Below the pieces are notes generated by a model. The model was given only the letters and a program-made list of their open reading frames with translations, did no database searches and had not been told where the DNA came from. Shown one piece after another: positions 1 to 64,000 of a DNA stretch of 64,000 bases (the stretch's first letter is position 1; each line of letters opens with the position of its first letter). Location of the stretch: contig ONVP01000002.1 in NCBI GenBank assembly GCA_900321315.1, positions 272-64,271 of the forward strand. The letters run 5' to 3'. The position numbers and the translations under genes are program-made. This DNA is from an uncultured Bacteroidales bacterium (GTDB taxonomy: Bacteria; Bacteroidota; Bacteroidia; Bacteroidales; F082).

Positions 1-1
1 A

Positions 2-820
2 GAGCCATACCCTCAGATTGAGCTTCGCATGGCTTGTTTCAAAGGCAAAGACAAAAACATTTTCATTGACAACAAAAGTGAGTCGGGGAATTTCTTTCAC
101 TTGTTGGATGCAGGTGTCGCCTTTTGTTTTAGAAACCTGAAACTTGGTGGAGAAATCATTGGCCTTCAGCGTGATGAAAAGCTTGAAATCCCAATAGAGG
201 CATTGCGCGAAGCCTTAATCAATGCCCTTTGTCACCGTCAATACGAGCGCACCAATGGTTCAGTCAGCCTGGCCATTTATGATGATCGCCTCGAAATCGT
301 CAATCCTGGCAAATTCCCGCCGGAGATTTCCCCTGAAAACATTAAGCAGCCCCACGAGTCTTATCCGTACAACAAAAAGTTGGCACAGTTCCTATACCTC
401 TGTAACTATTTGGAAAAATGGGGTTCGGGAGCACAACGCATAATTGATCTGTGCAACAAGCAAGGCTTGCCCGAACCTAAATGGATTGCTAATAACAGTA
501 CGATAACTATCGTATTCCAGCGCAATAAGGAAGCACAAGTTGATGTCACTACTCATACAGATAAACAAGCAGCAATCGACATGATTGGCGGTAAATTGGC
601 GGTATCTGGTGGTAAATTGGCGGTATCTGGCGGTATCATTGAAAAACTGGCAGATGTATTCCTTTTCGTCAAGGATAATCCGAACTGCAATTCTGAGAAA
701 GTAGCTGCCATGTTGAACAGAGGCAAGTCAACAGCCAGAAACTATCTGCACATTCTTTCCGAACTTGGAATGATAAAGCCACAAGGCACTTTCAAAGACC
801 GCACCTATACAGCCGTATAA
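2..820 (+). CDS. C-terminal part of a RecG-like / AlbA_2(Schlafen)-associated putative ATP-binding transcriptional regulator; 5' end lies outside the window
   Basis: The frame is open from base 2 (EPYPQIELR precedes the listed Met at 29). ALINALCHRQY, SVSLAIYDDRLEIVNPG and LEKWGSGAQRII match the family usually annotated as RecG-related / HATPase_c_4. The C-terminal KSTARNYLHILSELGMIKPQG looks like a winged helix. Confidence 0.7.
   Translation, partial: EPYPQIELRMACFKGKDKNIFIDNKSESGNFFHLLDAGVAFCFRNLKLGGEIIGLQRDEKLEIPIEALREALINALCHRQYERTNGSVSLAIYDDRLEIVNPGKFPPEISPENIKQPHESYPYNKKLAQFLYLCNYLEKWGSGAQRIIDLCNKQGLPEPKWIANNSTITIVFQRNKEAQVDVTTHTDKQAAIDMIGGKLAVSGGKLAVSGGIIEKLADVFLFVKDNPNCNSEKVAAMLNRGKSTARNYLHILSELGMIKPQGTFKDRTYTAV
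587..637 (+). repeat. In-frame 21-bp tandem repeat (2 full units plus a partial) encoding GGKLAVS GGKLAVS GG
   Basis: ggcggtaaattggcggtatct / ggtggtaaattggcggtatct / ggcggtatc read directly; it lies inside the CDS between the conserved core and the C-terminal wHTH. Confidence 0.9.
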
Positions 821-1524
821 TCTAACTGACGGTTTAGCAATATCAACCTCATATCGACCAAGCCGCCGCTGTCATGGTTTTTGCATTGTTTGGGCTTTTA
901 CCCTGCCTGCCCAATGCTGTGCGGTAATGCGGCCTGTCAAAATGTGTCGTCCTCGTTCCTGCGGGCGAACATTTCGCCAGTCCACAACACCGCCCAGCGG
1001 CCGCGCGACGGCCAGCCTCAACTTCTACATCGCCCTGGGCAAGAGTCGTTTTTCAGTTCCAACTGCTTCGTCAATTCGATAGCACGAATAACGAAATCAC
1101 GATAGAACGAAAAAAAACGACAAAGGAAAAACGACACATGCCCAGGGCAGCCACATGTCAAATTGAAAGTCAATACTTCTAAGGAAATCTTATGAAAGGC
1201 CGTCGCGCTTTACCCACAGCTGAAGCATTAACCAGGCAAAAACCCCGCCAGTGGCTAACTCCAACTGTTATCATCGGGCTTTTACTGACTTGAAAGCCTT
1301 CAAAGCCTCACCGTCATTGCGGACTTGATCCGCAATCTCACAAGTCGTTAGCACGATAGTACGTTAGCACATATAACGATACGCACAGCCCTGAAGGGGC
1401 AACACGACATTAACCCGATGCAAGCATAGTGCAGCTTCGGGTAACTGCCCGACGTCCAACCTACCTAATTCAGCGGGAGGGGGAAATCGGTGTTCCCTGC
1501 GTCGCCGCTTCTTGCGCCTGCCTT

Positions 1525-1611
1525 GGTGCTGGCAAGGGTCAAGCCGAGCGGCAATCTGAAAAAATGCTGAGCTTCGTGCGCTTTTTCAGGTTGCCGCCCT
1601 TGCCCGACACC
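1525..1611. other. Extended interrupted hairpin (about 26 bp) inside a GC-rich ORF-poor block
   Basis: Paired by hand. 1550-1563 pairs with 1582-1595 (14 bp, one G-U). 1531-1538 pairs with 1597-1604 (8 bp). 1525-1528 pairs with 1608-1611 (4 bp). The loop is 18 nt. No T-tract follows on either strand. Confidence 0.6.
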
Positions 1612-2178
1612 GCCGCTGCTCTTCGCCGTCCCTCGACAAGCGTTTCGCTGCGCTCCACTGGCGCGGCTCCAGCGAGCGTTTGCGGCTCCAAGGCCAGCCG
1701 CTTTCGTGGCTCCTTGCTCGCTCGGGGCTTTCTTGTCGCCCCCCGAACCCCCAAACGGTTCTCGTACCTCGCAACTTTTTAGCGGGGGTCGCCGCGCCCC
1801 TTTAGTTTTGCGCCCCTGCTTGCGCGTCCGCCCGGCGGTTCCCTTTTCGGAGCGCTAAAGCGCATCTTGTTTCGCCCCCTCATCGTTGCCATCCCATCCC
1901 GCAAGGCTTTCGCTGGTGCCTGCCTCTTCGGGGTCGCCGCCGCAAAAGGCACACCCGCCGCCGCTTCGGATTGTAACCGTGCGCGGACTCCTGTCGGGCG
2001 GGTCGGCCGCGCTGGCGCGAACGGGGCGCAGGGTTTCCCGCTCTGGTGTAGTCCAGTTGCCCTTAGTATCCTCTTTCTCGGCTCTGTTTTTCTCTGTCTT
2101 TAGGCCGCAGGCGCTTTTCCCCCTTAACCTGCTGACCCAACGCGCATCCGTGCCACCGTCACCCCCGACCACCACCCC

Positions 2179-2212
2179 GTAAAACGGTTCAACGGCTGAA
2201 GCCGTCACCGTT
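2179..2212 (-). terminator. Possible second intrinsic terminator downstream of the M15 peptidase operon
   Basis: aacggt..acggc tgaa gccgt..accgtt two-step hairpin (2183-2212), followed on the minus strand by TTTT (plus-strand aaaa at 2179-2182). Confidence 0.4.
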
Positions 2213-2240
2213 CCACCATCAATCCCCTCCAACCACCCAA

Positions 2241-2271
2241 TAAAAAAGCCTTCACCAACTGGCAAAGGCTT
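2241..2271 (-). terminator. Intrinsic terminator of the nuclease/M15 peptidase operon
   Basis: 7-bp stem aagcctt/aaggctt (2246-2252 / 2265-2271) with a 12-nt loop. A T-run follows on the minus strand (plus-strand aaaaa at 2242-2246). It sits 28 nt after the stop at 2299. Confidence 0.5.
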
Positions 2272-2298
2272 CAAAATAAAATGAAAAGAACGAACAGA

Positions 2299-2727
2299 CT
2301 ACTTTAACTCAAAGTGGCTCTTATCGACGAAGGTTTTCCAGTTCCCGCCCCAAACGAGCTTCACATTCATTTCGCTGGCCACCTGAAACATCACTTCGGC
2401 CAAATCTTCAAATCTGGTCCAATCCACCGCCTTGCGGTTCATCGTCAGCGGGTACAAATCCACCGCCTTCCCGATGAGGTGTTTGCTTTTCATCGTGCGT
2501 GACTTTCCCTGCCTCACATACTCGCGCTGCTTTGCTTCGCTCCGCAGCCCTTCCGACACATTGAAAGGAAAAGGACAACGCTTCGCGCACTCAATCACAA
2601 TCGCCGTCAGGCGTTCATCAACGCCTTCCAGCCTCTTTTTCGATAACTCTGACAATTCCATAACTATTTCTCCTTTAGTTTGTTCCGTCCATTCTTCCCC
2701 CTTTGTAAGGGGGGTAGGAGGATTCAT
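2299..2727 (-). CDS. Peptidase M15 family (phage-endolysin-type L-alanyl-D-glutamate / D-Ala-D-Ala peptidase)
   Basis: SEGLRSEAKQREYVRQGKS...SKHLIGKAVDL...VWGGNW...DKSHFEL is the typical M15 (VanY/T5-endolysin-like) metal-binding pattern. No signal peptide. An alternative ATG at 2661 (MELSELSKKRL) is possible. The listed start overlaps the upstream stop by 4 nt. Confidence 0.8.
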   Translation of the reverse strand: MNPPTPLTKGEEWTEQTKGEIVMELSELSKKRLEGVDERLTAIVIECAKRCPFPFNVSEGLRSEAKQREYVRQGKSRTMKSKHLIGKAVDLYPLTMNRKAVDWTRFEDLAEVMFQVASEMNVKLVWGGNWKTFVDKSHFELK

Positions 2728-3365
2728 CGATACGCATCTCTTTCAAATTTGCCTATCTTCCTCCAAACCCAAGGAGCCACAGCCCGCTCGTCGCTCCACA
2801 GGCCGCGTCCGTCCTGTTTCGCTTCGGCTTCCAACGCCGAATAGGTCGGATTGCGGTCATACTCCTTGTAATGCCACGCCAATCCATGCTTCAGCATTTC
2901 AGCCCCGATGTCCTTACCGTCGAGGTAAACCGTCGCAATCCACCGCCCGTACTGGTCGCGCTGTTTCAGCTTCAGTCCTACGGTCTTCCCGCTGATGAGC
3001 CATTGAAGGTGCAGCGTGGCCACATCCCCGTAATACTGCCCTCGCTCCGGCGCGTCGATGCCGTTGATGCGGATTTGGGTCACCATCATCTGTTGCGCCC
3101 ACCATCCGCCTCCGGCGTTCTGGTCGCTCGCCGTGCGGCTACCTCCTCCCGTCGTGATGATGTTCCCCTCGAAGGTGTCGCCGTCAATGACGCGGCTCAC
3201 CTTCATCATAACTTGCTCCTTGTCATTTCCAGAAAGGCACTTCGTTACACTCGTTGCGGTATTTCCCCCTTTGGGGATAGTCAAAAGTCTGCTTTCTTTC
3301 CATTCCCGCTGGCATCCGCAAGAAAGCACAAGAAACGCGATGGCCAGCACCATTAGCTTTTTCAT
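2724..3365 (-). CDS. Secreted thermonuclease (SNase/micrococcal nuclease family) lipoprotein
   Basis: VIDGDTF, INGIDAPERGQYYG, DQYGRWIATVYLDG..GAEMLKHGLAWHY and EAEAKQDGRGLWS are SNase motifs. I trimmed the start to the ATG at 3365, giving MKKLMVLAIAFLVLSCGC (signal plus lipobox). A -7 box lies 24 nt upstream. Confidence 0.85.
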   Translation of the reverse strand: MKKLMVLAIAFLVLSCGCQREWKESRLLTIPKGGNTATSVTKCLSGNDKEQVMMKVSRVIDGDTFEGNIITTGGGSRTASDQNAGGGWWAQQMMVTQIRINGIDAPERGQYYGDVATLHLQWLISGKTVGLKLKQRDQYGRWIATVYLDGKDIGAEMLKHGLAWHYKEYDRNPTYSALEAEAKQDGRGLWSDERAVAPWVWRKIGKFERDAYR

Positions 3366-3388
3366 AATCTTATTGTTTTGATGCTTTG

Positions 3389-3396
3389 CAAAAATA
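3389..3396 (-). promoter_or_regulatory. Bacteroidota-type -7 box (TATTTTTG on minus strand) for the nuclease/M15 operon
   Basis: Plus-strand caaaaata equals minus-strand TATTTTTG and matches TAnnTTTG. It is 24 nt upstream of the ATG at 3365. Confidence 0.45.
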
Positions 3397-3483
3397 CACC
3401 ATCCATCCCGTTTGTCAGCTACGCAAACTAACGCAAAGCGAAGCAACAGAAACCATTGTAACCTATTGTAAATAAAATAGATA

Positions 3484-3491
3484 TACATTTG
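3484..3491 (+). promoter_or_regulatory. Bacteroidota-type -7 box (TACATTTG) for the first tandem paralogue
   Basis: Matches TAnnTTTG and lies 50 nt upstream of the ATG at 3541, in the divergent intergenic region. Confidence 0.45.
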
Positions 3492-3540
3492 CGAAACAAA
3501 ACCAATTAACCTCATTTATTAACTTCTAAATTTCAAGATT

Positions 3541-4209
3541 ATGGGAAAAATCAAGCAAGGAATCCTCGGAGGATTCAAAGGTAAAGTCGGGACGGTCATT
3601 GGCTCCTCTTGGAACGGCATTTCCTACATGAAAGGCCACGCCCAAAACATCAGGAACCCCAAGACCCCCGCACAGATGATTCAACGCGACTTCTTCAAGG
3701 AAGTTCAGGACCTGGCAGGTCAGCTCTCCAACGAGCAGTTGGCTTTCCTCTTTCCTCTAACCCCAAAGAACATGACCCGTCGCAACGCGCTCGCACAGCA
3801 GCTCGCCGCCGACCCCGTCGTCACTGACGATGCAAAGCACGTCGATTTGGCCAACATCACCACCCTCGGCAATGCGCCTACCGCCGACCTGCCGGATGCC
3901 ACCATCATAGCGGCTGGTGAAAACCTGACCATCTCCTGGGACGGCTCCACCGACTACCGCGCCGCCCACTCCGACGAGTTCCCGACCGTCTTTGTGGCCA
4001 ACGTCACCAAAAAGAAGGTCTATCTCGTCAATTCCACTGTGGCCTTCGGCCAATCTGGAAACCAATCGTTCAATGTTGGCCTTTCCGCCTATGGCGAAGC
4101 CACCGACACTTTCTCGGGCTTTCTCCTCTCCACAGGCGCAACTTCTCCTCATTGGCATGGCCACCTTTGCGTTAGCGAGCGTCCTGCCCGCGTCAAGAGG
4201 AACGCCTAA
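3541..4209 (+). CDS. Uncharacterised protein, tandem paralogue 1 of 3 (conserved Gly-rich N-terminus, basic C-terminal tail)
   Basis: MGKIKQGILGGFKGKVGTVIGSSWNGISYMKG... is near-identical at the N-terminus to the ORFs at 4363 and 5065, while the DNA differs mostly at synonymous sites. It has its own terminator at 4232-4259. Confidence 0.8.
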   Translation: MGKIKQGILGGFKGKVGTVIGSSWNGISYMKGHAQNIRNPKTPAQMIQRDFFKEVQDLAGQLSNEQLAFLFPLTPKNMTRRNALAQQLAADPVVTDDAKHVDLANITTLGNAPTADLPDATIIAAGENLTISWDGSTDYRAAHSDEFPTVFVANVTKKKVYLVNSTVAFGQSGNQSFNVGLSAYGEATDTFSGFLLSTGATSPHWHGHLCVSERPARVKRNA

Positions 4210-4231
4210 CAGCGTATTCGCGGACATCCTC

Positions 4232-4259
4232 AAAAGCCGTCCTTACGGGCGGCTTTTTT
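4232..4259 (+). terminator. Intrinsic terminator after paralogue 1
   Basis: aaaagccgtcc ttac gggcggctttt: 11-bp stem including one G-U, tetraloop, then a T-run. Confidence 0.7.
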
Positions 4260-4362
4260 AAGAGATTTCCGGGGCATGGTCAAGTAGGGTTCAAGTCTAT
4301 ACCAACTCCGAGTCAGGTTCGCAAAATCTAAACCAAGTATTAACCAATAAAAATTCTGAATT

Positions 4363-5037
4363 ATGGGAAAAATCAAACAGGGAATCTTAGGCGGATTCAA
4401 AGGAAAAGTGGGAACCGTAATAGGCTCCTCGTGGAACGGCATCGCCTACATGAAAGGCCTTCCGCAATCAGTCAGAAACTCGAAGTCTGCCGCTCAAATC
4501 AAGCAGCGCGACTTCTTCAAGGAGGTGCAGCAAATCGCTAGCCAACTCACTGCCGAGCAGCTTGCCTTCCTGTACCCGTCATCGCCCAAGGGCATGACAC
4601 GACGCAACGCCATCGTCCAGCAGCTTTCTGAAGACCCCATCGTTGAGGCCGACAGCAAACATGTGGACTTGGCAAACCTAAAAACCCTTGGCAACGCGCC
4701 AACGGCAGAGCTGCCAGAGGCATCCTTTTCCGTTGATGGCAACAACCTCGCCATCTCATGGAACGGCGCAAGCGGCTGGCGCACCGACCATGCCGATGAA
4801 TACCCTACCGTATTCGTGGCTAATGTCACCAAGAAAAGAGTGTTCCTCATCAACTCGCCTGTCGCCTTCGGCGCAGCTGGAGAATGGTCATTCATTGTCG
4901 GTCTGTCTGCCTACGGCGAAGCCTCCGACACCTTCAGCGGTTTTCTCCTTTCCACAGGCGCACAAACCGCACAAATCGGCTTCGGAACGATGGGCGTATG
5001 TGAACGCCCTGCCCGTCCACCCAAAAAGAACAACTAA
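4363..5037 (+). CDS. Uncharacterised protein, tandem paralogue 2 of 3
   Basis: Similar to paralogue 1 along its whole length (e.g. KHVDLAN..TLGNAPTA.LP, PTVFVANVTKK.V.L.NS.VAFG, GLSAYGEA.DTFSGFLLSTGA). C-terminal tail is ERPARPPKKNN. Confidence 0.8.
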   Translation: MGKIKQGILGGFKGKVGTVIGSSWNGIAYMKGLPQSVRNSKSAAQIKQRDFFKEVQQIASQLTAEQLAFLYPSSPKGMTRRNAIVQQLSEDPIVEADSKHVDLANLKTLGNAPTAELPEASFSVDGNNLAISWNGASGWRTDHADEYPTVFVANVTKKRVFLINSPVAFGAAGEWSFIVGLSAYGEASDTFSGFLLSTGAQTAQIGFGTMGVCERPARPPKKNN

Positions 5038-5064
5038 ATGTCTAACCCCTAAACAAGTAAAGCA

Positions 5065-5751
5065 ATGGGAAAAATCAAACAAGGAATCCTCGGCGGATTC
5101 AGAGGCAAAGTCGGTACAGTTATCGGCTCCTCATGGAATGGCATTTCTTACATGCGCGGTCAGGCGCAATCTGTCAGAAACGCCAACACACCTGCACAAC
5201 AGGCGCAACGCGCTTTCTTCAAACAAGTTCAGGAACTCACATCGCAACTCTCTGATGAGCAGCTTGCCATGCTGTTCCCGTCGGTCACACGCGGCATGAC
5301 GCGCCGCAACATGCTCACCCGTCAGCTTTCGGCTTGCCACGACTACGCTTCCGATGTCAAAACCTTCAATCTCTCCTTGCTGGAGGGCATCGGCAACGGT
5401 GAGCGCATCGATACGCCAATGCTGACCCTTACGGCTACCTCTATTGGCTCTCCGGCTAATCCAGTGACGGGCATCGTCATCGACCAGACTGTTGTCGCCT
5501 CAATCAACAAACCCGCTTCAGCTTGCTTCTCCGTTGTGGCCTACAACCTGACGCAAAAGAAGATAACCGTTTTCAACACGTCCTTTTCGGACTCCAACGC
5601 CAACCTGACCGTCGAAACAGGCAGCTTTGCCACCGATGGCGACAACATCCGCTGCTATTTGACCTATCAGTATCAGCGGAGAGGTGGTTTCGGCACATTG
5701 TCTATCGCAAATCGCCCTGAGCGCGACAAAGAGAAGAAAAAGAAATCCTAA
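5065..5751 (+). CDS. Uncharacterised protein, tandem paralogue 3 of 3 (divergent C-terminal half)
   Basis: The first ~95 aa align with paralogues 1 and 2 (MGKIKQGILGGFRGKVGTVIGSSWNGISYMRG...MTRRN). The rest is divergent. The tail GGFGTLSIANRPERDKEKKKKS retains the GFGT...RP.R motif. Confidence 0.8.
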   Translation: MGKIKQGILGGFRGKVGTVIGSSWNGISYMRGQAQSVRNANTPAQQAQRAFFKQVQELTSQLSDEQLAMLFPSVTRGMTRRNMLTRQLSACHDYASDVKTFNLSLLEGIGNGERIDTPMLTLTATSIGSPANPVTGIVIDQTVVASINKPASACFSVVAYNLTQKKITVFNTSFSDSNANLTVETGSFATDGDNIRCYLTYQYQRRGGFGTLSIANRPERDKEKKKKS

Positions 5752-5763
5752 AACTTTGCCGCT

Positions 5764-6018
5764 ATGTCACTCTACGAATGGATAACAACGCTCCTTGCGC
5801 CCGTCACAGGCATCGTCACTTGGTTTGCCGCCACGCGCCACCGTCAAAACCAAGTCATCAAGGAGATGCAGCACACCATCTATGAACTGGTCCAAGAGAA
5901 CAAGCGCGTCTATGCGGAACTTACTGAAGCTCGCCGTGAAATCGTCGGGCTTACCGCACAGGTTCGGCAGTTGAACATCGAGAATGAGGAACTGAAACAG
6001 ATGATTGAGAAGCTATGA
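5764..6018 (+). CDS. Small membrane protein: N-terminal TM helix plus coiled coil (holin/i-spanin-like architecture)
   Basis: WITTLLAPVTGIVTWFAA is hydrophobic and is followed by heptad-like ELVQENKRVYAELTEARREIVGLTAQVRQLNIENEELKQMIEKL. Its stop overlaps the next start (ATGA). Confidence 0.6.
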   Translation: MSLYEWITTLLAPVTGIVTWFAATRHRQNQVIKEMQHTIYELVQENKRVYAELTEARREIVGLTAQVRQLNIENEELKQMIEKL

Positions 6019-6482
6019 GAACGCGCATCCTTTTCCTCCTCCTGATGTCGATGGTTATGTGTGCTTGCAACGCGAACCGCAGAGCGCAGCGCCAAATCCG
6101 TAGAATAACGGAACGCTGCCCGGAACTCCACACCGTGCAAGCACACGCCTTCGACACGCTCCTCACGGTCGCGCCCGTGGCCGACAGCGCAGCCATGCCA
6201 CTCCGCCCGCTCCTCGAAGGCCAACCCGTCACGGTCAAGACGAAGCAAGGCACTTTCACCGCGACCGCTACGGATGACAGCCTCACCATCACCTACGAGG
6301 CGCAGCCCGAGCCAATTCATTTCACGGACACGCTGCGCTACGCGCAGGTCGTCATCAGCGAGGAACCGCCAAACAAGAAACCGCCCAATGCCGTTTGGTT
6401 TCTGCTCGGTATGGTGTTGGTGCTTGTGGCTATCCTCGCCTTCGTAATGGCAACCATTATTAAGCAAGTCAAGGCTTCCTGA
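6015..6482 (+). CDS. Lipoprotein with C-terminal TM anchor (unimolecular-spanin-like architecture)
   Basis: MRTRILFLLLMSMVMCAC is a signal plus lipobox-like Cys. The C-terminal AVWFLLGMVLVLVAILAFVMATII is a TM helix. The gene is translationally coupled to the upstream ORF. Confidence 0.6.
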   Translation: MRTRILFLLLMSMVMCACNANRRAQRQIRRITERCPELHTVQAHAFDTLLTVAPVADSAAMPLRPLLEGQPVTVKTKQGTFTATATDDSLTITYEAQPEPIHFTDTLRYAQVVISEEPPNKKPPNAVWFLLGMVLVLVAILAFVMATIIKQVKAS

Positions 6483-6501
6483 CAGGGAGCCTTCCTTTTT
6501 T
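6471..6501 (+). terminator. Intrinsic terminator ending the paralogue/membrane-protein operon
   Basis: aaggcttcc tgaca gggagcctt: 9-bp stem (one G-U) followed by cctttttt. It overlaps the stop codon at 6480-6482. Confidence 0.65.
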
Positions 6502-6925
6502 CTGGCCGTCGCTCGATGGGCGGTATTTCGGCTCTGTTGTAGTGTAATTGTTTATCCAAAATAAGCCAAAGATTGCAGGGGTGCTTCAACCTTTTTTTGT
6601 TGAGCATTACGCAATCTTTGTCTTATTTCGGCTGTAAATTGGGTTGCGTTTTCCCGTTCTCGTTTCTCCGACATCCTCTATTTCCTCCATTTCCGCTTGG
6701 TCAATGAAAACGATTCGGAGGGCTGCCTGCCAGCCAAAGGATGCGGAGATGAGCAACACCTTCTTTATTAAGCTTATAGGCCGCATCCTTCGTCTGTCAG
6801 TCAGGTTCCCATTTTGCCCAAAACGGCGCAAATTATGGTCTTTATGGTTGTTTATCAAAAAGGATTTCGTATCTTTGCATCGCACTTATAATCAAGCATT
6901 TAAGCAGTCCAAATACTTATTTTTA

Positions 6926-6954
6926 ATTTGCAACATATTTGCAACATATCTTTG
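6926..6954 (+). promoter_or_regulatory. 11-bp tandem repeat (atttgcaacat x2 plus a partial) ending in a TATCTTTG -7 box
   Basis: atttgcaacat atttgcaacat atctttg read directly. TATCTTTG (6947-6954) matches TAnnTTTG. The palindrome attgat-t-atcaat follows at 6961-6973. Confidence 0.4.
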
Positions 6955-7027
6955 TATCTAATTGATTATCAATATATCTTAATTTTGAGGAGGTGAAGTA
7001 AGCACTTCTTAAATCACTATCAAAAAA

Positions 7028-7059
7028 GGTGTAATCCGAAAGGGTTACGCCTTTTTTTT
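7028..7059. terminator. Bidirectional-looking intrinsic terminator in a gene-free low-GC stretch
   Basis: ggtgtaatcc gaaa gggttacgcc: 10-bp stem (two G-U). It is flanked by an A6 run upstream and a T8 run downstream. Confidence 0.65.
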
Positions 7060-7321
7060 GTTTTTTCCTCTGATTGAACGGTGTAAGTATGTTGCTGGCA
7101 CTTTTTCCCCTCTCGGTTTTCTCAACGCACACAGGCAATGAAGCCGTCACCCCCGTTGTCAACCCAAGAAAAGGTCAGGTCGCTCCGCAAAGTTCCGCTC
7201 AGTACCTCTATCGTCCCCACCGCTACTCTAATTCAAGAATTTGTACAGCGGCTTCTCCGTAAACTCCGATTTATGTTCATCATTATTCTATGTTTTCTAT
7301 TGATACTTTCGGAATAAAACG

Positions 7322-7329
7322 TAAATTTG
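7322..7329 (+). promoter_or_regulatory. -7 box (TAAATTTG) upstream of the 737-aa ORF
   Basis: Matches TAnnTTTG and lies 80 nt upstream of the ATG at 7409. Confidence 0.4.
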
Positions 7330-7408
7330 CAACTTCACATTTTGTTTGTACAGAAATGGTGATACATGAATGAAATTATAAAATGACATAATTACACTTA
7401 ATTAAACT

Positions 7409-9622
7409 ATGCGAAATTTTGCTATCATTAAAGATTCCCAATATAGTGTTATAGATCAATACCGTCGCTATCTGAACTATGCTGTTAACCATCCTCTTTT
7501 AGATAGAGAGGATGCTGTTTATGATTATAATTTCATGCAGCAATTAGGAGTTCTTCAAGCTGACGAAATACAAAATGTCATCAAAACAAATGGTGATGTG
7601 CTGTATGAAGGAATCAAATACACCAATTCTAATATTCAAGAATTATCCTCTACTATTTCGCATAAAATGGATTATGTAGCCCAAGGCCTTACTTCATCAT
7701 TAGAAAAAGGTTTTACTCAAATGGAGATAGAACTTGGAAAAGCTAATCAGCAATTGTCTAATATCAATAGTAATTTAAGCGATATAGGAAATTCTGTCAC
7801 AAGAGGGTTTTCTGATTTGAGAGCAGGACAGATTCACACTCAAGAATTGTTAGAGGGTTTTAGAAAACAAGTTGGCAAATCTTTTGAATTTGTGATACAA
7901 AAGATTGAATTATCAAATATTTATTTAGCGGCAATCTACCAAGAGATGAAAATTCCAGAGTTCCAAAGAGAAAGACGGTATTATATGGAACAAGGAATAA
8001 AGTATATAAAAATAGCTATTAAAGAAAACGACAAGCTGTATTATGAAGATGCAGTTAATGCCTTTCAGAAAGCAATAGAAATATCACCAGATGATTATTT
8101 TTCATGGTTTTATCTTGGATACATATATCTTAACTCAACATATTTTCTTGATATAAATAAAGCCAAAGAATCATTTGAGCATTACATACACTATGTCCGT
8201 CCAGAAATCGAGTCAAGCAAACAAACTCGTTTAATACATCAATTAGATAGTGTGTATTTATATATGGCTGAAATCTCATATTTAAAAGGAGAGTTAGATG
8301 ATGCTGTCGAATGGACAAACAAATGTGCCCCTAATGAGAAGGTTATATTTTTGAAAGCTAAATATTTATCGGCATCAAGTGATAATTCTCATAAGTGTTA
8401 CATGGCTGCACAACTATTAAAAGAAGTCATTAGCAAAAACCCGTTTTTATCTTTGCAAGTGTTAGAAGATGCTGATTTAATTAGCAATGATAGTGTTATT
8501 ACTATGCTTAATCTATTAAAGAACGAAGCAGTTTCCCGTGCAAAAAGCATAGTTAATGGCATTAAGGCAAAATGTATGGAATATGACGGATTTAGTCAAG
8601 CATTTACTGAAGTATTAAAGATTGAGAAAAACTTACAATCCGAAACATATCTAGAAGCATGTGAAGCAATAAACATTCTTAATAAACGCATGAATTGGGT
8701 TATAAAAAACCATCAATTAAGTTTTACCTCCTCTATTGTCGATTATTGTAATAATTATATCTCTTGTCTTAACAATTTCGTCAATTCAAATAGCAACCTT
8801 CCTATTGGGATATGTGTAAAGTTCCTGAAAATATACGATAAAGTACTAATCATATTTAATGATACAGAAACTCAACGTTGCAAAGAAAAACTATTAAGTT
8901 GTTTCGATAATCTAAAATCCTCTATATTACGTAAATATACAGAGCAATATAATCGTGTTCAATATAGATTAAATGATTTAAAAGATTATACAACGGTTCT
9001 TATGTCTATGTTGTCAATTCTTGAACCATTGAATAAATATATTCCATATTCAGAATCAATTAATTATAAAAACTATAATACCGAAGATTGTGATTTAGAA
9101 ACGAAAACATTTGGCGTTCCAGCATATTTTCGGGATCGGTGCATATCTGCTTTTGAAAACTCAAAAACCAGATTGAGTATTGTTAAATTAGAAATAAATG
9201 CGTTAGTTGAGAAATCACAGTATTTTCAAAATATACTTCAGTTATTAAAATCATGCACATACTTAAATTGTAAATTAAGTTTGTTTTACGATGGACAGGA
9301 TGATACGATTATAGACAATAAAGTTGATGATTTTAATATAATCGAAACACTTACAAAAAAATACCTTGATTATGTAATAGCAATTAGCCATATACCCTCA
9401 TCTGTCCCAAAATATCCTGGCTTTGGCTTTTTAGTCCCTTTTCAATATGCAAGATGGATAGCTGTTTGCAATCGGGCAATGAACAATAACAGAGATTTAA
9501 TTTCTACAGCAAAAGCGGTTAATAAAAAAATGCATACTTTGTATAAGGATTTAAAGCAGCGCAATTTATTATTAACCAACCATATGCACATTCCTTGGTA
9601 TGGCCTCGACGATTGGAATTAG
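7409..9622 (+). CDS. Large orphan protein with N-terminal coiled-coil region and TPR-like repeats; no enzymatic motif recognised
   Basis: A 737-aa uninterrupted ORF in very AT-rich DNA. YYEDAVNAFQKAIEISPDDYFSWFYLGYIYL and ISYLKGELDDAVEWTNKC look like TPR units. The N-terminal 100-190 region is heptad-like. Confidence 0.7.
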   Translation: MRNFAIIKDSQYSVIDQYRRYLNYAVNHPLLDREDAVYDYNFMQQLGVLQADEIQNVIKTNGDVLYEGIKYTNSNIQELSSTISHKMDYVAQGLTSSLEKGFTQMEIELGKANQQLSNINSNLSDIGNSVTRGFSDLRAGQIHTQELLEGFRKQVGKSFEFVIQKIELSNIYLAAIYQEMKIPEFQRERRYYMEQGIKYIKIAIKENDKLYYEDAVNAFQKAIEISPDDYFSWFYLGYIYLNSTYFLDINKAKESFEHYIHYVRPEIESSKQTRLIHQLDSVYLYMAEISYLKGELDDAVEWTNKCAPNEKVIFLKAKYLSASSDNSHKCYMAAQLLKEVISKNPFLSLQVLEDADLISNDSVITMLNLLKNEAVSRAKSIVNGIKAKCMEYDGFSQAFTEVLKIEKNLQSETYLEACEAINILNKRMNWVIKNHQLSFTSSIVDYCNNYISCLNNFVNSNSNLPIGICVKFLKIYDKVLIIFNDTETQRCKEKLLSCFDNLKSSILRKYTEQYNRVQYRLNDLKDYTTVLMSMLSILEPLNKYIPYSESINYKNYNTEDCDLETKTFGVPAYFRDRCISAFENSKTRLSIVKLEINALVEKSQYFQNILQLLKSCTYLNCKLSLFYDGQDDTIIDNKVDDFNIIETLTKKYLDYVIAISHIPSSVPKYPGFGFLVPFQYARWIAVCNRAMNNNRDLISTAKAVNKKMHTLYKDLKQRNLLLTNHMHIPWYGLDDWN

Positions 9623-9643
9623 TTTAATCAATTAGTAAGATCC

Positions 9644-9718
9644 CTTCAGCCGCACATCAGCACCCTCACCAAAGCAAAAACCGTCCGCGCTTCGGCATTC
9701 ATTATCATGATGTTTTGG
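9644..9718 (-). pseudogene. Decayed 3'-end remnant of a small XRE-family HTH gene (repeat copy 1)
   Basis: The minus strand reads ...EARTVFALVRVLMCG*, which aligns to copy 2 (ARTVFALARALGCG...). The core ccaaagcaaaaaccgtccgcgc is identical. A 2-nt indel relative to copy 2 shifts the frame. Confidence 0.5.
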
Positions 9719-9840
9719 CAAGAGGCGAATTTCGTTCAATGAAGAATAAAACCGAAGCGTTATTATTTAGACTTTGTATAAATTAACCTATAAGTTTATT
9801 ATTTTGACAGTAATAGTAGCTTTATTTCAGAAATAAAGTC

Positions 9841-9848
9841 TATTTTTG
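9841..9848 (+). promoter_or_regulatory. -7 box (TATTTTTG) upstream of the HigB-like ORF
   Basis: Matches TAnnTTTG and lies 43 nt upstream of the TTG start at 9891. Confidence 0.45.
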
Positions 9849-9890
9849 CATCGTCAACCGACAAAAGTAAACCTGTAAGTTTATATCGAA

Positions 9891-10445
9891 TTGGAACTAA
9901 TAGCTATATATCCACCATACATCTACAGCGTTCAATATGATGATGTAGAGGAAAACGAATTCGACAGATTGTTCCAACAATGGAATGATTTGGAGTATGT
10001 GACGCAGTTCTTTGAAATTTTTCAAGATTATCTGAAATCCCCAGTTTGGCAAAAAACACCTGAGCCAGAAGATGCTACACTTCAAGTATTGCAAGAAGCT
10101 ACTGATTTAGAAGACCTTTTTGAAGAATTATACAATAACACCAAAAATAGTATTGTAGGAAAAGACTTTGATTCTCATTTTTATTATTTGGATGGAAAAT
10201 ATCAATTTGAGAAGGAACGACCTCCCATGAAATCTTATGGGACAAATCGACCTTCACTACTAAGGATATACGCCATAAAGATGAATACAAACACATACCT
10301 AATAACAGGAGGAGGAATAAAATTGGCTGATACGATACAGAACTCTCCAGATTTAAAAGAGCACGTTTTGAATAACATCGACAAAGTCAGGCAATTCCTC
10401 AAAGCAAATGGCATCATGGATAGTGATGATATGGAAAACAACTAA
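9891..10445 (+). CDS. Putative toxin: RelE/HigB (Gp49/DUF891-like) C-terminal region with a ~110-aa N-terminal extension
   Basis: SLLRIYAIKMNTNTYLITGGGIKLADTIQNSPDLKEHV resembles the RelE/Gp49 core strand-strand-helix. It is followed by an XRE gene in toxin-then-antitoxin order. Only a TTG start is available, because an in-frame stop lies at 9876-9878. Confidence 0.45.
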   Translation: MELIAIYPPYIYSVQYDDVEENEFDRLFQQWNDLEYVTQFFEIFQDYLKSPVWQKTPEPEDATLQVLQEATDLEDLFEELYNNTKNSIVGKDFDSHFYYLDGKYQFEKERPPMKSYGTNRPSLLRIYAIKMNTNTYLITGGGIKLADTIQNSPDLKEHVLNNIDKVRQFLKANGIMDSDDMENN

Positions 10446-10467
10446 TCAACTTAAACAATTTACAATT

Positions 10468-10899
10468 ATGGCATTTAACCCGGAAAAATTGGCCGCATTA
10501 GCCAAACCTCGCAGCGAAGAGGCAAGAGAAAAAGCACGAATCCGAAAGGAAAACCGTAACTGGTTGAGAATGTCCCAGGAAATAGCTCTCTGTCTGCATT
10601 ACTATCTTCGTAAGGCAGGGCTAACTCAAAAAGAGTTGGCAGATAAAATGGGGGTGTCGGCAGTATATGTTGGAAAACTTTTAAAAGGAGGGGAAAACAT
10701 GACCCTTGAAACCATCTGTAAGATTCAGAACGTAATTTGTGAAAACATAGTTGCTATAGCAAAACCGTATGTTAGCACTACAGTAATAAGTTTCCCTTTC
10801 CAGTATAGATTCTCACCCGATGCAATAACTAGCGAAAGATTCTCTGACAATCAATTATCACATGAAAATTATGTACCAATGGCTAACGATGCCGCCTAA
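10468..10899 (+). CDS. XRE-family HTH antitoxin (HigA-like) with a long C-terminal tail
   Basis: GLTQKELADKMGVSAVYVGKLLKGGENMTLETICKI is a canonical XRE HTH. I trimmed the start to the ATG at 10468. About 50 aa of aromatic-rich tail follow the HTH. Confidence 0.8.
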   Translation: MAFNPEKLAALAKPRSEEAREKARIRKENRNWLRMSQEIALCLHYYLRKAGLTQKELADKMGVSAVYVGKLLKGGENMTLETICKIQNVICENIVAIAKPYVSTTVISFPFQYRFSPDAITSERFSDNQLSHENYVPMANDAA

Positions 10900-10911
10900 A
10901 CACTTGAGACA

Positions 10912-11337
10912 ATGGAACCACAAGTAATGTATAGATTTAGCAAAATGGAACTTGAGCAATTTGCCATGTTTGAAGAGAATTGCAATCCAGAACCGAATGA
11001 AGTCCAATTTCATACCGAAGCGCAGTTTTCGTATGACAAAGATAATTACATACTTTGCAGTAAGATTATCGTTAACATGGCATCTCAGGAAAAGCCATTA
11101 GTAAAAGCTGAATTAAAAAGTTATTTCAACCTTTTGCCAGAGTCAGTTGAAAACTTGCGTAAGGACGGTCGTATCATGTTTGCTCCGCATTTGCTAGTCC
11201 AATTTGCATCTTTATGCTATGGCTCAATTCGTGGGGTAATCTTTGCAAAAACAATAGGCACACCTATTAATAATTACGTCTTGCCACCAGTGTATTTTGC
11301 GAATTTGATTGACAAGGGGTTTGTTGTTGAGGATTAA
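10912..11337 (+). CDS. SecB-like chaperone (third component of a TAC-type toxin-antitoxin-chaperone module)
   Basis: It is 141 aa. FAPHLLVQFASLCYGSIRGVIFAKTIGTPINNYVLPPVYFANLI parallels E. coli SecB [36 protein letters not shown]. The N-terminal and middle strands also line up. Confidence 0.55.
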   Translation: MEPQVMYRFSKMELEQFAMFEENCNPEPNEVQFHTEAQFSYDKDNYILCSKIIVNMASQEKPLVKAELKSYFNLLPESVENLRKDGRIMFAPHLLVQFASLCYGSIRGVIFAKTIGTPINNYVLPPVYFANLIDKGFVVED

Positions 11338-11399
11338 TGTTATCAGATGATTATAATAGCGCGATGCATAATTGTGTATCGCGCTATTTTTACTTTGTA

Positions 11400-11609
11400 T
11401 TACCCACAAATCACCTCAGCCCCACACCCCAGCGCCCTCGCCAAAGCAAAAACCGTCCGCGCCTTGGTTTTCATGATGTCTTGGTCGCCTTGCTCGTATG
11501 CCTGGATCATGCGAAGGGTGACGCCCGACAATTCGGCCAGTTCCTTTTGGGTGAAATGGGATTGCTTCCGAATGGTTTTCAGGGATAAAAAACAAAAAAG
11601 GTGTGCAAA
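11400..11609 (-). pseudogene. Near-complete small XRE-family HTH gene lacking a canonical start codon (repeat copy 2)
   Basis: The minus strand reads LSLKTIRKQSHFTQKELAELSGVTLRMIQAYEQGDQDIMKTKARTVFALARALGCGAEVICG*. The frame is open only to 11609, with no ATG/GTG/TTG before the HTH. It may still be expressed from CTG or be 5'-truncated. Confidence 0.55.
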
Positions 11610-11638
11610 TTAAAAAATAATGTGTATTTTTGCACACC
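11600..11638 (+). promoter_or_regulatory. Perfect 10-bp inverted repeat (ggtgtgcaaa / tttgcacacc) overlapping a TATTTTTG -7 box: candidate autoregulated promoter/operator
   Basis: The IR arms are 11600-11609 and 11629-11638. The -7 box is at 11625-11632, 38 nt upstream of the ATG at 11670. Confidence 0.5.
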
Positions 11639-11669
11639 AAATCAAGTCATCAATAAAAAGGGGGTAGTT

Positions 11670-12716
11670 ATGGAAAATGTTTTTGCACAGCGACTTATCA
11701 ATGCACGAAGGATTCGAGGGATTTCTCAAAGAGAACTTTGTGCACGGCTGGGTGGTCGGATTTCAAGTAATGCCATCGCCAAATACGAAACGGCGAAGAT
11801 GATTCCATCGAGCCAAAACCTGATTGCCATAGCTGAAGCTCTTGATTTTGGAATCGATTATTTCTTTAGACCATTCACCGTGAGCATTGATTACAATAGC
11901 TTCGAGTTCCGCAAACGGTCGAGCCTTCCCGCCAAAAAGGAAACGGCCATCAAAGAGCGCATCGCGTTGTTGATTGAAAAATATAGCGAAATAGAGAATA
12001 TTACACACGATGGAGTTCCGTTTAACCTTACTTATGACCAGGTGCTGTTGAGCAGTGACAACGACGCCCGATCGATCGGAGCACGCTTCCGTCAAGATCT
12101 TAACCTGGGTACCGACTGCATTTCCACGCCCATCGAAGTACTTGAAAACAGCGGAGTAAAAGTGATTGAGATTGACGCTGACAAGAAATTCGATGGTAGT
12201 TGTCTGAAAAACATAGAACTGCCAGTTATAGTCCTCAACAGGAACATCATTTCTGAACGCCGTCGCCTGACGCTTTTCCATGAGTTGGCGCATATAGTAT
12301 TGCGGTTCAACGAAGGAGCTGATGTGGAACGCTTGTGCAATATTTTTGCCAACGAAGTGCTTCTGCCATCAGCAGTGCTGAAATCGCTGTTAGGCGAACA
12401 TCGCAAAAGCCTCTCTTGGAAGGAGTTAAAACTGATACAAGAGAGTTATGGAATTTCGGTTGATGCCATCCTTGTGAAAGCCAAGCAAATAGGAATCATC
12501 AGTGAAGCATCGCACAGGTCTTTGTGCATCGAGCTAAATCGAAATCCTGAACTGAAACAGAGAGTGCAGGCAAGCGTATATCACAAAGAGGAATCGTCGC
12601 GTTTCGAACGATTGGTTTACAAGGCATTGTCCGACAACCTGATTACTTTATCGAAGGCTGCCGACCTGCTTGATTGTTCCGTTGACCAAGTGAATGCACA
12701 ACTGACATTAGCGTGA
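11670..12716 (+). CDS. XRE HTH fused to an ImmA/IrrE-family (COG2856) zinc metallopeptidase
   Basis: N-terminal RGISQRELCARLGGRISSNAIAKYETAKMIPS is an HTH. TLFHELAHIVL is the HEXXH motif, in the usual ImmA/IrrE context. Start trimmed to the ATG at 11670. Confidence 0.85.
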   Translation: MENVFAQRLINARRIRGISQRELCARLGGRISSNAIAKYETAKMIPSSQNLIAIAEALDFGIDYFFRPFTVSIDYNSFEFRKRSSLPAKKETAIKERIALLIEKYSEIENITHDGVPFNLTYDQVLLSSDNDARSIGARFRQDLNLGTDCISTPIEVLENSGVKVIEIDADKKFDGSCLKNIELPVIVLNRNIISERRRLTLFHELAHIVLRFNEGADVERLCNIFANEVLLPSAVLKSLLGEHRKSLSWKELKLIQESYGISVDAILVKAKQIGIISEASHRSLCIELNRNPELKQRVQASVYHKEESSRFERLVYKALSDNLITLSKAADLLDCSVDQVNAQLTLA

Positions 12717-12717
12717 T

Positions 12718-13233
12718 ATGGAGATAGTGGTCAACGATACGCAGGTGCTCATCGACATGTACGATGCTGATTTATTGGGACTGGTTGAACGTTGTTCTAT
12801 CAAGTTCCACACAGTAGATTACGTATTGGCAGAGTTGCACCGTTCGCCCTATAAGCGACCTGAAATTGACCAAATGGTAAAAGACGGTATACTGGAGGTC
12901 CATTCTTTTAGTGACAAGGAGAACGTTGATTTGGTGGCTTATTATGGTAAGATGGCCATGCAGACAAACCTTTCGTTAACGGATTGTGCAGTTTTGAAGT
13001 ACTCGAAAGACAACGGCTACCGACTGCTTACGGGCGACAAAAAGTTGCGTAATCACGCAGAAGATGAAGGTGTGCTGGTTTCTGGCATCCTTTATCTTGT
13101 TGACAAATTTGTTGCAGAACAATTGATTACGGGTACAGTCATGGCGGAACGATTAGAAATGCTGTTGAAAACAAATCCACGATTGCCAAAAACCATATTC
13201 GAGGAGCGGATTAAGTCACTACAGGGTTTATAA
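12718..13233 (+). CDS. PIN-like nuclease domain protein (DUF3368/DUF4411-type), partner of the ImmA/IrrE gene
   Basis: VVNDTQVLIDMYDADLL...VLAEL and LSLTDCAVLKYS...LLTGDKKLRNHAEDEGVLVSGILYLV fit the PIN acidic-residue pattern. Its start lies 2 nt after the upstream stop. Confidence 0.65.
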   Translation: MEIVVNDTQVLIDMYDADLLGLVERCSIKFHTVDYVLAELHRSPYKRPEIDQMVKDGILEVHSFSDKENVDLVAYYGKMAMQTNLSLTDCAVLKYSKDNGYRLLTGDKKLRNHAEDEGVLVSGILYLVDKFVAEQLITGTVMAERLEMLLKTNPRLPKTIFEERIKSLQGL

Positions 13234-13256
13234 TCGATGAAATCCTTTTGCATCAC

Positions 13257-13312
13257 TCAAAAATCACCTCCGCCGCACACTCCAGCACTCTCGCCAAGGC
13301 AAAAACCGTTTG
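13257..13312 (-). pseudogene. 3'-end remnant of the same XRE-family gene (repeat copy 3)
   Basis: The minus strand reads TVFALARVLECAAEVIFE*. By my count, 43 of the first 49 aligned nt are identical to copy 2 (11408-11456 vs 13261-13309). Confidence 0.55.
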
Positions 13313-13334
13313 TGTGTAGGTTTAGAAAAAACCT

Positions 13335-13342
13335 TACCTTTG
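13335..13342 (+). promoter_or_regulatory. -7 box (TACCTTTG) upstream of proline iminopeptidase
   Basis: Matches TAnnTTTG and lies 29 nt upstream of the ATG at 13371. Confidence 0.45.
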
Positions 13343-13370
13343 CCCCCGACAAACCAAACCTCATCAAACC

Positions 13371-14255
13371 ATGAATCAACATCCCATCCAAGAAGGATAC
13401 ATGCCCTATTTGGGCTATCAGACTTACTACCGCATTGTCGGTGAACCCTCAGACAAACCCGCATTGTTGCTGCTGCATGGCGGACCAGGCAGCACGCACA
13501 ACTATTTCGAGGTGTTGGACTGCATTGCCGAAACGGGCCGACAGGTGATTTCTTACGACCAAATTGGTTGCGGCAACTCCTATTTGGACGGCCATCCCGA
13601 GCTATGGACCCAGGAAACTTGGATCAACGAGCTCATCGCTTTGCGCGAACATCTGCACCTCGACCAAATCCACATCCTCGGTCAGTCGTGGGGTGCCATG
13701 CAGGCCATCGCCTATATCATTGACTGCCAGCCTAAAGGCATCAAGTCGGTGATTCTTTCTTCGGGCCATGCCTCCAGCTCGCTTTGGGCCAGTGAGCAAC
13801 ACCGCCTCATCAAGTACATGTCTAAAGAAGACCAAGAAGCCATCCGTCGCGCTGAGGCCACCGGCAAATGGGACGACCCCGACTATCTCCGCGCCAACGA
13901 GCATTATTTTGAGCGTTATGTCATCAGCATCGATGAGCACTCGCCCGAATGTCTCCGCCGACCTAAACGCGCGGGCAACGAAGCCTATCTCTACGGCTGG
14001 GGACCCAACGAATACCAACCCTTAGGCGACTTGGCCGATTTCGAATACACCGATCGTCTCGGTGAAATCAAGCAACCTTGTCTGATTTGCAGCGGCACCC
14101 GCGACATCTGCACCCCAGTGGTGGCCGCCTCGCTCTTTGAGAACATCCCCAACAGCCGCTGGGAAGTCTTCAAAGGCGCGCGCCACACCTGCTTCGTGGA
14201 ACAGACGGACAAGTATTGCGACATCCTTAGGCCTTGGTTGGAGGAACACGATTGA
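13371..14255 (+). CDS. pip: Proline iminopeptidase (alpha/beta hydrolase)
   Basis: LLLLHGGPGSTHNYF and the nucleophile elbow GQSWGAMQA are present. Length and layout are typical of PepI-type prolyl aminopeptidases. Confidence 0.85.
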   Translation: MNQHPIQEGYMPYLGYQTYYRIVGEPSDKPALLLLHGGPGSTHNYFEVLDCIAETGRQVISYDQIGCGNSYLDGHPELWTQETWINELIALREHLHLDQIHILGQSWGAMQAIAYIIDCQPKGIKSVILSSGHASSSLWASEQHRLIKYMSKEDQEAIRRAEATGKWDDPDYLRANEHYFERYVISIDEHSPECLRRPKRAGNEAYLYGWGPNEYQPLGDLADFEYTDRLGEIKQPCLICSGTRDICTPVVAASLFENIPNSRWEVFKGARHTCFVEQTDKYCDILRPWLEEHD

Positions 14256-14361
14256 GGAAGAAACCTACTTCATTTACAAAAACCACTTTATTCAGCCAAA
14301 ACACCACAAAAACACCCCGTTTTGGCTGAACAAAGTGCCTTATGTCACTCACAAATCACCC

Positions 14362-15570
14362 TCACAAATAAAACCGAATCCCAGCCTTGAGGTTGAATCG
14401 CTGTAGGCCTTCTTTGGTATTACCCATGTCTATGTCTTCCTTGTGAGTGCCGTCGTCATAGGTCGCATTCGACAAGGCACCGATGTAATACGAAGCCTCC
14501 GCGCCGATGGCGATATGCTGCGTAAGCCTGTAATCGTAGCCGAATCCAAGGCCCAAGCCGAAAGTGTGTCCTTTCAATGTGTATTTGTAGCCAAATTCTT
14601 CGGCACTGTCCTTGTAGCCCAAGTATCCGGCGAGGGCTTCAAGATTCAACATGTGCTTGCCGTTTCTGGAAGAGGCCGTCAAAGCGCCGAACGACATGCC
14701 TATGAAAGTGATGGTATGGATGTTGCTTACTGGCCCTTCATAATAGTTGCCTTCATCATCGTAGGTATAGAAATAGCCCGCATTGCTGCTCGAGAACTGG
14801 TCATAATGCAAGCCAAAAGTGACCCCGTTTGTGATATTGAACCGAATGCTGGCGCCATAGTCAGGGCCTCGCGACAGCTTTTTCAGATAGTCCTTGTAAT
14901 CGCCCGAAAGGTTGTTGGAAAACTTTGCCGTCCTGAAAGCATAGCCGACGTTCAACGCGATTTGCACGTGGTACTCTTTCTTTTCGCTCTCGGCTTTTCG
15001 CCGGGCCAACTCCACAGGGTCGTTGATGTAGTAATGCGGGACATCCGTCAAAAGCAAACGGGTGAGTCGTCTGATGCCGTTACGTTCATAGAGAAAGGCG
15101 ATATACTTGTCGGTTTTGTCGGTAACAAGGCATGGGATGGTGTCGCCGTCTTTCAAAACCACGTAATCATGGAAGTTTTCTTTTGCCGTTTCCGACAAGG
15201 CAACAGGTTCTATATCATCGCTGATATTCAGCATGTAAGCCGTAATTTGGTGGCAGTAGCTGCCGTTTTGTCCGGGGAAGCTGTGCTGCACAATCTCGAT
15301 GCCGTTGCCGCCTGCAGCCCGCACCTCTTGTTTGGCCGTTTCAAGAACGGTTTCCCAGTCGCAACGCGTGGTGAATCCTCCGTCCAACACGGACACGTTT
15401 CCTATGACTTCCGCGTTTTCGGGGACGACCTCGCCAATATTGTACACCGTCACTTCGGTATCGTTGCCAACGGGATGCCTTTCCTTGATGATGTGCTTGT
15501 GAACCTTCGGGGAACAAGAACAAAGCCAGACGGCCAGAATGACAAGGATGTAAAGATTTTTGTTTTTCAT
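14362..15570 (-). CDS. Hypothetical lipoprotein with a beta-barrel-like C-terminal half
   Basis: MKNKNLYILVILAVWLCSCS is a signal plus lipobox. The C-terminal half is rich in alternating G/Y/F strands and ends in ...LKAGIRFYL, which is OMP-like. Confidence 0.65.
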   Translation of the reverse strand: MKNKNLYILVILAVWLCSCSPKVHKHIIKERHPVGNDTEVTVYNIGEVVPENAEVIGNVSVLDGGFTTRCDWETVLETAKQEVRAAGGNGIEIVQHSFPGQNGSYCHQITAYMLNISDDIEPVALSETAKENFHDYVVLKDGDTIPCLVTDKTDKYIAFLYERNGIRRLTRLLLTDVPHYYINDPVELARRKAESEKKEYHVQIALNVGYAFRTAKFSNNLSGDYKDYLKKLSRGPDYGASIRFNITNGVTFGLHYDQFSSSNAGYFYTYDDEGNYYEGPVSNIHTITFIGMSFGALTASSRNGKHMLNLEALAGYLGYKDSAEEFGYKYTLKGHTFGLGLGFGYDYRLTQHIAIGAEASYYIGALSNATYDDGTHKEDIDMGNTKEGLQRFNLKAGIRFYL

Positions 15571-15616
15571 ATTCTGTTAATTTTGGATTTGTTATTCATT
15601 TCATTCATTTTTCAGT

Positions 15617-15681
15617 CTGTAGGGACACATCGCATACATCCGTTGGTTGCATTGGCGGACACACGCGGTGTGTCCCTACAG
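15617..15681. repeat. REP-like palindromic element / terminator hairpin (ctgtagggacaca ... tgtgtccctacag)
   Basis: Perfect 13-bp arms at 15617-15629 and 15669-15681. An alternative inner hairpin ggacacac gcg gtgtgtcc lies at 15657-15675. It is immediately downstream of the minus-strand gene ending at 15684. Confidence 0.6.
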
Positions 15682-15683
15682 GG

Positions 15684-18600
15684 TTAATCCACCACAAATT
15701 TCCGCGTTGCGCCTGCAAAGGTAATGAAAAACATTCCACTATGCAAATCGGAAACATCAATTTGTTGGTTTTCGGCGGTGATGGTGCCTGACAGCAGGGT
15801 TTGGCCCATCAGGTTGGTGATGCGGTAGGTTGTTGCGGGTTGAGACGCAAAGCATTGCGTCTCTACGACGAGGATGCCGCTCGTTGGGTTGGGATAGATA
15901 GAGAATACACCATCAGACAGTTCGTCTATGCCATCATGCAATTCCTGATACACCTCGTCGCAATCCCTGTCGCCGCGCTTGAACACCAGTTCGCCCTCGC
16001 GCCAATGGCAGCGGATGCCTTCTATGCGGAAATTCTTGCTGCGCGTCATCAGCCGTTCGGGGAAGAAACTGGTCATGTGGCCGATGCCGCTCATGATGGT
16101 GCCGCTGAATAGGTCGCCTTCGTCGCTCACTTGCAGCATTCTGTAGGTTGTGCCTTCGTATTCGTATTGCTCCACCGTATCCACGTGCATGGTGAGGCTT
16201 TGCTCGCCCACCCTAATGACCCATTCATCACCGATTTGGGCGCCAAAGTCATAGAGCATGGTGAAATCCTGAAGGGTTTCGTTCCACCAATACACCTTGC
16301 CGAAGCTCTCGTAGATGTATTCTCGGGTCATTTCTCTGTGTCGGCCCTTGTCGTAGAGCGTGTTCGTGCGAATGATGATTTTCACGTCCTTGTTATTGAC
16401 GGTCGTGTCGGCGGCATACTCCAAATGCTGATAGGTGATACTGCCGTTGTCGTTGAGGATTTCGTAGTACCATTCCGTTCCAACGAAAGGATAGCTGACC
16501 TCAATTTCGCCAAACACAGGGAAGCCGTCGTTGATATTGTCATTGTCATATTCCCAACGCTGAACCATAGCAGGTTCCGTAGGATATTGCTCCGCCAAGG
16601 CTTCCGCTCCATAGTTCAAGGCCTCCAAAAGGTCGGTGGTGCCGTATTGTGGTTCGTTGAGTTGCCATTTGGTGGAAGTCATGCCCGAATGGAACGCTGA
16701 AGAGCCATGTAATTCCGGCTCATTCACATGGCCGCAAGCTGGCAGGTCGTTGTCGAGCCAATAGGCATTAAGGTAATGGCAACCTTCAATGCCGTAACCG
16801 ATGATGTTGCCGTAGCCCACCAACACATCCGGAAAAGCGGACAAATCAGGGCCTGAAACGGCACCCGTGTTATAGACATTATAAATGCGAGAATCGGGCG
16901 TGCCAGCAATGCCACCCGCAAACAACCAACCCACATCGTCGGCAGACTCGTCCAATGCCGTGTTCACATTGCCCCGATTGAAACAATTGGCAATAGTTCC
17001 CAAACTATTGCCCGTGATCCCACCTGCCGCGCCCGAATACTTAACGGTTGCCGTGACATTACCTTTGTTGAAGCAACGGATGATGTTGGAAGCGTATGCA
17101 CCAACTATGCCACCAACCAAAGTACCAGAAGTGGTGTTGTGACCTGTAACCCTACCATAATTCTCACAATCTATCACATCAAGATGCGGATTGCTGATCC
17201 ATTCCGAGGGAGACCGCCCGACAATGCCGCCGCAAGCATACTCACCCACAATCTCACCGTAATCGGAATAATGGAAGTCTCCATTAGTGCATTGCGACAC
17301 AGTAACGTGTTCAGCTTCACCCACAATGCCTCCCACACCATAAGTATCAGCGCCTATCACCTTGTATTGATTCTTACAATCCGTAATGGAACCGTTGATC
17401 ATTCGTCCGACAATACCTCCAGCCGCAGATTCACTTTGGATGCAGAAGGCTTGGTAGTACTGAAGTGTAGAGCAATTGGAAATCTCGCAAGGCGCTTGCG
17501 AAAGCGAATAGTCCTTATTGGCTTCCCCAACGATGCCACCAGCAGCCCATGAACCTTTTACCGTCACTGCCTGTCGCACAGAGCAGTTCATGATGTGAAT
17601 GGTCTGTTCGCTCACGCCATGGCTGCCAAACGGCATTCCCACGTAGCCAATCAAGCCGCCAGCCACGCCGTCCCATTTTTCTGTCTTGATGGAAGACGCA
17701 AAGCTGATGCTGCAGTTGGAAATGTCGGTCAAGCCCGCATGACCCACCAAGCCGCCCACATATTTCCCTTGGCCACTGACATGACAAAAGATCATACTCA
17801 CATTGCTGATTTCGGCGCCGTTGGTGCAACCGAACAAGCCGCCCACTGGCTCAAACCAACCGTTATCGATGATTTGACACAAATCATAAATGGAATGTCC
17901 CTGCCCGTCGAAATGGCCAGTGAAAAAACGGGGAACCGTGTCCAATACTCCTCCATTGGCTGTTATGACGGGCATACCGATGGGAGTCCATTCCACCGAA
18001 GCGTTGCCTGGGCAGTTTCCAAGGCTTAGGTCTTTGGTGAGGACATAATAGGCATCGCCGCCCGTGCCGTTGTTGGTTTCATAGGCGAGCAAGGCCAGTT
18101 GTTCCGAAGTGGCAATCTGATAGGGATTTTCGGCAGTGCCATCGCCGCCAGCGTAGGCTTCGGCCACGGTGCCGTCCCAGCAATAGCCGTATTCGTCGCA
18201 ATCATATTCCCCTTCGTGGTAAAGCATCTCACCATCAACGAGATAGCAGCGCAGGTAATCCGGATACGTACCATCATAAACATCCCCTACGCAAGCGTAT
18301 GGATAAGGGAACAATCCATCTACACTTCCTATGCCCTCAATGATGCGACCGTAGTAAAAGTAAAAGAACTCGTCTTCTATCGGGGCAATATTTTGCACCC
18401 GATAGGTGCGGCCTTCCCATGTCACCTCCTCAATGGATTGCACCGTGACCTCAAACGAGCAGGAATCAATGTCGCAAATCCATGTGTCGCCCACTTCGGC
18501 GTCAAAATCGTAAAGCGTGGTGAAGGCCTGCAAGGTTTGGTTGTACCAATACACTTTGCCGTTATCCTCATAGACAAACTGTTTGTCGCCGTTGCCTCCC

Positions 18601-18809
18601 AAATAATGCCGTGTGATGACGCTGCATGTGTGCCCTTGGATGAGGGTGTCGCCTTCCACAGCCATCCGATAGAAAGACGAAGGACTACCCATGAAAGAGC
18701 TGAGGTTGAAGTACCACTCCGCGCCTTGTGGAGCGAAACTGCCTGGCTGCGCCACGCCGCCGAGGGCGAAGGCGATCAGGATTGCTGTTGTTAATAATGT
18801 CTTTTTCAT
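15684..18809 (-). CDS. T9SS-secreted surface protein with GLUG-motif repeats
   Basis: It has a signal peptide (MKKTLLTTAILIAFALGGVAQ). There are many GGLVG/GGIVG/GGLIG GLUG-type repeats. The C-terminal FSIYPNPTSGILVV...GMFFITFAGATRKFVVD is a T9SS sorting domain. Confidence 0.85.
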   Translation of the reverse strand: MKKTLLTTAILIAFALGGVAQPGSFAPQGAEWYFNLSSFMGSPSSFYRMAVEGDTLIQGHTCSVITRHYLGGNGDKQFVYEDNGKVYWYNQTLQAFTTLYDFDAEVGDTWICDIDSCSFEVTVQSIEEVTWEGRTYRVQNIAPIEDEFFYFYYGRIIEGIGSVDGLFPYPYACVGDVYDGTYPDYLRCYLVDGEMLYHEGEYDCDEYGYCWDGTVAEAYAGGDGTAENPYQIATSEQLALLAYETNNGTGGDAYYVLTKDLSLGNCPGNASVEWTPIGMPVITANGGVLDTVPRFFTGHFDGQGHSIYDLCQIIDNGWFEPVGGLFGCTNGAEISNVSMIFCHVSGQGKYVGGLVGHAGLTDISNCSISFASSIKTEKWDGVAGGLIGYVGMPFGSHGVSEQTIHIMNCSVRQAVTVKGSWAAGGIVGEANKDYSLSQAPCEISNCSTLQYYQAFCIQSESAAGGIVGRMINGSITDCKNQYKVIGADTYGVGGIVGEAEHVTVSQCTNGDFHYSDYGEIVGEYACGGIVGRSPSEWISNPHLDVIDCENYGRVTGHNTTSGTLVGGIVGAYASNIIRCFNKGNVTATVKYSGAAGGITGNSLGTIANCFNRGNVNTALDESADDVGWLFAGGIAGTPDSRIYNVYNTGAVSGPDLSAFPDVLVGYGNIIGYGIEGCHYLNAYWLDNDLPACGHVNEPELHGSSAFHSGMTSTKWQLNEPQYGTTDLLEALNYGAEALAEQYPTEPAMVQRWEYDNDNINDGFPVFGEIEVSYPFVGTEWYYEILNDNGSITYQHLEYAADTTVNNKDVKIIIRTNTLYDKGRHREMTREYIYESFGKVYWWNETLQDFTMLYDFGAQIGDEWVIRVGEQSLTMHVDTVEQYEYEGTTYRMLQVSDEGDLFSGTIMSGIGHMTSFFPERLMTRSKNFRIEGIRCHWREGELVFKRGDRDCDEVYQELHDGIDELSDGVFSIYPNPTSGILVVETQCFASQPATTYRITNLMGQTLLSGTITAENQQIDVSDLHSGMFFITFAGATRKFVVD

Positions 18810-18851
18810 TGTTTTAAATATTTGATTATTAATTATTTAATTTCTCTTTTT

Positions 18852-18918
18852 AGCTATTAGCTTTTAGCCGTTAGCAGCGTCAAAGCCGCTAATAGCTAAC
18901 AGCTAAAGGCTAATAGCT
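18852..18918. terminator. Long inverted repeat (24-nt arms, 2 mismatches) downstream of the TPR/HTH regulator
   Basis: agctattagcttttagccgttagc (18852-18875) pairs with gctaacagctaaaggctaatagct (18895-18918). An inner agcg/cgct stem is also present. Confidence 0.55.
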
Positions 18919-20396
18919 TATACTGCATTGACAATCTCCTCAAACGTTCGGTTGTCGTCCGTGAGGTTCATCTTCATTTGCTTGATGCGGGTCTTGCGTT
19001 TGTAATAGGACTCGGTTTGGGTGTCCAAGAGGATGGAAATCACTTGGTTGGAGAAACCGTTTTTGGAGAGGCAGCAGATGCGCACGTCCCACTTGCCGAG
19101 TTTGGGGTAGCGTTCGAGCAGGCGCTGCGAGAAGCCGTCATAGACCAAGTCGGTGAGGCTGATGAAGTCGGCCCAGTCGTCGTCGGTGAGGGTGAAGTTC
19201 ATCGCGTCGGCGGTCACCTGTTCGCTGAGGCTTTGCGCCGTGGCGTAAATCTTGTTGCGCCCCATGATTTTGCTCGTCATCAGCAGGTCTTTTTGCGAGA
19301 GCGTCTGACGGTCGCGGCGGAGGTCGTCGTTGGTGCGGATGAGGTTTTCCATGTCACTCACCAATTCGTGGATGCGGTTTTGGTCGCGCTCCACCTGATT
19401 TTGGAACTGCGCCACGGCCAATTTGTGGTCGCCCACTTTCTTCCTCACAATCAGCACGATAACCAGCATGGCAATCACCGCTGCCGCAATGATGAGCAAA
19501 AGTTTGAGGCTGCGGTTGCGCATCACGACTTCCATCTCGCTCTTTTGGGCTTTCAGTTCATACTCAGCCTTCAGGCGTTGCAGGTTGTCGGAAGCGTGCT
19601 CTTGGTCGCTCTGCATCATGCTTTGGGTGAAAAGGTCCTGATAGTCAGTGGCCAATTGGTAGTTGCCCTCGTTGTAGGCGATGGCGTAAAGCGTTTGATA
19701 GACCGACATTCTCAGTCCGGTGCGCTCGCTGCGGAGAGCGGCTTCCAAGTATGTCTTGGCCTCGGCGTAATTCTTTGTGTAGTAACAAAGTACGCCCATC
19801 GTCATGTTGGCGATGTCGGTGTTGTTGTCGTCAAGGCCGCCTTCCAAGGCGCGGCTCACGCACTCGACGGCCTTGGGGAAGTTGCCCGTAGGCAAGTAGT
19901 AGTCGCGGCCCATTTCGAGGTAGAGGTCGTTCTGCATGGCCTCGTCATTCAACAATGCGGCGATGCTGAAAGCCGTGTCGTAGTAGCGTTTGGCTTGGTT
20001 GAACTGCTCCATCGAGTTCGCCACGCGGCCACAGTTGCGCATGGCGGTCATCACTTCGGCGGAGTCGTTCACCTGACGGAAACATTCGATGGCCTCGCGG
20101 TGCATCGTGAGCGCATCGTCAAAGAGGCCGTGCTTGTTGTACATCGCGCCGAGGTTGTCTTTCAGTTGGCCTTCCAAGCGGACGGTCTTTTCGTCCGTTT
20201 CGCCCTTGCCAAGGAGGTCTAAGGCTTGGAGGAAACGCTTGGCGGCCTCTTCGGAGAGGCGTTGTTCGCGCAGTTCGGTGCCTTCTTCATATAAGGTACG
20301 CGCACGCTCGTAGCGTTTTTCCGGCGTGTCGCAGGCGGTCATCATCGCGCCGAGTGCGACGGCCAAAAGAATGAGGTATTTCCGTTTTGCTTTCAT
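18918..20396 (-). CDS. TPR-repeat membrane-anchored regulator with C-terminal LuxR/GerE-like HTH
   Basis: It has a signal/lipobox (LGAMMTAC) and TPR-like units. A TM helix (LKLLLIIAAAVIAMLVIVLIV) follows. The C-terminal WDVRICCLSKNGFSNQVISILLD is HTH-like. Confidence 0.75.
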   Translation of the reverse strand: MKAKRKYLILLAVALGAMMTACDTPEKRYERARTLYEEGTELREQRLSEEAAKRFLQALDLLGKGETDEKTVRLEGQLKDNLGAMYNKHGLFDDALTMHREAIECFRQVNDSAEVMTAMRNCGRVANSMEQFNQAKRYYDTAFSIAALLNDEAMQNDLYLEMGRDYYLPTGNFPKAVECVSRALEGGLDDNNTDIANMTMGVLCYYTKNYAEAKTYLEAALRSERTGLRMSVYQTLYAIAYNEGNYQLATDYQDLFTQSMMQSDQEHASDNLQRLKAEYELKAQKSEMEVVMRNRSLKLLLIIAAAVIAMLVIVLIVRKKVGDHKLAVAQFQNQVERDQNRIHELVSDMENLIRTNDDLRRDRQTLSQKDLLMTSKIMGRNKIYATAQSLSEQVTADAMNFTLTDDDWADFISLTDLVYDGFSQRLLERYPKLGKWDVRICCLSKNGFSNQVISILLDTQTESYYKRKTRIKQMKMNLTDDNRTFEEIVNAV

Positions 20397-20621
20397 AGGC
20401 TATAGATTTCTGACGCAAAAATATAGAGAAAAAATGCTTGTCAAAAGGTTTTTTGGGCCTCTAAAATCCTTGTCCATATAATTTTTTGTCTGTCCCTATT
20501 CAAAATATTGGTTTTCAAAAGATTGAGTTTTATAAGGACAAGTTTTTGTCCCTATGATTCTCCTCAGTTTTGGTTCGGATTTCCCCGTTTTTCCCTATTT
20601 TTGCCGCAAAACTCGCATAGA

Positions 20622-22871
20622 ATGAACAGATTCTTTCTCGCCATGGCACTCCCGATGCTGCTTTTAGGCTGCCGAAAACCCTCTTCCGATGCCTCTTGGA
20701 ACCTTATCACTGACCATCCAGCGCAAATCTGGGAAGAATGCTTTCCCTTGGGCAACGGTCATCTCGGCATGATGCCCGACGGCAATCTTGAAAATGAAAC
20801 TATCGTGCTGAACGACATTACTTTATGGTCGGGAGGGCCGAGCGACGACAGCAATCCCAAGGCCTTGCAGTCGCTGCCCGAAATCCAGCGTTTGCTGAAA
20901 GAAGGCAAGAACGACGAGGCCCAAAACCTGATGTACGAGACTTTCGTTTGCGGCGGTGCTGGCTCGGGCCACGGACAAGGTGCCAAAGTTCCGTTTGGCT
21001 GCTATCAGACCTTGGGCAACATGACCATTGAATACCAATATCCCAATGATGATTCCGTAACCAATTATAAACGAGAGCTTTGCCTCAATGATGCCATTCA
21101 CAAGGTTTCATTCGAGAAAGGCGGACAATACTATGAGCGTGAGGCTTTCATTTCCCGATTGGACGACGTGGCTGTCGTGCGTCTGTCGGGTCCCGTCAGT
21201 GTTTCGCTCAGGCTTTCAAGGGAAGAGAAGGCCGAAGTCTTTGCGGATTCTGCCGGCGTGGCGATGTTTGGCCAGTTGGATAGCCATGTGGAAGACGTGA
21301 ATGGAATGCTATATTATGCTAAAACACAGAAAGTTACATCAAACAGCGAAACATTCATCTACTTTTGCTCGGCCACCGATTTCATGTGCGACGACCCTGA
21401 GGCATACGTCTGTGAGCATTTGCAAAAGGCCATCGAAAAAGGCTTTGAGACGGTGAAAAAAGACCATTTGAAAACCTACCACGAGTTGTTTGACCGCGTT
21501 GAACTTCAAATTGGCGAACACAAAGAAAATCACGATCTTACCTTGGAGGAGCACTGGCGCGATTTCTTGGAAAACGACGACCCTTGGCTGCCAGTGTGCT
21601 ATTTCCACTTTGGCCGCTACCTGCTCATCAGTTCCACGCGCGAGGACCTGTTGCCGCCCAATCTGCAAGGGCTTTGGGCCAACACAATCCAACCCCCTTG
21701 GAACGGCGATTATCACCTGAACATCAACGTGGAAATGAACCACTGGCCATGCGAGATCTGCAACCTCTCGGAGCTGCATTTGCCACTAATCCGTTTTGCC
21801 GAAAGGCTCATGCCGTCGGGGCGAAAAACGGCGCAGTCGTTTTACGGTGCGCGGGGCTGGACGGCGCATGTGGTGTGCAATCCTTGGGGTTTCACGGCTC
21901 CGGGCGAGCATCCCTCATGGGGCGCCACCAACACGGGCGGCGCCTGGCTGGCCTTGCACGCTTGGCAGCATTATGAGTTTACACAAGACCTTGATTTTCT
22001 GGAAGAAACCTATCCTTTGATGAAAGAGGCAGCACGGTTTTTCCTCGACGCAATGATTGAGGAACCCGAGCAGGGCTGGCTTGTCACCGCCCCGACCACC
22101 TCGCCTGAGAATGCCTTTTGGCTCAACGACAGCACGGCGGTGAGCGTGTGCATGGGAAGCACGATGGATGTGCAGATTGTCAGCGAGTTATACGATGCCG
22201 TATGCCAATCAGCGGAACTGTTGGGCGTGGATTCGGCCTTCGCCGACAGCCTCCGAAAAGCGAAAGCATTGTTTCCACCCATGCAGGTCAGCGAGGAGGG
22301 TTATTTGCAGGAATGGCTGAAGGATTACAAAGAGGTGGAACCGCAGCACCGCCATGTGTCGCATTTGTTTGGCCTTTATCCAGGCACGATGCTGACGCCT
22401 TTCAAGACGCCCGAACTGATGGAACCCTGCCGGCAGACCTTGCTCCGGCGCGGCGACGAAGGCACGGGCTGGTCGCGGGCATGGAAAATCTGCTTCTGGG
22501 CACGCCTCGGCGACGGCGACCATGCTTATCAGCTGTTGAAAAACCTGCTTCAGCCCGCCATCCAGCCCGACGGAAGCCATCAAGCGGGCACGTATCCCAA
22601 CCTTTTCTGCGCGCATCCGCCTTTCCAAATCGACGGCAACTTTGGCGGCACGGCAGGCATCGCCGAGATGCTGCTGCAAAGCCACGATGGGAAAACTGAG
22701 CTGCTGCCGGCTTTGCCCTCGGCATGGAAAAGCGGACATTTCAAAGGATTGTGCACCCGTGGCGGCGAAATGATGGAATGCGCTTGGAGGGATGGAAAAG
22801 TCGTCCGTTTCTCCCAGTCCAAAAAACAAATCCCGCGCAACTCATCAGAATCACGCGGGACTTCGTTTTGA
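20622..22871 (+). CDS. Glycoside hydrolase family 95 (alpha-L-fucosidase-like)
   Basis: [14 protein letters not shown]...[15 protein letters not shown] (GH65N_2-type N-terminus) and [23 protein letters not shown] are GH95 hallmarks. Start trimmed to the ATG at 20622 ([17 protein letters not shown] signal). Confidence 0.85.
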
Positions 22872-22882
22872 CACTATCGGAA

Positions 22883-24955
22883 TCACTCCTTCTGGTTGCG
22901 TTCCTTGACGATTTCCTCCTGTTTTTCCTTCGGTGTCGGCATGTATTGGTGGAACTCCATCGAATAGTTGGCGCGGCCCGAAGTGAGGTTGCGCAAAGCG
23001 GTGGCATAGCCGAACATCTCCATCAGCGGGACGAAGGCATCCAACTTCTGCGAACCCTTGCGGAAACGCCTCATCGCCTCGATGCGGCCACGGCGCTTAT
23101 TGACGTCGCCGGTCACATTGCCGATGTAGTCGTCGGGCGTGTTGATTTCCACCTTCATCACAGGCTCAAGCAGCACAGGATTAGCTTTCATGAAAGCTTG
23201 CTTGAAGCACATTTGGGCGCAGAGCTGGAAGGCCATGTCGCTGGAATCGACGGGGTGCGAGCTGCCGTCCACGAGGACGCATTTCACATCCACGACGGGA
23301 TAGCCCGCGAAAGGACCTTTGTTCATGGCCGCGGCCAAACCTTTCTGCACCGAGGGGATGTATTCCTTCGGAATCACGCCGCCCTTGGTAATATCGACGA
23401 ACTCGAAGCCGCCGCCTGGGTTAGGCTCGAAGCGGATGACGGTGTGGGCAAATTGGCCCTTGCCGCCGGTCTGCTTGGCATACTTGTAGTTGCACTCGAA
23501 AGGCGCAGTGATGGTCTCGCGGAACGATACCGAAGGCGCGCCCACCGTGACCGGCACCTTGAACTCCTCCTTCAAACGGTCCACAATGATTTCCAAATGC
23601 AACTCACCCATGCCCGCGATGATGGTCTCTTCGGTTTCCTCGTCGAAATGGGCGCGGAACGACGGGTCTTCGTTGCAAAGCTTGGCCAAAGCCTCACCGA
23701 GTTTGTTGCGGTTCTTCTTGTCATCAAGGTTCACCTTCATTTCGATGACCGCTGGCGGTATATTAATGGATTCCAACAAGATAGGCTGCTTGTCCTCCTC
23801 GCAGAGAGTGTCGCCCGTCTTGGTGTATTTCATGCCCACAAGAGCGACGATTTCGCCCGCACCGGCTTCAGTGATTTCCTCGCGTTCTTTCGCCTTAATA
23901 CGGAAAATGCGTCCCACGCGCTCGCTCTTCATCTTGTTGGTGTTATAGACGCTCATGCCGTTCACCAACTTGCCGCTGAAGATACGGATGAAAGTCTGCT
24001 GGCCCACATACGGGTCGTTGATGAGCTTGAAGGCCAAAGCCGAAAGCGGCTCATTTTCAGAGGGATTACGCTGGTATGTCTTCTCCTCGTTGGCGGGGTC
24101 GTGCGCGATGACCGCGCCGAGGTCGTTGGGCGAAGGCAGGTAGTCCACGACGGCATCCAAAAGGAGCTGGATACCTTTGTTCTTATAGGCTGCACCGCAG
24201 AGCACCGGCACCATCATCAGTTTGATGGTGGCCTTGCGGATGGCGGCCATCAGTTTGTCGGTGGGAATTTCTTGGTCGTCCAAGTAGAGTTCGGCAATCT
24301 CGTCGTCGAGGTCGGCGACCTTCTCAATGAGGTTGCGGCGGGCATCCTGAGCTTGTTCCATCATGTGTTCCGGAATCGGGCCGACGATGCGCTCTTTCTC
24401 AATGAAGCGCACCGAGTTCATCTGAACCAAGTCAATCATGCCTTCAAACGTGTTCTCCACGCCGATGGGTAAATGCAGCGGCACCGCATTGGCACCCAGA
24501 TACTTGTGCATTTGATTGACCACCTCTTGGAAGTCGGCGCCCGTGCGGTCCATTTTGTTCACGAAAGCGATGCGCGGCACGCGGTATTTGTCGGCTTGGT
24601 TCCACACCGTTTCCGATTGCGGCTCCACGCCACCCACGGCGCAAAACACCGCCACCATGCCGTCGATGACACGCAGCGAGCGTTCCACCTCAATGGTGAA
24701 ATCAACGTGGCCGGGAGTGTCGATGAGGTTGATTTGGTAGCCGTTCCATTGCGCAGTGATGGCCGCCGAAGCGATGGTGATGCCGCGCTCCTGCTCCTGT
24801 TTCATAAAGTCCATGGTGGCTTGTCCGTCGTGCGTCTCGCCCACCTTGCGGTTCACGCCCGTGAAGAACAAGATACGTTCGGAAACCGTAGTTTTTCCCG
24901 CATCGATATGCGCAGCGATACCGATGTTTCTCAATTTTGAAATACTTTGATTCAT
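22883..24955 (-). CDS. Elongation factor G family GTPase (paralogue)
   Basis: The G motifs [17 protein letters not shown] and NKMD are present, with the full five-domain length (690 aa). Confidence 0.95.
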
Positions 24956-25093
24956 TGTATTGTGTTGATTTTTAATTGTTTACAGTTTAAACCTTGGGTT
25001 TTTGATTCGGGCGGCAAAGGTACAAAAAATATTTGGATTGACGAGTGGTGAAAACATTTTGTTCAAAGCCTTTTGTTAATCGCAAAAAAAATG

Positions 25094-25101
25094 TACTTTT
25101 G
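25094..25101 (+). promoter_or_regulatory. -7 box (TACTTTTG) upstream of the ABC exporter
   Basis: Matches TAnnTTTG and lies 36 nt upstream of the ATG at 25137. Confidence 0.45.
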
Positions 25102-25136
25102 CCACTGAAAATGAACCCATTAATGAACGTTTCCTT

Positions 25137-26927
25137 ATGAATCTTTTTCAACTCTTCAAAAACGTAAAGCCTTTTGTTAAACCATACAAGTGGCTGGTTT
25201 TCATCACATTGATTCTAACTTTAATCGGTTCGCTGATGGCGCAGGTGAATGCCATCGTGCTTGACTGGACCGTCGATGAGGTGAACGACCTCGTTACGGC
25301 GGGCGAAAAATGGGGACAACGGGCGATGCACATTGTCATCCTCATCTCGTCTGTGCTCCTCGGTAAGGAAATCCTGTCGGCAGTCATCACCTACGCGCAA
25401 AACTATTACGGCGAGCGGATGCGTATCTTTGTGAGCCGCGACCTCGCCCAAAGCGTCATCGAAAAGGTGCTGACTTTCACGATGGCTTTCTTCAACTCGG
25501 GCGAAAACGTCACGGGCAAGCTCCAAGCCCGTATCGACCAAGGTGTCAGCTCGTTATCGCGCACGGTGCAAAACTTCTTCATCGACTTGTTGCCGCTGTT
25601 CACAAGCGCCCTCTTGGCCTTGATTCTTATGTTTGCTGCCAACGTGTATGTCGGACTGGTGGCCTTGGGCATCGTGCCGGTTTACTTTTGGATTACTGTC
25701 CGCCAAGCGCGAAGGCTGAAAGGCTGGCGTCGCGAGATGCGCAACCACTTGGAAACCAAGAGCCAAGGCATCAAAAACATCATCGACTCCATCAATGTCA
25801 TCAAGAGTTTCAACCGCGAGCAAATCGAAGGGCAAAAGCAGCTTGATATCCAAAACCAAGTCACTGAAAACCAGATGAAAACACGTCGCGTGGCGTTCTA
25901 TTACAATGGCGTGAAGAGTTTCGTGAAGCAGGTCGGTACAGTGCTGGTCATTATCCTGACGGCATACCTTGTATTAATAGGCTACCCGGGCATGACCATC
26001 GGTAAAATCATGTATCACGTCATGCTGTTCAGCAACGTCATCGCACCTATCACGCAGCTGCAGCGCATTTTCGACGACGTGAACGACGCGCTCATCTACG
26101 CCGAGGGCTTTTTCAGCATCCTCGACTCGGAAAAGGACATCGAGCCGTCGGGAAATTATCGTCCCGAAAAGATCCACGGCAAGTTTGAACTCAAGCACGT
26201 GGACTTCACCTATCCCAATGGAAATCAAGCCCTTTACGACATCAACATGACCATCGAGCCGAACAAAATCACGGCTTTGGTGGGACTTTCGGGCGCGGGC
26301 AAGAGCACCATCGTGAACTTGTTGGACAAGTTCTACGAGCCGCAAGTCGGCACCATCACTTTGGACGGCATCGACCTGCGCGAATACGACACCCAATTCC
26401 TCCGCGAGAACATCGGCCTCGTGCTGCAAAAGAACCACATTTTTGACGGCACGATTGAGGAAAACATCCTTTACGGCAACCCGAATGCCACGCACGAGGA
26501 AGTGGTGGAAGCCGCCAAAAAATCGTACATCTACGACCAAATCATGGAGCTGCCAAAGCAGTTCGAGAACAAGGCCTCCGACCTCTCGGGCGGCCAGCAG
26601 CAGCGCATCGCCATCGCGCGAATGTTCCTCAAAAACCCGCCCATCATCTTCCTTGACGAGCCCACTGCCAGCCTCGATGCCATCGCCACCGAGCAAATCA
26701 AGAACAGTCTCGACGCCATCAAGAAAGACCGCACCGTCATCATCATCTCGCACAGCATTTCGCAAATCATTGACAGCGAGATGGTTTACGCCCTCAAGAC
26801 AGGCCACGTTGAGGAATCCGGCCATCCCGATGAAATCTACAAGAAAGGCGGCATATACAAGGACATCATCGATGCCTCGGCACGAAGCTTGAACATTGAG
26901 AAGATTGCTAAAACCGTTACATCCTAA
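25137..26927 (+). CDS. ABC transporter, fused permease/ATP-binding protein (MsbA-like exporter)
   Basis: It has six N-terminal TM segments. Walker A is GLSGAGKST, the signature is LSGGQQQRIAIAR, and Walker B is IIFLDEPTASLD. The last three codons and the stop lie inside the 39-bp direct repeat. Confidence 0.9.
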   Translation: MNLFQLFKNVKPFVKPYKWLVFITLILTLIGSLMAQVNAIVLDWTVDEVNDLVTAGEKWGQRAMHIVILISSVLLGKEILSAVITYAQNYYGERMRIFVSRDLAQSVIEKVLTFTMAFFNSGENVTGKLQARIDQGVSSLSRTVQNFFIDLLPLFTSALLALILMFAANVYVGLVALGIVPVYFWITVRQARRLKGWRREMRNHLETKSQGIKNIIDSINVIKSFNREQIEGQKQLDIQNQVTENQMKTRRVAFYYNGVKSFVKQVGTVLVIILTAYLVLIGYPGMTIGKIMYHVMLFSNVIAPITQLQRIFDDVNDALIYAEGFFSILDSEKDIEPSGNYRPEKIHGKFELKHVDFTYPNGNQALYDINMTIEPNKITALVGLSGAGKSTIVNLLDKFYEPQVGTITLDGIDLREYDTQFLRENIGLVLQKNHIFDGTIEENILYGNPNATHEEVVEAAKKSYIYDQIMELPKQFENKASDLSGGQQQRIAIARMFLKNPPIIFLDEPTASLDAIATEQIKNSLDAIKKDRTVIIISHSISQIIDSEMVYALKTGHVEESGHPDEIYKKGGIYKDIIDASARSLNIEKIAKTVTS

Positions 26928-26976
26928 ACACCCCAAACTGCTGCGGCGGGAAGGGTTGGTTTAATGAGGCGGCAAT
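26917..26976. repeat. Left direct repeat of the RM island: extra copy of the last 19 codons plus stop of the carboxyltransferase gene
   Basis: 26917-26955 is identical to 30509-30547 (39 nt, checked base by base). The next 21 nt differ at several positions but still encode I-A-A-S-L-N-Q on the minus strand, the same residues as the intact gene. Confidence 0.85.
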
Positions 26977-27274
26977 TATTTTTTCCTGAAGGAATGGAAG
27001 AGATTGGGGAATAATTATGGATTATTTGGGTGTTGATGAGTTCAGCTGCAAAGATTTGCATGGAAAGTCCAAAAACCAAGGGAAAGAGGACAAAGGATAG
27101 TCTTTCCATATTGAGAATTATCGATTGTTGGGCACATAGATAAATAATATGGAAAAAGGGGAGTGTGATTTGTGAATATTATTAAATCAGTATGGGGAGC
27201 TATGGGTCTTTGACTATTCATGAGTTTGTTTTGGAAAAAGGGAGAAAAATAAACTTGCCATTGGCAAAAATGAG

Positions 27275-27282
27275 TATTTTTG
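27275..27282 (+). promoter_or_regulatory. -7 box (TATTTTTG) upstream of the restriction endonuclease, preceded by the palindrome TTGCCAtTGGCAA
   Basis: Matches TAnnTTTG and lies 46 nt upstream of the ATG at 27328. The palindrome is at 27255-27267. Confidence 0.45.
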
Positions 27283-27327
27283 CATCCATAAATAGATTGC
27301 ATAATATGAATTAAACAGAGAGAATTT

Positions 27328-28743
27328 ATGGCAACAATAAAATCCACACTACCATACGACATCACCCAAGCCACAAGCATTTTTGAATTTAGCAAAGGCT
27401 TGTTGGGGAAGACTTTACGCGATTTTGTTTGGGAAGACTATAATCCAAAGAAAGGAAAAGGGGGACTTGGGCAGATGGTGGAAAATATCTTTTTTTTGCT
27501 CGAAACGAACAACTATGCCTGTGCCGATTTCTCAGAAGCTGGAATGGAGTTAAAATGCACTCCTTTGAAGAAAAGTAAACAAGACGATTATCTCATCAAG
27601 GAGCGGCTTGTATGCAATATGATTAACTATTGCGATGTTGTAAAAGACGACTTCGAACACTCACATTTCTATTTGAAATGCCAGTTGATGCTGTTGCTTT
27701 TCTATCTTCATCAGCAGAATTGCGACAACCTCGATTTGGAATTTATCTTCTCAGTACTCTGGAAACTGCCCAAAAAGGATTTATTGATTATCCGACACGA
27801 TTACGAGATTATTATCGACAAGATAAAACAAGGAAAGGCGCACGAACTCTCTGAAGGCGATACGATGTACCTTGGAGCTTGTCGCAAAGGGCAGAAAGGT
27901 GACAGCTTGATGAAGCAGCCATACAATCCCGATGTTGATGCTCCACGTAGAGCATTTAGCCTCAAAATGGCCTATATGCGTACTGTCTTGGAATATGTTG
28001 TTAAGAGTGGTAAAAACGCTGTCTCGAATGTTGAAGGAGCAAAATCAGAATTGGTTAGTACCAGTGCCCTTCTGAGACATTCTTTTGATGACATTATGCT
28101 CAGTCGTTTCAGACCATTCCTCAATATGCCATTTGAAATGATTGCGAAACGGAAGAAAGTCGACATCTCGAACAATCCTAAGAATAAATTCGCGATGGTC
28201 GCCAATGCAATTGCAGCTTCTACAAAGTGTACCAACGTAAACCGCTCGGAAGAATTCCTCAAAGCAGGCCTCACAATGAAAACTATTCGCATCCAAGCCA
28301 ACGGTGTCATTAATGAAGCAATGTCTTTTGAAAACATTGATTATATCGAGGTGGCTGAATGTGAAGAGTGGATAGAGTCTCGTCTGTACGAACTTTATTC
28401 CAGCCGTTTTATGTTTGTGGTGTTTAGGGAGCAAACAGCAGGCAACGAGGATTATGTGCAGGATGATGTCTTCTTTTGGACGATGCCTCAAAAGGATTTA
28501 GAGTGGGCGGAAGTATACTGGAATCATATTAGGAATAACATTCTTGCAGGCCATATTTCTGAAGAGTATTGGTGGAAGGGCGCAGACAAAAAGAAGTTTC
28601 ATGTCCGTCCTAAAGCTCAAAAGGCAATAGACTTGGCTCCAACGCCAGATGGTAAAGGAGCGAAGAAGTTTTGTTACTGGTTTAATAATGATTATGTTCG
28701 TGAGATTGTGGAAAATAGGAGAAAGGAGAAAATGAATGGCTAA
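27328..28743 (+). CDS. Sau3AI-family (MutH-like) type II restriction endonuclease, probably GATC-specific
   Basis: Several blocks track my recollection of Sau3AI. These include AGMELKCTPLKKSK..YLIKERLVCNMINY, IIDKIKQGKAHELSEGDTMYLGAC.KG, QPYNP...RRAFSLKMAYMRTVL and the C-terminal YWFNNDYVREIVE. Confidence 0.8.
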   Translation: MATIKSTLPYDITQATSIFEFSKGLLGKTLRDFVWEDYNPKKGKGGLGQMVENIFFLLETNNYACADFSEAGMELKCTPLKKSKQDDYLIKERLVCNMINYCDVVKDDFEHSHFYLKCQLMLLLFYLHQQNCDNLDLEFIFSVLWKLPKKDLLIIRHDYEIIIDKIKQGKAHELSEGDTMYLGACRKGQKGDSLMKQPYNPDVDAPRRAFSLKMAYMRTVLEYVVKSGKNAVSNVEGAKSELVSTSALLRHSFDDIMLSRFRPFLNMPFEMIAKRKKVDISNNPKNKFAMVANAIAASTKCTNVNRSEEFLKAGLTMKTIRIQANGVINEAMSFENIDYIEVAECEEWIESRLYELYSSRFMFVVFREQTAGNEDYVQDDVFFWTMPQKDLEWAEVYWNHIRNNILAGHISEEYWWKGADKKKFHVRPKAQKAIDLAPTPDGKGAKKFCYWFNNDYVREIVENRRKEKMNG

Positions 28744-30457
28744 ACATCATATAAGGGTAGTAGAACTATTTGCTGGTGTAGGAGGATTTCGCATAGGTCT
28801 TGAAGGTGCATCTGATGCCTACGAGACTATATGGAACAATCAGTGGGAACCTTCGACTCGGCATCAAGATGCATCTTTGGTATATCAAGCCCGTTTCGGA
28901 CGAAAAGGGCACTCCAATAAAGACATCAATCTTGTGCAGACAAAAGACATCCCAGACCACGATTTGCTAGTTGGCGGTTTTCCTTGTCAAGATTACTCGG
29001 TGGCTGCAACTTTAAGTAAGTCAGGTGGCATTGAAGGCAAGAAAGGTGTTCTGTGGTGGCAGATTTACCGTATTCTTGATGAGAAGGGCGATAAGCGTCC
29101 GCAATACATTTTTTTCGAGAACGTCGATCGCCTTTTGAGTTCTCCTGCGACTCAACGAGGACGCGATTTCGCAATCATCTTGGCTTCGCTTGCTGATTTG
29201 GGTTATATTGTCGAGTGGCGTATCATCAACGCCGCCGACTATGGAATGCCGCAACGCAGGCGAAGAACGTATATTGTTGGGTACTTGAAGACATCAATTG
29301 TGGCCAAAAAGATTGAGCGAATCGAAGACTGGGTGAAATACGATGGAGTAATGGCAAAGGCTTTTGAGTTTAAACCTAAGGCCAATACTGTTTCTGCTTT
29401 TGAAATTGAGGGAACTATTCAAGAAGTGTCAGCAGAATTTAACAAAGGCAAGAAAAACAGTCCTTTTGGTAATGCTGGCATAATGCTGAATCGTCATGTG
29501 TATTCAGTCGATGCAGAGCCTGTTTATGACGGACCTCGACAAACATTGGGAGGAAATCTCATAGATGAAAGCATGGTACCTGAAGACTTTTTTATCACCG
29601 AAAAGGAACTGCCCAAGTGGGAATATGAAAAAGGCGCAAAGAAAATAGAACGCGTTTCAAAAGAGGGTTATCAATATACTTTTTCAGAAGGAGGAATGGC
29701 TTTCCCGGATTATCTCGATCAACCTTCCCGCACCATCATCACTGGCGAAGGTGGTTCAGCTCCATCACGTTTCAAACATGTGGTGAAGACAAAATTGGGA
29801 CGCTATCGTCGTCTGCTTCCTATTGAGTTGGAACGCATGAATATGTTTCCCGACAACCACACCTACCATCCCGAGGTGTCGGACGGTCGTAGAGCTTTCT
29901 TGATGGGCAACGCACTTGTATGCGGTGTTATTGAGGCAATAGGCAAAAGTCTTTATCAAGCTATCTATGACAAAGCTCCGATTTCTTCAAAGCCTATCTT
30001 TACAGTCCGCGATGCAAAGCCTATGCTAGATTTGAAGTTGTTTGAAGACGAGGAAAATCCGATTATATTCAACAATCCTAAGAAACTGTATACATTAGAC
30101 CCCACAAAGCATCTGTTGATAGGTTTGGTAAAAAAAGACAACGAGAAATACTTCTTACAAAAAGAACCAACAAAGCTATATTACACAGGCAAGAACAAGA
30201 CATTCCCATCGACCATTGCCCTTAACAAACTCTATTATTTCATGCCCTACCTAAAAGAGAAAGGGGTTCGTGATTTGTATTTGATTCGTGTACTTCGTAT
30301 CGGCAATAAGGCTGAAATTCATCCCGAATCAAAAGACGAGGAACCGAGACTTGTGTTCGAGTTGGAATATCTGGAGAGTTTGCAGGATTATCAAAAAGTG
30401 CAAATTTACAGGTATTGGTATAAGGATACGCTGCTCGGGAGAATCATTGAGAAATAA
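28736..30457 (+). CDS. DNA (cytosine-5)-methyltransferase with a ~160-aa C-terminal extension
   Basis: The C5-MTase motifs are present. They are motif I VVELFAGVGGF, IV GGFPCQDYS, VI FFENVDRL, VIII PQRRRRTYIVG, IX-like RMNMFPDNHTY and X GNALVCGVIEAIG. It overlaps the endonuclease stop by 8 nt. Confidence 0.9.
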   Translation: MAKHHIRVVELFAGVGGFRIGLEGASDAYETIWNNQWEPSTRHQDASLVYQARFGRKGHSNKDINLVQTKDIPDHDLLVGGFPCQDYSVAATLSKSGGIEGKKGVLWWQIYRILDEKGDKRPQYIFFENVDRLLSSPATQRGRDFAIILASLADLGYIVEWRIINAADYGMPQRRRRTYIVGYLKTSIVAKKIERIEDWVKYDGVMAKAFEFKPKANTVSAFEIEGTIQEVSAEFNKGKKNSPFGNAGIMLNRHVYSVDAEPVYDGPRQTLGGNLIDESMVPEDFFITEKELPKWEYEKGAKKIERVSKEGYQYTFSEGGMAFPDYLDQPSRTIITGEGGSAPSRFKHVVKTKLGRYRRLLPIELERMNMFPDNHTYHPEVSDGRRAFLMGNALVCGVIEAIGKSLYQAIYDKAPISSKPIFTVRDAKPMLDLKLFEDEENPIIFNNPKKLYTLDPTKHLLIGLVKKDNEKYFLQKEPTKLYYTGKNKTFPSTIALNKLYYFMPYLKEKGVRDLYLIRVLRIGNKAEIHPESKDEEPRLVFELEYLESLQDYQKVQIYRYWYKDTLLGRIIEK

Positions 30458-30508
30458 ACTTATGTAAGATGTTGGCTGAATTTTACTTCCAAAGTTGGCC
30501 GTCTTATA

Positions 30509-32116
<1,608 letters not shown>

Positions 32117-32388
32117 GACAGTTCGGATTGAAAGCACAAAAATAGGAAAATTTCTTATTTCCTTGTTTTCTTCATAAAAAACGAAGCGACTTGCGCCGCT
32201 CCGTTTTGGATGTTTTCACTACGCGATGTTGCCTGACGAGGTGCTGCCGTAGGTCGCCGGCCTACGGTTACGGTGTGTTGCGCCTTGCCAAGGCGCTCAG
32301 TTTGTTGCATTTTGCGGCTGCCACGTTGCGGCAATGTTTCCACGTTGCGGCTGCCATGGTATGACAGCCCTACAACAACGCTGCCGTC

Positions 32389-32465
32389 TTATTCCTTCAC
32401 CACTTTGTGCACACTTTTACGCCCTTCCTCGTCGGTGACGAAATAGACGCCCGCCGGCAGGCCGC
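32389..32465 (-). pseudogene. Remnant of the last ~25 codons of a T9SS C-terminal sorting domain gene
   Basis: The minus strand reads ...GLGGLPAGVYFVTDEEGRKSVHKVVKE*. This is the typical end of a Por-secretion CTD. The upstream gene body is absent. Confidence 0.5.
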
Positions 32466-32790
32466 CGAGGCCGTCATCAAGCTCCTCAAGCCCTTCAAGA
32501 GGCACTTACTGTCTATCACCACCGACAACGGCGGGGAGTTCGCCAAGCACATGCTGGTCGCAAAGGCCCTCAACGCACAGGTCTTCTTCTCTGACCCCTA
32601 CTCCTCCTGGCAAAAGGGAACCGCCGAAAACACCAACAAACTCATCCGACAATACATCAACAAACAAATGAATATCAGCAATATAGAACACAACAAACTC
32701 ATAGTCATTCAAAACAAGTTAAACTACAGACCGCAAAAAGTGATTGCCTTCAACAATCCTGCAACTCTTTTTTATAACTTTGCTTGTTGA
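32466..32790 (+). mobile_element. 5'-truncated IS30-family transposase fragment (C-terminal ~108 aa)
   Basis: LSITTDNGGEFAKH...VFFSDPYSSWQKGTAENTNKLIRQYI matches the IS30 DDE region (DNGxEF ... PY.sWqkGtnEN.NgLlRqy). The listed ORF's first ~20 codons are a chimera read through the T9SS remnant. Confidence 0.7.
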
Positions 32791-33100
32791 ATCTATAACC
32801 AAAAAGAAGGATGCTTTTTCTGTTCATTTTGTTTGGTTTTAAGTTGGACATTTTGGATTCAATCTATTTTTGAAAAACTTTCGGTGGCAAAATTAGGTAC
32901 GTAAACTCTTTTTCCAATAGAGATATAGTTTTATTTTTTCCAAATATAGTTTTTTTTCAACTATAAAATTGTAATCTGCTGAAAAACAATTATTAACAAA
33001 AACAGAAATATAGGTGTTTTTAAGCCGTAATATAGGTGTATGGTACCAAATACGGGCTAAAACCAAGTGTTTTTAGGGCAAAAACGGGGAGAAAACAGGA

Positions 33101-33922
33101 TTAATCCGACAGGACATTGCGCAGTTGTTCCTTCATCTTGTCAGAATTTAGGTTCATCTTCTTGCGCAGAGTGGTACGGATTTGGTTGATGGTGTTTGGT
33201 TTCAACCCCAACAATTCGGCTATTTCCATGTTGGAAATGTCGCAAAACGACAACAGGCAAACCTTGGCTTCCGTTTCCGAAAGGTTGGAATACTTTTCCA
33301 TCAAAATGACGAAAAGGTTGGGGTAAACTGTTTCAATCGTGTCGCGTGCGGCCTCAAACAAGGTTTCTTTTCCATTCATCACCTGATTTACCAACGGCAA
33401 CCATTCGTGAATATGGACTTTTGTCCGCTTTTTTGCCCGTTCCACCGTAAGCATCATCTTGATCCGTTGGGCGATTTCTTCGTCTAAAACGGACAGCTTG
33501 ACCGATTGCCTAATGTCTTGTTTCATGGCATCAAATTGCAGCCTCATCTCCGCTTCCGACTTTCGCAATTGCTTGTGACGGAATTGAAGAAGCACTATGA
33601 TGACAACCGAAACCACCAACAAAACACTGATAATGAAAATAATCTTGTGCCTCGATATGACTTTTCTGTTCAATGCGTTCTGTATGGATTCGTAATCATA
33701 TTGCTGTTGTATTCTATAAACATTGTTTTCCTTCCGAATGTCCAATACTTCAATAAGCCATTTGTCGTATTGCTTCCAGTAGAACAAAGCCAAGGAGTCA
33801 TCATGTTGGATCTCGGCAAACCGCGCGGCACAACGCACCATGCGCCGCGCGTCGCGCGTGGTGGTGGTGCACGAGGCCAAAGCCAACAAGGCCAACAATC
33901 CTATGACTAATCGCCGTTTCAT
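33101..33922 (-). CDS. Membrane-anchored regulator with C-terminal LuxR/GerE-type HTH
   Basis: MKRRLVIGLLALLALASC is a signal plus lipobox. A central TM helix (IIFIISVLLVVSVVIIVLL) follows. The C-terminal LSETEAKVCLLSFCDISNMEIAELLGLKPNTINQIRTTLRKKM is an HTH. Start trimmed to the ATG at 33922. Confidence 0.7.
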   Translation of the reverse strand: MKRRLVIGLLALLALASCTTTTRDARRMVRCAARFAEIQHDDSLALFYWKQYDKWLIEVLDIRKENNVYRIQQQYDYESIQNALNRKVISRHKIIFIISVLLVVSVVIIVLLQFRHKQLRKSEAEMRLQFDAMKQDIRQSVKLSVLDEEIAQRIKMMLTVERAKKRTKVHIHEWLPLVNQVMNGKETLFEAARDTIETVYPNLFVILMEKYSNLSETEAKVCLLSFCDISNMEIAELLGLKPNTINQIRTTLRKKMNLNSDKMKEQLRNVLSD

Positions 33923-33995
33923 GGCGGCAAAATTATAAAAAAATCGGTCTTGCATATTCCAAAACTTTGTAATTTAGCACCATAATTCGACAAAG

Positions 33996-36845
33996 ATGGA
34001 AACCCCAACAAAAAAACTTTTCCTTTTGGATGCCTACGCGCTGATTTACAGGGCATTCTTCGCCTTGAACAAGAACCCGCGCATCAACTCGAAAGGCCTC
34101 AACACCTCGGCGGTGATGGGCTTTTTGAACTCTCTCTACGAGATTCTGAAAAACGAACGTCTCACCCACATCGGCGTGGCCTTCGACGTGGCAGGAACGG
34201 AGCAACGACAGGCCGAATACAGCGACTACAAAGCCAACCGCGAGAAAATGCCCGACGACCTCCGCGAGTCGATACCTTATATCATCAGGCTCATCGAAGC
34301 CTTCAACATACCGATTTACGGCGTGGAAGGCTACGAAGCCGACGATGTCATAGGAACGCTATCGAAAAAGGCTGAAAAACAAGGATTTACCACATATATG
34401 ATGACTCCAGACAAGGACTTCGGGCAGCTCGTCACCGACAAGGTTTTGCTCTACAAGCCCGCCAAGTTCGGCGAGCCGGCGCAAGTGTGGGGGCCAAAAG
34501 AGGTCTGCGAACGCTACGGCATCAAGGAACCCAAGCAACTCATTGACATTCTTGGACTTTGGGGCGATGCCGCCGACAACATTCCGGGCATTCCGGGCAT
34601 AGGGGAGAAGACAGCGGCACAACTCGTCGGACAATACGGCAGCGTGGAGAACCTCATCGCCCACGCCGACGAGCTGAAAGGCAAGCAAAAGGAAAACGTC
34701 CTCAACTTCGCCGAGCAAGGCTTGATGTCGAAAATGCTGGCTACCATTAATTTGGAAGTTCCGGTCGAGTTCGACGAGGAGGAACTGCGCGCCAAGGAAC
34801 CCGACCTGCCCGCGCTGATGGCTTTGTTCGAGGAACTGGAGTTCAAGACCTTCGCCAAGCGGTTTTTGGACGATTACAAGAAAACCCACGAGGGTTCGTC
34901 CGCCCTCATTGCGAGCGAAGCGCGGCAAGCAAAGGGAACGGGAAGCCAAGCACCAGACTTGTTCTCCAACGCTGACCAATTCGACCTTTTCAACCAAAGC
35001 GAAAACGAAGGCATTCTGCTGAATTTCAGCGACAAAGACTCGGCAAAAACAATACCCCACGACTACAAACTCGTGGAAACCGAAGCCGACATCAAGGCAT
35101 TGGTGGAATTGTTGTCAAAGCAAACGCAATTCGTCTTCGACACCGAAACGACAAATATCGACGTGTATTCCGCTGATTTGGTGGGACTTTCTTTCGCCAT
35201 CAAGGCGCATGAGGCTTGGTATTTGCCCATGTCCGCCAACCACGAGGAATGCCAAAAGAAATTAATTCTGTTAAAAAATTTGTTTGAAGATGAGGGCATA
35301 TTGAAAATCGGGCAGAATCTGAAATACGACATCTCCATGCTCGCGCAATACGGCATCAACGTGAAAGGAAAACTGTTCGACACGATGCTCGCACACTACC
35401 TCCTCGAACCCGAGCAACGCCACAATATGGACTACCTCGCCGAGGTTTATCTCAACTACCTCACCATCCCCATCGAAGACCTGATCGGCAAGGGACGACA
35501 ACAAAAAACCATGCGCGAAGTGCCGTTGGAACAGGTGAAAGAATACGCCGCCGAGGATGCCGACATCACGTTGCAACTCTATGAAAAACTGATGCCTTTG
35601 CTGAAAGAAAACGGCATGGAGAAACTGTTTTACGAGATTGAAATGCCGCTCGTGCCTGTGCTCAGCCGCATGGAGGCCAACGGAGTGAAAATTGACACAC
35701 GGAACTTGCAGCAAATCAGCGAAGAGTTTGGCGGCGAAATCCGCAAGATTGAGGAAGAGATTTATGCGCTGGCTGGCACATCTTTTAACATCGCCTCGCC
35801 AAAACAGTTGGGCGAAATACTGTTTGAAAGACTGAAAATCGACGAGAAGGCCAAGAAAACCAAGACGGGACAATATGCCACGGGCGAGGAGGTGCTGCAA
35901 AAACTCTCGCACAAGCACCCCATCATCCAAAAGATTTTGGACTATCGCTCGCTCACCAAACTGAAATCCACCTATTTGGATGCCTTGCCGGCTTTGGTCA
36001 ATCCGAAAGACGAACTGATTCACACCTCTTACAATCAAGCGGTTACGGCCACGGGGCGTTTGAGTTCCAACAACCCGAACCTGCAAAACATCCCCGTGCG
36101 CACAGCTCAGGGCCGCGAGATTCGTCGCGCCTTCGTGCCGCGCAGCCCGCAATACACGCTTCTTGCCGCCGACTACAGCCAAATCGAGTTGCGCATCATC
36201 GCCCACTTGAGCCAAGACCCCGCCATGGTCGCCGACTTCAACCTCGGCCACGACATTCACGCGGCCACGGCCGCCAAGGTGTTCCATGTGCCGATGAACG
36301 AGGTCACCAAGGAGCAGCGCAGCCGCGCCAAGGCGGTCAATTTCGGCATCATTTATGGCATGTCGGCCTTCGGTTTGGCCGAGAGGATGGAACTCTCGCG
36401 CAGCGAGGCCGCCGACATCATCAAGAAGTATTTCGAGGAGTACGCGGGCATCAAGGAATACATGAACCGCAGCATCGCTTTGGCGCGTGAACGCGGCTAT
36501 GCCGAAACCATCCTTGGCCGCCGCCGCTATTTGCGCGACATCAACAGTGCCAACAGCGTGGTGCGCGGTTTCGCCGAGCGCAACGCCATCAACGCGCCCA
36601 TACAAGGCAGCAGCGCCGACATGATCAAAATCGCCATGATCGGCATCCACGAGGAGATGCAACGGCTGAAAATGCAGTCGAAAATGATGCTGCAAGTGCA
36701 CGACGAATTGGTGTTCGACGCGCATTTGGACGAACTCAACGACTTGAAAGCCATCGTTCAAGACAAGATGGTGAACGCCTTGCCGCTGTCGGTGCCGGTG
36801 GTGGTGGAGATGAATACGGGAAACAACTGGTTAGAGGCACATTAG
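33996..36845 (+). CDS. polA: DNA polymerase I
   Basis: It is 949 aa with a 5'-nuclease domain (LLDAYALIYRAFFA), a 3'-5' exonuclease region and pol motifs (DYSQIELRIIAH, RSRAKAVNFGIIYG, QVHDELVF). Confidence 0.97.
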   Translation: METPTKKLFLLDAYALIYRAFFALNKNPRINSKGLNTSAVMGFLNSLYEILKNERLTHIGVAFDVAGTEQRQAEYSDYKANREKMPDDLRESIPYIIRLIEAFNIPIYGVEGYEADDVIGTLSKKAEKQGFTTYMMTPDKDFGQLVTDKVLLYKPAKFGEPAQVWGPKEVCERYGIKEPKQLIDILGLWGDAADNIPGIPGIGEKTAAQLVGQYGSVENLIAHADELKGKQKENVLNFAEQGLMSKMLATINLEVPVEFDEEELRAKEPDLPALMALFEELEFKTFAKRFLDDYKKTHEGSSALIASEARQAKGTGSQAPDLFSNADQFDLFNQSENEGILLNFSDKDSAKTIPHDYKLVETEADIKALVELLSKQTQFVFDTETTNIDVYSADLVGLSFAIKAHEAWYLPMSANHEECQKKLILLKNLFEDEGILKIGQNLKYDISMLAQYGINVKGKLFDTMLAHYLLEPEQRHNMDYLAEVYLNYLTIPIEDLIGKGRQQKTMREVPLEQVKEYAAEDADITLQLYEKLMPLLKENGMEKLFYEIEMPLVPVLSRMEANGVKIDTRNLQQISEEFGGEIRKIEEEIYALAGTSFNIASPKQLGEILFERLKIDEKAKKTKTGQYATGEEVLQKLSHKHPIIQKILDYRSLTKLKSTYLDALPALVNPKDELIHTSYNQAVTATGRLSSNNPNLQNIPVRTAQGREIRRAFVPRSPQYTLLAADYSQIELRIIAHLSQDPAMVADFNLGHDIHAATAAKVFHVPMNEVTKEQRSRAKAVNFGIIYGMSAFGLAERMELSRSEAADIIKKYFEEYAGIKEYMNRSIALARERGYAETILGRRRYLRDINSANSVVRGFAERNAINAPIQGSSADMIKIAMIGIHEEMQRLKMQSKMMLQVHDELVFDAHLDELNDLKAIVQDKMVNALPLSVPVVVEMNTGNNWLEAH

Positions 36846-36960
36846 CAAAAACGGCGAAAGTAAACAACGGCGAATCAGACGAATCCCGCGAACTTGGGTT
36901 TGCAGCAACAAAATTCGTTTCATTCGTTCAATTCGCCGTTGAAAGAAACCAAGCCGTTCC

Positions 36961-39021
36961 TTAGCCGACGCCACATCCTGCCGTCACCAAATCGCTCGGG
37001 GTGAGCAGCACTAAACGGCCGTCCTTGTCCTCAGCGGAGAGAATCATGCCCTCGCTGACCACACCCTTCAATTTGCGCGGCTCAAAGTTGGCGATGAAAC
37101 AGACCTGCTTGCCCACAAGTTTCTCAGGCTCAGTGTAATACTTCGCAATGCCGCTCACGATGGTGCGCTTGTTCATGCCGTCGTCAATGAGGAACTGGAG
37201 CAGCTTGTCGGCCTTCGGCACTTTTTGGCATTCCAAGATGGTGCCCACGCGGATGTCCACCTTCATAAAGTCGTCGAAAGTAACGGTCGGCTTGATGTCA
37301 TTGGGCTTCCAAGCGTTCATTTCGTTGGCCTTCTTGGTGTCTTCCAGCTTCTGCAACTGCGCCGCAACCACGCTGTCCTCGACCTTCTCAAACAGCAGCT
37401 CCGGCTGGTTGATGACATGGTCTTCGGGCAGCAAAACTGTACTTTCGGCATCGTTCCAGCCTTTCACTTCGAGGCCAATCATCTGTTGCAACTTCTTCGC
37501 GCTGAAAGGCAAGAAAGGCTCACTCAAGATGGCCAAATGCGCCACAATCTGCAACGAAACGGCCATCACGGTTTTCACTCTTTCGGGATCGGTCTTGATT
37601 TGCTTCCACGGCTCGTTGTCAGTGAGATACTTGTTGCCAAGGCGGGCCAAGTTCATCAGTTCGGACAGGGCCTCGCGGAACTTGTAGTTATCAATCAAGT
37701 GGCCGATTTTCTCGGGATAGCCGTTCATCTCCGCGATGGCAGCCAAGTCGGTGTCGTTGAGGTTGTCCATAGCTGGAACGGCACCTTCGTAGTATTTATG
37801 CGTCAAGACCAAAGTGCGGTTCACGAAGTTGCCAAAAATGGCCAAAAGCTCATTGTTGTTGCGGTCCTGATAGTCCTTCCAAGTGAAGTTGTTGTCCTTG
37901 GTTTCGGGCGCGTTTGCGGTCAAGACGTAACGCAGAACATCCTGTTTTCCAGGAAATTCCTGAAGATATTCATGCAGCCACACGGCCCAATTGCGTGAGG
38001 TCGAAATCTTGTCGTTTTCGAGGTTGAGGAACTCGTTGGCGGGCACGTTTTCGGGCACGATATAGTCGCCGTAGGCCTTTAACATGCAGGGGAAGATGAT
38101 ACAGTGGAACACGATGTTGTCCTTGCCGATGAAATGCACCAGCTTGCTTTCGGGGTCTTTCCACCATTTCTCCCAGTTCTCTCCACGGGCTTCGCAAACC
38201 TCCTTAGTGTTCGAGATGTAGCCGATGGGCGCATCGAACCAAACATACAAAACCTTGCCATCGGCACCTTCTATCGGGACGGGAACGCCCCAGTCGAGGT
38301 CGCGGGTGACGGCACGAGGCTGCAAGCCACCGTCCAACCAGCTTTTCACTTGGCCGTAAACGTTTGATTTCCATTCCTTGTGGCCTTCGAGAATCCACTC
38401 GCGAAGCCATGTTTCGTATTGGTCCAAAGGCAGATACCAGTGCTTGGTCGGTTTCTTCACCAAGGCCGCGCCACTGAGTTGCGAATGCGGGTTGATAAGT
38501 TCGTCGGGACTGAGGGACGAGCCGCATTTCTCGCATTGGTCGCCGTAAGCGCCGTCGGCACCGCATTTCGGGCAAGTGCCAACGATGTATCTGTCGCTCA
38601 GGAACTTCTGTCGCTCAGGGTCGAAGTATTGCTCCGTTTCCTTCTCGATGAACTTGCCCTCGTCGTAAAGCTTCTTGAAAAACTCTTGGGCCGTGACACG
38701 ATGCATCTTGGAAGAAGTGCGCGAATAAATATCGTAGCTAATGCCCAAGTCCTCGAACGATTTCTTGATGATACCGTGGTAGCGATCGACAATATCCTGA
38801 GGCGTAACGCCCTCTTTTTCAGCCTTAATCGTAATTGGTACACCGTGTTCGTCGGAACCCCCGACAAACAAGACTTCCTCGCCGCGCATTCGCAGATAGC
38901 GGACGTAGGTGTCGGCGGGGATATAAACTCCGGCCAAATGGCCGATATGGACAGGGCCGTTTGCGTATGGCAAGGCCGTGGTTACCGTGTAACGCTTGAA
39001 GGGTTTGTTCGTTGATTCCAT
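36961..39021 (-). CDS. metG: Methionine--tRNA ligase
   Basis: Class I HIGH motif ([14 protein letters not shown]), Cys-rich knuckle ([18 protein letters not shown]), KMSKS-region equivalent, and a C-terminal tRNA-binding (EMAP-like) domain. Confidence 0.97.
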
Positions 39022-39212
39022 TGTAATGTAAGTTGATAGTTGTTAAGTTGTTCGGTTAATAACTCCACTCAATCCACCGCCCCTTTGGAAAAGCGAAAAG
39101 TCATCCTCTTAAAAGGGGGAGGGAGAAACGGCTGCAAAGTTACTAATATTTATAGAACGACCCGACAAAGAAGTGATTGTAATTTTTTTGTGAAGGATTT
39201 TCGGGAAATGAG

Positions 39213-39220
39213 TATCTTTG
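39213..39220 (+). promoter_or_regulatory. -7 box (TATCTTTG) upstream of mnmA
   Basis: Matches TAnnTTTG and lies 33 nt upstream of the ATG at 39253. Confidence 0.45.
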
Positions 39221-39252
39221 CAGTTGATTGACAAAGGAAAAACCGTTTGACG

Positions 39253-40329
39253 ATGAACATAGCCGCATTAGTTTCTGGGGGTGTCGACAGCTCGGTGGTG
39301 GTGCCGCTGCTCAAGGAGCAAGGCTACGACCCGCATATCTTCTATATCAAGATTGGAATGGAAGGCAAGGAGGACTTGTCGAATTGCCCTTCGGAAGAAG
39401 ACATTGAGATAACTACTTATATAGCAAGAAAATACGCTTGCAAGTTCGACATTGTCGATTTGCAGCACGAGTATTTCGAGACCGTCGGGAAATACACGAT
39501 GGAGATGGTGCGCAAGGGCCTCACGCCCAATCCCGACGTGATGTGCAACCGCTGGATAAAACTTGGCGCTTTTGAGGAAAAGGAAGGCCACAACTTCGAC
39601 AAAATCGCGACGGGGCACTACGCCCGCTCGTGGGAGGACGAAAACGGCATCTTCTGGCTCGGCACGGCAGCCGACACCTTCAAGGACCAGACTTATTTCT
39701 TGGGCCGAATCACCTACGCACAGTTGAGCAAGGTCATCTTTCCCATCGGCGACATTCCCAAGCCCCAAGTGCGAGAATTGGCCGCAAAATACAAATTGCC
39801 CAGCGCAGAACGCCATGACAGTCAGGGGATTTGCTTCTTGGGCAAGATCAACTATAACGACTACATCCGCGAGTACCTCGGCGAGATGCCCGGCGACATT
39901 GTGGAGCTGGAAACAGGCAAGAAATTAGGCCGTCACAAAGGCTTTTGGTTCCACACCATCGGGCAGCGCAAGGGTTTGGGCCTCGGCGGCGGACCGTGGT
40001 TTGTGGTCAAGAAAGACATCCCGAAAAACATCGTCTATGTGTCGCAGGGCTACGACCCCGTGGCGCAATACACCAACATCGTTCCTCTCGGCGACTTGCA
40101 ACCCATGAATCCTGTCTTGCAATTCGTTGATGGTCAGCGCGTCAGGTTCAAGATTCGGCACCAACCTGAGTTCACCTTTGGCACAATTCGCCTCACCGAA
40201 CACGGTGCCGACATTGAATCAGAGGTAGCCATTTCGGGCGTGGCGGCAGGACAGTTTGGGGTGGTTTACCATGAAACGGAGCCGTATGTTATTGGAAGTG
40301 GAGTTATAGTTGAAAGGTATGAGGCATGA
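39253..40329 (+). CDS. mnmA: tRNA 2-thiouridine(34) synthase
   Basis: PP-loop ALVSGGVDSSV, DQTYFL and catalytic Cys context GICFLG. I prefer the ATG at 39253 over the listed TTG at 39247. Confidence 0.95.
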   Translation: MNIAALVSGGVDSSVVVPLLKEQGYDPHIFYIKIGMEGKEDLSNCPSEEDIEITTYIARKYACKFDIVDLQHEYFETVGKYTMEMVRKGLTPNPDVMCNRWIKLGAFEEKEGHNFDKIATGHYARSWEDENGIFWLGTAADTFKDQTYFLGRITYAQLSKVIFPIGDIPKPQVRELAAKYKLPSAERHDSQGICFLGKINYNDYIREYLGEMPGDIVELETGKKLGRHKGFWFHTIGQRKGLGLGGGPWFVVKKDIPKNIVYVSQGYDPVAQYTNIVPLGDLQPMNPVLQFVDGQRVRFKIRHQPEFTFGTIRLTEHGADIESEVAISGVAAGQFGVVYHETEPYVIGSGVIVERYEA

Positions 40330-41015
40330 AGTTGAGTGATAGAATATTATACGAAGACAACCACCTAATCGTCGTCAATAAACTTCCGTCGGAAATCGTG
40401 CAAGCCGACAAGACGGGCGATGTGTGCCTCTTGGACGACGTGAAGCAATACATCAAGGAAAAATACGACAAGCCTGGAAACGTCTTCGCCGGCCTCGTTC
40501 ACCGCATCGATCGTCCCGTGAGTGGTGCTGTCGTGTTCGCCAAGACGAGTAAGGCCTTATCAAGAATGACGGTGAAAGTGAAAGACCGTGATTTCCGAAA
40601 AACCTATTTGGCTCTCGTCAAAAACCATCCACCCAAACAAGCCGATGTGCTTGAAGATTTCATCGTCAAGAACGAGAAGATGAACAAATCGTTCGTCGTT
40701 TCTGAAGGGACAAAAGAGGCCAAATTGGCGCGGCTGAGTTATCGCGTTGTGGGGAAATCGGAAACGTTTTATTTGCTTGAGGTAGAGTTGTTTACAGGTC
40801 GTCACCATCAGATTCGTTGCCAGTTGGCCCACATAGGCTGTCCTATCCGTGGCGACTTGAAATACGGTTATCCACGCAGCAATCCTGATGCCTCCATCAG
40901 CCTTCATGCTTGGCGCGTCGCATTTGAGCACCCTGTAACCAAGGAGCAAATCGAGATTACGGCACCCTTGCCCGACGTGTCGCCATGGAACCAAATCAAA
41001 GGCCTTTCATGCTGA
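40326..41015 (+). CDS. RluA-family RNA pseudouridine synthase
   Basis: HRIDRPVSG (catalytic Asp motif) and GRHHQIRCQLA are present. Its start overlaps the mnmA stop (ATGA). Confidence 0.85.
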   Translation: MKLSDRILYEDNHLIVVNKLPSEIVQADKTGDVCLLDDVKQYIKEKYDKPGNVFAGLVHRIDRPVSGAVVFAKTSKALSRMTVKVKDRDFRKTYLALVKNHPPKQADVLEDFIVKNEKMNKSFVVSEGTKEAKLARLSYRVVGKSETFYLLEVELFTGRHHQIRCQLAHIGCPIRGDLKYGYPRSNPDASISLHAWRVAFEHPVTKEQIEITAPLPDVSPWNQIKGLSC

Positions 41016-41017
41016 AT

Positions 41018-41055
41018 AATCGAAAAATCCCGCCAAACGACGGGATTTTTCGATT
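41018..41055. terminator. Bidirectional intrinsic terminator between convergent genes
   Basis: Perfect 15-bp arms aatcgaaaaatcccg / cgggatttttcgatt with an 8-nt loop. A/T runs lie on both sides. Confidence 0.75.
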
Positions 41056-41101
41056 TTCACGCTGTAGAAACGCGCCTTGACACGTCTGTACAACAATTAC
41101 A

Positions 41102-43243
41102 TTATGCCTGCTTCCGTGCCTCAATCAGCAACTCAAGCATCTTGATGGCTGACTCGCTGACGGGCGTGCCAGGACCGAAAATGGCCACGGCACCGGCATC
41201 GTAGAGGAACTGGTAGTCCTGAGCGGGAATCACGCCACCCACGGTGACCATGATGTCGGGACGACCGAGTTTTTCCAGCTCCTCGATGACCTGAGGCACG
41301 AGGGTCTTGTGACCGGCGGCCAAAGAACTCACGCCCATGATGTGGACGTCGTTTTCCACGGCCTGCTTGGCAGCCTCGGCGGGCGTTTGGAACAGCGGTC
41401 CCATGTCCACGTCGAAACCGATGTCGGCATAACCAGTGGCAACCACCTTGGCGCCGCGGTCGTGGCCGTCCTGACCCATCTTGGCGACCATGATACGCGG
41501 ACGACGGCCGTCCATCTTGGCGAACTCGTCGGCCATGCGCACGGCCTCCTCAAATCTTGCATCGTTTTTCGTTTCCATAGAATATACTCCTGAGATTGAA
41601 CGGATGACAGCTTTGTAACGGCCTGCAACCTTTTCGCAAGCCATGGAAATCTCGCCCAAGGTGGCGCGGCACTTGGCGGCTTCGACGGCCAAGGCAAGCA
41701 AGTTGCCCTCGCCCGTCTCGGCGCACTTGGTGATGGCTTCGAGGCAACGCTGCACGTCGGCTTCGTTGCGGTTGGCACGAAGTTCCTTCAAACGCTTGAT
41801 CTGCGACTCACGCACGGCCGTGTTATCGACTTCCAAAGTCTCAATCGGGTCTTCGTGGTCGAGGCGGTACTTGTTGATGCCAACGATGGTCTCGCGGCCC
41901 GAGTCGATTTGGGCCTGCTTGCGGGCCGAAGCCTCTTCGATACGCATCTTCGGCAGACCCGTTTCGATAGCTTTGGCCATGCCGCCCATGGCTTCCACCT
42001 CTTGGATGTGATTCCAAGCGCGGTGAGCTATCTCGTGGGTCAGCGACTCCACATAATACGAGCCAGCCCACGGGTCAACCACGCGGCAAACGTTAGTCTC
42101 TTCTTGGATGTAAATCTGCGTGTTACGGGCGATACGGGCACTGAAGTCGGTGGGCAGGGCGATGGCTTCGTCCAAAGCGTTGGTGTGCAGCGACTGGGTG
42201 TGACCCAAAGCGGCTCCCATAGCTTCGATGCAGGTACGTGCCACGTTGTTGAACGGGTCTTGCTCGGTGAGCGACCAACCTGAGGTCTGGGTGTGGGTAC
42301 GCAAAGCCAGAGACTTAGCGTTCTTCGGGTTGAAGGTACGTACAATCTTGGCCCAAAGCATACGAGCAGCACGCATCTTGGCAATCTCCATGAAGTGATT
42401 CATGCCCGAGCACCAGAAGAAGGACAGACGCGGCGCGAAAGCGTCGATATCCAACCCAGCCTTGACACCAGTGCGGAGGTAGTCCCAACCGTCCGCCAAA
42501 GTGTAAGCCATCTCGATGTCGGAGGTGGCACCAGCTTCCTGCATGTGATAACCCGAAATGGAGATGCTGTTGAACTTCGGCATGTTCTGCGAGGTGAACT
42601 CGAAGATGTCGGCGATGATGCGCATCGAGAATTCAGGCGGATAGATATAGGTGTTACGCACCATGAACTCCTTCAGGATGTCGTTCTGGATGGTGCCTTG
42701 CAGCTCTTCATACTTGGCTCCCTGCTCCAAGGCGGCGACGATGTAGAAGGCCAAAATTGGCAACACGGCACCGTTCATGGTCATGGAGACAGACATTTTG
42801 TTGAGTGGGATTTGGTCGAACAGCACTTTCATGTCCTCGACAGAACAGATGCTCACACCAGCCTTACCCACATCGCCCATGACACGCTCGTGGTCGGCAT
42901 CGTAGCCACGGTGAGTGGCCAAGTCGAAGGCCACGGACAGACCCTTCTGACCAGCGGCGATGTTACGGCGATAGAAGGCGTTAGATTCCTCAGCGGTGGA
43001 GAAGCCAGCATACTGACGGATGGTCCAGGGGCGCATCACGTACATGGTCGAATATGGACCACGTAAGTAAGGTGCGATGCCAGCGGCATAGTTGAGGTGC
43101 TCCATGCCTTCAAGATCCTTTTCGGAATAAGCAGGCTTCACCATGATATGCTCATGGGTCTCCCACATTTCACCATTCGGCATAATAATGCCGTTGTTAT
43201 TAGGTATAGCGTTGATGTTGATGTCTTTATAATTCGGTTTCAT
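41102..43243 (-). CDS. mutB: Methylmalonyl-CoA mutase, large (catalytic, B12-binding) subunit
   Basis: It is 713 aa with [19 protein letters not shown]. The C-terminal cobalamin-binding region is [24 protein letters not shown]. Confidence 0.95.
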
Positions 43244-43372
43244 CGTTTAATCCTTTCCTTATTTTAATTCGGAATGCTGAAATGCGGAGCATTCAACGTA
43301 GTTAATTCGGAATATCTCGATGCGACGCTGGGCTTCGCCCTTATTCCGCATTTCACATTCTTAATTCCTCAT

Positions 43373-45223
43373 TCATTTTGTTATACCTAATTGCTTTTGG
43401 AACTCAGTTAAGGTCTCAAGCACGTTGCTCTTGACGTGGATGAAATACTTCAAGCCAGCCTCTTTGAGGATGTCGGTTGTGCCCTCGGGGTTACCGGCAA
43501 GCACCACGATGGTGTCGTTCTTCAACTCCTCGAAAATCTTGAGGGCGTTGCCTTCGCCGTATTCCTCATCGGAGGAGCAGATGACCACGATTTCGGGTTT
43601 CTCGTTGCGGGCGGCGGCGATGCCTTCGTCCAAGGTCTTGAAGCCTGGGTTATCGACGACTTGGATGCCGGCGCAGGCGAAGAAGTTGGAAGCGAAATTG
43701 GCGCGAGCCTTACGCATGGCGAGGTTGCCGTAGGTGAACATCCAAGCAACGGGGCGCTTGTGGTTCTGGGCATAAACGTCTGTAGCATAGCGTAGCTGCT
43801 CAAATTGTTGTGCGGCGCGGAAAGTAACGATTGTCTCGATTTCAGCCTTCTCATCGCGGCGGTTGTCGGCTTCCATCACCCAAGCCTCGGGCGTGAATTT
43901 CAGGCTTTCGGTGAAGTTCGGGAACTGGTTGGTGCCGAGGATGGTTTCGCGGCGGGTGGCCACGTTGCTGAACTTCTTGGCGGCGCTCTCCTTGATGAGA
44001 CCTTGGATCATGCCCTTGCGGACGGCTTCGAGATAGCCGCCTTCGTCTTGGATCTTGTTGAACAAGTCCCAAGCTGCTACGGACAAGCTTTCAGTGAGGT
44101 TCTCGATGTAATAGGAACCTGCGGCTGGGTCGGCGACTTTGTCGAAATGCGACTCTTCCTTAAGGATGAGTTGCTGGTTGCGGGCGATACGGTCGGCGAA
44201 GTCGGTGGGCAACTCAAACGGCGCGTCAAACGGCATGACGGTGAACGAGTCGACGCCACCGAGGATGGCCGACATGGCTCCCGTTGTGGTGCGCAGCATG
44301 TTCACATACGCATCGTAGAGGCTCATGCCCAATTCGGCGTTGGTGGCATGGATGTGCATCTTGGCGTTTTCTTCCTTGCCGCCGTAAGCCTTCACGATGT
44401 TGGCCCACAAGAGGCGATAGGCACGCATCTTGGCCAGTTCCATGAAGTAGTTTTGTCCCACGGCGAGGTTGAAGCGCATCTTGGGAGCGATTTCATCCAC
44501 CGTGAGGCCTTTCTCGGTCAATTTGTCAAGGTACTCGGCACCCACGGCAAGCGCGAAGCCCATTTCCTGAACGATGGTGGCACCGGCGTTGGTGAACACT
44601 TGGCCGTTGATTCCAATGGTATGGAACTCAGGCATTTCGGCTTTGACCATGATGTAGGCCAGCTCGATGTCGGTGTTTTCGGTCACGTACCACACGCCAC
44701 GGCGCAGGTAGCGCGTCAGCGGGTCGTAGTTGAGCGAACCCGTGATGCCCGGCACCTTGGAGAGCATTTCCAACAACGGAAGGTGGTACTTGTTGTTGAA
44801 CAGGTTGATTTCCACCGCCTTTTGGTTGATGCCGTTGAGCAAGGTGGAGATTTCGATGGCGGTGTAGGCCTTGTCCATCTCGAGCTTGAAGCCGATGCTG
44901 TTGCAGCCACGATTGAGAGCGTTGAGGGCCACCTTGTTAGCTTCTTTCACATCCTTGACGGTGATGTCTTGGCGGATGAGCCAGTTGTTGCCTTCGGGTT
45001 TGTTGCCCCTGACATACGGGAACTCGTCGGGCATCATGCCCGTCCACGGGATGTCGGCGAGGTTTTCGGTGCGATAGTAGGGCTTTACAGAGAAGCCTTC
45101 CGCCGTCTTCCACACCAGTTTCTTGTTGTAGTCGGCGCCTTTGAGGTCTTTCTCGATCACGGCTTCCCATTCCTGGGTGCTGACGGGTGAGAATTCCTCA
45201 AAGAGTTTTTTCTTTTCTTCCAT
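43373..45223 (-). CDS. mutA: Methylmalonyl-CoA mutase, small subunit
   Basis: It is 616 aa and mutase-fold related but lacks the DxHxxG B12 motif. It lies directly upstream of mutB on the same strand. Confidence 0.9.
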   Translation of the reverse strand: MEEKKKLFEEFSPVSTQEWEAVIEKDLKGADYNKKLVWKTAEGFSVKPYYRTENLADIPWTGMMPDEFPYVRGNKPEGNNWLIRQDITVKDVKEANKVALNALNRGCNSIGFKLEMDKAYTAIEISTLLNGINQKAVEINLFNNKYHLPLLEMLSKVPGITGSLNYDPLTRYLRRGVWYVTENTDIELAYIMVKAEMPEFHTIGINGQVFTNAGATIVQEMGFALAVGAEYLDKLTEKGLTVDEIAPKMRFNLAVGQNYFMELAKMRAYRLLWANIVKAYGGKEENAKMHIHATNAELGMSLYDAYVNMLRTTTGAMSAILGGVDSFTVMPFDAPFELPTDFADRIARNQQLILKEESHFDKVADPAAGSYYIENLTESLSVAAWDLFNKIQDEGGYLEAVRKGMIQGLIKESAAKKFSNVATRRETILGTNQFPNFTESLKFTPEAWVMEADNRRDEKAEIETIVTFRAAQQFEQLRYATDVYAQNHKRPVAWMFTYGNLAMRKARANFASNFFACAGIQVVDNPGFKTLDEGIAAARNEKPEIVVICSSDEEYGEGNALKIFEELKNDTIVVLAGNPEGTTDILKEAGLKYFIHVKSNVLETLTEFQKQLGITK

Positions 45224-45270
45224 TGTCTATTTAGTTGATATTCTTGTTGTTGTGTTGGTTTCTTTATGCT

Positions 45271-46308
45271 TTATTCTTCGCGGAAGCCCCAGTCCATGTT
45301 GAGGAGTTCGGTTTTTGTTATTGCTGAGATGCCTAATCGTGGAGAGAGAATGTTTTCCACGTTGACACGCGACGAGAACACGCCAAAGCCGCCTTTGATG
45401 TTAGTGTAGTCGGGGACGGTTTGCGAGAGGCTTTCCGAGGGTGCGTTGATTTGGACGTAGTTATAAAGCTCTTCGCCTCCGGCAGTGACGTGCAGCTCGA
45501 AGTTGCCTATGAAACGCTCTACGTTATGGACATCGTTGCCGATGGCATCGCGAAGCTTGTTGAAGAGCAGCCCTTGGCTGTAGCTGACGACAAACATCAT
45601 GTTCTCGGTATCCAATTCGGAAACGCTTCTTGTTCCCAATGACCAGTCCAGTTTTTTATAAACGGTGTCTTGCCCGGGGCGTTTTTCCTTGTAGTTGAAT
45701 GCCATTTTCACCTCGTAAACCACGGCGTTGTCGGCAGGAACGAATTTGACCTTTCCTATCATGTCGCCCGCTTCGGCCCTGAAAATGACCGAGTTGGTGA
45801 TGATCCTGAAACCGTCGCCGCCCACAATGCCAGTTTCGGAGCTGATGGTGTCAGAAACCTTGTTGATGACCAGCCTGTATTTGTATTTCGTGGTCGCGGT
45901 GTTCGAGTTGAACCTTTCGGTGGTATAGTAAACCCGTTGGTTGGGATAGTAGAACGGCCCCGGCTTCTTGTTATGGACGGTCATCGTGTCAAGCACAATC
46001 TCGCGTCCGGTTGCGGTGTAGCTGTTGCCCAACGTCGACTTGAGTTCCACAATGCGCGCATCAAGCCGGCCTGGATAGTTGCACGAGTCGGCAATCAAGG
46101 CCACCTGATTGGCGTCGATGGGCGTTTCATCGCTGCCCGAAAAAGCCCTGACAATCTTCACATAGTTCGTGTCTTGCGTGATGTCGAGCAGTCCGTAAAC
46201 CACTGTAACATCCTTGTAATCGGCATAAAGATCCACCCTTGTGTTGCACGATGACATGACACCGGCGGCAAGCAATAAAGCTAGGGTTGCATGAAACAAT
46301 TTCCTCAT
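45271..46308 (-). CDS. Hypothetical lipoprotein
   Basis: MRKLFHATLALLLAAGVMSSCN is a signal plus lipobox after trimming to the ATG at 46308. No family assigned with confidence. Confidence 0.6.
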   Translation of the reverse strand: MRKLFHATLALLLAAGVMSSCNTRVDLYADYKDVTVVYGLLDITQDTNYVKIVRAFSGSDETPIDANQVALIADSCNYPGRLDARIVELKSTLGNSYTATGREIVLDTMTVHNKKPGPFYYPNQRVYYTTERFNSNTATTKYKYRLVINKVSDTISSETGIVGGDGFRIITNSVIFRAEAGDMIGKVKFVPADNAVVYEVKMAFNYKEKRPGQDTVYKKLDWSLGTRSVSELDTENMMFVVSYSQGLLFNKLRDAIGNDVHNVERFIGNFELHVTAGGEELYNYVQINAPSESLSQTVPDYTNIKGGFGVFSSRVNVENILSPRLGISAITKTELLNMDWGFREE

Positions 46309-46414
46309 AATTTCGAATGCTAAGAAATGGCAAAAATAGAACATTTTTTGCAAACTGCGTTTCACTTTTTGTCAGATTTATTATTTTTGTGCCCAAAATC
46401 AAAACACAATTGCC

Positions 46415-48958
46415 ATGAAGAAAAACATTTTGCTCGCAGTGTTCAGCTTGCTGGCCGCGCTCGGAACGGCGCAAGTGGAACATCTTTACGATTTCAACAA
46501 CCTCAACGAAGGCTCGCAAAACCTCAACGGTCAGGACGGCTGGAAGACACATTACCAAACCGCGACTTCATCGCAAGACTTTGATGTGGCCTACGTGTGC
46601 GGCTCCGACATGGCCCCCGATGAAAGCATGGCCATCTGGTATCCCTACGGTGGTTCGGGCGTGGGACGCACCGCCACGCGCAAAGCCTCGCCCGACTTTG
46701 ATTTCAACTTCCAAAACGGCGGCATCATGGACCTCGAAATGGACATGTTCCGCACATGGTGGGGCAGTTTCTTCGGCGTGGGCTTCGATGCCGACGGCGA
46801 CGGACACATCCTGCCCGGCATGACCGACCCCGACGGCGGCGTATATATCTTCATCAAGAGCCAAGGCGACAGCGGACACGCCAAAGTGTGCCTGCCCGAC
46901 GGCTCAAGCATCCCCTTCGACTACGAACAAGGCGGCTGGACGCGCTACAAGCTCTCGTTCGACTTCACTGCTTACGGCGGCGCAGGTGCCGTCACCGTGT
47001 TCGTCAAACCCAATTGCGAAGGCGAATGGATCCAGATGGCGGGCTGCACCAACGTTTGCATGAACCTCACGCCAGGCAGCGGCGACAAGAACGACTACCA
47101 AGTGTGGGACGGCCTCTTCTTCCACTCGCAAGGCGGCACGGGCGGCTTCGACAACCTCCTTGTGCGCCAGCAGCCCGACGGCAATGCCCAGCTCATAGAC
47201 ATGGCCGACATACCCAACCAACTGACATTCAACGACCCGATTACCCTTGTAGCCACCGCCTCATCAGGACTGCCGGTCAGCTTTGAGATGATGGAAGGCC
47301 CCGCCACGATTAATGGCAACATTTTGACCTTGACGGGCGAAACGGGCATCGTCAAGTTCAAGGCCACGCAGGCCGGCAACGCCACTTGGCTGCCCGCGCC
47401 TGATGTGGTGAAAAGCTTTGAAGTGGTCGATCCGTATGCCTACGATCCGGAAGTGAAAATCCGCAGGCCATACGAAGGAACAAAAGTGTATATGGAAGAC
47501 CTTCACCCTGTCATGATTGTCGTTTCGGCCTATATTGAGCATCCCGAAGTCATCAAGTTCACCGAAATCACGGCGAGCGTCGATGGCATGGAGATTCCTT
47601 TGAAGACCGACTATCCTGACAACCCTGAAAACGGCTATTACTATGGATTTTTCACTCCTTTGGGTTACACCAACTATGGCCTGAGTGTCAGCGTCACCCA
47701 AAGTGGCGGGAAAACGACGACTTGTCACACTGATTTTGAAGTCACCAACCAGATTGACAGCCAATTGGACGTGGTGACGATGAACGGCGACCTTGTTTGC
47801 ACGCCCTCGGTGCACAGCGCGAAAGGCGAGTATGTGATGCCTTCGCACGTGGGCGCGTTCAAGGAGATTTTGGCCCATTACGACCACACATGCGTAAACG
47901 GCAACTGCGACGGCTACGACCGCGTTGGCGGCGTGAGGGTGCGCAACTACAGAGGCGAGTGGGTCGAACTGTTCCGCTACATCACACCCTTCGGCGTGCA
48001 GTGCAACGACGACTTGGACGTGAGCGACTTCACCTCCGTGCTGCAAGGCTTGGTGGAAATGGAGTTCTACATGGAATCGTGGAGCGGCAGCGGCTACAAT
48101 CCCACTTTGGTTTTCAGCTTCACCAAAGGCACACCCGACTACCTCTATGCCGACGTGGACGAGATTTGGTTTGGCACCTTCGCTTTCGGCGACTATGCCA
48201 ACCAGCAACCCGTGCCCATCGTCAATTATCCTTTCAGCGAAAATGCCCAAGCCGCCAAGCTGAAAATCACCACCACCGGCCACAACTGGAGCAGCGGCAC
48301 GGCCAACACCTTCAACACGGGCAACGCCGCCGAATTCTACGAGGCCACGCACCACATTCTGGTGAACGGGCAGAACAAGTACGACCAGCACCTGTGGCGC
48401 ATCTGCACCCCCAATCCAGCCGGATGCCAGCCGCAAAACGGCACTTGGACTTACCCGCGCAGCGGATGGTGCCCAGGCAGCATCGCCCTCGTTTGGGACT
48501 ACGGCCTGACGGATTACGTCGCTGCCGGACAAGCCGAACTGTTCTATCAATTCGACCCGACCTATCTCGACCTATGCCACCCCAACCACCCCGACTGCGT
48601 CAATGGCGTGACTTGCACCGAGTGTGCCGCCCCCGACAATCCGGTGTTGCGTGTAGCGGGCAAGGTCGTTACTTACAGCAACAACGAGAACGTGCTCACC
48701 AGCCTTCACCCCGAAACGCCCGATGCGGCTTTTGCAGCCGACATCTATCCCAATCCCGCCAATGGGCAGTTCACGCTCCGCACCGACTACGACAAGGGCG
48801 CTGTCAGTGTGATGGTGCTCAACAGCCAGGGGCAGGTGATGGCGGCCTTCGCCGTGGAAGGCGAGCGCACTATCGACGTGAGCCGGTGGCCTGCCGGCAT
48901 CTACACCGTGAAGATTCTCGGCGGCAGCGTGGCGACGCGAAAATTGGTGGTGAAATGA
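46415..48958 (+). CDS. T9SS-secreted protein with a peptide-N-glycosidase F-related C-terminal catalytic-like region
   Basis: It has a signal peptide. HNWSSGTANTFNTGNAAEFYEATHHILVNG...GTWTYPRSGWCPGS resembles the PNGase F C-terminal domain pattern. The terminal DIYPNPANGQFTL...GIYTVKILGGSVATRKLVVK is a T9SS CTD. A -7 box TATTTTTG lies at 46382-46389. Confidence 0.6.
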   Translation: MKKNILLAVFSLLAALGTAQVEHLYDFNNLNEGSQNLNGQDGWKTHYQTATSSQDFDVAYVCGSDMAPDESMAIWYPYGGSGVGRTATRKASPDFDFNFQNGGIMDLEMDMFRTWWGSFFGVGFDADGDGHILPGMTDPDGGVYIFIKSQGDSGHAKVCLPDGSSIPFDYEQGGWTRYKLSFDFTAYGGAGAVTVFVKPNCEGEWIQMAGCTNVCMNLTPGSGDKNDYQVWDGLFFHSQGGTGGFDNLLVRQQPDGNAQLIDMADIPNQLTFNDPITLVATASSGLPVSFEMMEGPATINGNILTLTGETGIVKFKATQAGNATWLPAPDVVKSFEVVDPYAYDPEVKIRRPYEGTKVYMEDLHPVMIVVSAYIEHPEVIKFTEITASVDGMEIPLKTDYPDNPENGYYYGFFTPLGYTNYGLSVSVTQSGGKTTTCHTDFEVTNQIDSQLDVVTMNGDLVCTPSVHSAKGEYVMPSHVGAFKEILAHYDHTCVNGNCDGYDRVGGVRVRNYRGEWVELFRYITPFGVQCNDDLDVSDFTSVLQGLVEMEFYMESWSGSGYNPTLVFSFTKGTPDYLYADVDEIWFGTFAFGDYANQQPVPIVNYPFSENAQAAKLKITTTGHNWSSGTANTFNTGNAAEFYEATHHILVNGQNKYDQHLWRICTPNPAGCQPQNGTWTYPRSGWCPGSIALVWDYGLTDYVAAGQAELFYQFDPTYLDLCHPNHPDCVNGVTCTECAAPDNPVLRVAGKVVTYSNNENVLTSLHPETPDAAFAADIYPNPANGQFTLRTDYDKGAVSVMVLNSQGQVMAAFAVEGERTIDVSRWPAGIYTVKILGGSVATRKLVVK

Positions 48959-48979
48959 TTCAGAATTAAGCTGAAATTT

Positions 48980-49050
48980 CTTCTGACCATGACCATTGAC
49001 CCCTGACAACTTCCGCTTGGATGAAAACCATCAAAGGTCATGGTCAGAAG
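48980..49050. repeat. Perfect 15-bp inverted repeat with a ~41-nt spacer (REP-like or terminator)
   Basis: cttctgaccatgacc (48980-48994) pairs with ggtcatggtcagaag (49036-49050). Confidence 0.55.
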
Positions 49051-49196
49051 TCATCATATCGCGTTTTATACGCAAACTGAGTTTTCTCATCTGCTTGTTG
49101 TAAATCAGACTATTAGAAAAAAAACTTGACAAGCCCTCCGTTCTGCATTATCTTTGCGGCTCAAAAAACGGAAGAATATCAAAACTTTACATATTA

Positions 49197-50246
49197 ATGA
49201 AACTCTCCCATTTCAAATTCAACTTGCCGAGCGAACTGATTGCGCTCCACCCGACTCAGAACCGCGACGAGGCCCGACTGATGGTCGTTGACCGCAAGAC
49301 CGGAAAAATAGAACACCGCATCTTCAAGGACTTGGTGGACTATGTGACCGATGGCGACGTGTTCGTCATCAACAACACCAAGGTTTTCCCCGCCAAGCTG
49401 TATGGTGAAAAAGAGAAAACCGGAGCGAAAATCGAGGTGCTTCTGCTTCGCGAACTCGACCCTGAGAGCCGCCTGTGGGATGTGCTGGTTGACCCTGCAC
49501 GCAAAATCCGCATCGGCAACAAGCTCTATTTCGGCGAGGGCGACGAATTGGTGTCGGAGGTCATCGACAACACCACCTCGCGCGGGCGCACCTTGCGTTT
49601 CCTTTACGACGGCTCCTACGACGAGTTCAAGAAAACCTTGGCCTCGTTGGGCCACACGCCGCTGCCCAAGGAAATCACCCGCGAGGAAACTCCCGAAGAC
49701 GCCGAGAACTTCCAAACCATCTACGCCAAGGTGGAAGGCGCCGTTTCGGCCCCGACCGCCGGAATGCACTTCAGCAAAATCCTGATGAAACGCATCGAGC
49801 TTCTGGGCGGCACCTTCGCCGAGCTGACCCTGCACCCAGGGATGGGCAACTTCCGCGACATCGAAGTGGAAGACCTCACCAAGCACAAGCCCGACTCGGA
49901 AGAAATGCACATCAGCGAGGACTGCGCCAATTTGGTCAACGAGGCCAATGCCCGACACAACAACGTGTTTGCCGTGGGCACCACCTCGCTAAAGGCTCTC
50001 GAAACCGCCATGACCATCAGTGGGAAAATCAAGCCGTTCAACGGCTGGACGAACAAGTTCATCTTCCCGCCATACACCTTCTCGGTGGCCAACCGCATGA
50101 TCACCAACTTCCACCTGCCCAAGTCGTCGATGATGATGGAGGTGGCGGCCTTTGCCGGCTACGACGTGCTGATGAAGGCCTACAAGGAAGCCATCGCGGA
50201 GAAGTACCGCTTCTTCACCTATGGGGATGCCATGCTGATTATATAA
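49197..50246 (+). CDS. queA: S-adenosylmethionine:tRNA ribosyltransferase-isomerase
   Basis: Full-length match to the QueA pattern ([19 protein letters not shown]...[10 protein letters not shown]...TNFHLPKSS). A -7 box TATCTTTG lies at 49149-49156. Confidence 0.95.
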
Positions 50247-52503
50247 ACAGCACCCCGCTTACTTCGGCGGGATTCAAAGCCCATTCGTAAGTGTAAACTT
50301 CATCGGCGGAATCCTTGTCTTCGACGCTGGTGAGTTGCTGTGCTTCGCGCTTCAAGTCAAGGAGTTGCCCGACGGACATTTTTTCTTTCAGGCGAAGCAG
50401 CAATGTTTCTATGCTCTTTTGGTCGGCATCCAAGACGGTTTGGCCCGTGAAGGGCATTTCCAACCATACGATTTCGCGAGCGGCGACATCCAAGATGCCA
50501 AAAACCAAGCCTTTGCTGAGGTTTCCTTCACTGATGCGTACAATATGCTGCACCGTCGAAGGGTCGTAGGCCACGCCATTGCTATTGGAAATCTTCATGG
50601 GATAGGCCGAGTTCATCCAGCCTACCATCAAGTTGGGCGACAAAGTGCCATTAGTGTAGGCGTTGCAGGTGAACATCACATATTTCGCGCCGGCTTTGTC
50701 CAACTCGGGAATCGAAAGCTCGATGTATTCCGCCGTACCCACCTTGTTGGGAATGCGCTGAATGTCGCCAGAGTGCTTGGCTCCCGGAGCGGTCAGCTCG
50801 AAATAGGCGCATTGCGTCACCGTGCCGTCGTTCATGGCGATGCGGCAGCTCAGGTCCATATCCAAGTGCTGGGCGGGCAGGTCTTTCCCCCATTGCATGA
50901 AAAGGCGCACCGAGTCGCCTTCCACATGGAAGCGCGTGCCCTGCAAGGCGCACGAGGTGTCTTGAACAGTGGTGGAACGGTCGCCAATGCTGACGGGAAT
51001 ATCGTACAGCAGCGGGTCGATGTAGATGGTTTTGGCCTCGGTCGGGATTTGCGCAAAACGCTTTTGCATTGTGTTGGCATACAGCGAATTAACCGACTTT
51101 ACCATATCTTTTCGCTCGTCTTCACTATAGAGTTGGAGCAAAGCATTGGGTTCCAAATTGTAGGTGCCACCCGTGATGGGTCGGGCGAGGCGGTTGCGCT
51201 CCACGTCGAAATAAGCTTCGGCGGCATTGCCCAACGAGAGCACCAAGCGCGCCGGCAGCTTGTCGGCCACACTTTCAAATGCCTTCAAGGTGTTGTCTTT
51301 GCCAAAACGCAGCATCGTGGCAAAGAGGCATCGGGCGAACATTCCCGGACGCTGTTTCAGCATCGACAGCACTTCCTGCGCGTCGTTATGTCTTTGAGCT
51401 TCATCAAGTTGTCCCATCCAAGTCTGGTAATCCTGCTTGTAGAACACGTCCAAGATTTCGGCCAGATGTTCAAAGCCTTGCTTGCGCGAATATTCGCCGA
51501 GGCGCAGGGCGCGAATCATGCGCACCCACATGCCGCGTTTGGGGTTCATGTTTTCGGCCACCTGTCGCGCCGACATCGGGAGCGCATTGAGCCAGACGGC
51601 CACCGTGCGGCACATCGTGCGATCGTATTTCAGCTTCAGTTCCCGACGTTTTTCCTCGGCTTTCTCATCGCTTTGGTCGGCTGGCATCCAATGATTGCGG
51701 TTGGCTTTTCGCGCCTGTTCCACCAAGTGTTTCGGCTCGATGATTTTCACCAAGCCCGTCTTTTCAAACCAAAGGAAACGCAAAATGTCTGTCGGCGTAG
51801 TCAGCAGTTGGGCGGCCTTCTCCCCTTCGCCCTTGGCGATGAGGCTTTGCACCACGACCATGCAGGTTTCTTTCATCGGTATGGCGACGTTTTCAGGCAA
51901 TTCCATCAGCGGGAGCAGCAGTTTCAGCGAGTCGAGTTGCGTGGCATCCAAGGGCGTTGGCGAAGTGAGCAGCGAGAGGAAGGTTTTCTCTATGTCGTCC
52001 TTCGTAAACAAACGCAGTTCCTTCAGTTTGCTGCCTTGGCCGTGATAGACGAAATCGGCGGTGCGAAACGGTGTGCCGCAGAACGGGCAGCCGTTGTAGC
52101 GCTCCAAGGGGAAAGTGCCTTCGGGAATCAGATGGCCGCAGGGCAATGTGGTGCCTTTGAAGCCAAATTCCTCGCCGAAAACATTGGCAATCAGTGTGAT
52201 GATATGGTCGGCGCGGGTTTCGCCCGTGGGCACGTCCCAACCTTTCACCAACGGCGCCCAGTTGAGTTTGACACCCAACACCTCATTAATCAACGCGGTG
52301 ATGTCGGCCAATTTGTTGGCTGAAACCTTCGTCAAGGCGTGCAAAAACTCCTCGTTCACGCTGTAGCCATTTTCGCGCAGGCGGGCCACAAAAGCCATTG
52401 CTGGGACTGTAGGTTGGTAATTGTCAGTTAGTTGCGCTTTTTCGATTGGCAAAAAAATTGCCCTATGGCGCAGGGCAACTCTTTGGAAAGATTGTTCGTT
52501 CAT
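50239..52503 (-). CDS. Large uncharacterised protein with Cys-knuckle and C-terminal TerD-like domain
   Basis: CGHLIPEG...[11 protein letters not shown] is Zn-ribbon-like. The C-terminal [22 protein letters not shown]...GAKHSGDIQ...[26 protein letters not shown] follows the TerD pattern (GLGWD..DLD.S..L....HSGDN....E.I.V.L......v.f.v). Confidence 0.7.
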
Positions 52504-52785
52504 GGTTGTTCAATTAAATAAGACAATTGCGAAGCTGAATGCACACACCCCGAGTTGGGGTTTCTGAAGAGAAGTAAGCCTCGCTTAGGCCTGTATTAGA
52601 CTTGAAAAACGGAAATCGCTTGCCTGAATGAACCTTGGAAGTTTGTAAGAAGTAAGGCAAACTTGGTCCGTTTGTGCCGCAAAGATAGGCGTTTTCGTCC
52701 ATATTTGAACGGTTTTCACTCATTTTTTGCAACCAAGCCCCAAAAAACTGTAATTTTGCGCTCAAAATCAAGCAAAACAATCACT

Positions 52786-54309
52786 ATGAACCAAGAAGAT
52801 TTTTTCAAGAAAATTACTGCTCATGCGAAGGAATATGGCTTCATCTTCCAGTCGAGCGAGATTTATGACGGACTTTCAGCCGTTTACGACTACGGCCAAA
52901 ACGGCGTGGAACTGAAGAAAAACATCCGCGAATATTGGTGGAAGGCCATGGTGCAGATGCACGAGAACATTGTCGGCATCGATGCGGCCATCTTCATGCA
53001 CCCCACCACTTGGAAGGCCTCGGGGCACGTGGACGCTTTCAACGACCCCCTCATCGACAACCGCGACTCGAAGAAACGCTATCGCGCCGATGTGCTCGTT
53101 GAGGACCATATCGCCAAAATCGAGGAGAAGATTAATAAAGAGGTGGAGAAAGCCCGCAAACGCTTCGGCGACGCCTTCAACGAAGAACAGTTCGTGACCA
53201 CCAACCCGCGCGTTTTGGAATACAAAGCCAAAATCGAGGAAATCGGCCACAGGCTGTATAGTGCCATGGAAGCCAACGACCTCGAAGCCATCAAACAGCT
53301 CATCCTCGACCTCGAAATCGTCTGTCCCATCAGCGGCACCCGCAACTGGACCGACGTGCGCCAGTTCAACCTCATGTTCGCCACCAAGATGGGCAGCGTG
53401 GCCGAAGGCTCCGACACGATTTACCTGCGTCCCGAGACGGCCCAAGGCATCTTCGTGAACTACCTCAACGTGCAGAAGACCGGCCGCATGAAGATTCCGT
53501 TTGGCATCGCCCAAACCGGAAAAGCCTTCCGCAACGAGATTGTGGCGCGCCAGTTCATTTTCCGCATGAGGGAGTTTGAGCAGATGGAAATGCAGTTCTT
53601 CGTCCGCCCTGGCACCGAACTCGACTGGTTCAAGCAATGGAAACAGGAACGCCTCAACTGGCATCTTTCGTTGGGCATTCCCGCCGAGAAATACCGCTTC
53701 CATGACCATGAGAAACTGGCCCACTACGCCAACGCCGCCACCGACATCGAGTTTGACTTCCCCTTCGGTTTCAAGGAGCTGGAAGGCATTCACAGCCGCA
53801 CCGACTTCGACCTCTCGGCCCACGCCAAATACTCAGGCAAGAAACTCCAATACTTCGACCCCGACACCAACGAGAGCTACACGCCTTACGTCATCGAGAC
53901 CTCCATCGGCCTCGACCGCATGTTCCTCGCCATGTTCAGCAACGCTTATACTGAAGAGAAGTTGGAAGACGGCTCGGAGCGCGTGGTGCTGAAGCTGCCG
54001 CCCGTGCTTGCGCCTTATAAGGTCGCGGTGCTGCCGTTGGTCAAGAAAGACGGTCTGCCGGAGAAGGCCCGCGAAATCATCGACTCGCTGAAGGCTGACT
54101 TCATGTGCCAATACGAGGAGAAGGATTCCATCGGCAAGCGCTACAGAAGACAAGATGCCATCGGTACGCCGATGTGTGTTACCGTCGATAATGACACTTT
54201 GGTCGATAACTGCGTCACCGTCCGCGACCGCGACACGATGAACCAAGTGCGCGTCCCGATTGCGAACCTGCGCAACATGATTTTCGACGAGTTGAAACCC
54301 AAAAAGTAA
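52786..54309 (+). CDS. glyQS: Glycine--tRNA ligase (dimeric class II type)
   Basis: FQSSEIYDGLSAVYDYGQNGVELKKNI and FRNEIVARQFIFRMREFEQMEMQFF (class II motif 2 context), plus a C-terminal anticodon-binding domain. Start trimmed to the ATG at 52786. A -7 box TAATTTTG lies at 52751-52758. Confidence 0.95.
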   Translation: MNQEDFFKKITAHAKEYGFIFQSSEIYDGLSAVYDYGQNGVELKKNIREYWWKAMVQMHENIVGIDAAIFMHPTTWKASGHVDAFNDPLIDNRDSKKRYRADVLVEDHIAKIEEKINKEVEKARKRFGDAFNEEQFVTTNPRVLEYKAKIEEIGHRLYSAMEANDLEAIKQLILDLEIVCPISGTRNWTDVRQFNLMFATKMGSVAEGSDTIYLRPETAQGIFVNYLNVQKTGRMKIPFGIAQTGKAFRNEIVARQFIFRMREFEQMEMQFFVRPGTELDWFKQWKQERLNWHLSLGIPAEKYRFHDHEKLAHYANAATDIEFDFPFGFKELEGIHSRTDFDLSAHAKYSGKKLQYFDPDTNESYTPYVIETSIGLDRMFLAMFSNAYTEEKLEDGSERVVLKLPPVLAPYKVAVLPLVKKDGLPEKAREIIDSLKADFMCQYEEKDSIGKRYRRQDAIGTPMCVTVDNDTLVDNCVTVRDRDTMNQVRVPIANLRNMIFDELKPKK

Positions 54310-54314
54310 AGCAG

Positions 54315-55100
54315 ATGCAAATCAAATGCGATTACTGCGGTGCGTTGATCGATGATTCCAGTAAGACCTGTCCCAAATGCGGCGCACCCCTTTCGGGTGT
54401 CCACCGCACGGCCAAAGAGCAACCCAAGACCATCGAGGAACTGAAAGAGTGGTATGTGGCTCATCATCTGCCGCCCGAGGAAATCACCAGGTTCTTCATC
54501 GGCAAGGACATCCGTGAGCCGAAGGCTTTCGGCATCTACCGAGACAACCTTGGCAAATACGTGGTTTACAAAAACAAGTCGACCGGCGAGCGTGCCGTCC
54601 GTTACCAAGGCTCCGACGAGCAGTATGCCGTCAACGAGCTGTACCAACGCCTGAAGGCCGAGATTGCCGATCAAAAAGGCAACAGTACAACGGGCAAAAA
54701 GCCACAACAGCCTGTCAAAAAGAAAAAGAAGAGAGGCTGTCTGATAACCATTATCATCTTTTTCGCCATGTGTATCTTGGCGGCCATCTTAGACACCACG
54801 CCACCCAACGGCTACTACAACTACAACGGCACCCAGTATTACCACCAAAACTCGACGTGGTACTATTATGACAAAGATGCCGACAATTGGTACAAGTCTG
54901 ACGAGAAGATTGACATCACGGACAAAAACGCCAAGGATTTCCAAATTGACAGCCATGTTGGCAAGGACTTTGAAACCACTTATTGGTACGACTCAGGCAG
55001 CCACAGCGACGACTACAGCGATTGGGATAGCGACAGCGACTGGGACAGCGGAAGCGACTCGTGGGACAGTGGCAGTACTGACTGGGATTCTGACTGGTAG
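54315..55100 (+). CDS. Zinc-ribbon membrane protein with Tyr/Asn-rich segment and Asp/Ser/Trp repeat tail
   Basis: CDYCGALIDDSSKTCPKCGAP is a zinc ribbon. CLITIIIFFAMCILAAIL is a TM helix. The tail is SDWDSDSDWDSGSDSWDSGSTDWDSDW. Confidence 0.6.
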   Translation: MQIKCDYCGALIDDSSKTCPKCGAPLSGVHRTAKEQPKTIEELKEWYVAHHLPPEEITRFFIGKDIREPKAFGIYRDNLGKYVVYKNKSTGERAVRYQGSDEQYAVNELYQRLKAEIADQKGNSTTGKKPQQPVKKKKKRGCLITIIIFFAMCILAAILDTTPPNGYYNYNGTQYYHQNSTWYYYDKDADNWYKSDEKIDITDKNAKDFQIDSHVGKDFETTYWYDSGSHSDDYSDWDSDSDWDSGSDSWDSGSTDWDSDW

Positions 55101-55174
55101 GTTAGGATTGCCCAGACGGGCAAGAAACGCTTTGCATTTGATGCAGCCATCTTTCAAAAAAGAACATTAAGACC

Positions 55175-55801
55175 ATGAAAAACGTTCTTTTTCTTGTCGC
55201 AGTTTGCATAGCCTTTGCTGCCTGCAACAAATACGAATCGCAAGGCGGCAGTGGCTCGGCACTGGTATATCCTTCTTACCAAATCGGCGACTACTTCAGC
55301 AACGACACCCTGCAAGGTATCGTGTTTTTCACCACAGCGGGCGGCACAAGCGGCTTGATGATCAGTCTCGAAGAAACCCACGAGCCTTGGTGCACTCCAA
55401 GCCACATCAACAACGAAACTGGAGGAACCAACCCCTACGATGGATGGAATAACACCAACATCGTTTCGTCAAACTACGACTTGCGCAACTTTCCCGCCAT
55501 CAAATGGAGCTACCAGCGAAACACTTGGCATCTCGTCCATTACGATCACCGCATGATCAACAAAAAGCAGTGGTATGTGCCTTCAAGCACCGAGCTTCGC
55601 TACCTGCTCCAGAACCAAGAGGCGGTGAACGCCACCTTGGCCTCGATGGGCTATCCGACATTGGAAGGCAAAACCTACTGGTCGAGCACCGAAACGGGCA
55701 CACGCGGCGCGGCGGCGGCTTTTGTGCGCAATGGCCAAACCATCGTCGCCGACACGCTGAAAACTCAAACGTTTTTCGTTAGGGCAATACGAACCTTCTG
55801 A
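55175..55801 (+). CDS. DUF1566-like (Lcl C-terminal domain) lipoprotein
   Basis: MKNVLFLVAVCIAFAAC is a signal plus lipobox. WYVPSSTELRYL...YWSSTE...FFVRAIRTF follows the DUF1566 pattern. Confidence 0.65.
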   Translation: MKNVLFLVAVCIAFAACNKYESQGGSGSALVYPSYQIGDYFSNDTLQGIVFFTTAGGTSGLMISLEETHEPWCTPSHINNETGGTNPYDGWNNTNIVSSNYDLRNFPAIKWSYQRNTWHLVHYDHRMINKKQWYVPSSTELRYLLQNQEAVNATLASMGYPTLEGKTYWSSTETGTRGAAAAFVRNGQTIVADTLKTQTFFVRAIRTF

Positions 55802-55803
55802 AA

Positions 55804-57279
55804 CTATTTCTTCGCCACAGGGTCGCAGGTGAGGCCGATGCCGAGTTTCTTGAAGATTTTCTGATCGACCTCGCTGAGCATTACTGTGCTATGCACCTGA
55901 CAGCCATTGAGTTGTGGCAAACATTCAAGGGCTTTCTTGCAGTTTTCGTCCCAAAGGCTGAGCATGGAAAGGGCTACAAGCACTTCATCAGTATGGAGGC
56001 GCGGATTGTTGCCGTGCAAGAAGCTGACCTTGGTGGTTTGGATTGGCTCAATCATAGCCTGCGGGATGAGTTTCACCTCATGCGGGATTCCAGCTATATG
56101 TTTGGTGGCGTTCAAAATCAATGCCGCGCTTGGGCCAAGCAGGTCGCTGGTGTGGGCCGTGATGAGGGTGCCGTCGGCCAGTTCGATGGCGGCAGAGGCC
56201 TTGCCTTCCGTTTCCTTGCGTTCCTTGGCAACGATGGTGGTCTTGCGCAGGGCGGTGGTTATCTTGGCCTGTTTCATCAGCAAAGCGATTTTGTTCACCT
56301 CGTTTTCAGAGCCTTTGCCTTGTGCCAATTCGCAAAGCGCGGTGTAGTAGCGGCGGATGATTTCCTGACAGGAGGCTTCGCAGCAGGTTTTGTCGTCGCA
56401 GAGGCAATAGCCCACCATGTTCACGCCCATGTCGGTCGGCGACTTGTAGGGATTCTCGCCGTAGATGCTCTCGAAGATGGCGTTCAGCACGGGGAAGATT
56501 TCGATGTCTCGGTTGTAGTTGACGGCGGTTTTCCCGTAGGCTTCGAGGTGGAACGGGTCGATCATGTTCACGTCGCTGAGGTCGGCGGTGGCGGCTTCGT
56601 AGGCCACGTTGACGGGGTGCTTCAGCGGCAAGTTCCAGACGGGGAAAGTCTCAAACTTGGCGTAGCCTGCCTTGATATTGCGCTTGTTTTCCTGATAGAG
56701 CTGGCTCAGGCAGACGGCCATTTTGCCGCTTCCCGGTCCGGGTGCCGTGACCACTACCAAGGGGCGTGTGGTTTCCACATAGTCGTTGCGGCCAAAGCCT
56801 TCGTCGGAGTCAATGAGCGCCACGTTGTTCGGATAGCCCTCGATGATGCGGTGGTAATACACCTTGATGCCCATGCGCTCCAAGCGTTTGCGGTAGGCAT
56901 CGGTGCTGGCTTGGCCGTTGTAGTGCGTGACCACGACGGAGTTCACCATGAAGCCGCGGCTCATAAATTCCTCGCGGAGGCGCAGCACATCCACGTCGTA
57001 GGTGATGCCCAAGTCGCCGCGCACCTTGTTCTTCTCAATGTCGACCGCGCTGATGACGATGATGATTTCGGCCACCTCGACCAGCTGAAGCAACATTTTC
57101 AGCTTGCTGTCGGGCTGGAAACCCGGCAACACGCGGCTGGCGTGGAAGTCGTCGAAGAGCTTGCCGCCAAATTCGAGATAGAGCTTGTCGCCGAACTTGG
57201 CGATGCGCTCCTTGATGTGCTCAGACTGGATTTTGAGGTATTTTTCGTTGTCGAACCCGTATTTTGTTGCGCTTTTCAT
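55804..57279 (-). CDS. DUF1846 (UPF0371) family protein
   Basis: MKSATKYGFDNEKYLKIQSEHIKERIAKFGDKLYLEFGGKLFDDFHASRVLPGF is the family N-terminus. I trimmed the 902-aa listed ORF to the ATG at 57279. The upstream extension is antisense to the AI-2E transporter. Confidence 0.9.
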   Translation of the reverse strand: MKSATKYGFDNEKYLKIQSEHIKERIAKFGDKLYLEFGGKLFDDFHASRVLPGFQPDSKLKMLLQLVEVAEIIIVISAVDIEKNKVRGDLGITYDVDVLRLREEFMSRGFMVNSVVVTHYNGQASTDAYRKRLERMGIKVYYHRIIEGYPNNVALIDSDEGFGRNDYVETTRPLVVVTAPGPGSGKMAVCLSQLYQENKRNIKAGYAKFETFPVWNLPLKHPVNVAYEAATADLSDVNMIDPFHLEAYGKTAVNYNRDIEIFPVLNAIFESIYGENPYKSPTDMGVNMVGYCLCDDKTCCEASCQEIIRRYYTALCELAQGKGSENEVNKIALLMKQAKITTALRKTTIVAKERKETEGKASAAIELADGTLITAHTSDLLGPSAALILNATKHIAGIPHEVKLIPQAMIEPIQTTKVSFLHGNNPRLHTDEVLVALSMLSLWDENCKKALECLPQLNGCQVHSTVMLSEVDQKIFKKLGIGLTCDPVAKK

Positions 57280-57408
57280 GGTGCTTGAAATTGGAAATAC
57301 GGGAAGCAAAAGTACGCTATTTTCCGCAAACGCCTCAAATTTTTCGCCGAAAAGCGCGATTTTCGGAAAAAAAACTACCTTTGTGGCTCCAAATGTGGAT
57401 TTCAAGAC

Positions 57409-58566
57409 ATGGAAAACGAAAGAAACACCGAAAGACTGGCTGGTTACCTCATCAAATTGGGCATGTTGGCAACAGTTTTGGCCTTGTGCTGGTACTTCAG
57501 GAATGTGCTGGTTTACATCATCGTAGCCTTCGTGGTGTCGCTGGTTGGCTACCCAATCATGACCCGCCTGCGCAAAGTCAAAGTCAAGGGCAGGCAGGCT
57601 CCCAACTGGCTTTTGGCCGTGCTGACCATCGTGGTCATCATTCTGATTCTCAGCTTTCTTGTCACGCAAATCATCCCTTTGGTTTCCAACATTGTGCACG
57701 ACATTTCGGCGATGAGCGGGAGCGTTTACTTCGAGTCGAATCCCATCGATTCGCTGAACGCATGGCTTGTGGCCACCTTTCCCAGCTTGGGCCGCGATTT
57801 CGACATGGCCTCCATTTTGGTGGACAAACTTAAGGATCTGGTGAGTTTCAACAACGTGAGCGGCATCGTCGGCTCGGTGGCTTCGGTGGTGTCGAGTGCC
57901 TTCGTGGGGCTGTTTTCGGTGGTGTTCATCTCGTTTTTCTTCATCAAGGACGACACGCTGTTTGAGAAAATCGTCAGTGCCTTTGTTCCCGACAAGCATG
58001 AGATTACCTTGGGCAAGACGTTGAACGACATCAAGCAGTTGCTTTCGCGCTATTTTGTCGGCCTCATCATCGAGATGGTGGGCGTGGCCGTGGTCGATTT
58101 CCTCGGGTTGTGGCTCATTGCGCGGCTGCCTGTCAGCTATGCCTTGGGCATCGCCTTCATTGCGGGTTTGCTCAACATGATACCCTACGTTGGCCCGCTC
58201 ATGGGCGAGGCCATCGGCATCATTCTCGGCGTGCTGCTCAAGTTCAGCATCGGCGCTGGCTTGGACGTTAACGTTTGGATTTTCGCCCTCATCATTTTTG
58301 CCATCATGTTCGGGGCGCAGCTCATCGACAACTTCATCTACCAGCCTGTCATTTACTCGACGAGCATCAAGGCGCACCCGTTGGAAATCTTCATCGTCTT
58401 GCTCATGGCCGGCCACCTCGGCGGCACGGTCGGGATGCTGGTGGCCATTCCCGCCTACACGGTGGTGCGCGTCATCGCCATACGGTTCTTCTACCGCTAC
58501 AAGGCCATTCAAAGGCTGATTCCCGACCTGAGCGAGGAGGACAAGATTATCGAGAATATTGATTAA
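57409..58566 (+). CDS. AI-2E family transporter (PerM/UPF0118)
   Basis: It has eight hydrophobic segments, and FIAGLLNMIPYVGPLMG is the family-typical motif. A -7 box TACCTTTG lies at 57376-57383. Confidence 0.9.
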   Translation: MENERNTERLAGYLIKLGMLATVLALCWYFRNVLVYIIVAFVVSLVGYPIMTRLRKVKVKGRQAPNWLLAVLTIVVIILILSFLVTQIIPLVSNIVHDISAMSGSVYFESNPIDSLNAWLVATFPSLGRDFDMASILVDKLKDLVSFNNVSGIVGSVASVVSSAFVGLFSVVFISFFFIKDDTLFEKIVSAFVPDKHEITLGKTLNDIKQLLSRYFVGLIIEMVGVAVVDFLGLWLIARLPVSYALGIAFIAGLLNMIPYVGPLMGEAIGIILGVLLKFSIGAGLDVNVWIFALIIFAIMFGAQLIDNFIYQPVIYSTSIKAHPLEIFIVLLMAGHLGGTVGMLVAIPAYTVVRVIAIRFFYRYKAIQRLIPDLSEEDKIIENID

Positions 58567-59732
58567 ATGCGTTTCTGGAACGCCAGCCTTTCATCCCCAT
58601 TCAATAGGTGGATGATGCCGCAGTATTGGTAACCGTGTCTTTCCAAGCCCTTCCGCATGATGATGTTGGCTTCGTGCGTGTCGATGCGGATGTTGGGAAC
58701 TTGGCTCTCGCTGAAGTCCAACACCGCGTCCAAAATGCCGTGCGAATCGGGTGTGCTGGCAATGCGATGAATGACGTGATATGGCTCATTGTCAAGCCAT
58801 TGGCCGTCGTAAATCACGTTGTAGGTCACCTCGGGGCTGGGCAGCAAGGCAAATGTGCCGACAATCGCGCCCGATTCGTTGGCCATGATATAGCTTCCGC
58901 CCGATTCGATGTCCTTTCGGAACATGTCGTCACGCGGATAGCCGTCAGGCCATTGGAAGGTGTTGCCATAGCTGCGCATGATTTCGCGGGCTCGGTCGCG
59001 AAGGCTGAGGATGGTCGGCAGGTCGTCCATCATGGCATGGCGGATGCTGTAACCCGACAGAAAAACCCTCACCATCGCGTTGAAGGCTTCTGGGTTCTTG
59101 TTTGCCACGAAGTGGTCGCCTTTGAGGATGGCCAGCTGCGCATTGGGCAAACTGTTGTAAATATGCCTCGTGTGCGATTCCTTGATCATATCTTTCGTGC
59201 CAGCCACAACCAAGACAGGCATGGTCAGACGTGCCAATTCCGAAGGTTCGAAATGCGGCTCATTGACCATCAGGCCGAGCATTTCGGCGTTTTTCTTTGC
59301 TTTTTCGTCCTTGTTGGCAAACAGTTTCGCGATGCGATAGCCCATTTCGATGGGCCATTGGTATAGCGGTTTCACGCCGCGAGGATTGAGGTTGGCGCCG
59401 TTAAGTATCAGTTTTTCAACCCGTTCTGAATATTTCAAAGCGAAGGTCAGGGCGATGTTGCCGCCGTCGGAGAAGCCCAAAATATTGGCTTTCGCGATAC
59501 CTTTCGCGTCCATGAAGTCGTGCAAGTCCTCCGCGAACTGCTTGATGGTGAATGGCTTCACGCCGCGTGGCGACTTCCCATGACCGCGCGTGTCGATGGC
59601 AATGACGCGATATTTCTCCGAAAACGCGCTGATTTGGTGCTCGAAATAACTGCTGTCTTCACCGTTGCCGTGAAGCAGAATCAGCGGCTGGCCTTGGCCT
59701 TGTTCGATATGGTGGAGTTGGATGTCAGGCAT
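58563..59732 (-). CDS. Alpha/beta hydrolase fused to a GNAT N-acetyltransferase domain
   Basis: N-terminal LILLHGNGEDSSYF and the nucleophile elbow GFSDGGNIAL mark the hydrolase. The C-terminal ~150 aa (IVGTFALLP...VIHRIAS...RIDTHEANIIMRKGLERHGYQYCG) is GNAT-like. The ATG at 59732 overlaps the upstream stop by 8 nt. Confidence 0.8.
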   Translation of the reverse strand: MPDIQLHHIEQGQGQPLILLHGNGEDSSYFEHQISAFSEKYRVIAIDTRGHGKSPRGVKPFTIKQFAEDLHDFMDAKGIAKANILGFSDGGNIALTFALKYSERVEKLILNGANLNPRGVKPLYQWPIEMGYRIAKLFANKDEKAKKNAEMLGLMVNEPHFEPSELARLTMPVLVVAGTKDMIKESHTRHIYNSLPNAQLAILKGDHFVANKNPEAFNAMVRVFLSGYSIRHAMMDDLPTILSLRDRAREIMRSYGNTFQWPDGYPRDDMFRKDIESGGSYIMANESGAIVGTFALLPSPEVTYNVIYDGQWLDNEPYHVIHRIASTPDSHGILDAVLDFSESQVPNIRIDTHEANIIMRKGLERHGYQYCGIIHLLNGDERLAFQKRI

Positions 59733-60447
59733 GGTGCATGAATTTTTGGCGTTCATTTTCTGAAAATTTCTCAATCGCATAGCGGAGCATCGTGCGCGGC
59801 ATGGTTGTGTATCGCGTTGAGAGCCAGTTTTTCAGGCGTTGCTCATCACGTTTTCCAGCTTCGCGCAACAGCCAGCCGACGGCCTTCTGTAAAAGGTCGT
59901 GCAAAGGCTTCGGTCTGGCCAAGAAAATGTCTGCAATGACGTAAGTATCATCCAATTGCCCATGGCGGATGAACTGCATCGTGCTCACCATCCCAATCCG
60001 TTGTTCCCAAATCGTCTTGCCGTCGCGGGCGAGGTCGTAAAGCAAGGTTCTGTCCTTGTCCAAAAGCCAAATGCCGAGCAGTTCGTAACACGACAAATCC
60101 ACCAAATCCCAATTATTAATGTATTGCGTATGAGCGAGATAGAAATCAACACATTGTTGTTGCAAGGCCTTGTCTTTTTTGGCGTGTTTGAATATCTGAA
60201 CCAAAGTCAGCAAGGCGGCGAGACGCATTTCGTGGTATTCGGAGGCGATGCAGGTTTCCAAGTCCTCAAAACTTGTTTCTTTCCAACACGCTTTCACCAC
60301 TTCGCGCGTCGCTGGCACCTTGATACCCAAGAATTTGTCTCCCTCGCCGTATTGCCCCTTGCCCGTCTTGAAGAAACGGGAGAGGCCTTCGACTTGGGCA
60401 AGGTCTTGTTTCGCAAGAATATCGGCGTATAATTTATTGGTTTTCAT
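59725..60447 (-). CDS. DNA alkylation repair protein (AlkD-like HEAT-repeat)
   Basis: LSRFFKTGKGQYGEGDKFLGIKVP and INNWDLVDLSCYELLG are characteristic. Confidence 0.85.
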   Translation of the reverse strand: MKTNKLYADILAKQDLAQVEGLSRFFKTGKGQYGEGDKFLGIKVPATREVVKACWKETSFEDLETCIASEYHEMRLAALLTLVQIFKHAKKDKALQQQCVDFYLAHTQYINNWDLVDLSCYELLGIWLLDKDRTLLYDLARDGKTIWEQRIGMVSTMQFIRHGQLDDTYVIADIFLARPKPLHDLLQKAVGWLLREAGKRDEQRLKNWLSTRYTTMPRTMLRYAIEKFSENERQKFMHHA

Positions 60448-60449
60448 TG

Positions 60450-61274
60450 TTATACAAACTTAATCCTATCGGCTAATTGGAGGAAATAGTCGTTGCTCCA
60501 GATGTCGAGTTCCCAATCGTTTTCGACAAAACGTAGCGCATCCGCCTTGACCAATTCAATATCCGTCGAAGCAAATCGTTCTTTCAATAACTTGAGGAAA
60601 TCATCTTGACTCAAATCCAAGCCATTAAATTCTTTGATTCTGGTTCTCAGATGGTTATAGTCGAGAGGTGTCTTATTGTTAATATACCATTCAAAATCGT
60701 ACCAATCGCGACCCTTGACTCTTGTTTTCCATGTACGGAAAGCCAAAGCGTGCATCTTTCCGGCGTAGAGGCATGGAAGCGTCATGCAACGCACCAAAAA
60801 CGTACCGGGATGGTTTAATTTCTTGTATTCCGTTTGGAACTCCAACGGTGGCTTGATGTCAATTTCTATCTTGACTTTGAGACTTTTCTCTGTCTGGAAA
60901 GTCAAGTTGTAAACATCTGTCTCATCTTTCAAGAAGGCCGATTCCACCTTGCCAAGGGTCAGTTTATCTTTTTTGGTGAGGGTCACATCGCGGCCTGTCA
61001 ATTTGAACTCGTCAATGACGGCCTGAAAATAGTTTTCGAGATGAAACGTCGGGTCTTCCATCAGCAAAGTAAAATCCATGTCTTCAGAATATCGCTTCAA
61101 GTCATGGAAAAGCCGCAAGCAAGTGCCTCCATAAAAAGCGGCCTTGTTGAAAAATCCACCTCTATGCAATCCAGCCAAGGCAATCTGTTGCGTCACTTCG
61201 TATTTGGCGTTCCATAACTTTCCTTCAGGCAAGTCGCCATAACGGGCCAACATTTGGTCAAAAATCGTACTCAT
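60450..61274 (-). CDS. AbiEii/AbiGii-family nucleotidyltransferase toxin (type IV TA)
   Basis: FYGGTCLRLFHDLKRYSEDMDFTL is the family nucleotidyltransferase motif. It overlaps the upstream AbiEi-like gene by 4 nt. Confidence 0.85.
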   Translation of the reverse strand: MSTIFDQMLARYGDLPEGKLWNAKYEVTQQIALAGLHRGGFFNKAAFYGGTCLRLFHDLKRYSEDMDFTLLMEDPTFHLENYFQAVIDEFKLTGRDVTLTKKDKLTLGKVESAFLKDETDVYNLTFQTEKSLKVKIEIDIKPPLEFQTEYKKLNHPGTFLVRCMTLPCLYAGKMHALAFRTWKTRVKGRDWYDFEWYINNKTPLDYNHLRTRIKEFNGLDLSQDDFLKLLKERFASTDIELVKADALRFVENDWELDIWSNDYFLQLADRIKFV

Positions 61275-61900
61275 GATTCTATGATTTTAATGAGTTGATT
61301 TATCATCGTCTTCTTCTTTCCCACCTTGGCATATTCGCGCAAAATGCTCGTATCGAAGTGAAACAATTCATCCATATCGAAACGAATGTCTTCTTCCAGC
61401 CACACCAAAATTTCCTTCCGATAACGAAGATTGAGGTGCGAGATGTCGGAAATCAAATCGCACAAGGCTTTTTCCGGAGTAGCAATCAGAAAAGACGACC
61501 CGTTTTCGGTCTTTGCTTCCTTGATGCCTATCGGGAAAACCTCATCATCAACATGGACATATTCAAACCTTGCCAAAGGCGTATGAAAAACCTTACTATG
61601 TTTCAAGGTCATAGAAGTTACTGTGAAAACTTGCTCGGGAATCAAGCCATAATACCTCAAAGCATATTGGAGCGATACATACGAAGGGCCATAAAGATGA
61701 TTGGCAACCAAAACCTCCGACAGTCTTTGTCCCGAAACCTGCGAATTAGTCACATACAGCCCTTGCTTCAGCCGAATCAAGTCGCCTCTCTTTTCTAACG
61801 AACTGACCTTGTTGTGTTTGCACTTGGTTTCAGGGAACAAAGAAGCCACGGCAGCGAAATCCATCGGCATATTTCCAAATTGAATCAAAGGGTTCTTCAT
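61271..61900 (-). CDS. AbiEi-family antitoxin / transcriptional regulator
   Basis: KRGDLIRLKQGLYV... and the downstream SYVSLQYALRYYGLIPE pattern are typical of AbiEi_4-type antitoxins. It is operonic with the AbiEii gene. Confidence 0.75.
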   Translation of the reverse strand: MKNPLIQFGNMPMDFAAVASLFPETKCKHNKVSSLEKRGDLIRLKQGLYVTNSQVSGQRLSEVLVANHLYGPSYVSLQYALRYYGLIPEQVFTVTSMTLKHSKVFHTPLARFEYVHVDDEVFPIGIKEAKTENGSSFLIATPEKALCDLISDISHLNLRYRKEILVWLEEDIRFDMDELFHFDTSILREYAKVGKKKTMINQLIKIIES

Positions 61901-61982
61901 TTCTTTTTTTGGGTTTTATGCTGCAAAAGTAGTAAAATCTTGAACATCTTCTTGAATAATTTTCAAGTTGCTATGCAAAATT

Positions 61983-63098
61983 TTACTGTTTTCCTTTTAT
62001 TCCCAACACGCACCAGCGAATGAACGGTATCCTTTTGATGATTTCGTTCAGTGCAAACGGAATCGTCATCACCGCCACGAAAAGGATGGCGTATATCATC
62101 CAAGGAGCCAACGAGGTGTAATGTTTCATCATGTAGCCCAACGCGACAATCACCAGATAATGAAGAATATAGACTCCGAAACTGTTGCGGGTCATATAGT
62201 CGGCAAAGGCTCCCGTGCGGTTGAATTTTGCCTTGAACCATGCCATCATCGCGAGGCACATCAGCCAGCCGTAAAGGCAGTTGAGCGGACTGCCCAAATA
62301 TTGTGGCGAAGTGTTGTCCTGCCCAAAAGTAGTGATTATCAGCACCGTGCCTGCCACGATAGCACCGGCCAACAGTGGAATCCAAGCCTTTTCGAGTTTT
62401 TCTTGAACCTCATCGTGCGAGAACACGAAATAGCCCAAGAGGAAAGGAATGAGGTAGAAAACGGGCTTGTACAAGTTCAAAAGGCCGTCCAACGATTCAG
62501 GGCGAGGATGCTTGACCAAGGTTTGCTCACCGACCCAAAATAATACGCCTAACAGGATGATAACCAAAAGATTGGTCTTCCCGCAGCAATTCCAAAGTTT
62601 GTCGTTTTTGTCTATTGCACGCACCAAAAGCAGCACAAGACTCAGCAGCCACAGCACTTGGACGAACCACAGCGGCCCCGTGCCGCTGACAGTCCATATA
62701 AAGTATTTCGCTAACAATGGCAGCCCATCGGCAAGATTCTCCCCAACCAGCAGCGGTTTCATGGAGTTGAAATACCCAACCATCCAATGGAACACAAAGA
62801 GGCCTATCGTGCCGGGTACCAACAGCTTGCGGGTGCGCGTCTTGAACCATTCCTTGGGCGATTGCCTCTGTAAAGCATAGCGGGAACCCATGCCCGCCAG
62901 CAAAAACAGCAGCGGCATGAACCAAGGATAGAGAAAATACATCACAACATCCTGATACTGCGGGCATTCTGGATATTCGCCAAAACCGCCGACGCCACCA
63001 AAGACACCTTTGTTGTTGTAGAAATAAATGACGTGATAGAACAGCACCAAAAGCACTGTCACCCAGCGCAAATTGTCAATCCAATGCTTGCGTTCCAT
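61983..63098 (-). CDS. Acyltransferase 3 family membrane protein
   Basis: HWIDNLRWVTVLLVLFYH is the family N-terminal motif. It has about ten TM segments. Confidence 0.85.
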   Translation of the reverse strand: MERKHWIDNLRWVTVLLVLFYHVIYFYNNKGVFGGVGGFGEYPECPQYQDVVMYFLYPWFMPLLFLLAGMGSRYALQRQSPKEWFKTRTRKLLVPGTIGLFVFHWMVGYFNSMKPLLVGENLADGLPLLAKYFIWTVSGTGPLWFVQVLWLLSLVLLLVRAIDKNDKLWNCCGKTNLLVIILLGVLFWVGEQTLVKHPRPESLDGLLNLYKPVFYLIPFLLGYFVFSHDEVQEKLEKAWIPLLAGAIVAGTVLIITTFGQDNTSPQYLGSPLNCLYGWLMCLAMMAWFKAKFNRTGAFADYMTRNSFGVYILHYLVIVALGYMMKHYTSLAPWMIYAILFVAVMTIPFALNEIIKRIPFIRWCVLGIKGKQ

Positions 63099-63303
63099 GA
63101 TCAGTTCCTCCTAACATTTCATCGATTTTATCTTGGAAGATCTCCGTTTTAAGAATGGCCATGCCTTTCGAATCGCCGAGCACAAGCAAGCTGTCGCCTG
63201 GCTTGATTCCATAAACTTCACGGGCTTCCTTGGGGATGACGATTTGCCCTCTTTCGCCCACTTTCACTACACCAAAGATGTACTTTCCGTTTTCTGCTTC
63301 CAT
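63076..63303 (-). CDS. AbrB/MazE/SpoVT-family DNA-binding protein
   Basis: VKVGERGQIVIPKEAREVYGIKPGDSLLVLGD is the swapped-hairpin motif. Start trimmed to the ATG at 63303. Its 3' end overlaps the acyltransferase start by 23 nt. Confidence 0.7.
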   Translation of the reverse strand: MEAENGKYIFGVVKVGERGQIVIPKEAREVYGIKPGDSLLVLGDSKGMAILKTEIFQDKIDEMLGGTDHGTQALD

Positions 63304-63476
63304 GATGATTTGATTTTTGTGATTTGTATGAATTTTCATGTTTTTCTGCAAAAGTAGGAAAAATTCTCTTCCATTGTATTGTTTAGCACAAAAAAAAAAT
63401 AGTTTTGCACCTTTGACCGTCCAAAAAAATGAATGTTTTTTCTATTTTTGCGCCCAATTATCCAACTCATTCAAAT

Positions 63477-64000
63477 ATGAAAAAACTAACTCTACTCCTA
63501 GTTTTGGCCATGAGCACAATTTTCGCCATGGCGCAGAATGGCCGCATCGACTTGCGCCACGAAACGAAAGCTGAAATCGTGAAGAGCGACTTCTCGTCGC
63601 TTCGCGCCACCTTCAGCTACGGCTCCATCGAGAGCATCGAACTGGCCACTGAACGTGGCATCTTCTCCGAAATCGCCATCGAAGGCACCTATGCTTCGGG
63701 CGAAATCGGCACACCTGAACTGCTGGTCTCGCACCAGCTTTTGGCCGTGCCTTTCGGGGCAACGCCTCAGGTTTCCGTAATCAACTACACCGCAACGGAT
63801 TACAACCTGTCCGATTACGGCATCAACACGCTTGTTCCGCGCCAGCCTTCCGTCCGCAAGGACCAGCGCCCGGAAGACATAGAGTTTGTGTATGATGCCG
63901 CAGCCTACCAAACCCGCAGCCTCGCCACTGCGCCCGAAGCCACGATTGAGGTGCAAGGCACGATGCGCGGCATCCGTATCGGCTCGTTGGTCATCTATCC
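63477..64000 (+). CDS. N-terminal part of a peptidase C25 (gingipain-like) family protein; continues beyond the window
   Basis: It is not in the ORF track because no stop falls in the window. My translation is MKKLTLLLVLAMSTIFAMAQ (signal), then ...FSEIAIEGTYASGEIGTPELLVSHQLLAVP...VSVINY...GTMRGIRIGSLVIY. This resembles the C25 propeptide/N-terminal layout. A -7 box TATTTTTG lies at 63443-63450. Confidence 0.5.
   Translation, partial: MKKLTLLLVLAMSTIFAMAQNGRIDLRHETKAEIVKSDFSSLRATFSYGSIESIELATERGIFSEIAIEGTYASGEIGTPELLVSHQLLAVPFGATPQVSVINYTATDYNLSDYGINTLVPRQPSVRKDQRPEDIEFVYDAAAYQTRSLATAPEATIEVQGTMRGIRIGSLVIY

What the first reader, a model, noticed from the sequence alone, without database searches (positions are those of the whole stretch)
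9644..13312. Cargo modules separated by three decayed copies of the same XRE-gene 3' end: serial insertion hotspot or cassette-like array
Three minus-strand segments are homologous: 9644-9718, 11400-11609 and 13257-13312. All contain GCCAA(A/G)GCAAAAACCGT and encode ...TVFAL(A/V)R(A/V)L.C... followed by a stop. This is the C-terminus of a small XRE HTH protein.

Copy 2 is nearly full length but lacks a start codon. Copy 1 carries a 2-nt indel. Copy 3 keeps only about 18 codons. By my count, copies 2 and 3 are identical at 43 of 49 aligned nt.

Each copy sits immediately downstream of a different cargo module: the 737-aa orphan, the three-gene TAC-like module, and the ImmA/IrrE-PIN pair. The last copy abuts the native pip promoter.

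This pattern suggests repeated insertion at, or recombination through, one short target, with each event leaving a remnant. No integrase or transposase is present in the island.

A much weaker possible fourth relic lies at about 1210-1250. It has ttacccaca ... gcaaaaacc in the same order but closer together. If real, it would bracket the whole 1.2-13.3 kb region.
Basis: partly seen in the sequence, partly recalled or inferred. Interest (0 to 1): 0.75.

Follow-up and report, generated by a model that had tools for sequence, protein, structure and literature searches.

The report
Defence cassettes separated by gene-tail stubs
Three decaying copies of the tail of one regulator gene mark where anti-phage and toxin-antitoxin cassettes were stacked in a rumen Bacteroidales genome, apparently by ordinary recombination and not by an integrase.

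Summary
The three copies are real (nhmmer E 5.5e-13, 2.8e-64, 4.2e-16). The parent is not a small XRE gene. It is a 215-aa gene (unknown N-domain plus C-terminal HTH_3) in an operon with a DUF3990 gene (PADLOC PDC-M42), divergent from pip.

They also hold a nearly empty site and about 20 arrays with other defence cargo between fragments of the same gene.

Fragment 5' limits vary from 19 to 186 on the 242-position nhmmer profile, where the stop codon is at about 199-201. All lie in the last ~190 nt. The 3' limit is the stop codon. No integrase was found in any array.

In the window:
- Copy 3 is what remains of the resident gene after the operon was deleted.
- Copy 2 belongs to a RosmerTA-like ImmA-PIN cassette that has the same junction in eight loci. 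It is a mosaic.
- Copy 1 belongs to the three-gene cassette. L169 has that cassette without ImmA-PIN.

A fourth piece lies at 14288-14360, not at 1210-1250.

Best reading: integrase-free stacking and shuffling by illegitimate plus homologous recombination. This resembles 3'-displacement arrays at rhs/T6SS loci. It is a new variant of a known kind.

The parts
6982..7068 (+). Left edge of the island: last ~6 codons of dnaK (..FEEVK*) plus the dnaK terminator, without dnaK itself
   Evidence: 84-95% identity to the dnaK 3' flank of L005/L006/L089/L090/L091/L147/L149. tblastn finds no dnaK in the window. The window left of 7077 is syntenic with L126.
7409..9622 (+). 737-aa TPR-containing orphan cargo gene, tail-to-tail with copy 1
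   Evidence: Only weak TPR hits in Pfam; no NCBIfam or PADLOC hit. GC is 27-33% against ~50% in the flanks. In L169 two other genes (370 and 131 aa) occupy this position.
9638..9718 (-). Copy 1: fragment of the 215-aa HTH gene (profile 117-193), frameshifted, with its last ~20 nt replaced
   Evidence: nhmmer E 5.5e-13; translation QNIMIMNAEARTVFALVRVLMCG*. The orthologous fragment in L169-L173 (profile 118-222) keeps the tail.
9763..11338 (+). Three-gene cassette: 184-aa toxin-like gene (9891-10445), HTH_3 antitoxin-like gene (10468-10899) and a 141-aa third gene (10912-11337). It has its own TAnnTTTG promoter near 9838-9850. A terminator hairpin follows at 11352-11390.
   Evidence: PADLOC PDC-M64A/B/C hits; HTH_3 1e-08. 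The same 1576-nt core is 87.6% identical in L161-L168 in another context without HTH-gene fragments, and 95.6% identical in L169.
11390..11582 (-). Copy 2: fragment covering the whole HTH domain (profile 19-211). It has no start codon and is a mosaic of an ImmA-linked 5' part and a three-gene-cassette-linked tail.
   Evidence: nhmmer E 2.8e-64; HTH_3 1.6e-11. The same junction to the ImmA promoter occurs in L011, L084, L092, L099, L146, L147 and L155. Segment identities switch partner near profile position 172. Orthologous fragments carry frameshifts or stops.
11583..11669 (.). Junction plus promoter/operator region of the ImmA-like gene: perfect 10-nt inverted repeat GGTGTGCAAA (11600-11609) / TTTGCACACC (11629-11638) and a TATTTTTG -7 box
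   Evidence: Read from the sequence; conserved in eight loci.
11670..13233 (+). ImmA/IrrE-type HTH-metallopeptidase (11670-12716) and a PIN-like gene (12718-13233): a RosmerTA-like cassette
   Evidence: Peptidase_M78 1.1e-11 and HTH_3 1.8e-11; PIN weak at 0.0053. PADLOC RmrA 9.3e-44 and PDC-S70 1.1e-06. 89-92% nt identity to the unit in L011, L092, L099, L146 and L155.
13224..13317 (-). Copy 3: stump of the resident gene (profile 137-231; coding part 13253-13317), fused about 35 nt upstream of the pip -7 box
   Evidence: nhmmer E 4.2e-16; translation ..TVFALARVLECAAEVIFE*. In L092 the same PIN flank abuts an intact 215-aa gene followed by DUF3990 and pip. Independent stumps next to pip occur in L169 (105) and L011 (163).
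13335..14255 (+). pip (proline iminopeptidase-like alpha/beta hydrolase) with its promoter. Here it is bracketed by HTH-gene-derived sequence on both sides.
   Evidence: Abhydrolase_1 5.6e-25; 88-92% nt identity to pip of L083, L086 and L169 from 13335 onward.
14288..14360 (-). Fourth piece: last 16 nt of the HTH gene plus its stop (14345-14360) and the gene's native downstream hairpin (14288-14335). It serves as the pip terminator and abuts the stop of the 402-aa OMP-like gene.
   Evidence: Exact match to TYACYCAMAAATCACC: 3 hits against 0.29 expected. It is the fourth-best nhmmer hit in the window. The hairpin is 91-93% identical to the flank of the intact gene in L004, L007, L097 and L100, E down to 6e-13. 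The fold gives -18.9 kcal/mol, z -7.5.

Best explanation
The repeats are 5'-truncated, decaying fragments of the 3' end of one gene. That gene encodes a 215-aa protein with an unknown N-domain and a C-terminal XRE-type HTH. It overlaps a DUF3990 gene in a toxin-antitoxin-like operon (PADLOC candidate PDC-M42). In related rumen Bacteroidales the operon sits divergently next to pip.

The DNA between this gene's stop codon and dnaK is a defence-gene hotspot. New cassettes come to lie directly after the stop codon. A rare illegitimate junction then leaves a fragment of at most ~190 nt on the far side of the cassette. The junction forms either at the moment of entry, displacing the old 3' end downstream, or when a duplicated copy is later trimmed.

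From then on the cassette has homology to the same gene on both sides. Ordinary double-crossover homologous recombination can place it in front of whatever a recipient already carries. The left arm is pip, the operon or the gene body. The right arm is the fragment. Cassettes therefore stack, swap and drop out without an integrase.

In this window the order of events was probably:
1. The TPR gene was present.
2. The three-gene cassette arrived with copy 1.
3. The ImmA-PIN cassette arrived with the 5' part of copy 2.
4. DUF3990 and most of the resident gene were deleted, leaving copy 3 against the pip promoter.

Shown: homology, junctions, alternative states, mosaicism, decay, and absence of recombinase genes. 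Inferred: the recombination pathway and the order of events.
For: 1. Parent gene and empty-like states.
- The intact 215-aa gene plus DUF3990 lies next to pip in L002-L007, L018 and more than 40 metagenome loci.
- L093, L094 and L096 have only 260 nt between its stop and dnaK.

2. Array geometry.
- About 20 contigs hold two or more pieces.
- Where an intact copy is present, it is the one nearest pip, and the fragments lie between it and dnaK.

3. Cargo.
- It includes AAA_14/DUF4143 ATPases, type I/IIG restriction-modification, AbiC, AbiD, SMODS+SLATT, helicase+DUF2726, Fic, GIY-YIG and RosmerTA-like genes.
- The only mobility genes seen are one IS630-type and one DDE_Tnp_1 transposase.
- No integrase was seen. 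The flanks are housekeeping genes.

4. Junctions.
- About 20 distinct 5' limits occur (profile 19-186).
- Their partners are unrelated: cassette promoters, the stop codon of an AAA_14 gene, and the gene's own downstream flank.
- The fragments have no hairpin (z 0.39, -0.73, 0.93).

5. Mobility of one unit.
- ImmA-PIN with the identical junction sits in eight loci.
- It lies behind an intact gene (L092) or behind fragments starting at 113, 123 or 137.
- Seven different things follow it.

6. Same downstream flank on an intact or resident gene in one genome and on the ImmA-linked fragment in another: L087/L146, L004/L011 and L169/window.

7. Crossovers inside fragments.
- Window copy 2 is closest to ImmA-linked fragments over profile 19-171 (40/43, 40/43, 31/37, 29/30).
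- Over the last 30 nt plus 60 nt of flank it is closest to L169 (27/30, 58/60).
- L146 and L147 share a frameshift but differ in the tail and in the next cargo.

8. Divergence.
- Copies within the window differ by 18-25%.
- Orthologous fragments and cassettes in other genomes are 92-96% identical. The copies therefore came from different lineages.

9. Deletion origin of copy 3. L169 keeps the DUF3990 promoter and about 12 codons fused to position 105. No DUF3990 is found in the window.
Against: - No recombination event is observed directly. Everything rests on comparing assemblies, mostly MAGs and metagenome contigs, in which repeats could in principle cause chimeras.
- Three regularities are not explained by random illegitimate recombination. 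(a) All ~20 junctions fall in the last ~190 nt of a ~1.3-kb operon and none in the N-domain or DUF3990; this holds even for the four independent operon deletions at 27, 105, 137 and 163. (b) Homology between copies stops within 0-6 nt of the stop codon in more than 15 different contexts. (c) Several 3' breakpoints cluster at profile 168-183, near GCTGGGGTG. These could point to a site-directed process.
- A tyrosine-integrase element occupies the same intergenic region beside the dnaK terminator in L161/L177 and L176.
- The intermediate with a freshly displaced, still identical fragment was seen only as a near-identical tail in L007.
Confidence: 0.6

Rival explanations
1. Each cassette arrived together with its own complete DUF3990/HTH operon, for example by recombination through the 1.3-kb operon homology. 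The redundant operon copies were later deleted, each leaving a 3' stump. On this view all junctions are deletion scars and none is an insertion scar.
For: Deletion of the operon leaving exactly such a stump against the upstream gene's promoter happened independently at least four times: window 137, L169 105, L011 163 and L098 27. The junctions of ImmA-PIN, of the 331-aa cargo in L099/L151 and of the three-gene cassette also join a cassette promoter region to the stump. The same cargo carries stumps of different length: 39 in L151 and 113 in L099.
Against: No locus among about 180 has two DUF3990 genes or two intact 215-aa genes. No stump keeps any N-domain sequence. Only L169 keeps DUF3990 sequence, about 12 codons. 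The bias of deletion end points to the HTH region would still be unexplained. This differs from the best explanation only in when the junction forms.
Confidence: 0.2
2. The fragments are att sites. Cassettes would be integrase-less elements (CIME-like) that are inserted and excised at the 3' end of the HTH gene by a site-specific recombinase encoded elsewhere. This would resemble tandem islands at ssrA or ICE/CIME accretion.
For: The geometry matches elements that target the 3' end of a gene and carry a replacement copy of it. The intact gene lies at one end. Fragments have a cassette-specific 5' limit and a constant 3' limit at the gene end. Breakpoints cluster near profile 168-183. dnaK on the other side of the hotspot also has 3' duplicates (L091, window 6982-7068). 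A tyrosine-integrase element sits next to the dnaK terminator in L161/L177 and L176.
Against: No integrase was found in or beside about 35 arrays, and the flanks are housekeeping genes. The fragments have no inverted repeats or hairpin. No fixed core is shared as a boundary. Some cargo-linked fragments lack the tail entirely (L083, L007, L091, L100). The integrase element carries no fragment of the HTH gene in 16 kb. Crossover positions inferred from mosaics are not at one point.
Confidence: 0.12
3. In-situ tandem duplication: the 3' end of the resident gene with its adjacent DNA was duplicated repeatedly in this lineage, and the copies then diverged. No horizontal cassette movement was involved.
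For: Some junctions join the gene's own downstream flank to an internal position of the gene, as a tandem-duplication joint would: flank F to 79/81 in L007, L097 and L099, and the AAA_14 stop to 77/78. The L007 fragment tail is nearly identical to the resident gene.
Against: The cargo between copies is unrelated, not duplicated. Window copies differ by 18-25%, while the same fragments are 92-96% identical across genomes. The ImmA-PIN unit occurs in eight different array contexts.
Confidence: 0.05
4. The three segments are unrelated XRE-family genes or chance matches.
For: XRE HTH genes are very common near defence and TA modules. The three-gene cassette and ImmA each carry their own HTH_3.
Against: Nucleotide-level profile E-values of 1e-13 to 1e-64, and a shared 16-mer with 0.09 expected. 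The copies are 80-90% identical in DNA to the 215-aa gene of relatives.
Confidence: 0.01

Closest known systems
3'-(C-terminal) displacement arrays at rhs, CDI and T6SS effector-immunity loci (Jackson 2009 as cited in PMC5361080; Kirchberger et al. 2017, PMC5361080)
   Same: One intact gene lies at the upstream end, followed by a string of 5'-truncated 3' fragments of the same gene with horizontally acquired modules between them. New modules enter next to the intact gene and push older ones downstream. No dedicated recombinase is involved. Homology-facilitated illegitimate recombination plus ordinary homologous recombination was proposed as the mechanism.
   Different: There the displaced fragments are the variable toxin tips and travel with their immunity genes. 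Here the fragment is always the same conserved HTH-coding tail of a regulator or antitoxin-like gene. The cargo is unrelated defence or TA cassettes, mostly on the opposite strand and with their own promoters. The anchor operon itself can be lost, as in this window.
Tandem genomic islands at the 3' end of a target gene: ssrA islands of Dehalococcoides (PMC3146451) and ICE/IME/CIME accretion (PMC5704250)
   Same: Arrays of islands lie downstream of one gene, each bounded by a direct repeat of that gene's 3' end. Some islands lack recombination genes.
   Different: Those repeats have a fixed length (20 bp) and a defined insertion point, and many islands carry the integrase module. Here the fragment lengths range from 16 to ~190 nt with heterogeneous junctions, and no integrase is present.
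HGT hotspots without mobile-element genes, and core defence hotspots (Oliveira et al. 2017, PMC5635113; P. aeruginosa core defence hotspots, PMC10250203)
   Same: A variable defence-rich region lies between conserved housekeeping genes (pyrG-pip and dnaK-lysS) with no integrase. Turnover is attributed to double homologous recombination in the flanks.
   Different: Those descriptions invoke only the flanking core genes. Here internal copies of a flank-gene fragment subdivide the island into separately exchangeable cassettes.
Integron cassette arrays / CALINs
   Same: Short cargo units of ~1.7-1.9 kb are separated by a recurring sequence.
   Different: No attC-type hairpin and no IntI. The cassettes carry their own promoters. 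The recurring sequence is a gene fragment of variable length.

Membership tests
Integron / CALIN cassette array | Recurring attC sites that fold as imperfect hairpins in single-stranded form | tested here: not met
   DNA folds of the three copies are no better than shuffles (z 0.39, -0.73, 0.93). The repeat finder lists no inverted repeat within the repeat unit.
Integron / CALIN cassette array | Integron integrase nearby; mostly promoterless cassettes in one orientation | tested here: not met
   No integrase among island ORFs or in related arrays. Cassettes have their own TAnnTTTG promoters (sequence).
Site-specific tandem accretion (ICE/IME/CIME, ssrA islands) | Direct repeats of constant extent (att core) at every island boundary | tested here: not met
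   The 5' limits are at profile positions 19, 27, 39, 41, 77-90, 102-105, 113-123, 137, 144, 163 and 186. Several fragments also lack the tail.
Site-specific tandem accretion (ICE/IME/CIME, ssrA islands) | An integrase or recombination module in at least some islands of the array | tested here: not met
   None in about 35 arrays. The tyrosine-integrase element beside dnaK in L161/L177 and L176 carries no fragment of the HTH gene.
Site-specific tandem accretion (ICE/IME/CIME, ssrA islands) | Excision as a circle with recombination at the repeats | not testable with these tools
   Needs reads or PCR across predicted circle and empty-site junctions.
3'-displacement arrays (rhs/CDI/T6SS type) | An intact gene at the upstream end followed by 5'-truncated 3' fragments of the same gene | tested here: met
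   L006, L007, L083, L085, L086, L091, L092 and L095 have the intact gene nearest pip and the fragments towards dnaK.
3'-displacement arrays (rhs/CDI/T6SS type) | Modules between fragments are horizontally acquired and recur in other arrays | tested here: met
   ImmA-PIN with the same junction occurs in eight loci. The three-gene cassette occurs in L169-L173 and, without fragments, in L161-L168. AAA_14 cassettes recur.
3'-displacement arrays (rhs/CDI/T6SS type) | Displaced fragments encode variable toxin tips with cognate immunity genes | tested here: not met
   All fragments are the same HTH-coding tail and are decaying. The cargo is unrelated defence or TA genes.
Mobile-element-free HGT / core defence hotspot | Variable gene content between conserved core genes, without mobility genes | tested here: met
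   pyrG, M28 peptidase and pip lie on one side; dnaK, M23 peptidase and lysS on the other. Content differs in nearly every locus.
Mobile-element-free HGT / core defence hotspot | Enrichment for defence systems | tested here: met
   RM, Abi, CBASS-like SMODS+SLATT, RosmerTA-like, PDC-M64 and PDC-M42 hits.
Type II TA-like pair / PADLOC PDC-M42 (parent operon) | Two overlapping genes: a DUF3990 (ART-clan) protein and a partner with an HTH | tested here: met
   L004 9191-9871 is DUF3990 (1.6e-43) and PDC-M42A (1.7e-38). L004 8566-9213 has HTH_3 (1.6e-10) and PDC-M42B (2.8e-07). The genes overlap by 23 nt. The ART-clan link is from PMC7955679.
Type II TA-like pair / PADLOC PDC-M42 (parent operon) | Toxicity of one partner neutralised by the other | not testable with these tools
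   Needs expression experiments.
RosmerTA (ImmA-PIN cassette) | RmrA: HTH plus M78-type peptidase antitoxin | tested here: met
   PADLOC RmrA 9.3e-44 over residues 6-343; Pfam HTH_3 and Peptidase_M78.
RosmerTA (ImmA-PIN cassette) | A cognate RmrT toxin downstream | tested here: inconclusive
   The 171-aa partner gives only a weak PIN hit (0.0053) and PDC-S70 (1.1e-06).

The most novel reading that the evidence does not exclude
The gene-tail fragment is not just a scar. It would be a selected, functional tag: a recombination site or hotspot, for example Chi-like around GCTGGGGTG, or a site for a recombinase encoded elsewhere. The tag would make defence cassettes mobilisable into any genome that carries the DUF3990/HTH operon. 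This would be a cassette system comparable in logic to integrons but built on a toxin-antitoxin gene end. It would explain why all junctions lie in the last ~190 nt, why homology ends at the stop codon, and why breakpoints cluster.
Probability: 0.1. Interest if true: 0.85.

Novelty: new variant of a known kind. Interest (0 to 1): 0.5.

Why it matters
Many defence islands and HGT hotspots carry no integrase, and how they gain and reshuffle genes is still argued mainly from statistics on flanking core genes.

This locus gives a concrete, sequence-level picture. Fragments of one flanking gene subdivide the island into cassettes. Each cassette has homology to the same target on both sides. Ordinary recombination can therefore stack and exchange them one at a time.

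Alternative states are visible in related genomes:
- a nearly empty site (L093, L094, L096);
- a site with only the three-gene cassette (L169);
- sites that also hold ImmA-PIN.

The locus also gives a practical handle. The ~60-190-nt tail of the 215-aa gene can be used as a probe in rumen Bacteroidales metagenomes to collect cassettes. Several of these are unannotated and become candidate defence genes by position: the 737-aa TPR protein, the 370/131-aa pair in L169, and the 331-aa and 328-aa proteins of L099 and L146.

Last, the locus shows a candidate defence/TA pair (PDC-M42) acting as the anchor of an island and then being lost.

Tried and rejected
- Exact-sequence look-up of the window's pip protein, to find the same strain elsewhere: not on record.
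- pip-based synteny. pip orthologues in 80 species genomes sit in very different neighbourhoods. Only L002-L007, L011 and L018 were informative.
- Copy 2 as a functional stand-alone 64-aa HTH gene, suggested by the metagenome proteins MFLSLK.. and MCFLSLK... Rejected: a start codon is present only in some loci and depends on poly-T length. Orthologous copies carry frameshifts (L146, L147, L139) or a stop (L011).
- Integron attC reading. Rejected by the folds.
- DGR template/variable repeat reading. Dropped at the outset: no reverse transcriptase, and differences are not confined to adenines (alignments).
- CTnDOT-type GTANNTTTGC core at the gene tail or at the junction near profile position 102. 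The motif recalled from memory is present beside dnaK (GTATATTTGC in L161 and L176). The junctions do not fall where such a crossover would. Left as unproven.
- Extending the integrase-element contig to look for the HTH gene at its far end. 20 kb were read (L177). No fragment of the gene, no DUF3990 and no pip were found.
- The L093 'empty' site as a virgin target. Its intergenic region is 73% identical to the left end of the integrase element, up to the first gene's start codon. It is probably itself a deletion derivative.
- Similarity between the sequence upstream of the copy-2 junction and the gene's N-domain codons, suggested by MAFFT. Judged to be chance.

Full report
OBSERVATION

The three minus-strand segments are homologous well beyond chance.
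- The repeat finder returns them as one family: 9622-9698, 11394-11470 and 13247-13323, with spacing 1772 and 1853 nt.
- An nhmmer profile hits 9718-9638 (E 5.5e-13), 11582-11390 (E 2.8e-64) and 13317-13224 (E 4.2e-16). I built it from the last 66 codons, the stop and 40 nt of flank of 21 intact relatives.
- The shared 16-mer occurs three times against 0.09 expected.
- Copy 2 covers a whole HTH_3 domain (1.6e-11) but has no in-frame start codon.
- Promoters of the TAnnTTTG type and the best relatives place the window in rumen Bacteroidales (Candidatus Limimorpha / F082-like MAGs).
- The island is AT-rich: 27-39% GC from 6600 to 11400, against about 50% in the flanks.

THE PARENT GENE

A genome scan with pip gave 80 loci. 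In L002-L007 and L018 the sequence homologous to copy 2 is the C-terminal domain of an intact 215-aa gene. That gene overlaps a 226-aa DUF3990 gene by 23 nt, and the pair is divergent from pip.

PADLOC assigns the pair to candidate system PDC-M42 (A 1.7e-38; B 2.8e-07 on the N-domain). DUF3990 belongs to the ADP-ribosyltransferase clan according to PMC7955679.

THE HOTSPOT

A metagenome scan with the HTH alignment gave 80 more loci. The common layout is pyrG, pip, then DUF3990 and the 215-aa gene, then variable DNA, then dnaK, M23 peptidase and lysS.
- L093, L094 and L096 have only 260 nt between the gene's stop and dnaK.
- Elsewhere the gap holds AAA_14/DUF4143 ATPases of three kinds, type I and IIG restriction-modification genes, AbiC, AbiD, SMODS+SLATT, an SF1 helicase with DUF2726, HD-CE+HATPase, Fic, GIY-YIG, NYN, DUF3800, and the ImmA-PIN pair.
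- The only mobility genes seen are one IS630-type and one DDE_Tnp_1 transposase. No integrase was seen.

ARRAYS

About 20 contigs carry two or more pieces of the gene.
- Where an intact copy exists, it is the one nearest pip, and the fragments lie between it and dnaK.
- Fragment 5' limits fall at profile positions 19, 22, 27, 39, 41, 77-90, 102-105, 113-123, 137, 144, 163 and 186. All are inside the HTH-coding last ~190 nt.
- tblastn finds no N-domain or DUF3990 fragment in any array, apart from about 12 DUF3990 codons in L169.
- Homology between copies ends 0-6 nt after the stop codon in more than 15 different downstream contexts.

Junction partners are of two kinds:
- The promoter side of the neighbouring cassette. 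Examples are ImmA at 19; a 331-aa gene at 39 in L151 and 113 in L099/L146; pip at 137, 105 and 163; and pyrG at 27 in L098.
- Sequence that normally lies downstream of the gene. Examples are the stop codon of an AAA_14 gene at 77/78; the gene's own hairpin flank at 79/81; and a dnaK-proximal segment at about 102-108.

The fragments do not fold.

THE WINDOW'S PIECES

Copy 2.
- It is joined to the ImmA promoter region at exactly the same point in L011, L084, L092, L099, L146, L147 and L155.
- The ImmA-like protein is a RosmerTA RmrA homologue (9.3e-44). Its partner is weakly PIN-like.
- This unit sits behind an intact gene in L092, and behind fragments starting at 113 (L099, L146), 123 (L011) or 137 (window). 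Seven different neighbours follow it.
- The orthologous fragments are decaying, with frameshifts in L146, L147 and L139 and a stop in L011. A start codon appears only with some poly-T lengths.
- Window copy 2 is a mosaic. Positions 19-171 are closest to the ImmA-linked fragments of L146/L147. The last 30 nt and the next 60 nt are closest to L169.

Copy 1.
- Copy 1 and the three-gene cassette (PADLOC PDC-M64A/B/C) are 95.6% identical to L169-L171.
- There the layout is dnaK, two other genes, the copy-1 equivalent, the cassette, a stump of the resident gene, and pip. This is the window without ImmA-PIN.
- The same cassette core (9763-11338) also occurs without any fragment in L161-L168.

Copy 3.
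- It has the PIN flank that in L092 follows the intact gene. It is fused about 35 nt upstream of the pip -7 box.
- L169 shows the analogous stump fused to the first ~12 codons of DUF3990. L011 has one at 163.
- The window has no DUF3990. Copy 3 is therefore the remains of the resident gene after the operon was deleted.

A fourth piece.
- The last 16 nt of the gene plus its native hairpin flank lie at 14288-14360 and act as the pip terminator. pip is thus bracketed too.
- Nothing supports the relic at 1210-1250.

MECHANISM

- The same downstream flank is attached to an intact or resident gene in one genome and to the ImmA-linked fragment in another: L087/L146, L004/L011 and L169/window.
- L146 and L147 share a frameshift but diverge in the tail and the next cargo.
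- Copies within the window differ by 18-25%, while orthologous fragments are 92-96% identical between genomes.

The fragments therefore came in with their cassettes from different lineages, and crossovers occur inside them.

The simplest account has two steps.
1. A rare illegitimate junction leaves a 3' fragment beyond a cassette that lies directly after the stop codon. It forms either at entry, displacing the old 3' end, or by trimming a duplicated copy.
2. After that, ordinary double crossovers insert the cassette in front of whatever the recipient already has. The left arm is in pip, the operon or the gene body. The right arm is in the fragment.

This is the logic proposed for orphan 3' arrays at rhs, CDI and T6SS effector loci (PMC5361080). 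It also fits hotspots that lack mobile-element genes (PMC5635113). It differs from fixed-repeat, integrase-driven tandem islands such as the ssrA islands of Dehalococcoides (PMC3146451).

WHAT REMAINS UNEXPLAINED

- All junctions, including four independent operon deletions, lie in the last ~190 nt.
- Homology stops at the stop codon.
- Several 3' breakpoints cluster at profile 168-183, near GCTGGGGTG.
- dnaK on the other side shows the same habit. There is a 63-nt 3' duplicate bracketing AbiD in L091, a 920-nt one in L161, and the last six codons plus terminator at 6982-7068 in the window, which has no dnaK.
- A tyrosine-integrase element lies beside the dnaK terminator in L161/L177 and L176. 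It carries no fragment of the HTH gene in 16 kb.

For these reasons a site-directed process cannot be excluded. I give it about 0.1.

VERDICT

The details change:
- the parent is a 215-aa gene of a DUF3990 operon;
- fragment limits vary;
- copy 3 is a deletion stump;
- the extra relic is at 14288-14360.

This is a new variant of known displacement and hotspot architectures. It is of moderate interest.

Noticed in passing
window 14288-14360: The last 16 nt and stop of the HTH gene plus its native downstream hairpin (TTCAGCCAAAAC...GTTTTGGCTGAA) lie just after pip and 1 nt from the stop of the 402-aa OMP-like gene. pip therefore has fragments of the gene on both sides.
   Followed up: yes
window 6925-7068; L091 2445-2576; L161 2637-3553: dnaK, the other gene flanking the hotspot, also leaves 3' duplicates of variable length. 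The window has only its last ~6 codons plus terminator and no dnaK. These are preceded by a TTTGCAACATATTTGCAAC motif. In L161, L176 and L093 that motif lies between the dnaK terminator and an integrative element.
   Followed up: partly
L161/L174/L177 3765-18400; L176 461-14832: An integrative element sits directly after the dnaK terminator. It carries an HTH_17 gene, a 417-aa tyrosine integrase, a BT4734-like gene and a DUF3987 primase. Its cargo block is Dcm methylase, HATPase_c_3, Z1, DUF4420 and MTaX1. It holds no fragment of the HTH gene.
   Followed up: partly
window 11600-11638: A perfect 10-nt inverted repeat, GGTGTGCAAA / TTTGCACACC, spans the promoter of the ImmA-like gene and is conserved in eight loci. 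It is a likely operator for the protein's own N-terminal HTH.
   Followed up: no
window 3528-5751; L126 14491-16677: Three tandem paralogous genes (222-228 aa, 68-72% nt identity) lie in the left flank. L126 has the same triplet. Function was not looked at.
   Followed up: no
window 15684-19998: The 1041-aa GLUG/T9SS-tail protein gene and the next gene are 65-74% identical to DNA that lies immediately downstream of the 215-aa gene in another clade (L113, L118, L121, L122, L127, L148). There the orientation relative to the gene is opposite. This suggests a past rearrangement between two copies of the operon.
   Followed up: partly
profile positions 168-183 of the gene tail (window about 11418-11433, 13271-13286): Several independent 3' truncations and mosaic switch points fall within about 15 nt around GCTGGGGTG (L007, L011, L083/L151, L092/L155, L146 vs L147, window copies 1 and 2). 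This could be a recombination hotspot or could be chance.
   Followed up: partly
window 1400-2200: GC content reaches 62-67%, far above the ~50% of the surroundings. L126 has an 87% identical stretch.
   Followed up: no
L001-L080, around position 10001: pip orthologues (78-94% aa identity) sit in quite different neighbourhoods on both sides in most of 80 species genomes. Only one clade has the DUF3990/HTH operon beside pip.
   Followed up: partly
L097 669-781: A copy of the gene tail with an internal ~90-nt deletion (profile 53 joined to 144) lies next to a fragment that starts at position 20 and keeps about 11 nt of the ImmA-side junction but has lost ImmA-PIN. L139 has AbiD in that place.
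   Followed up: no
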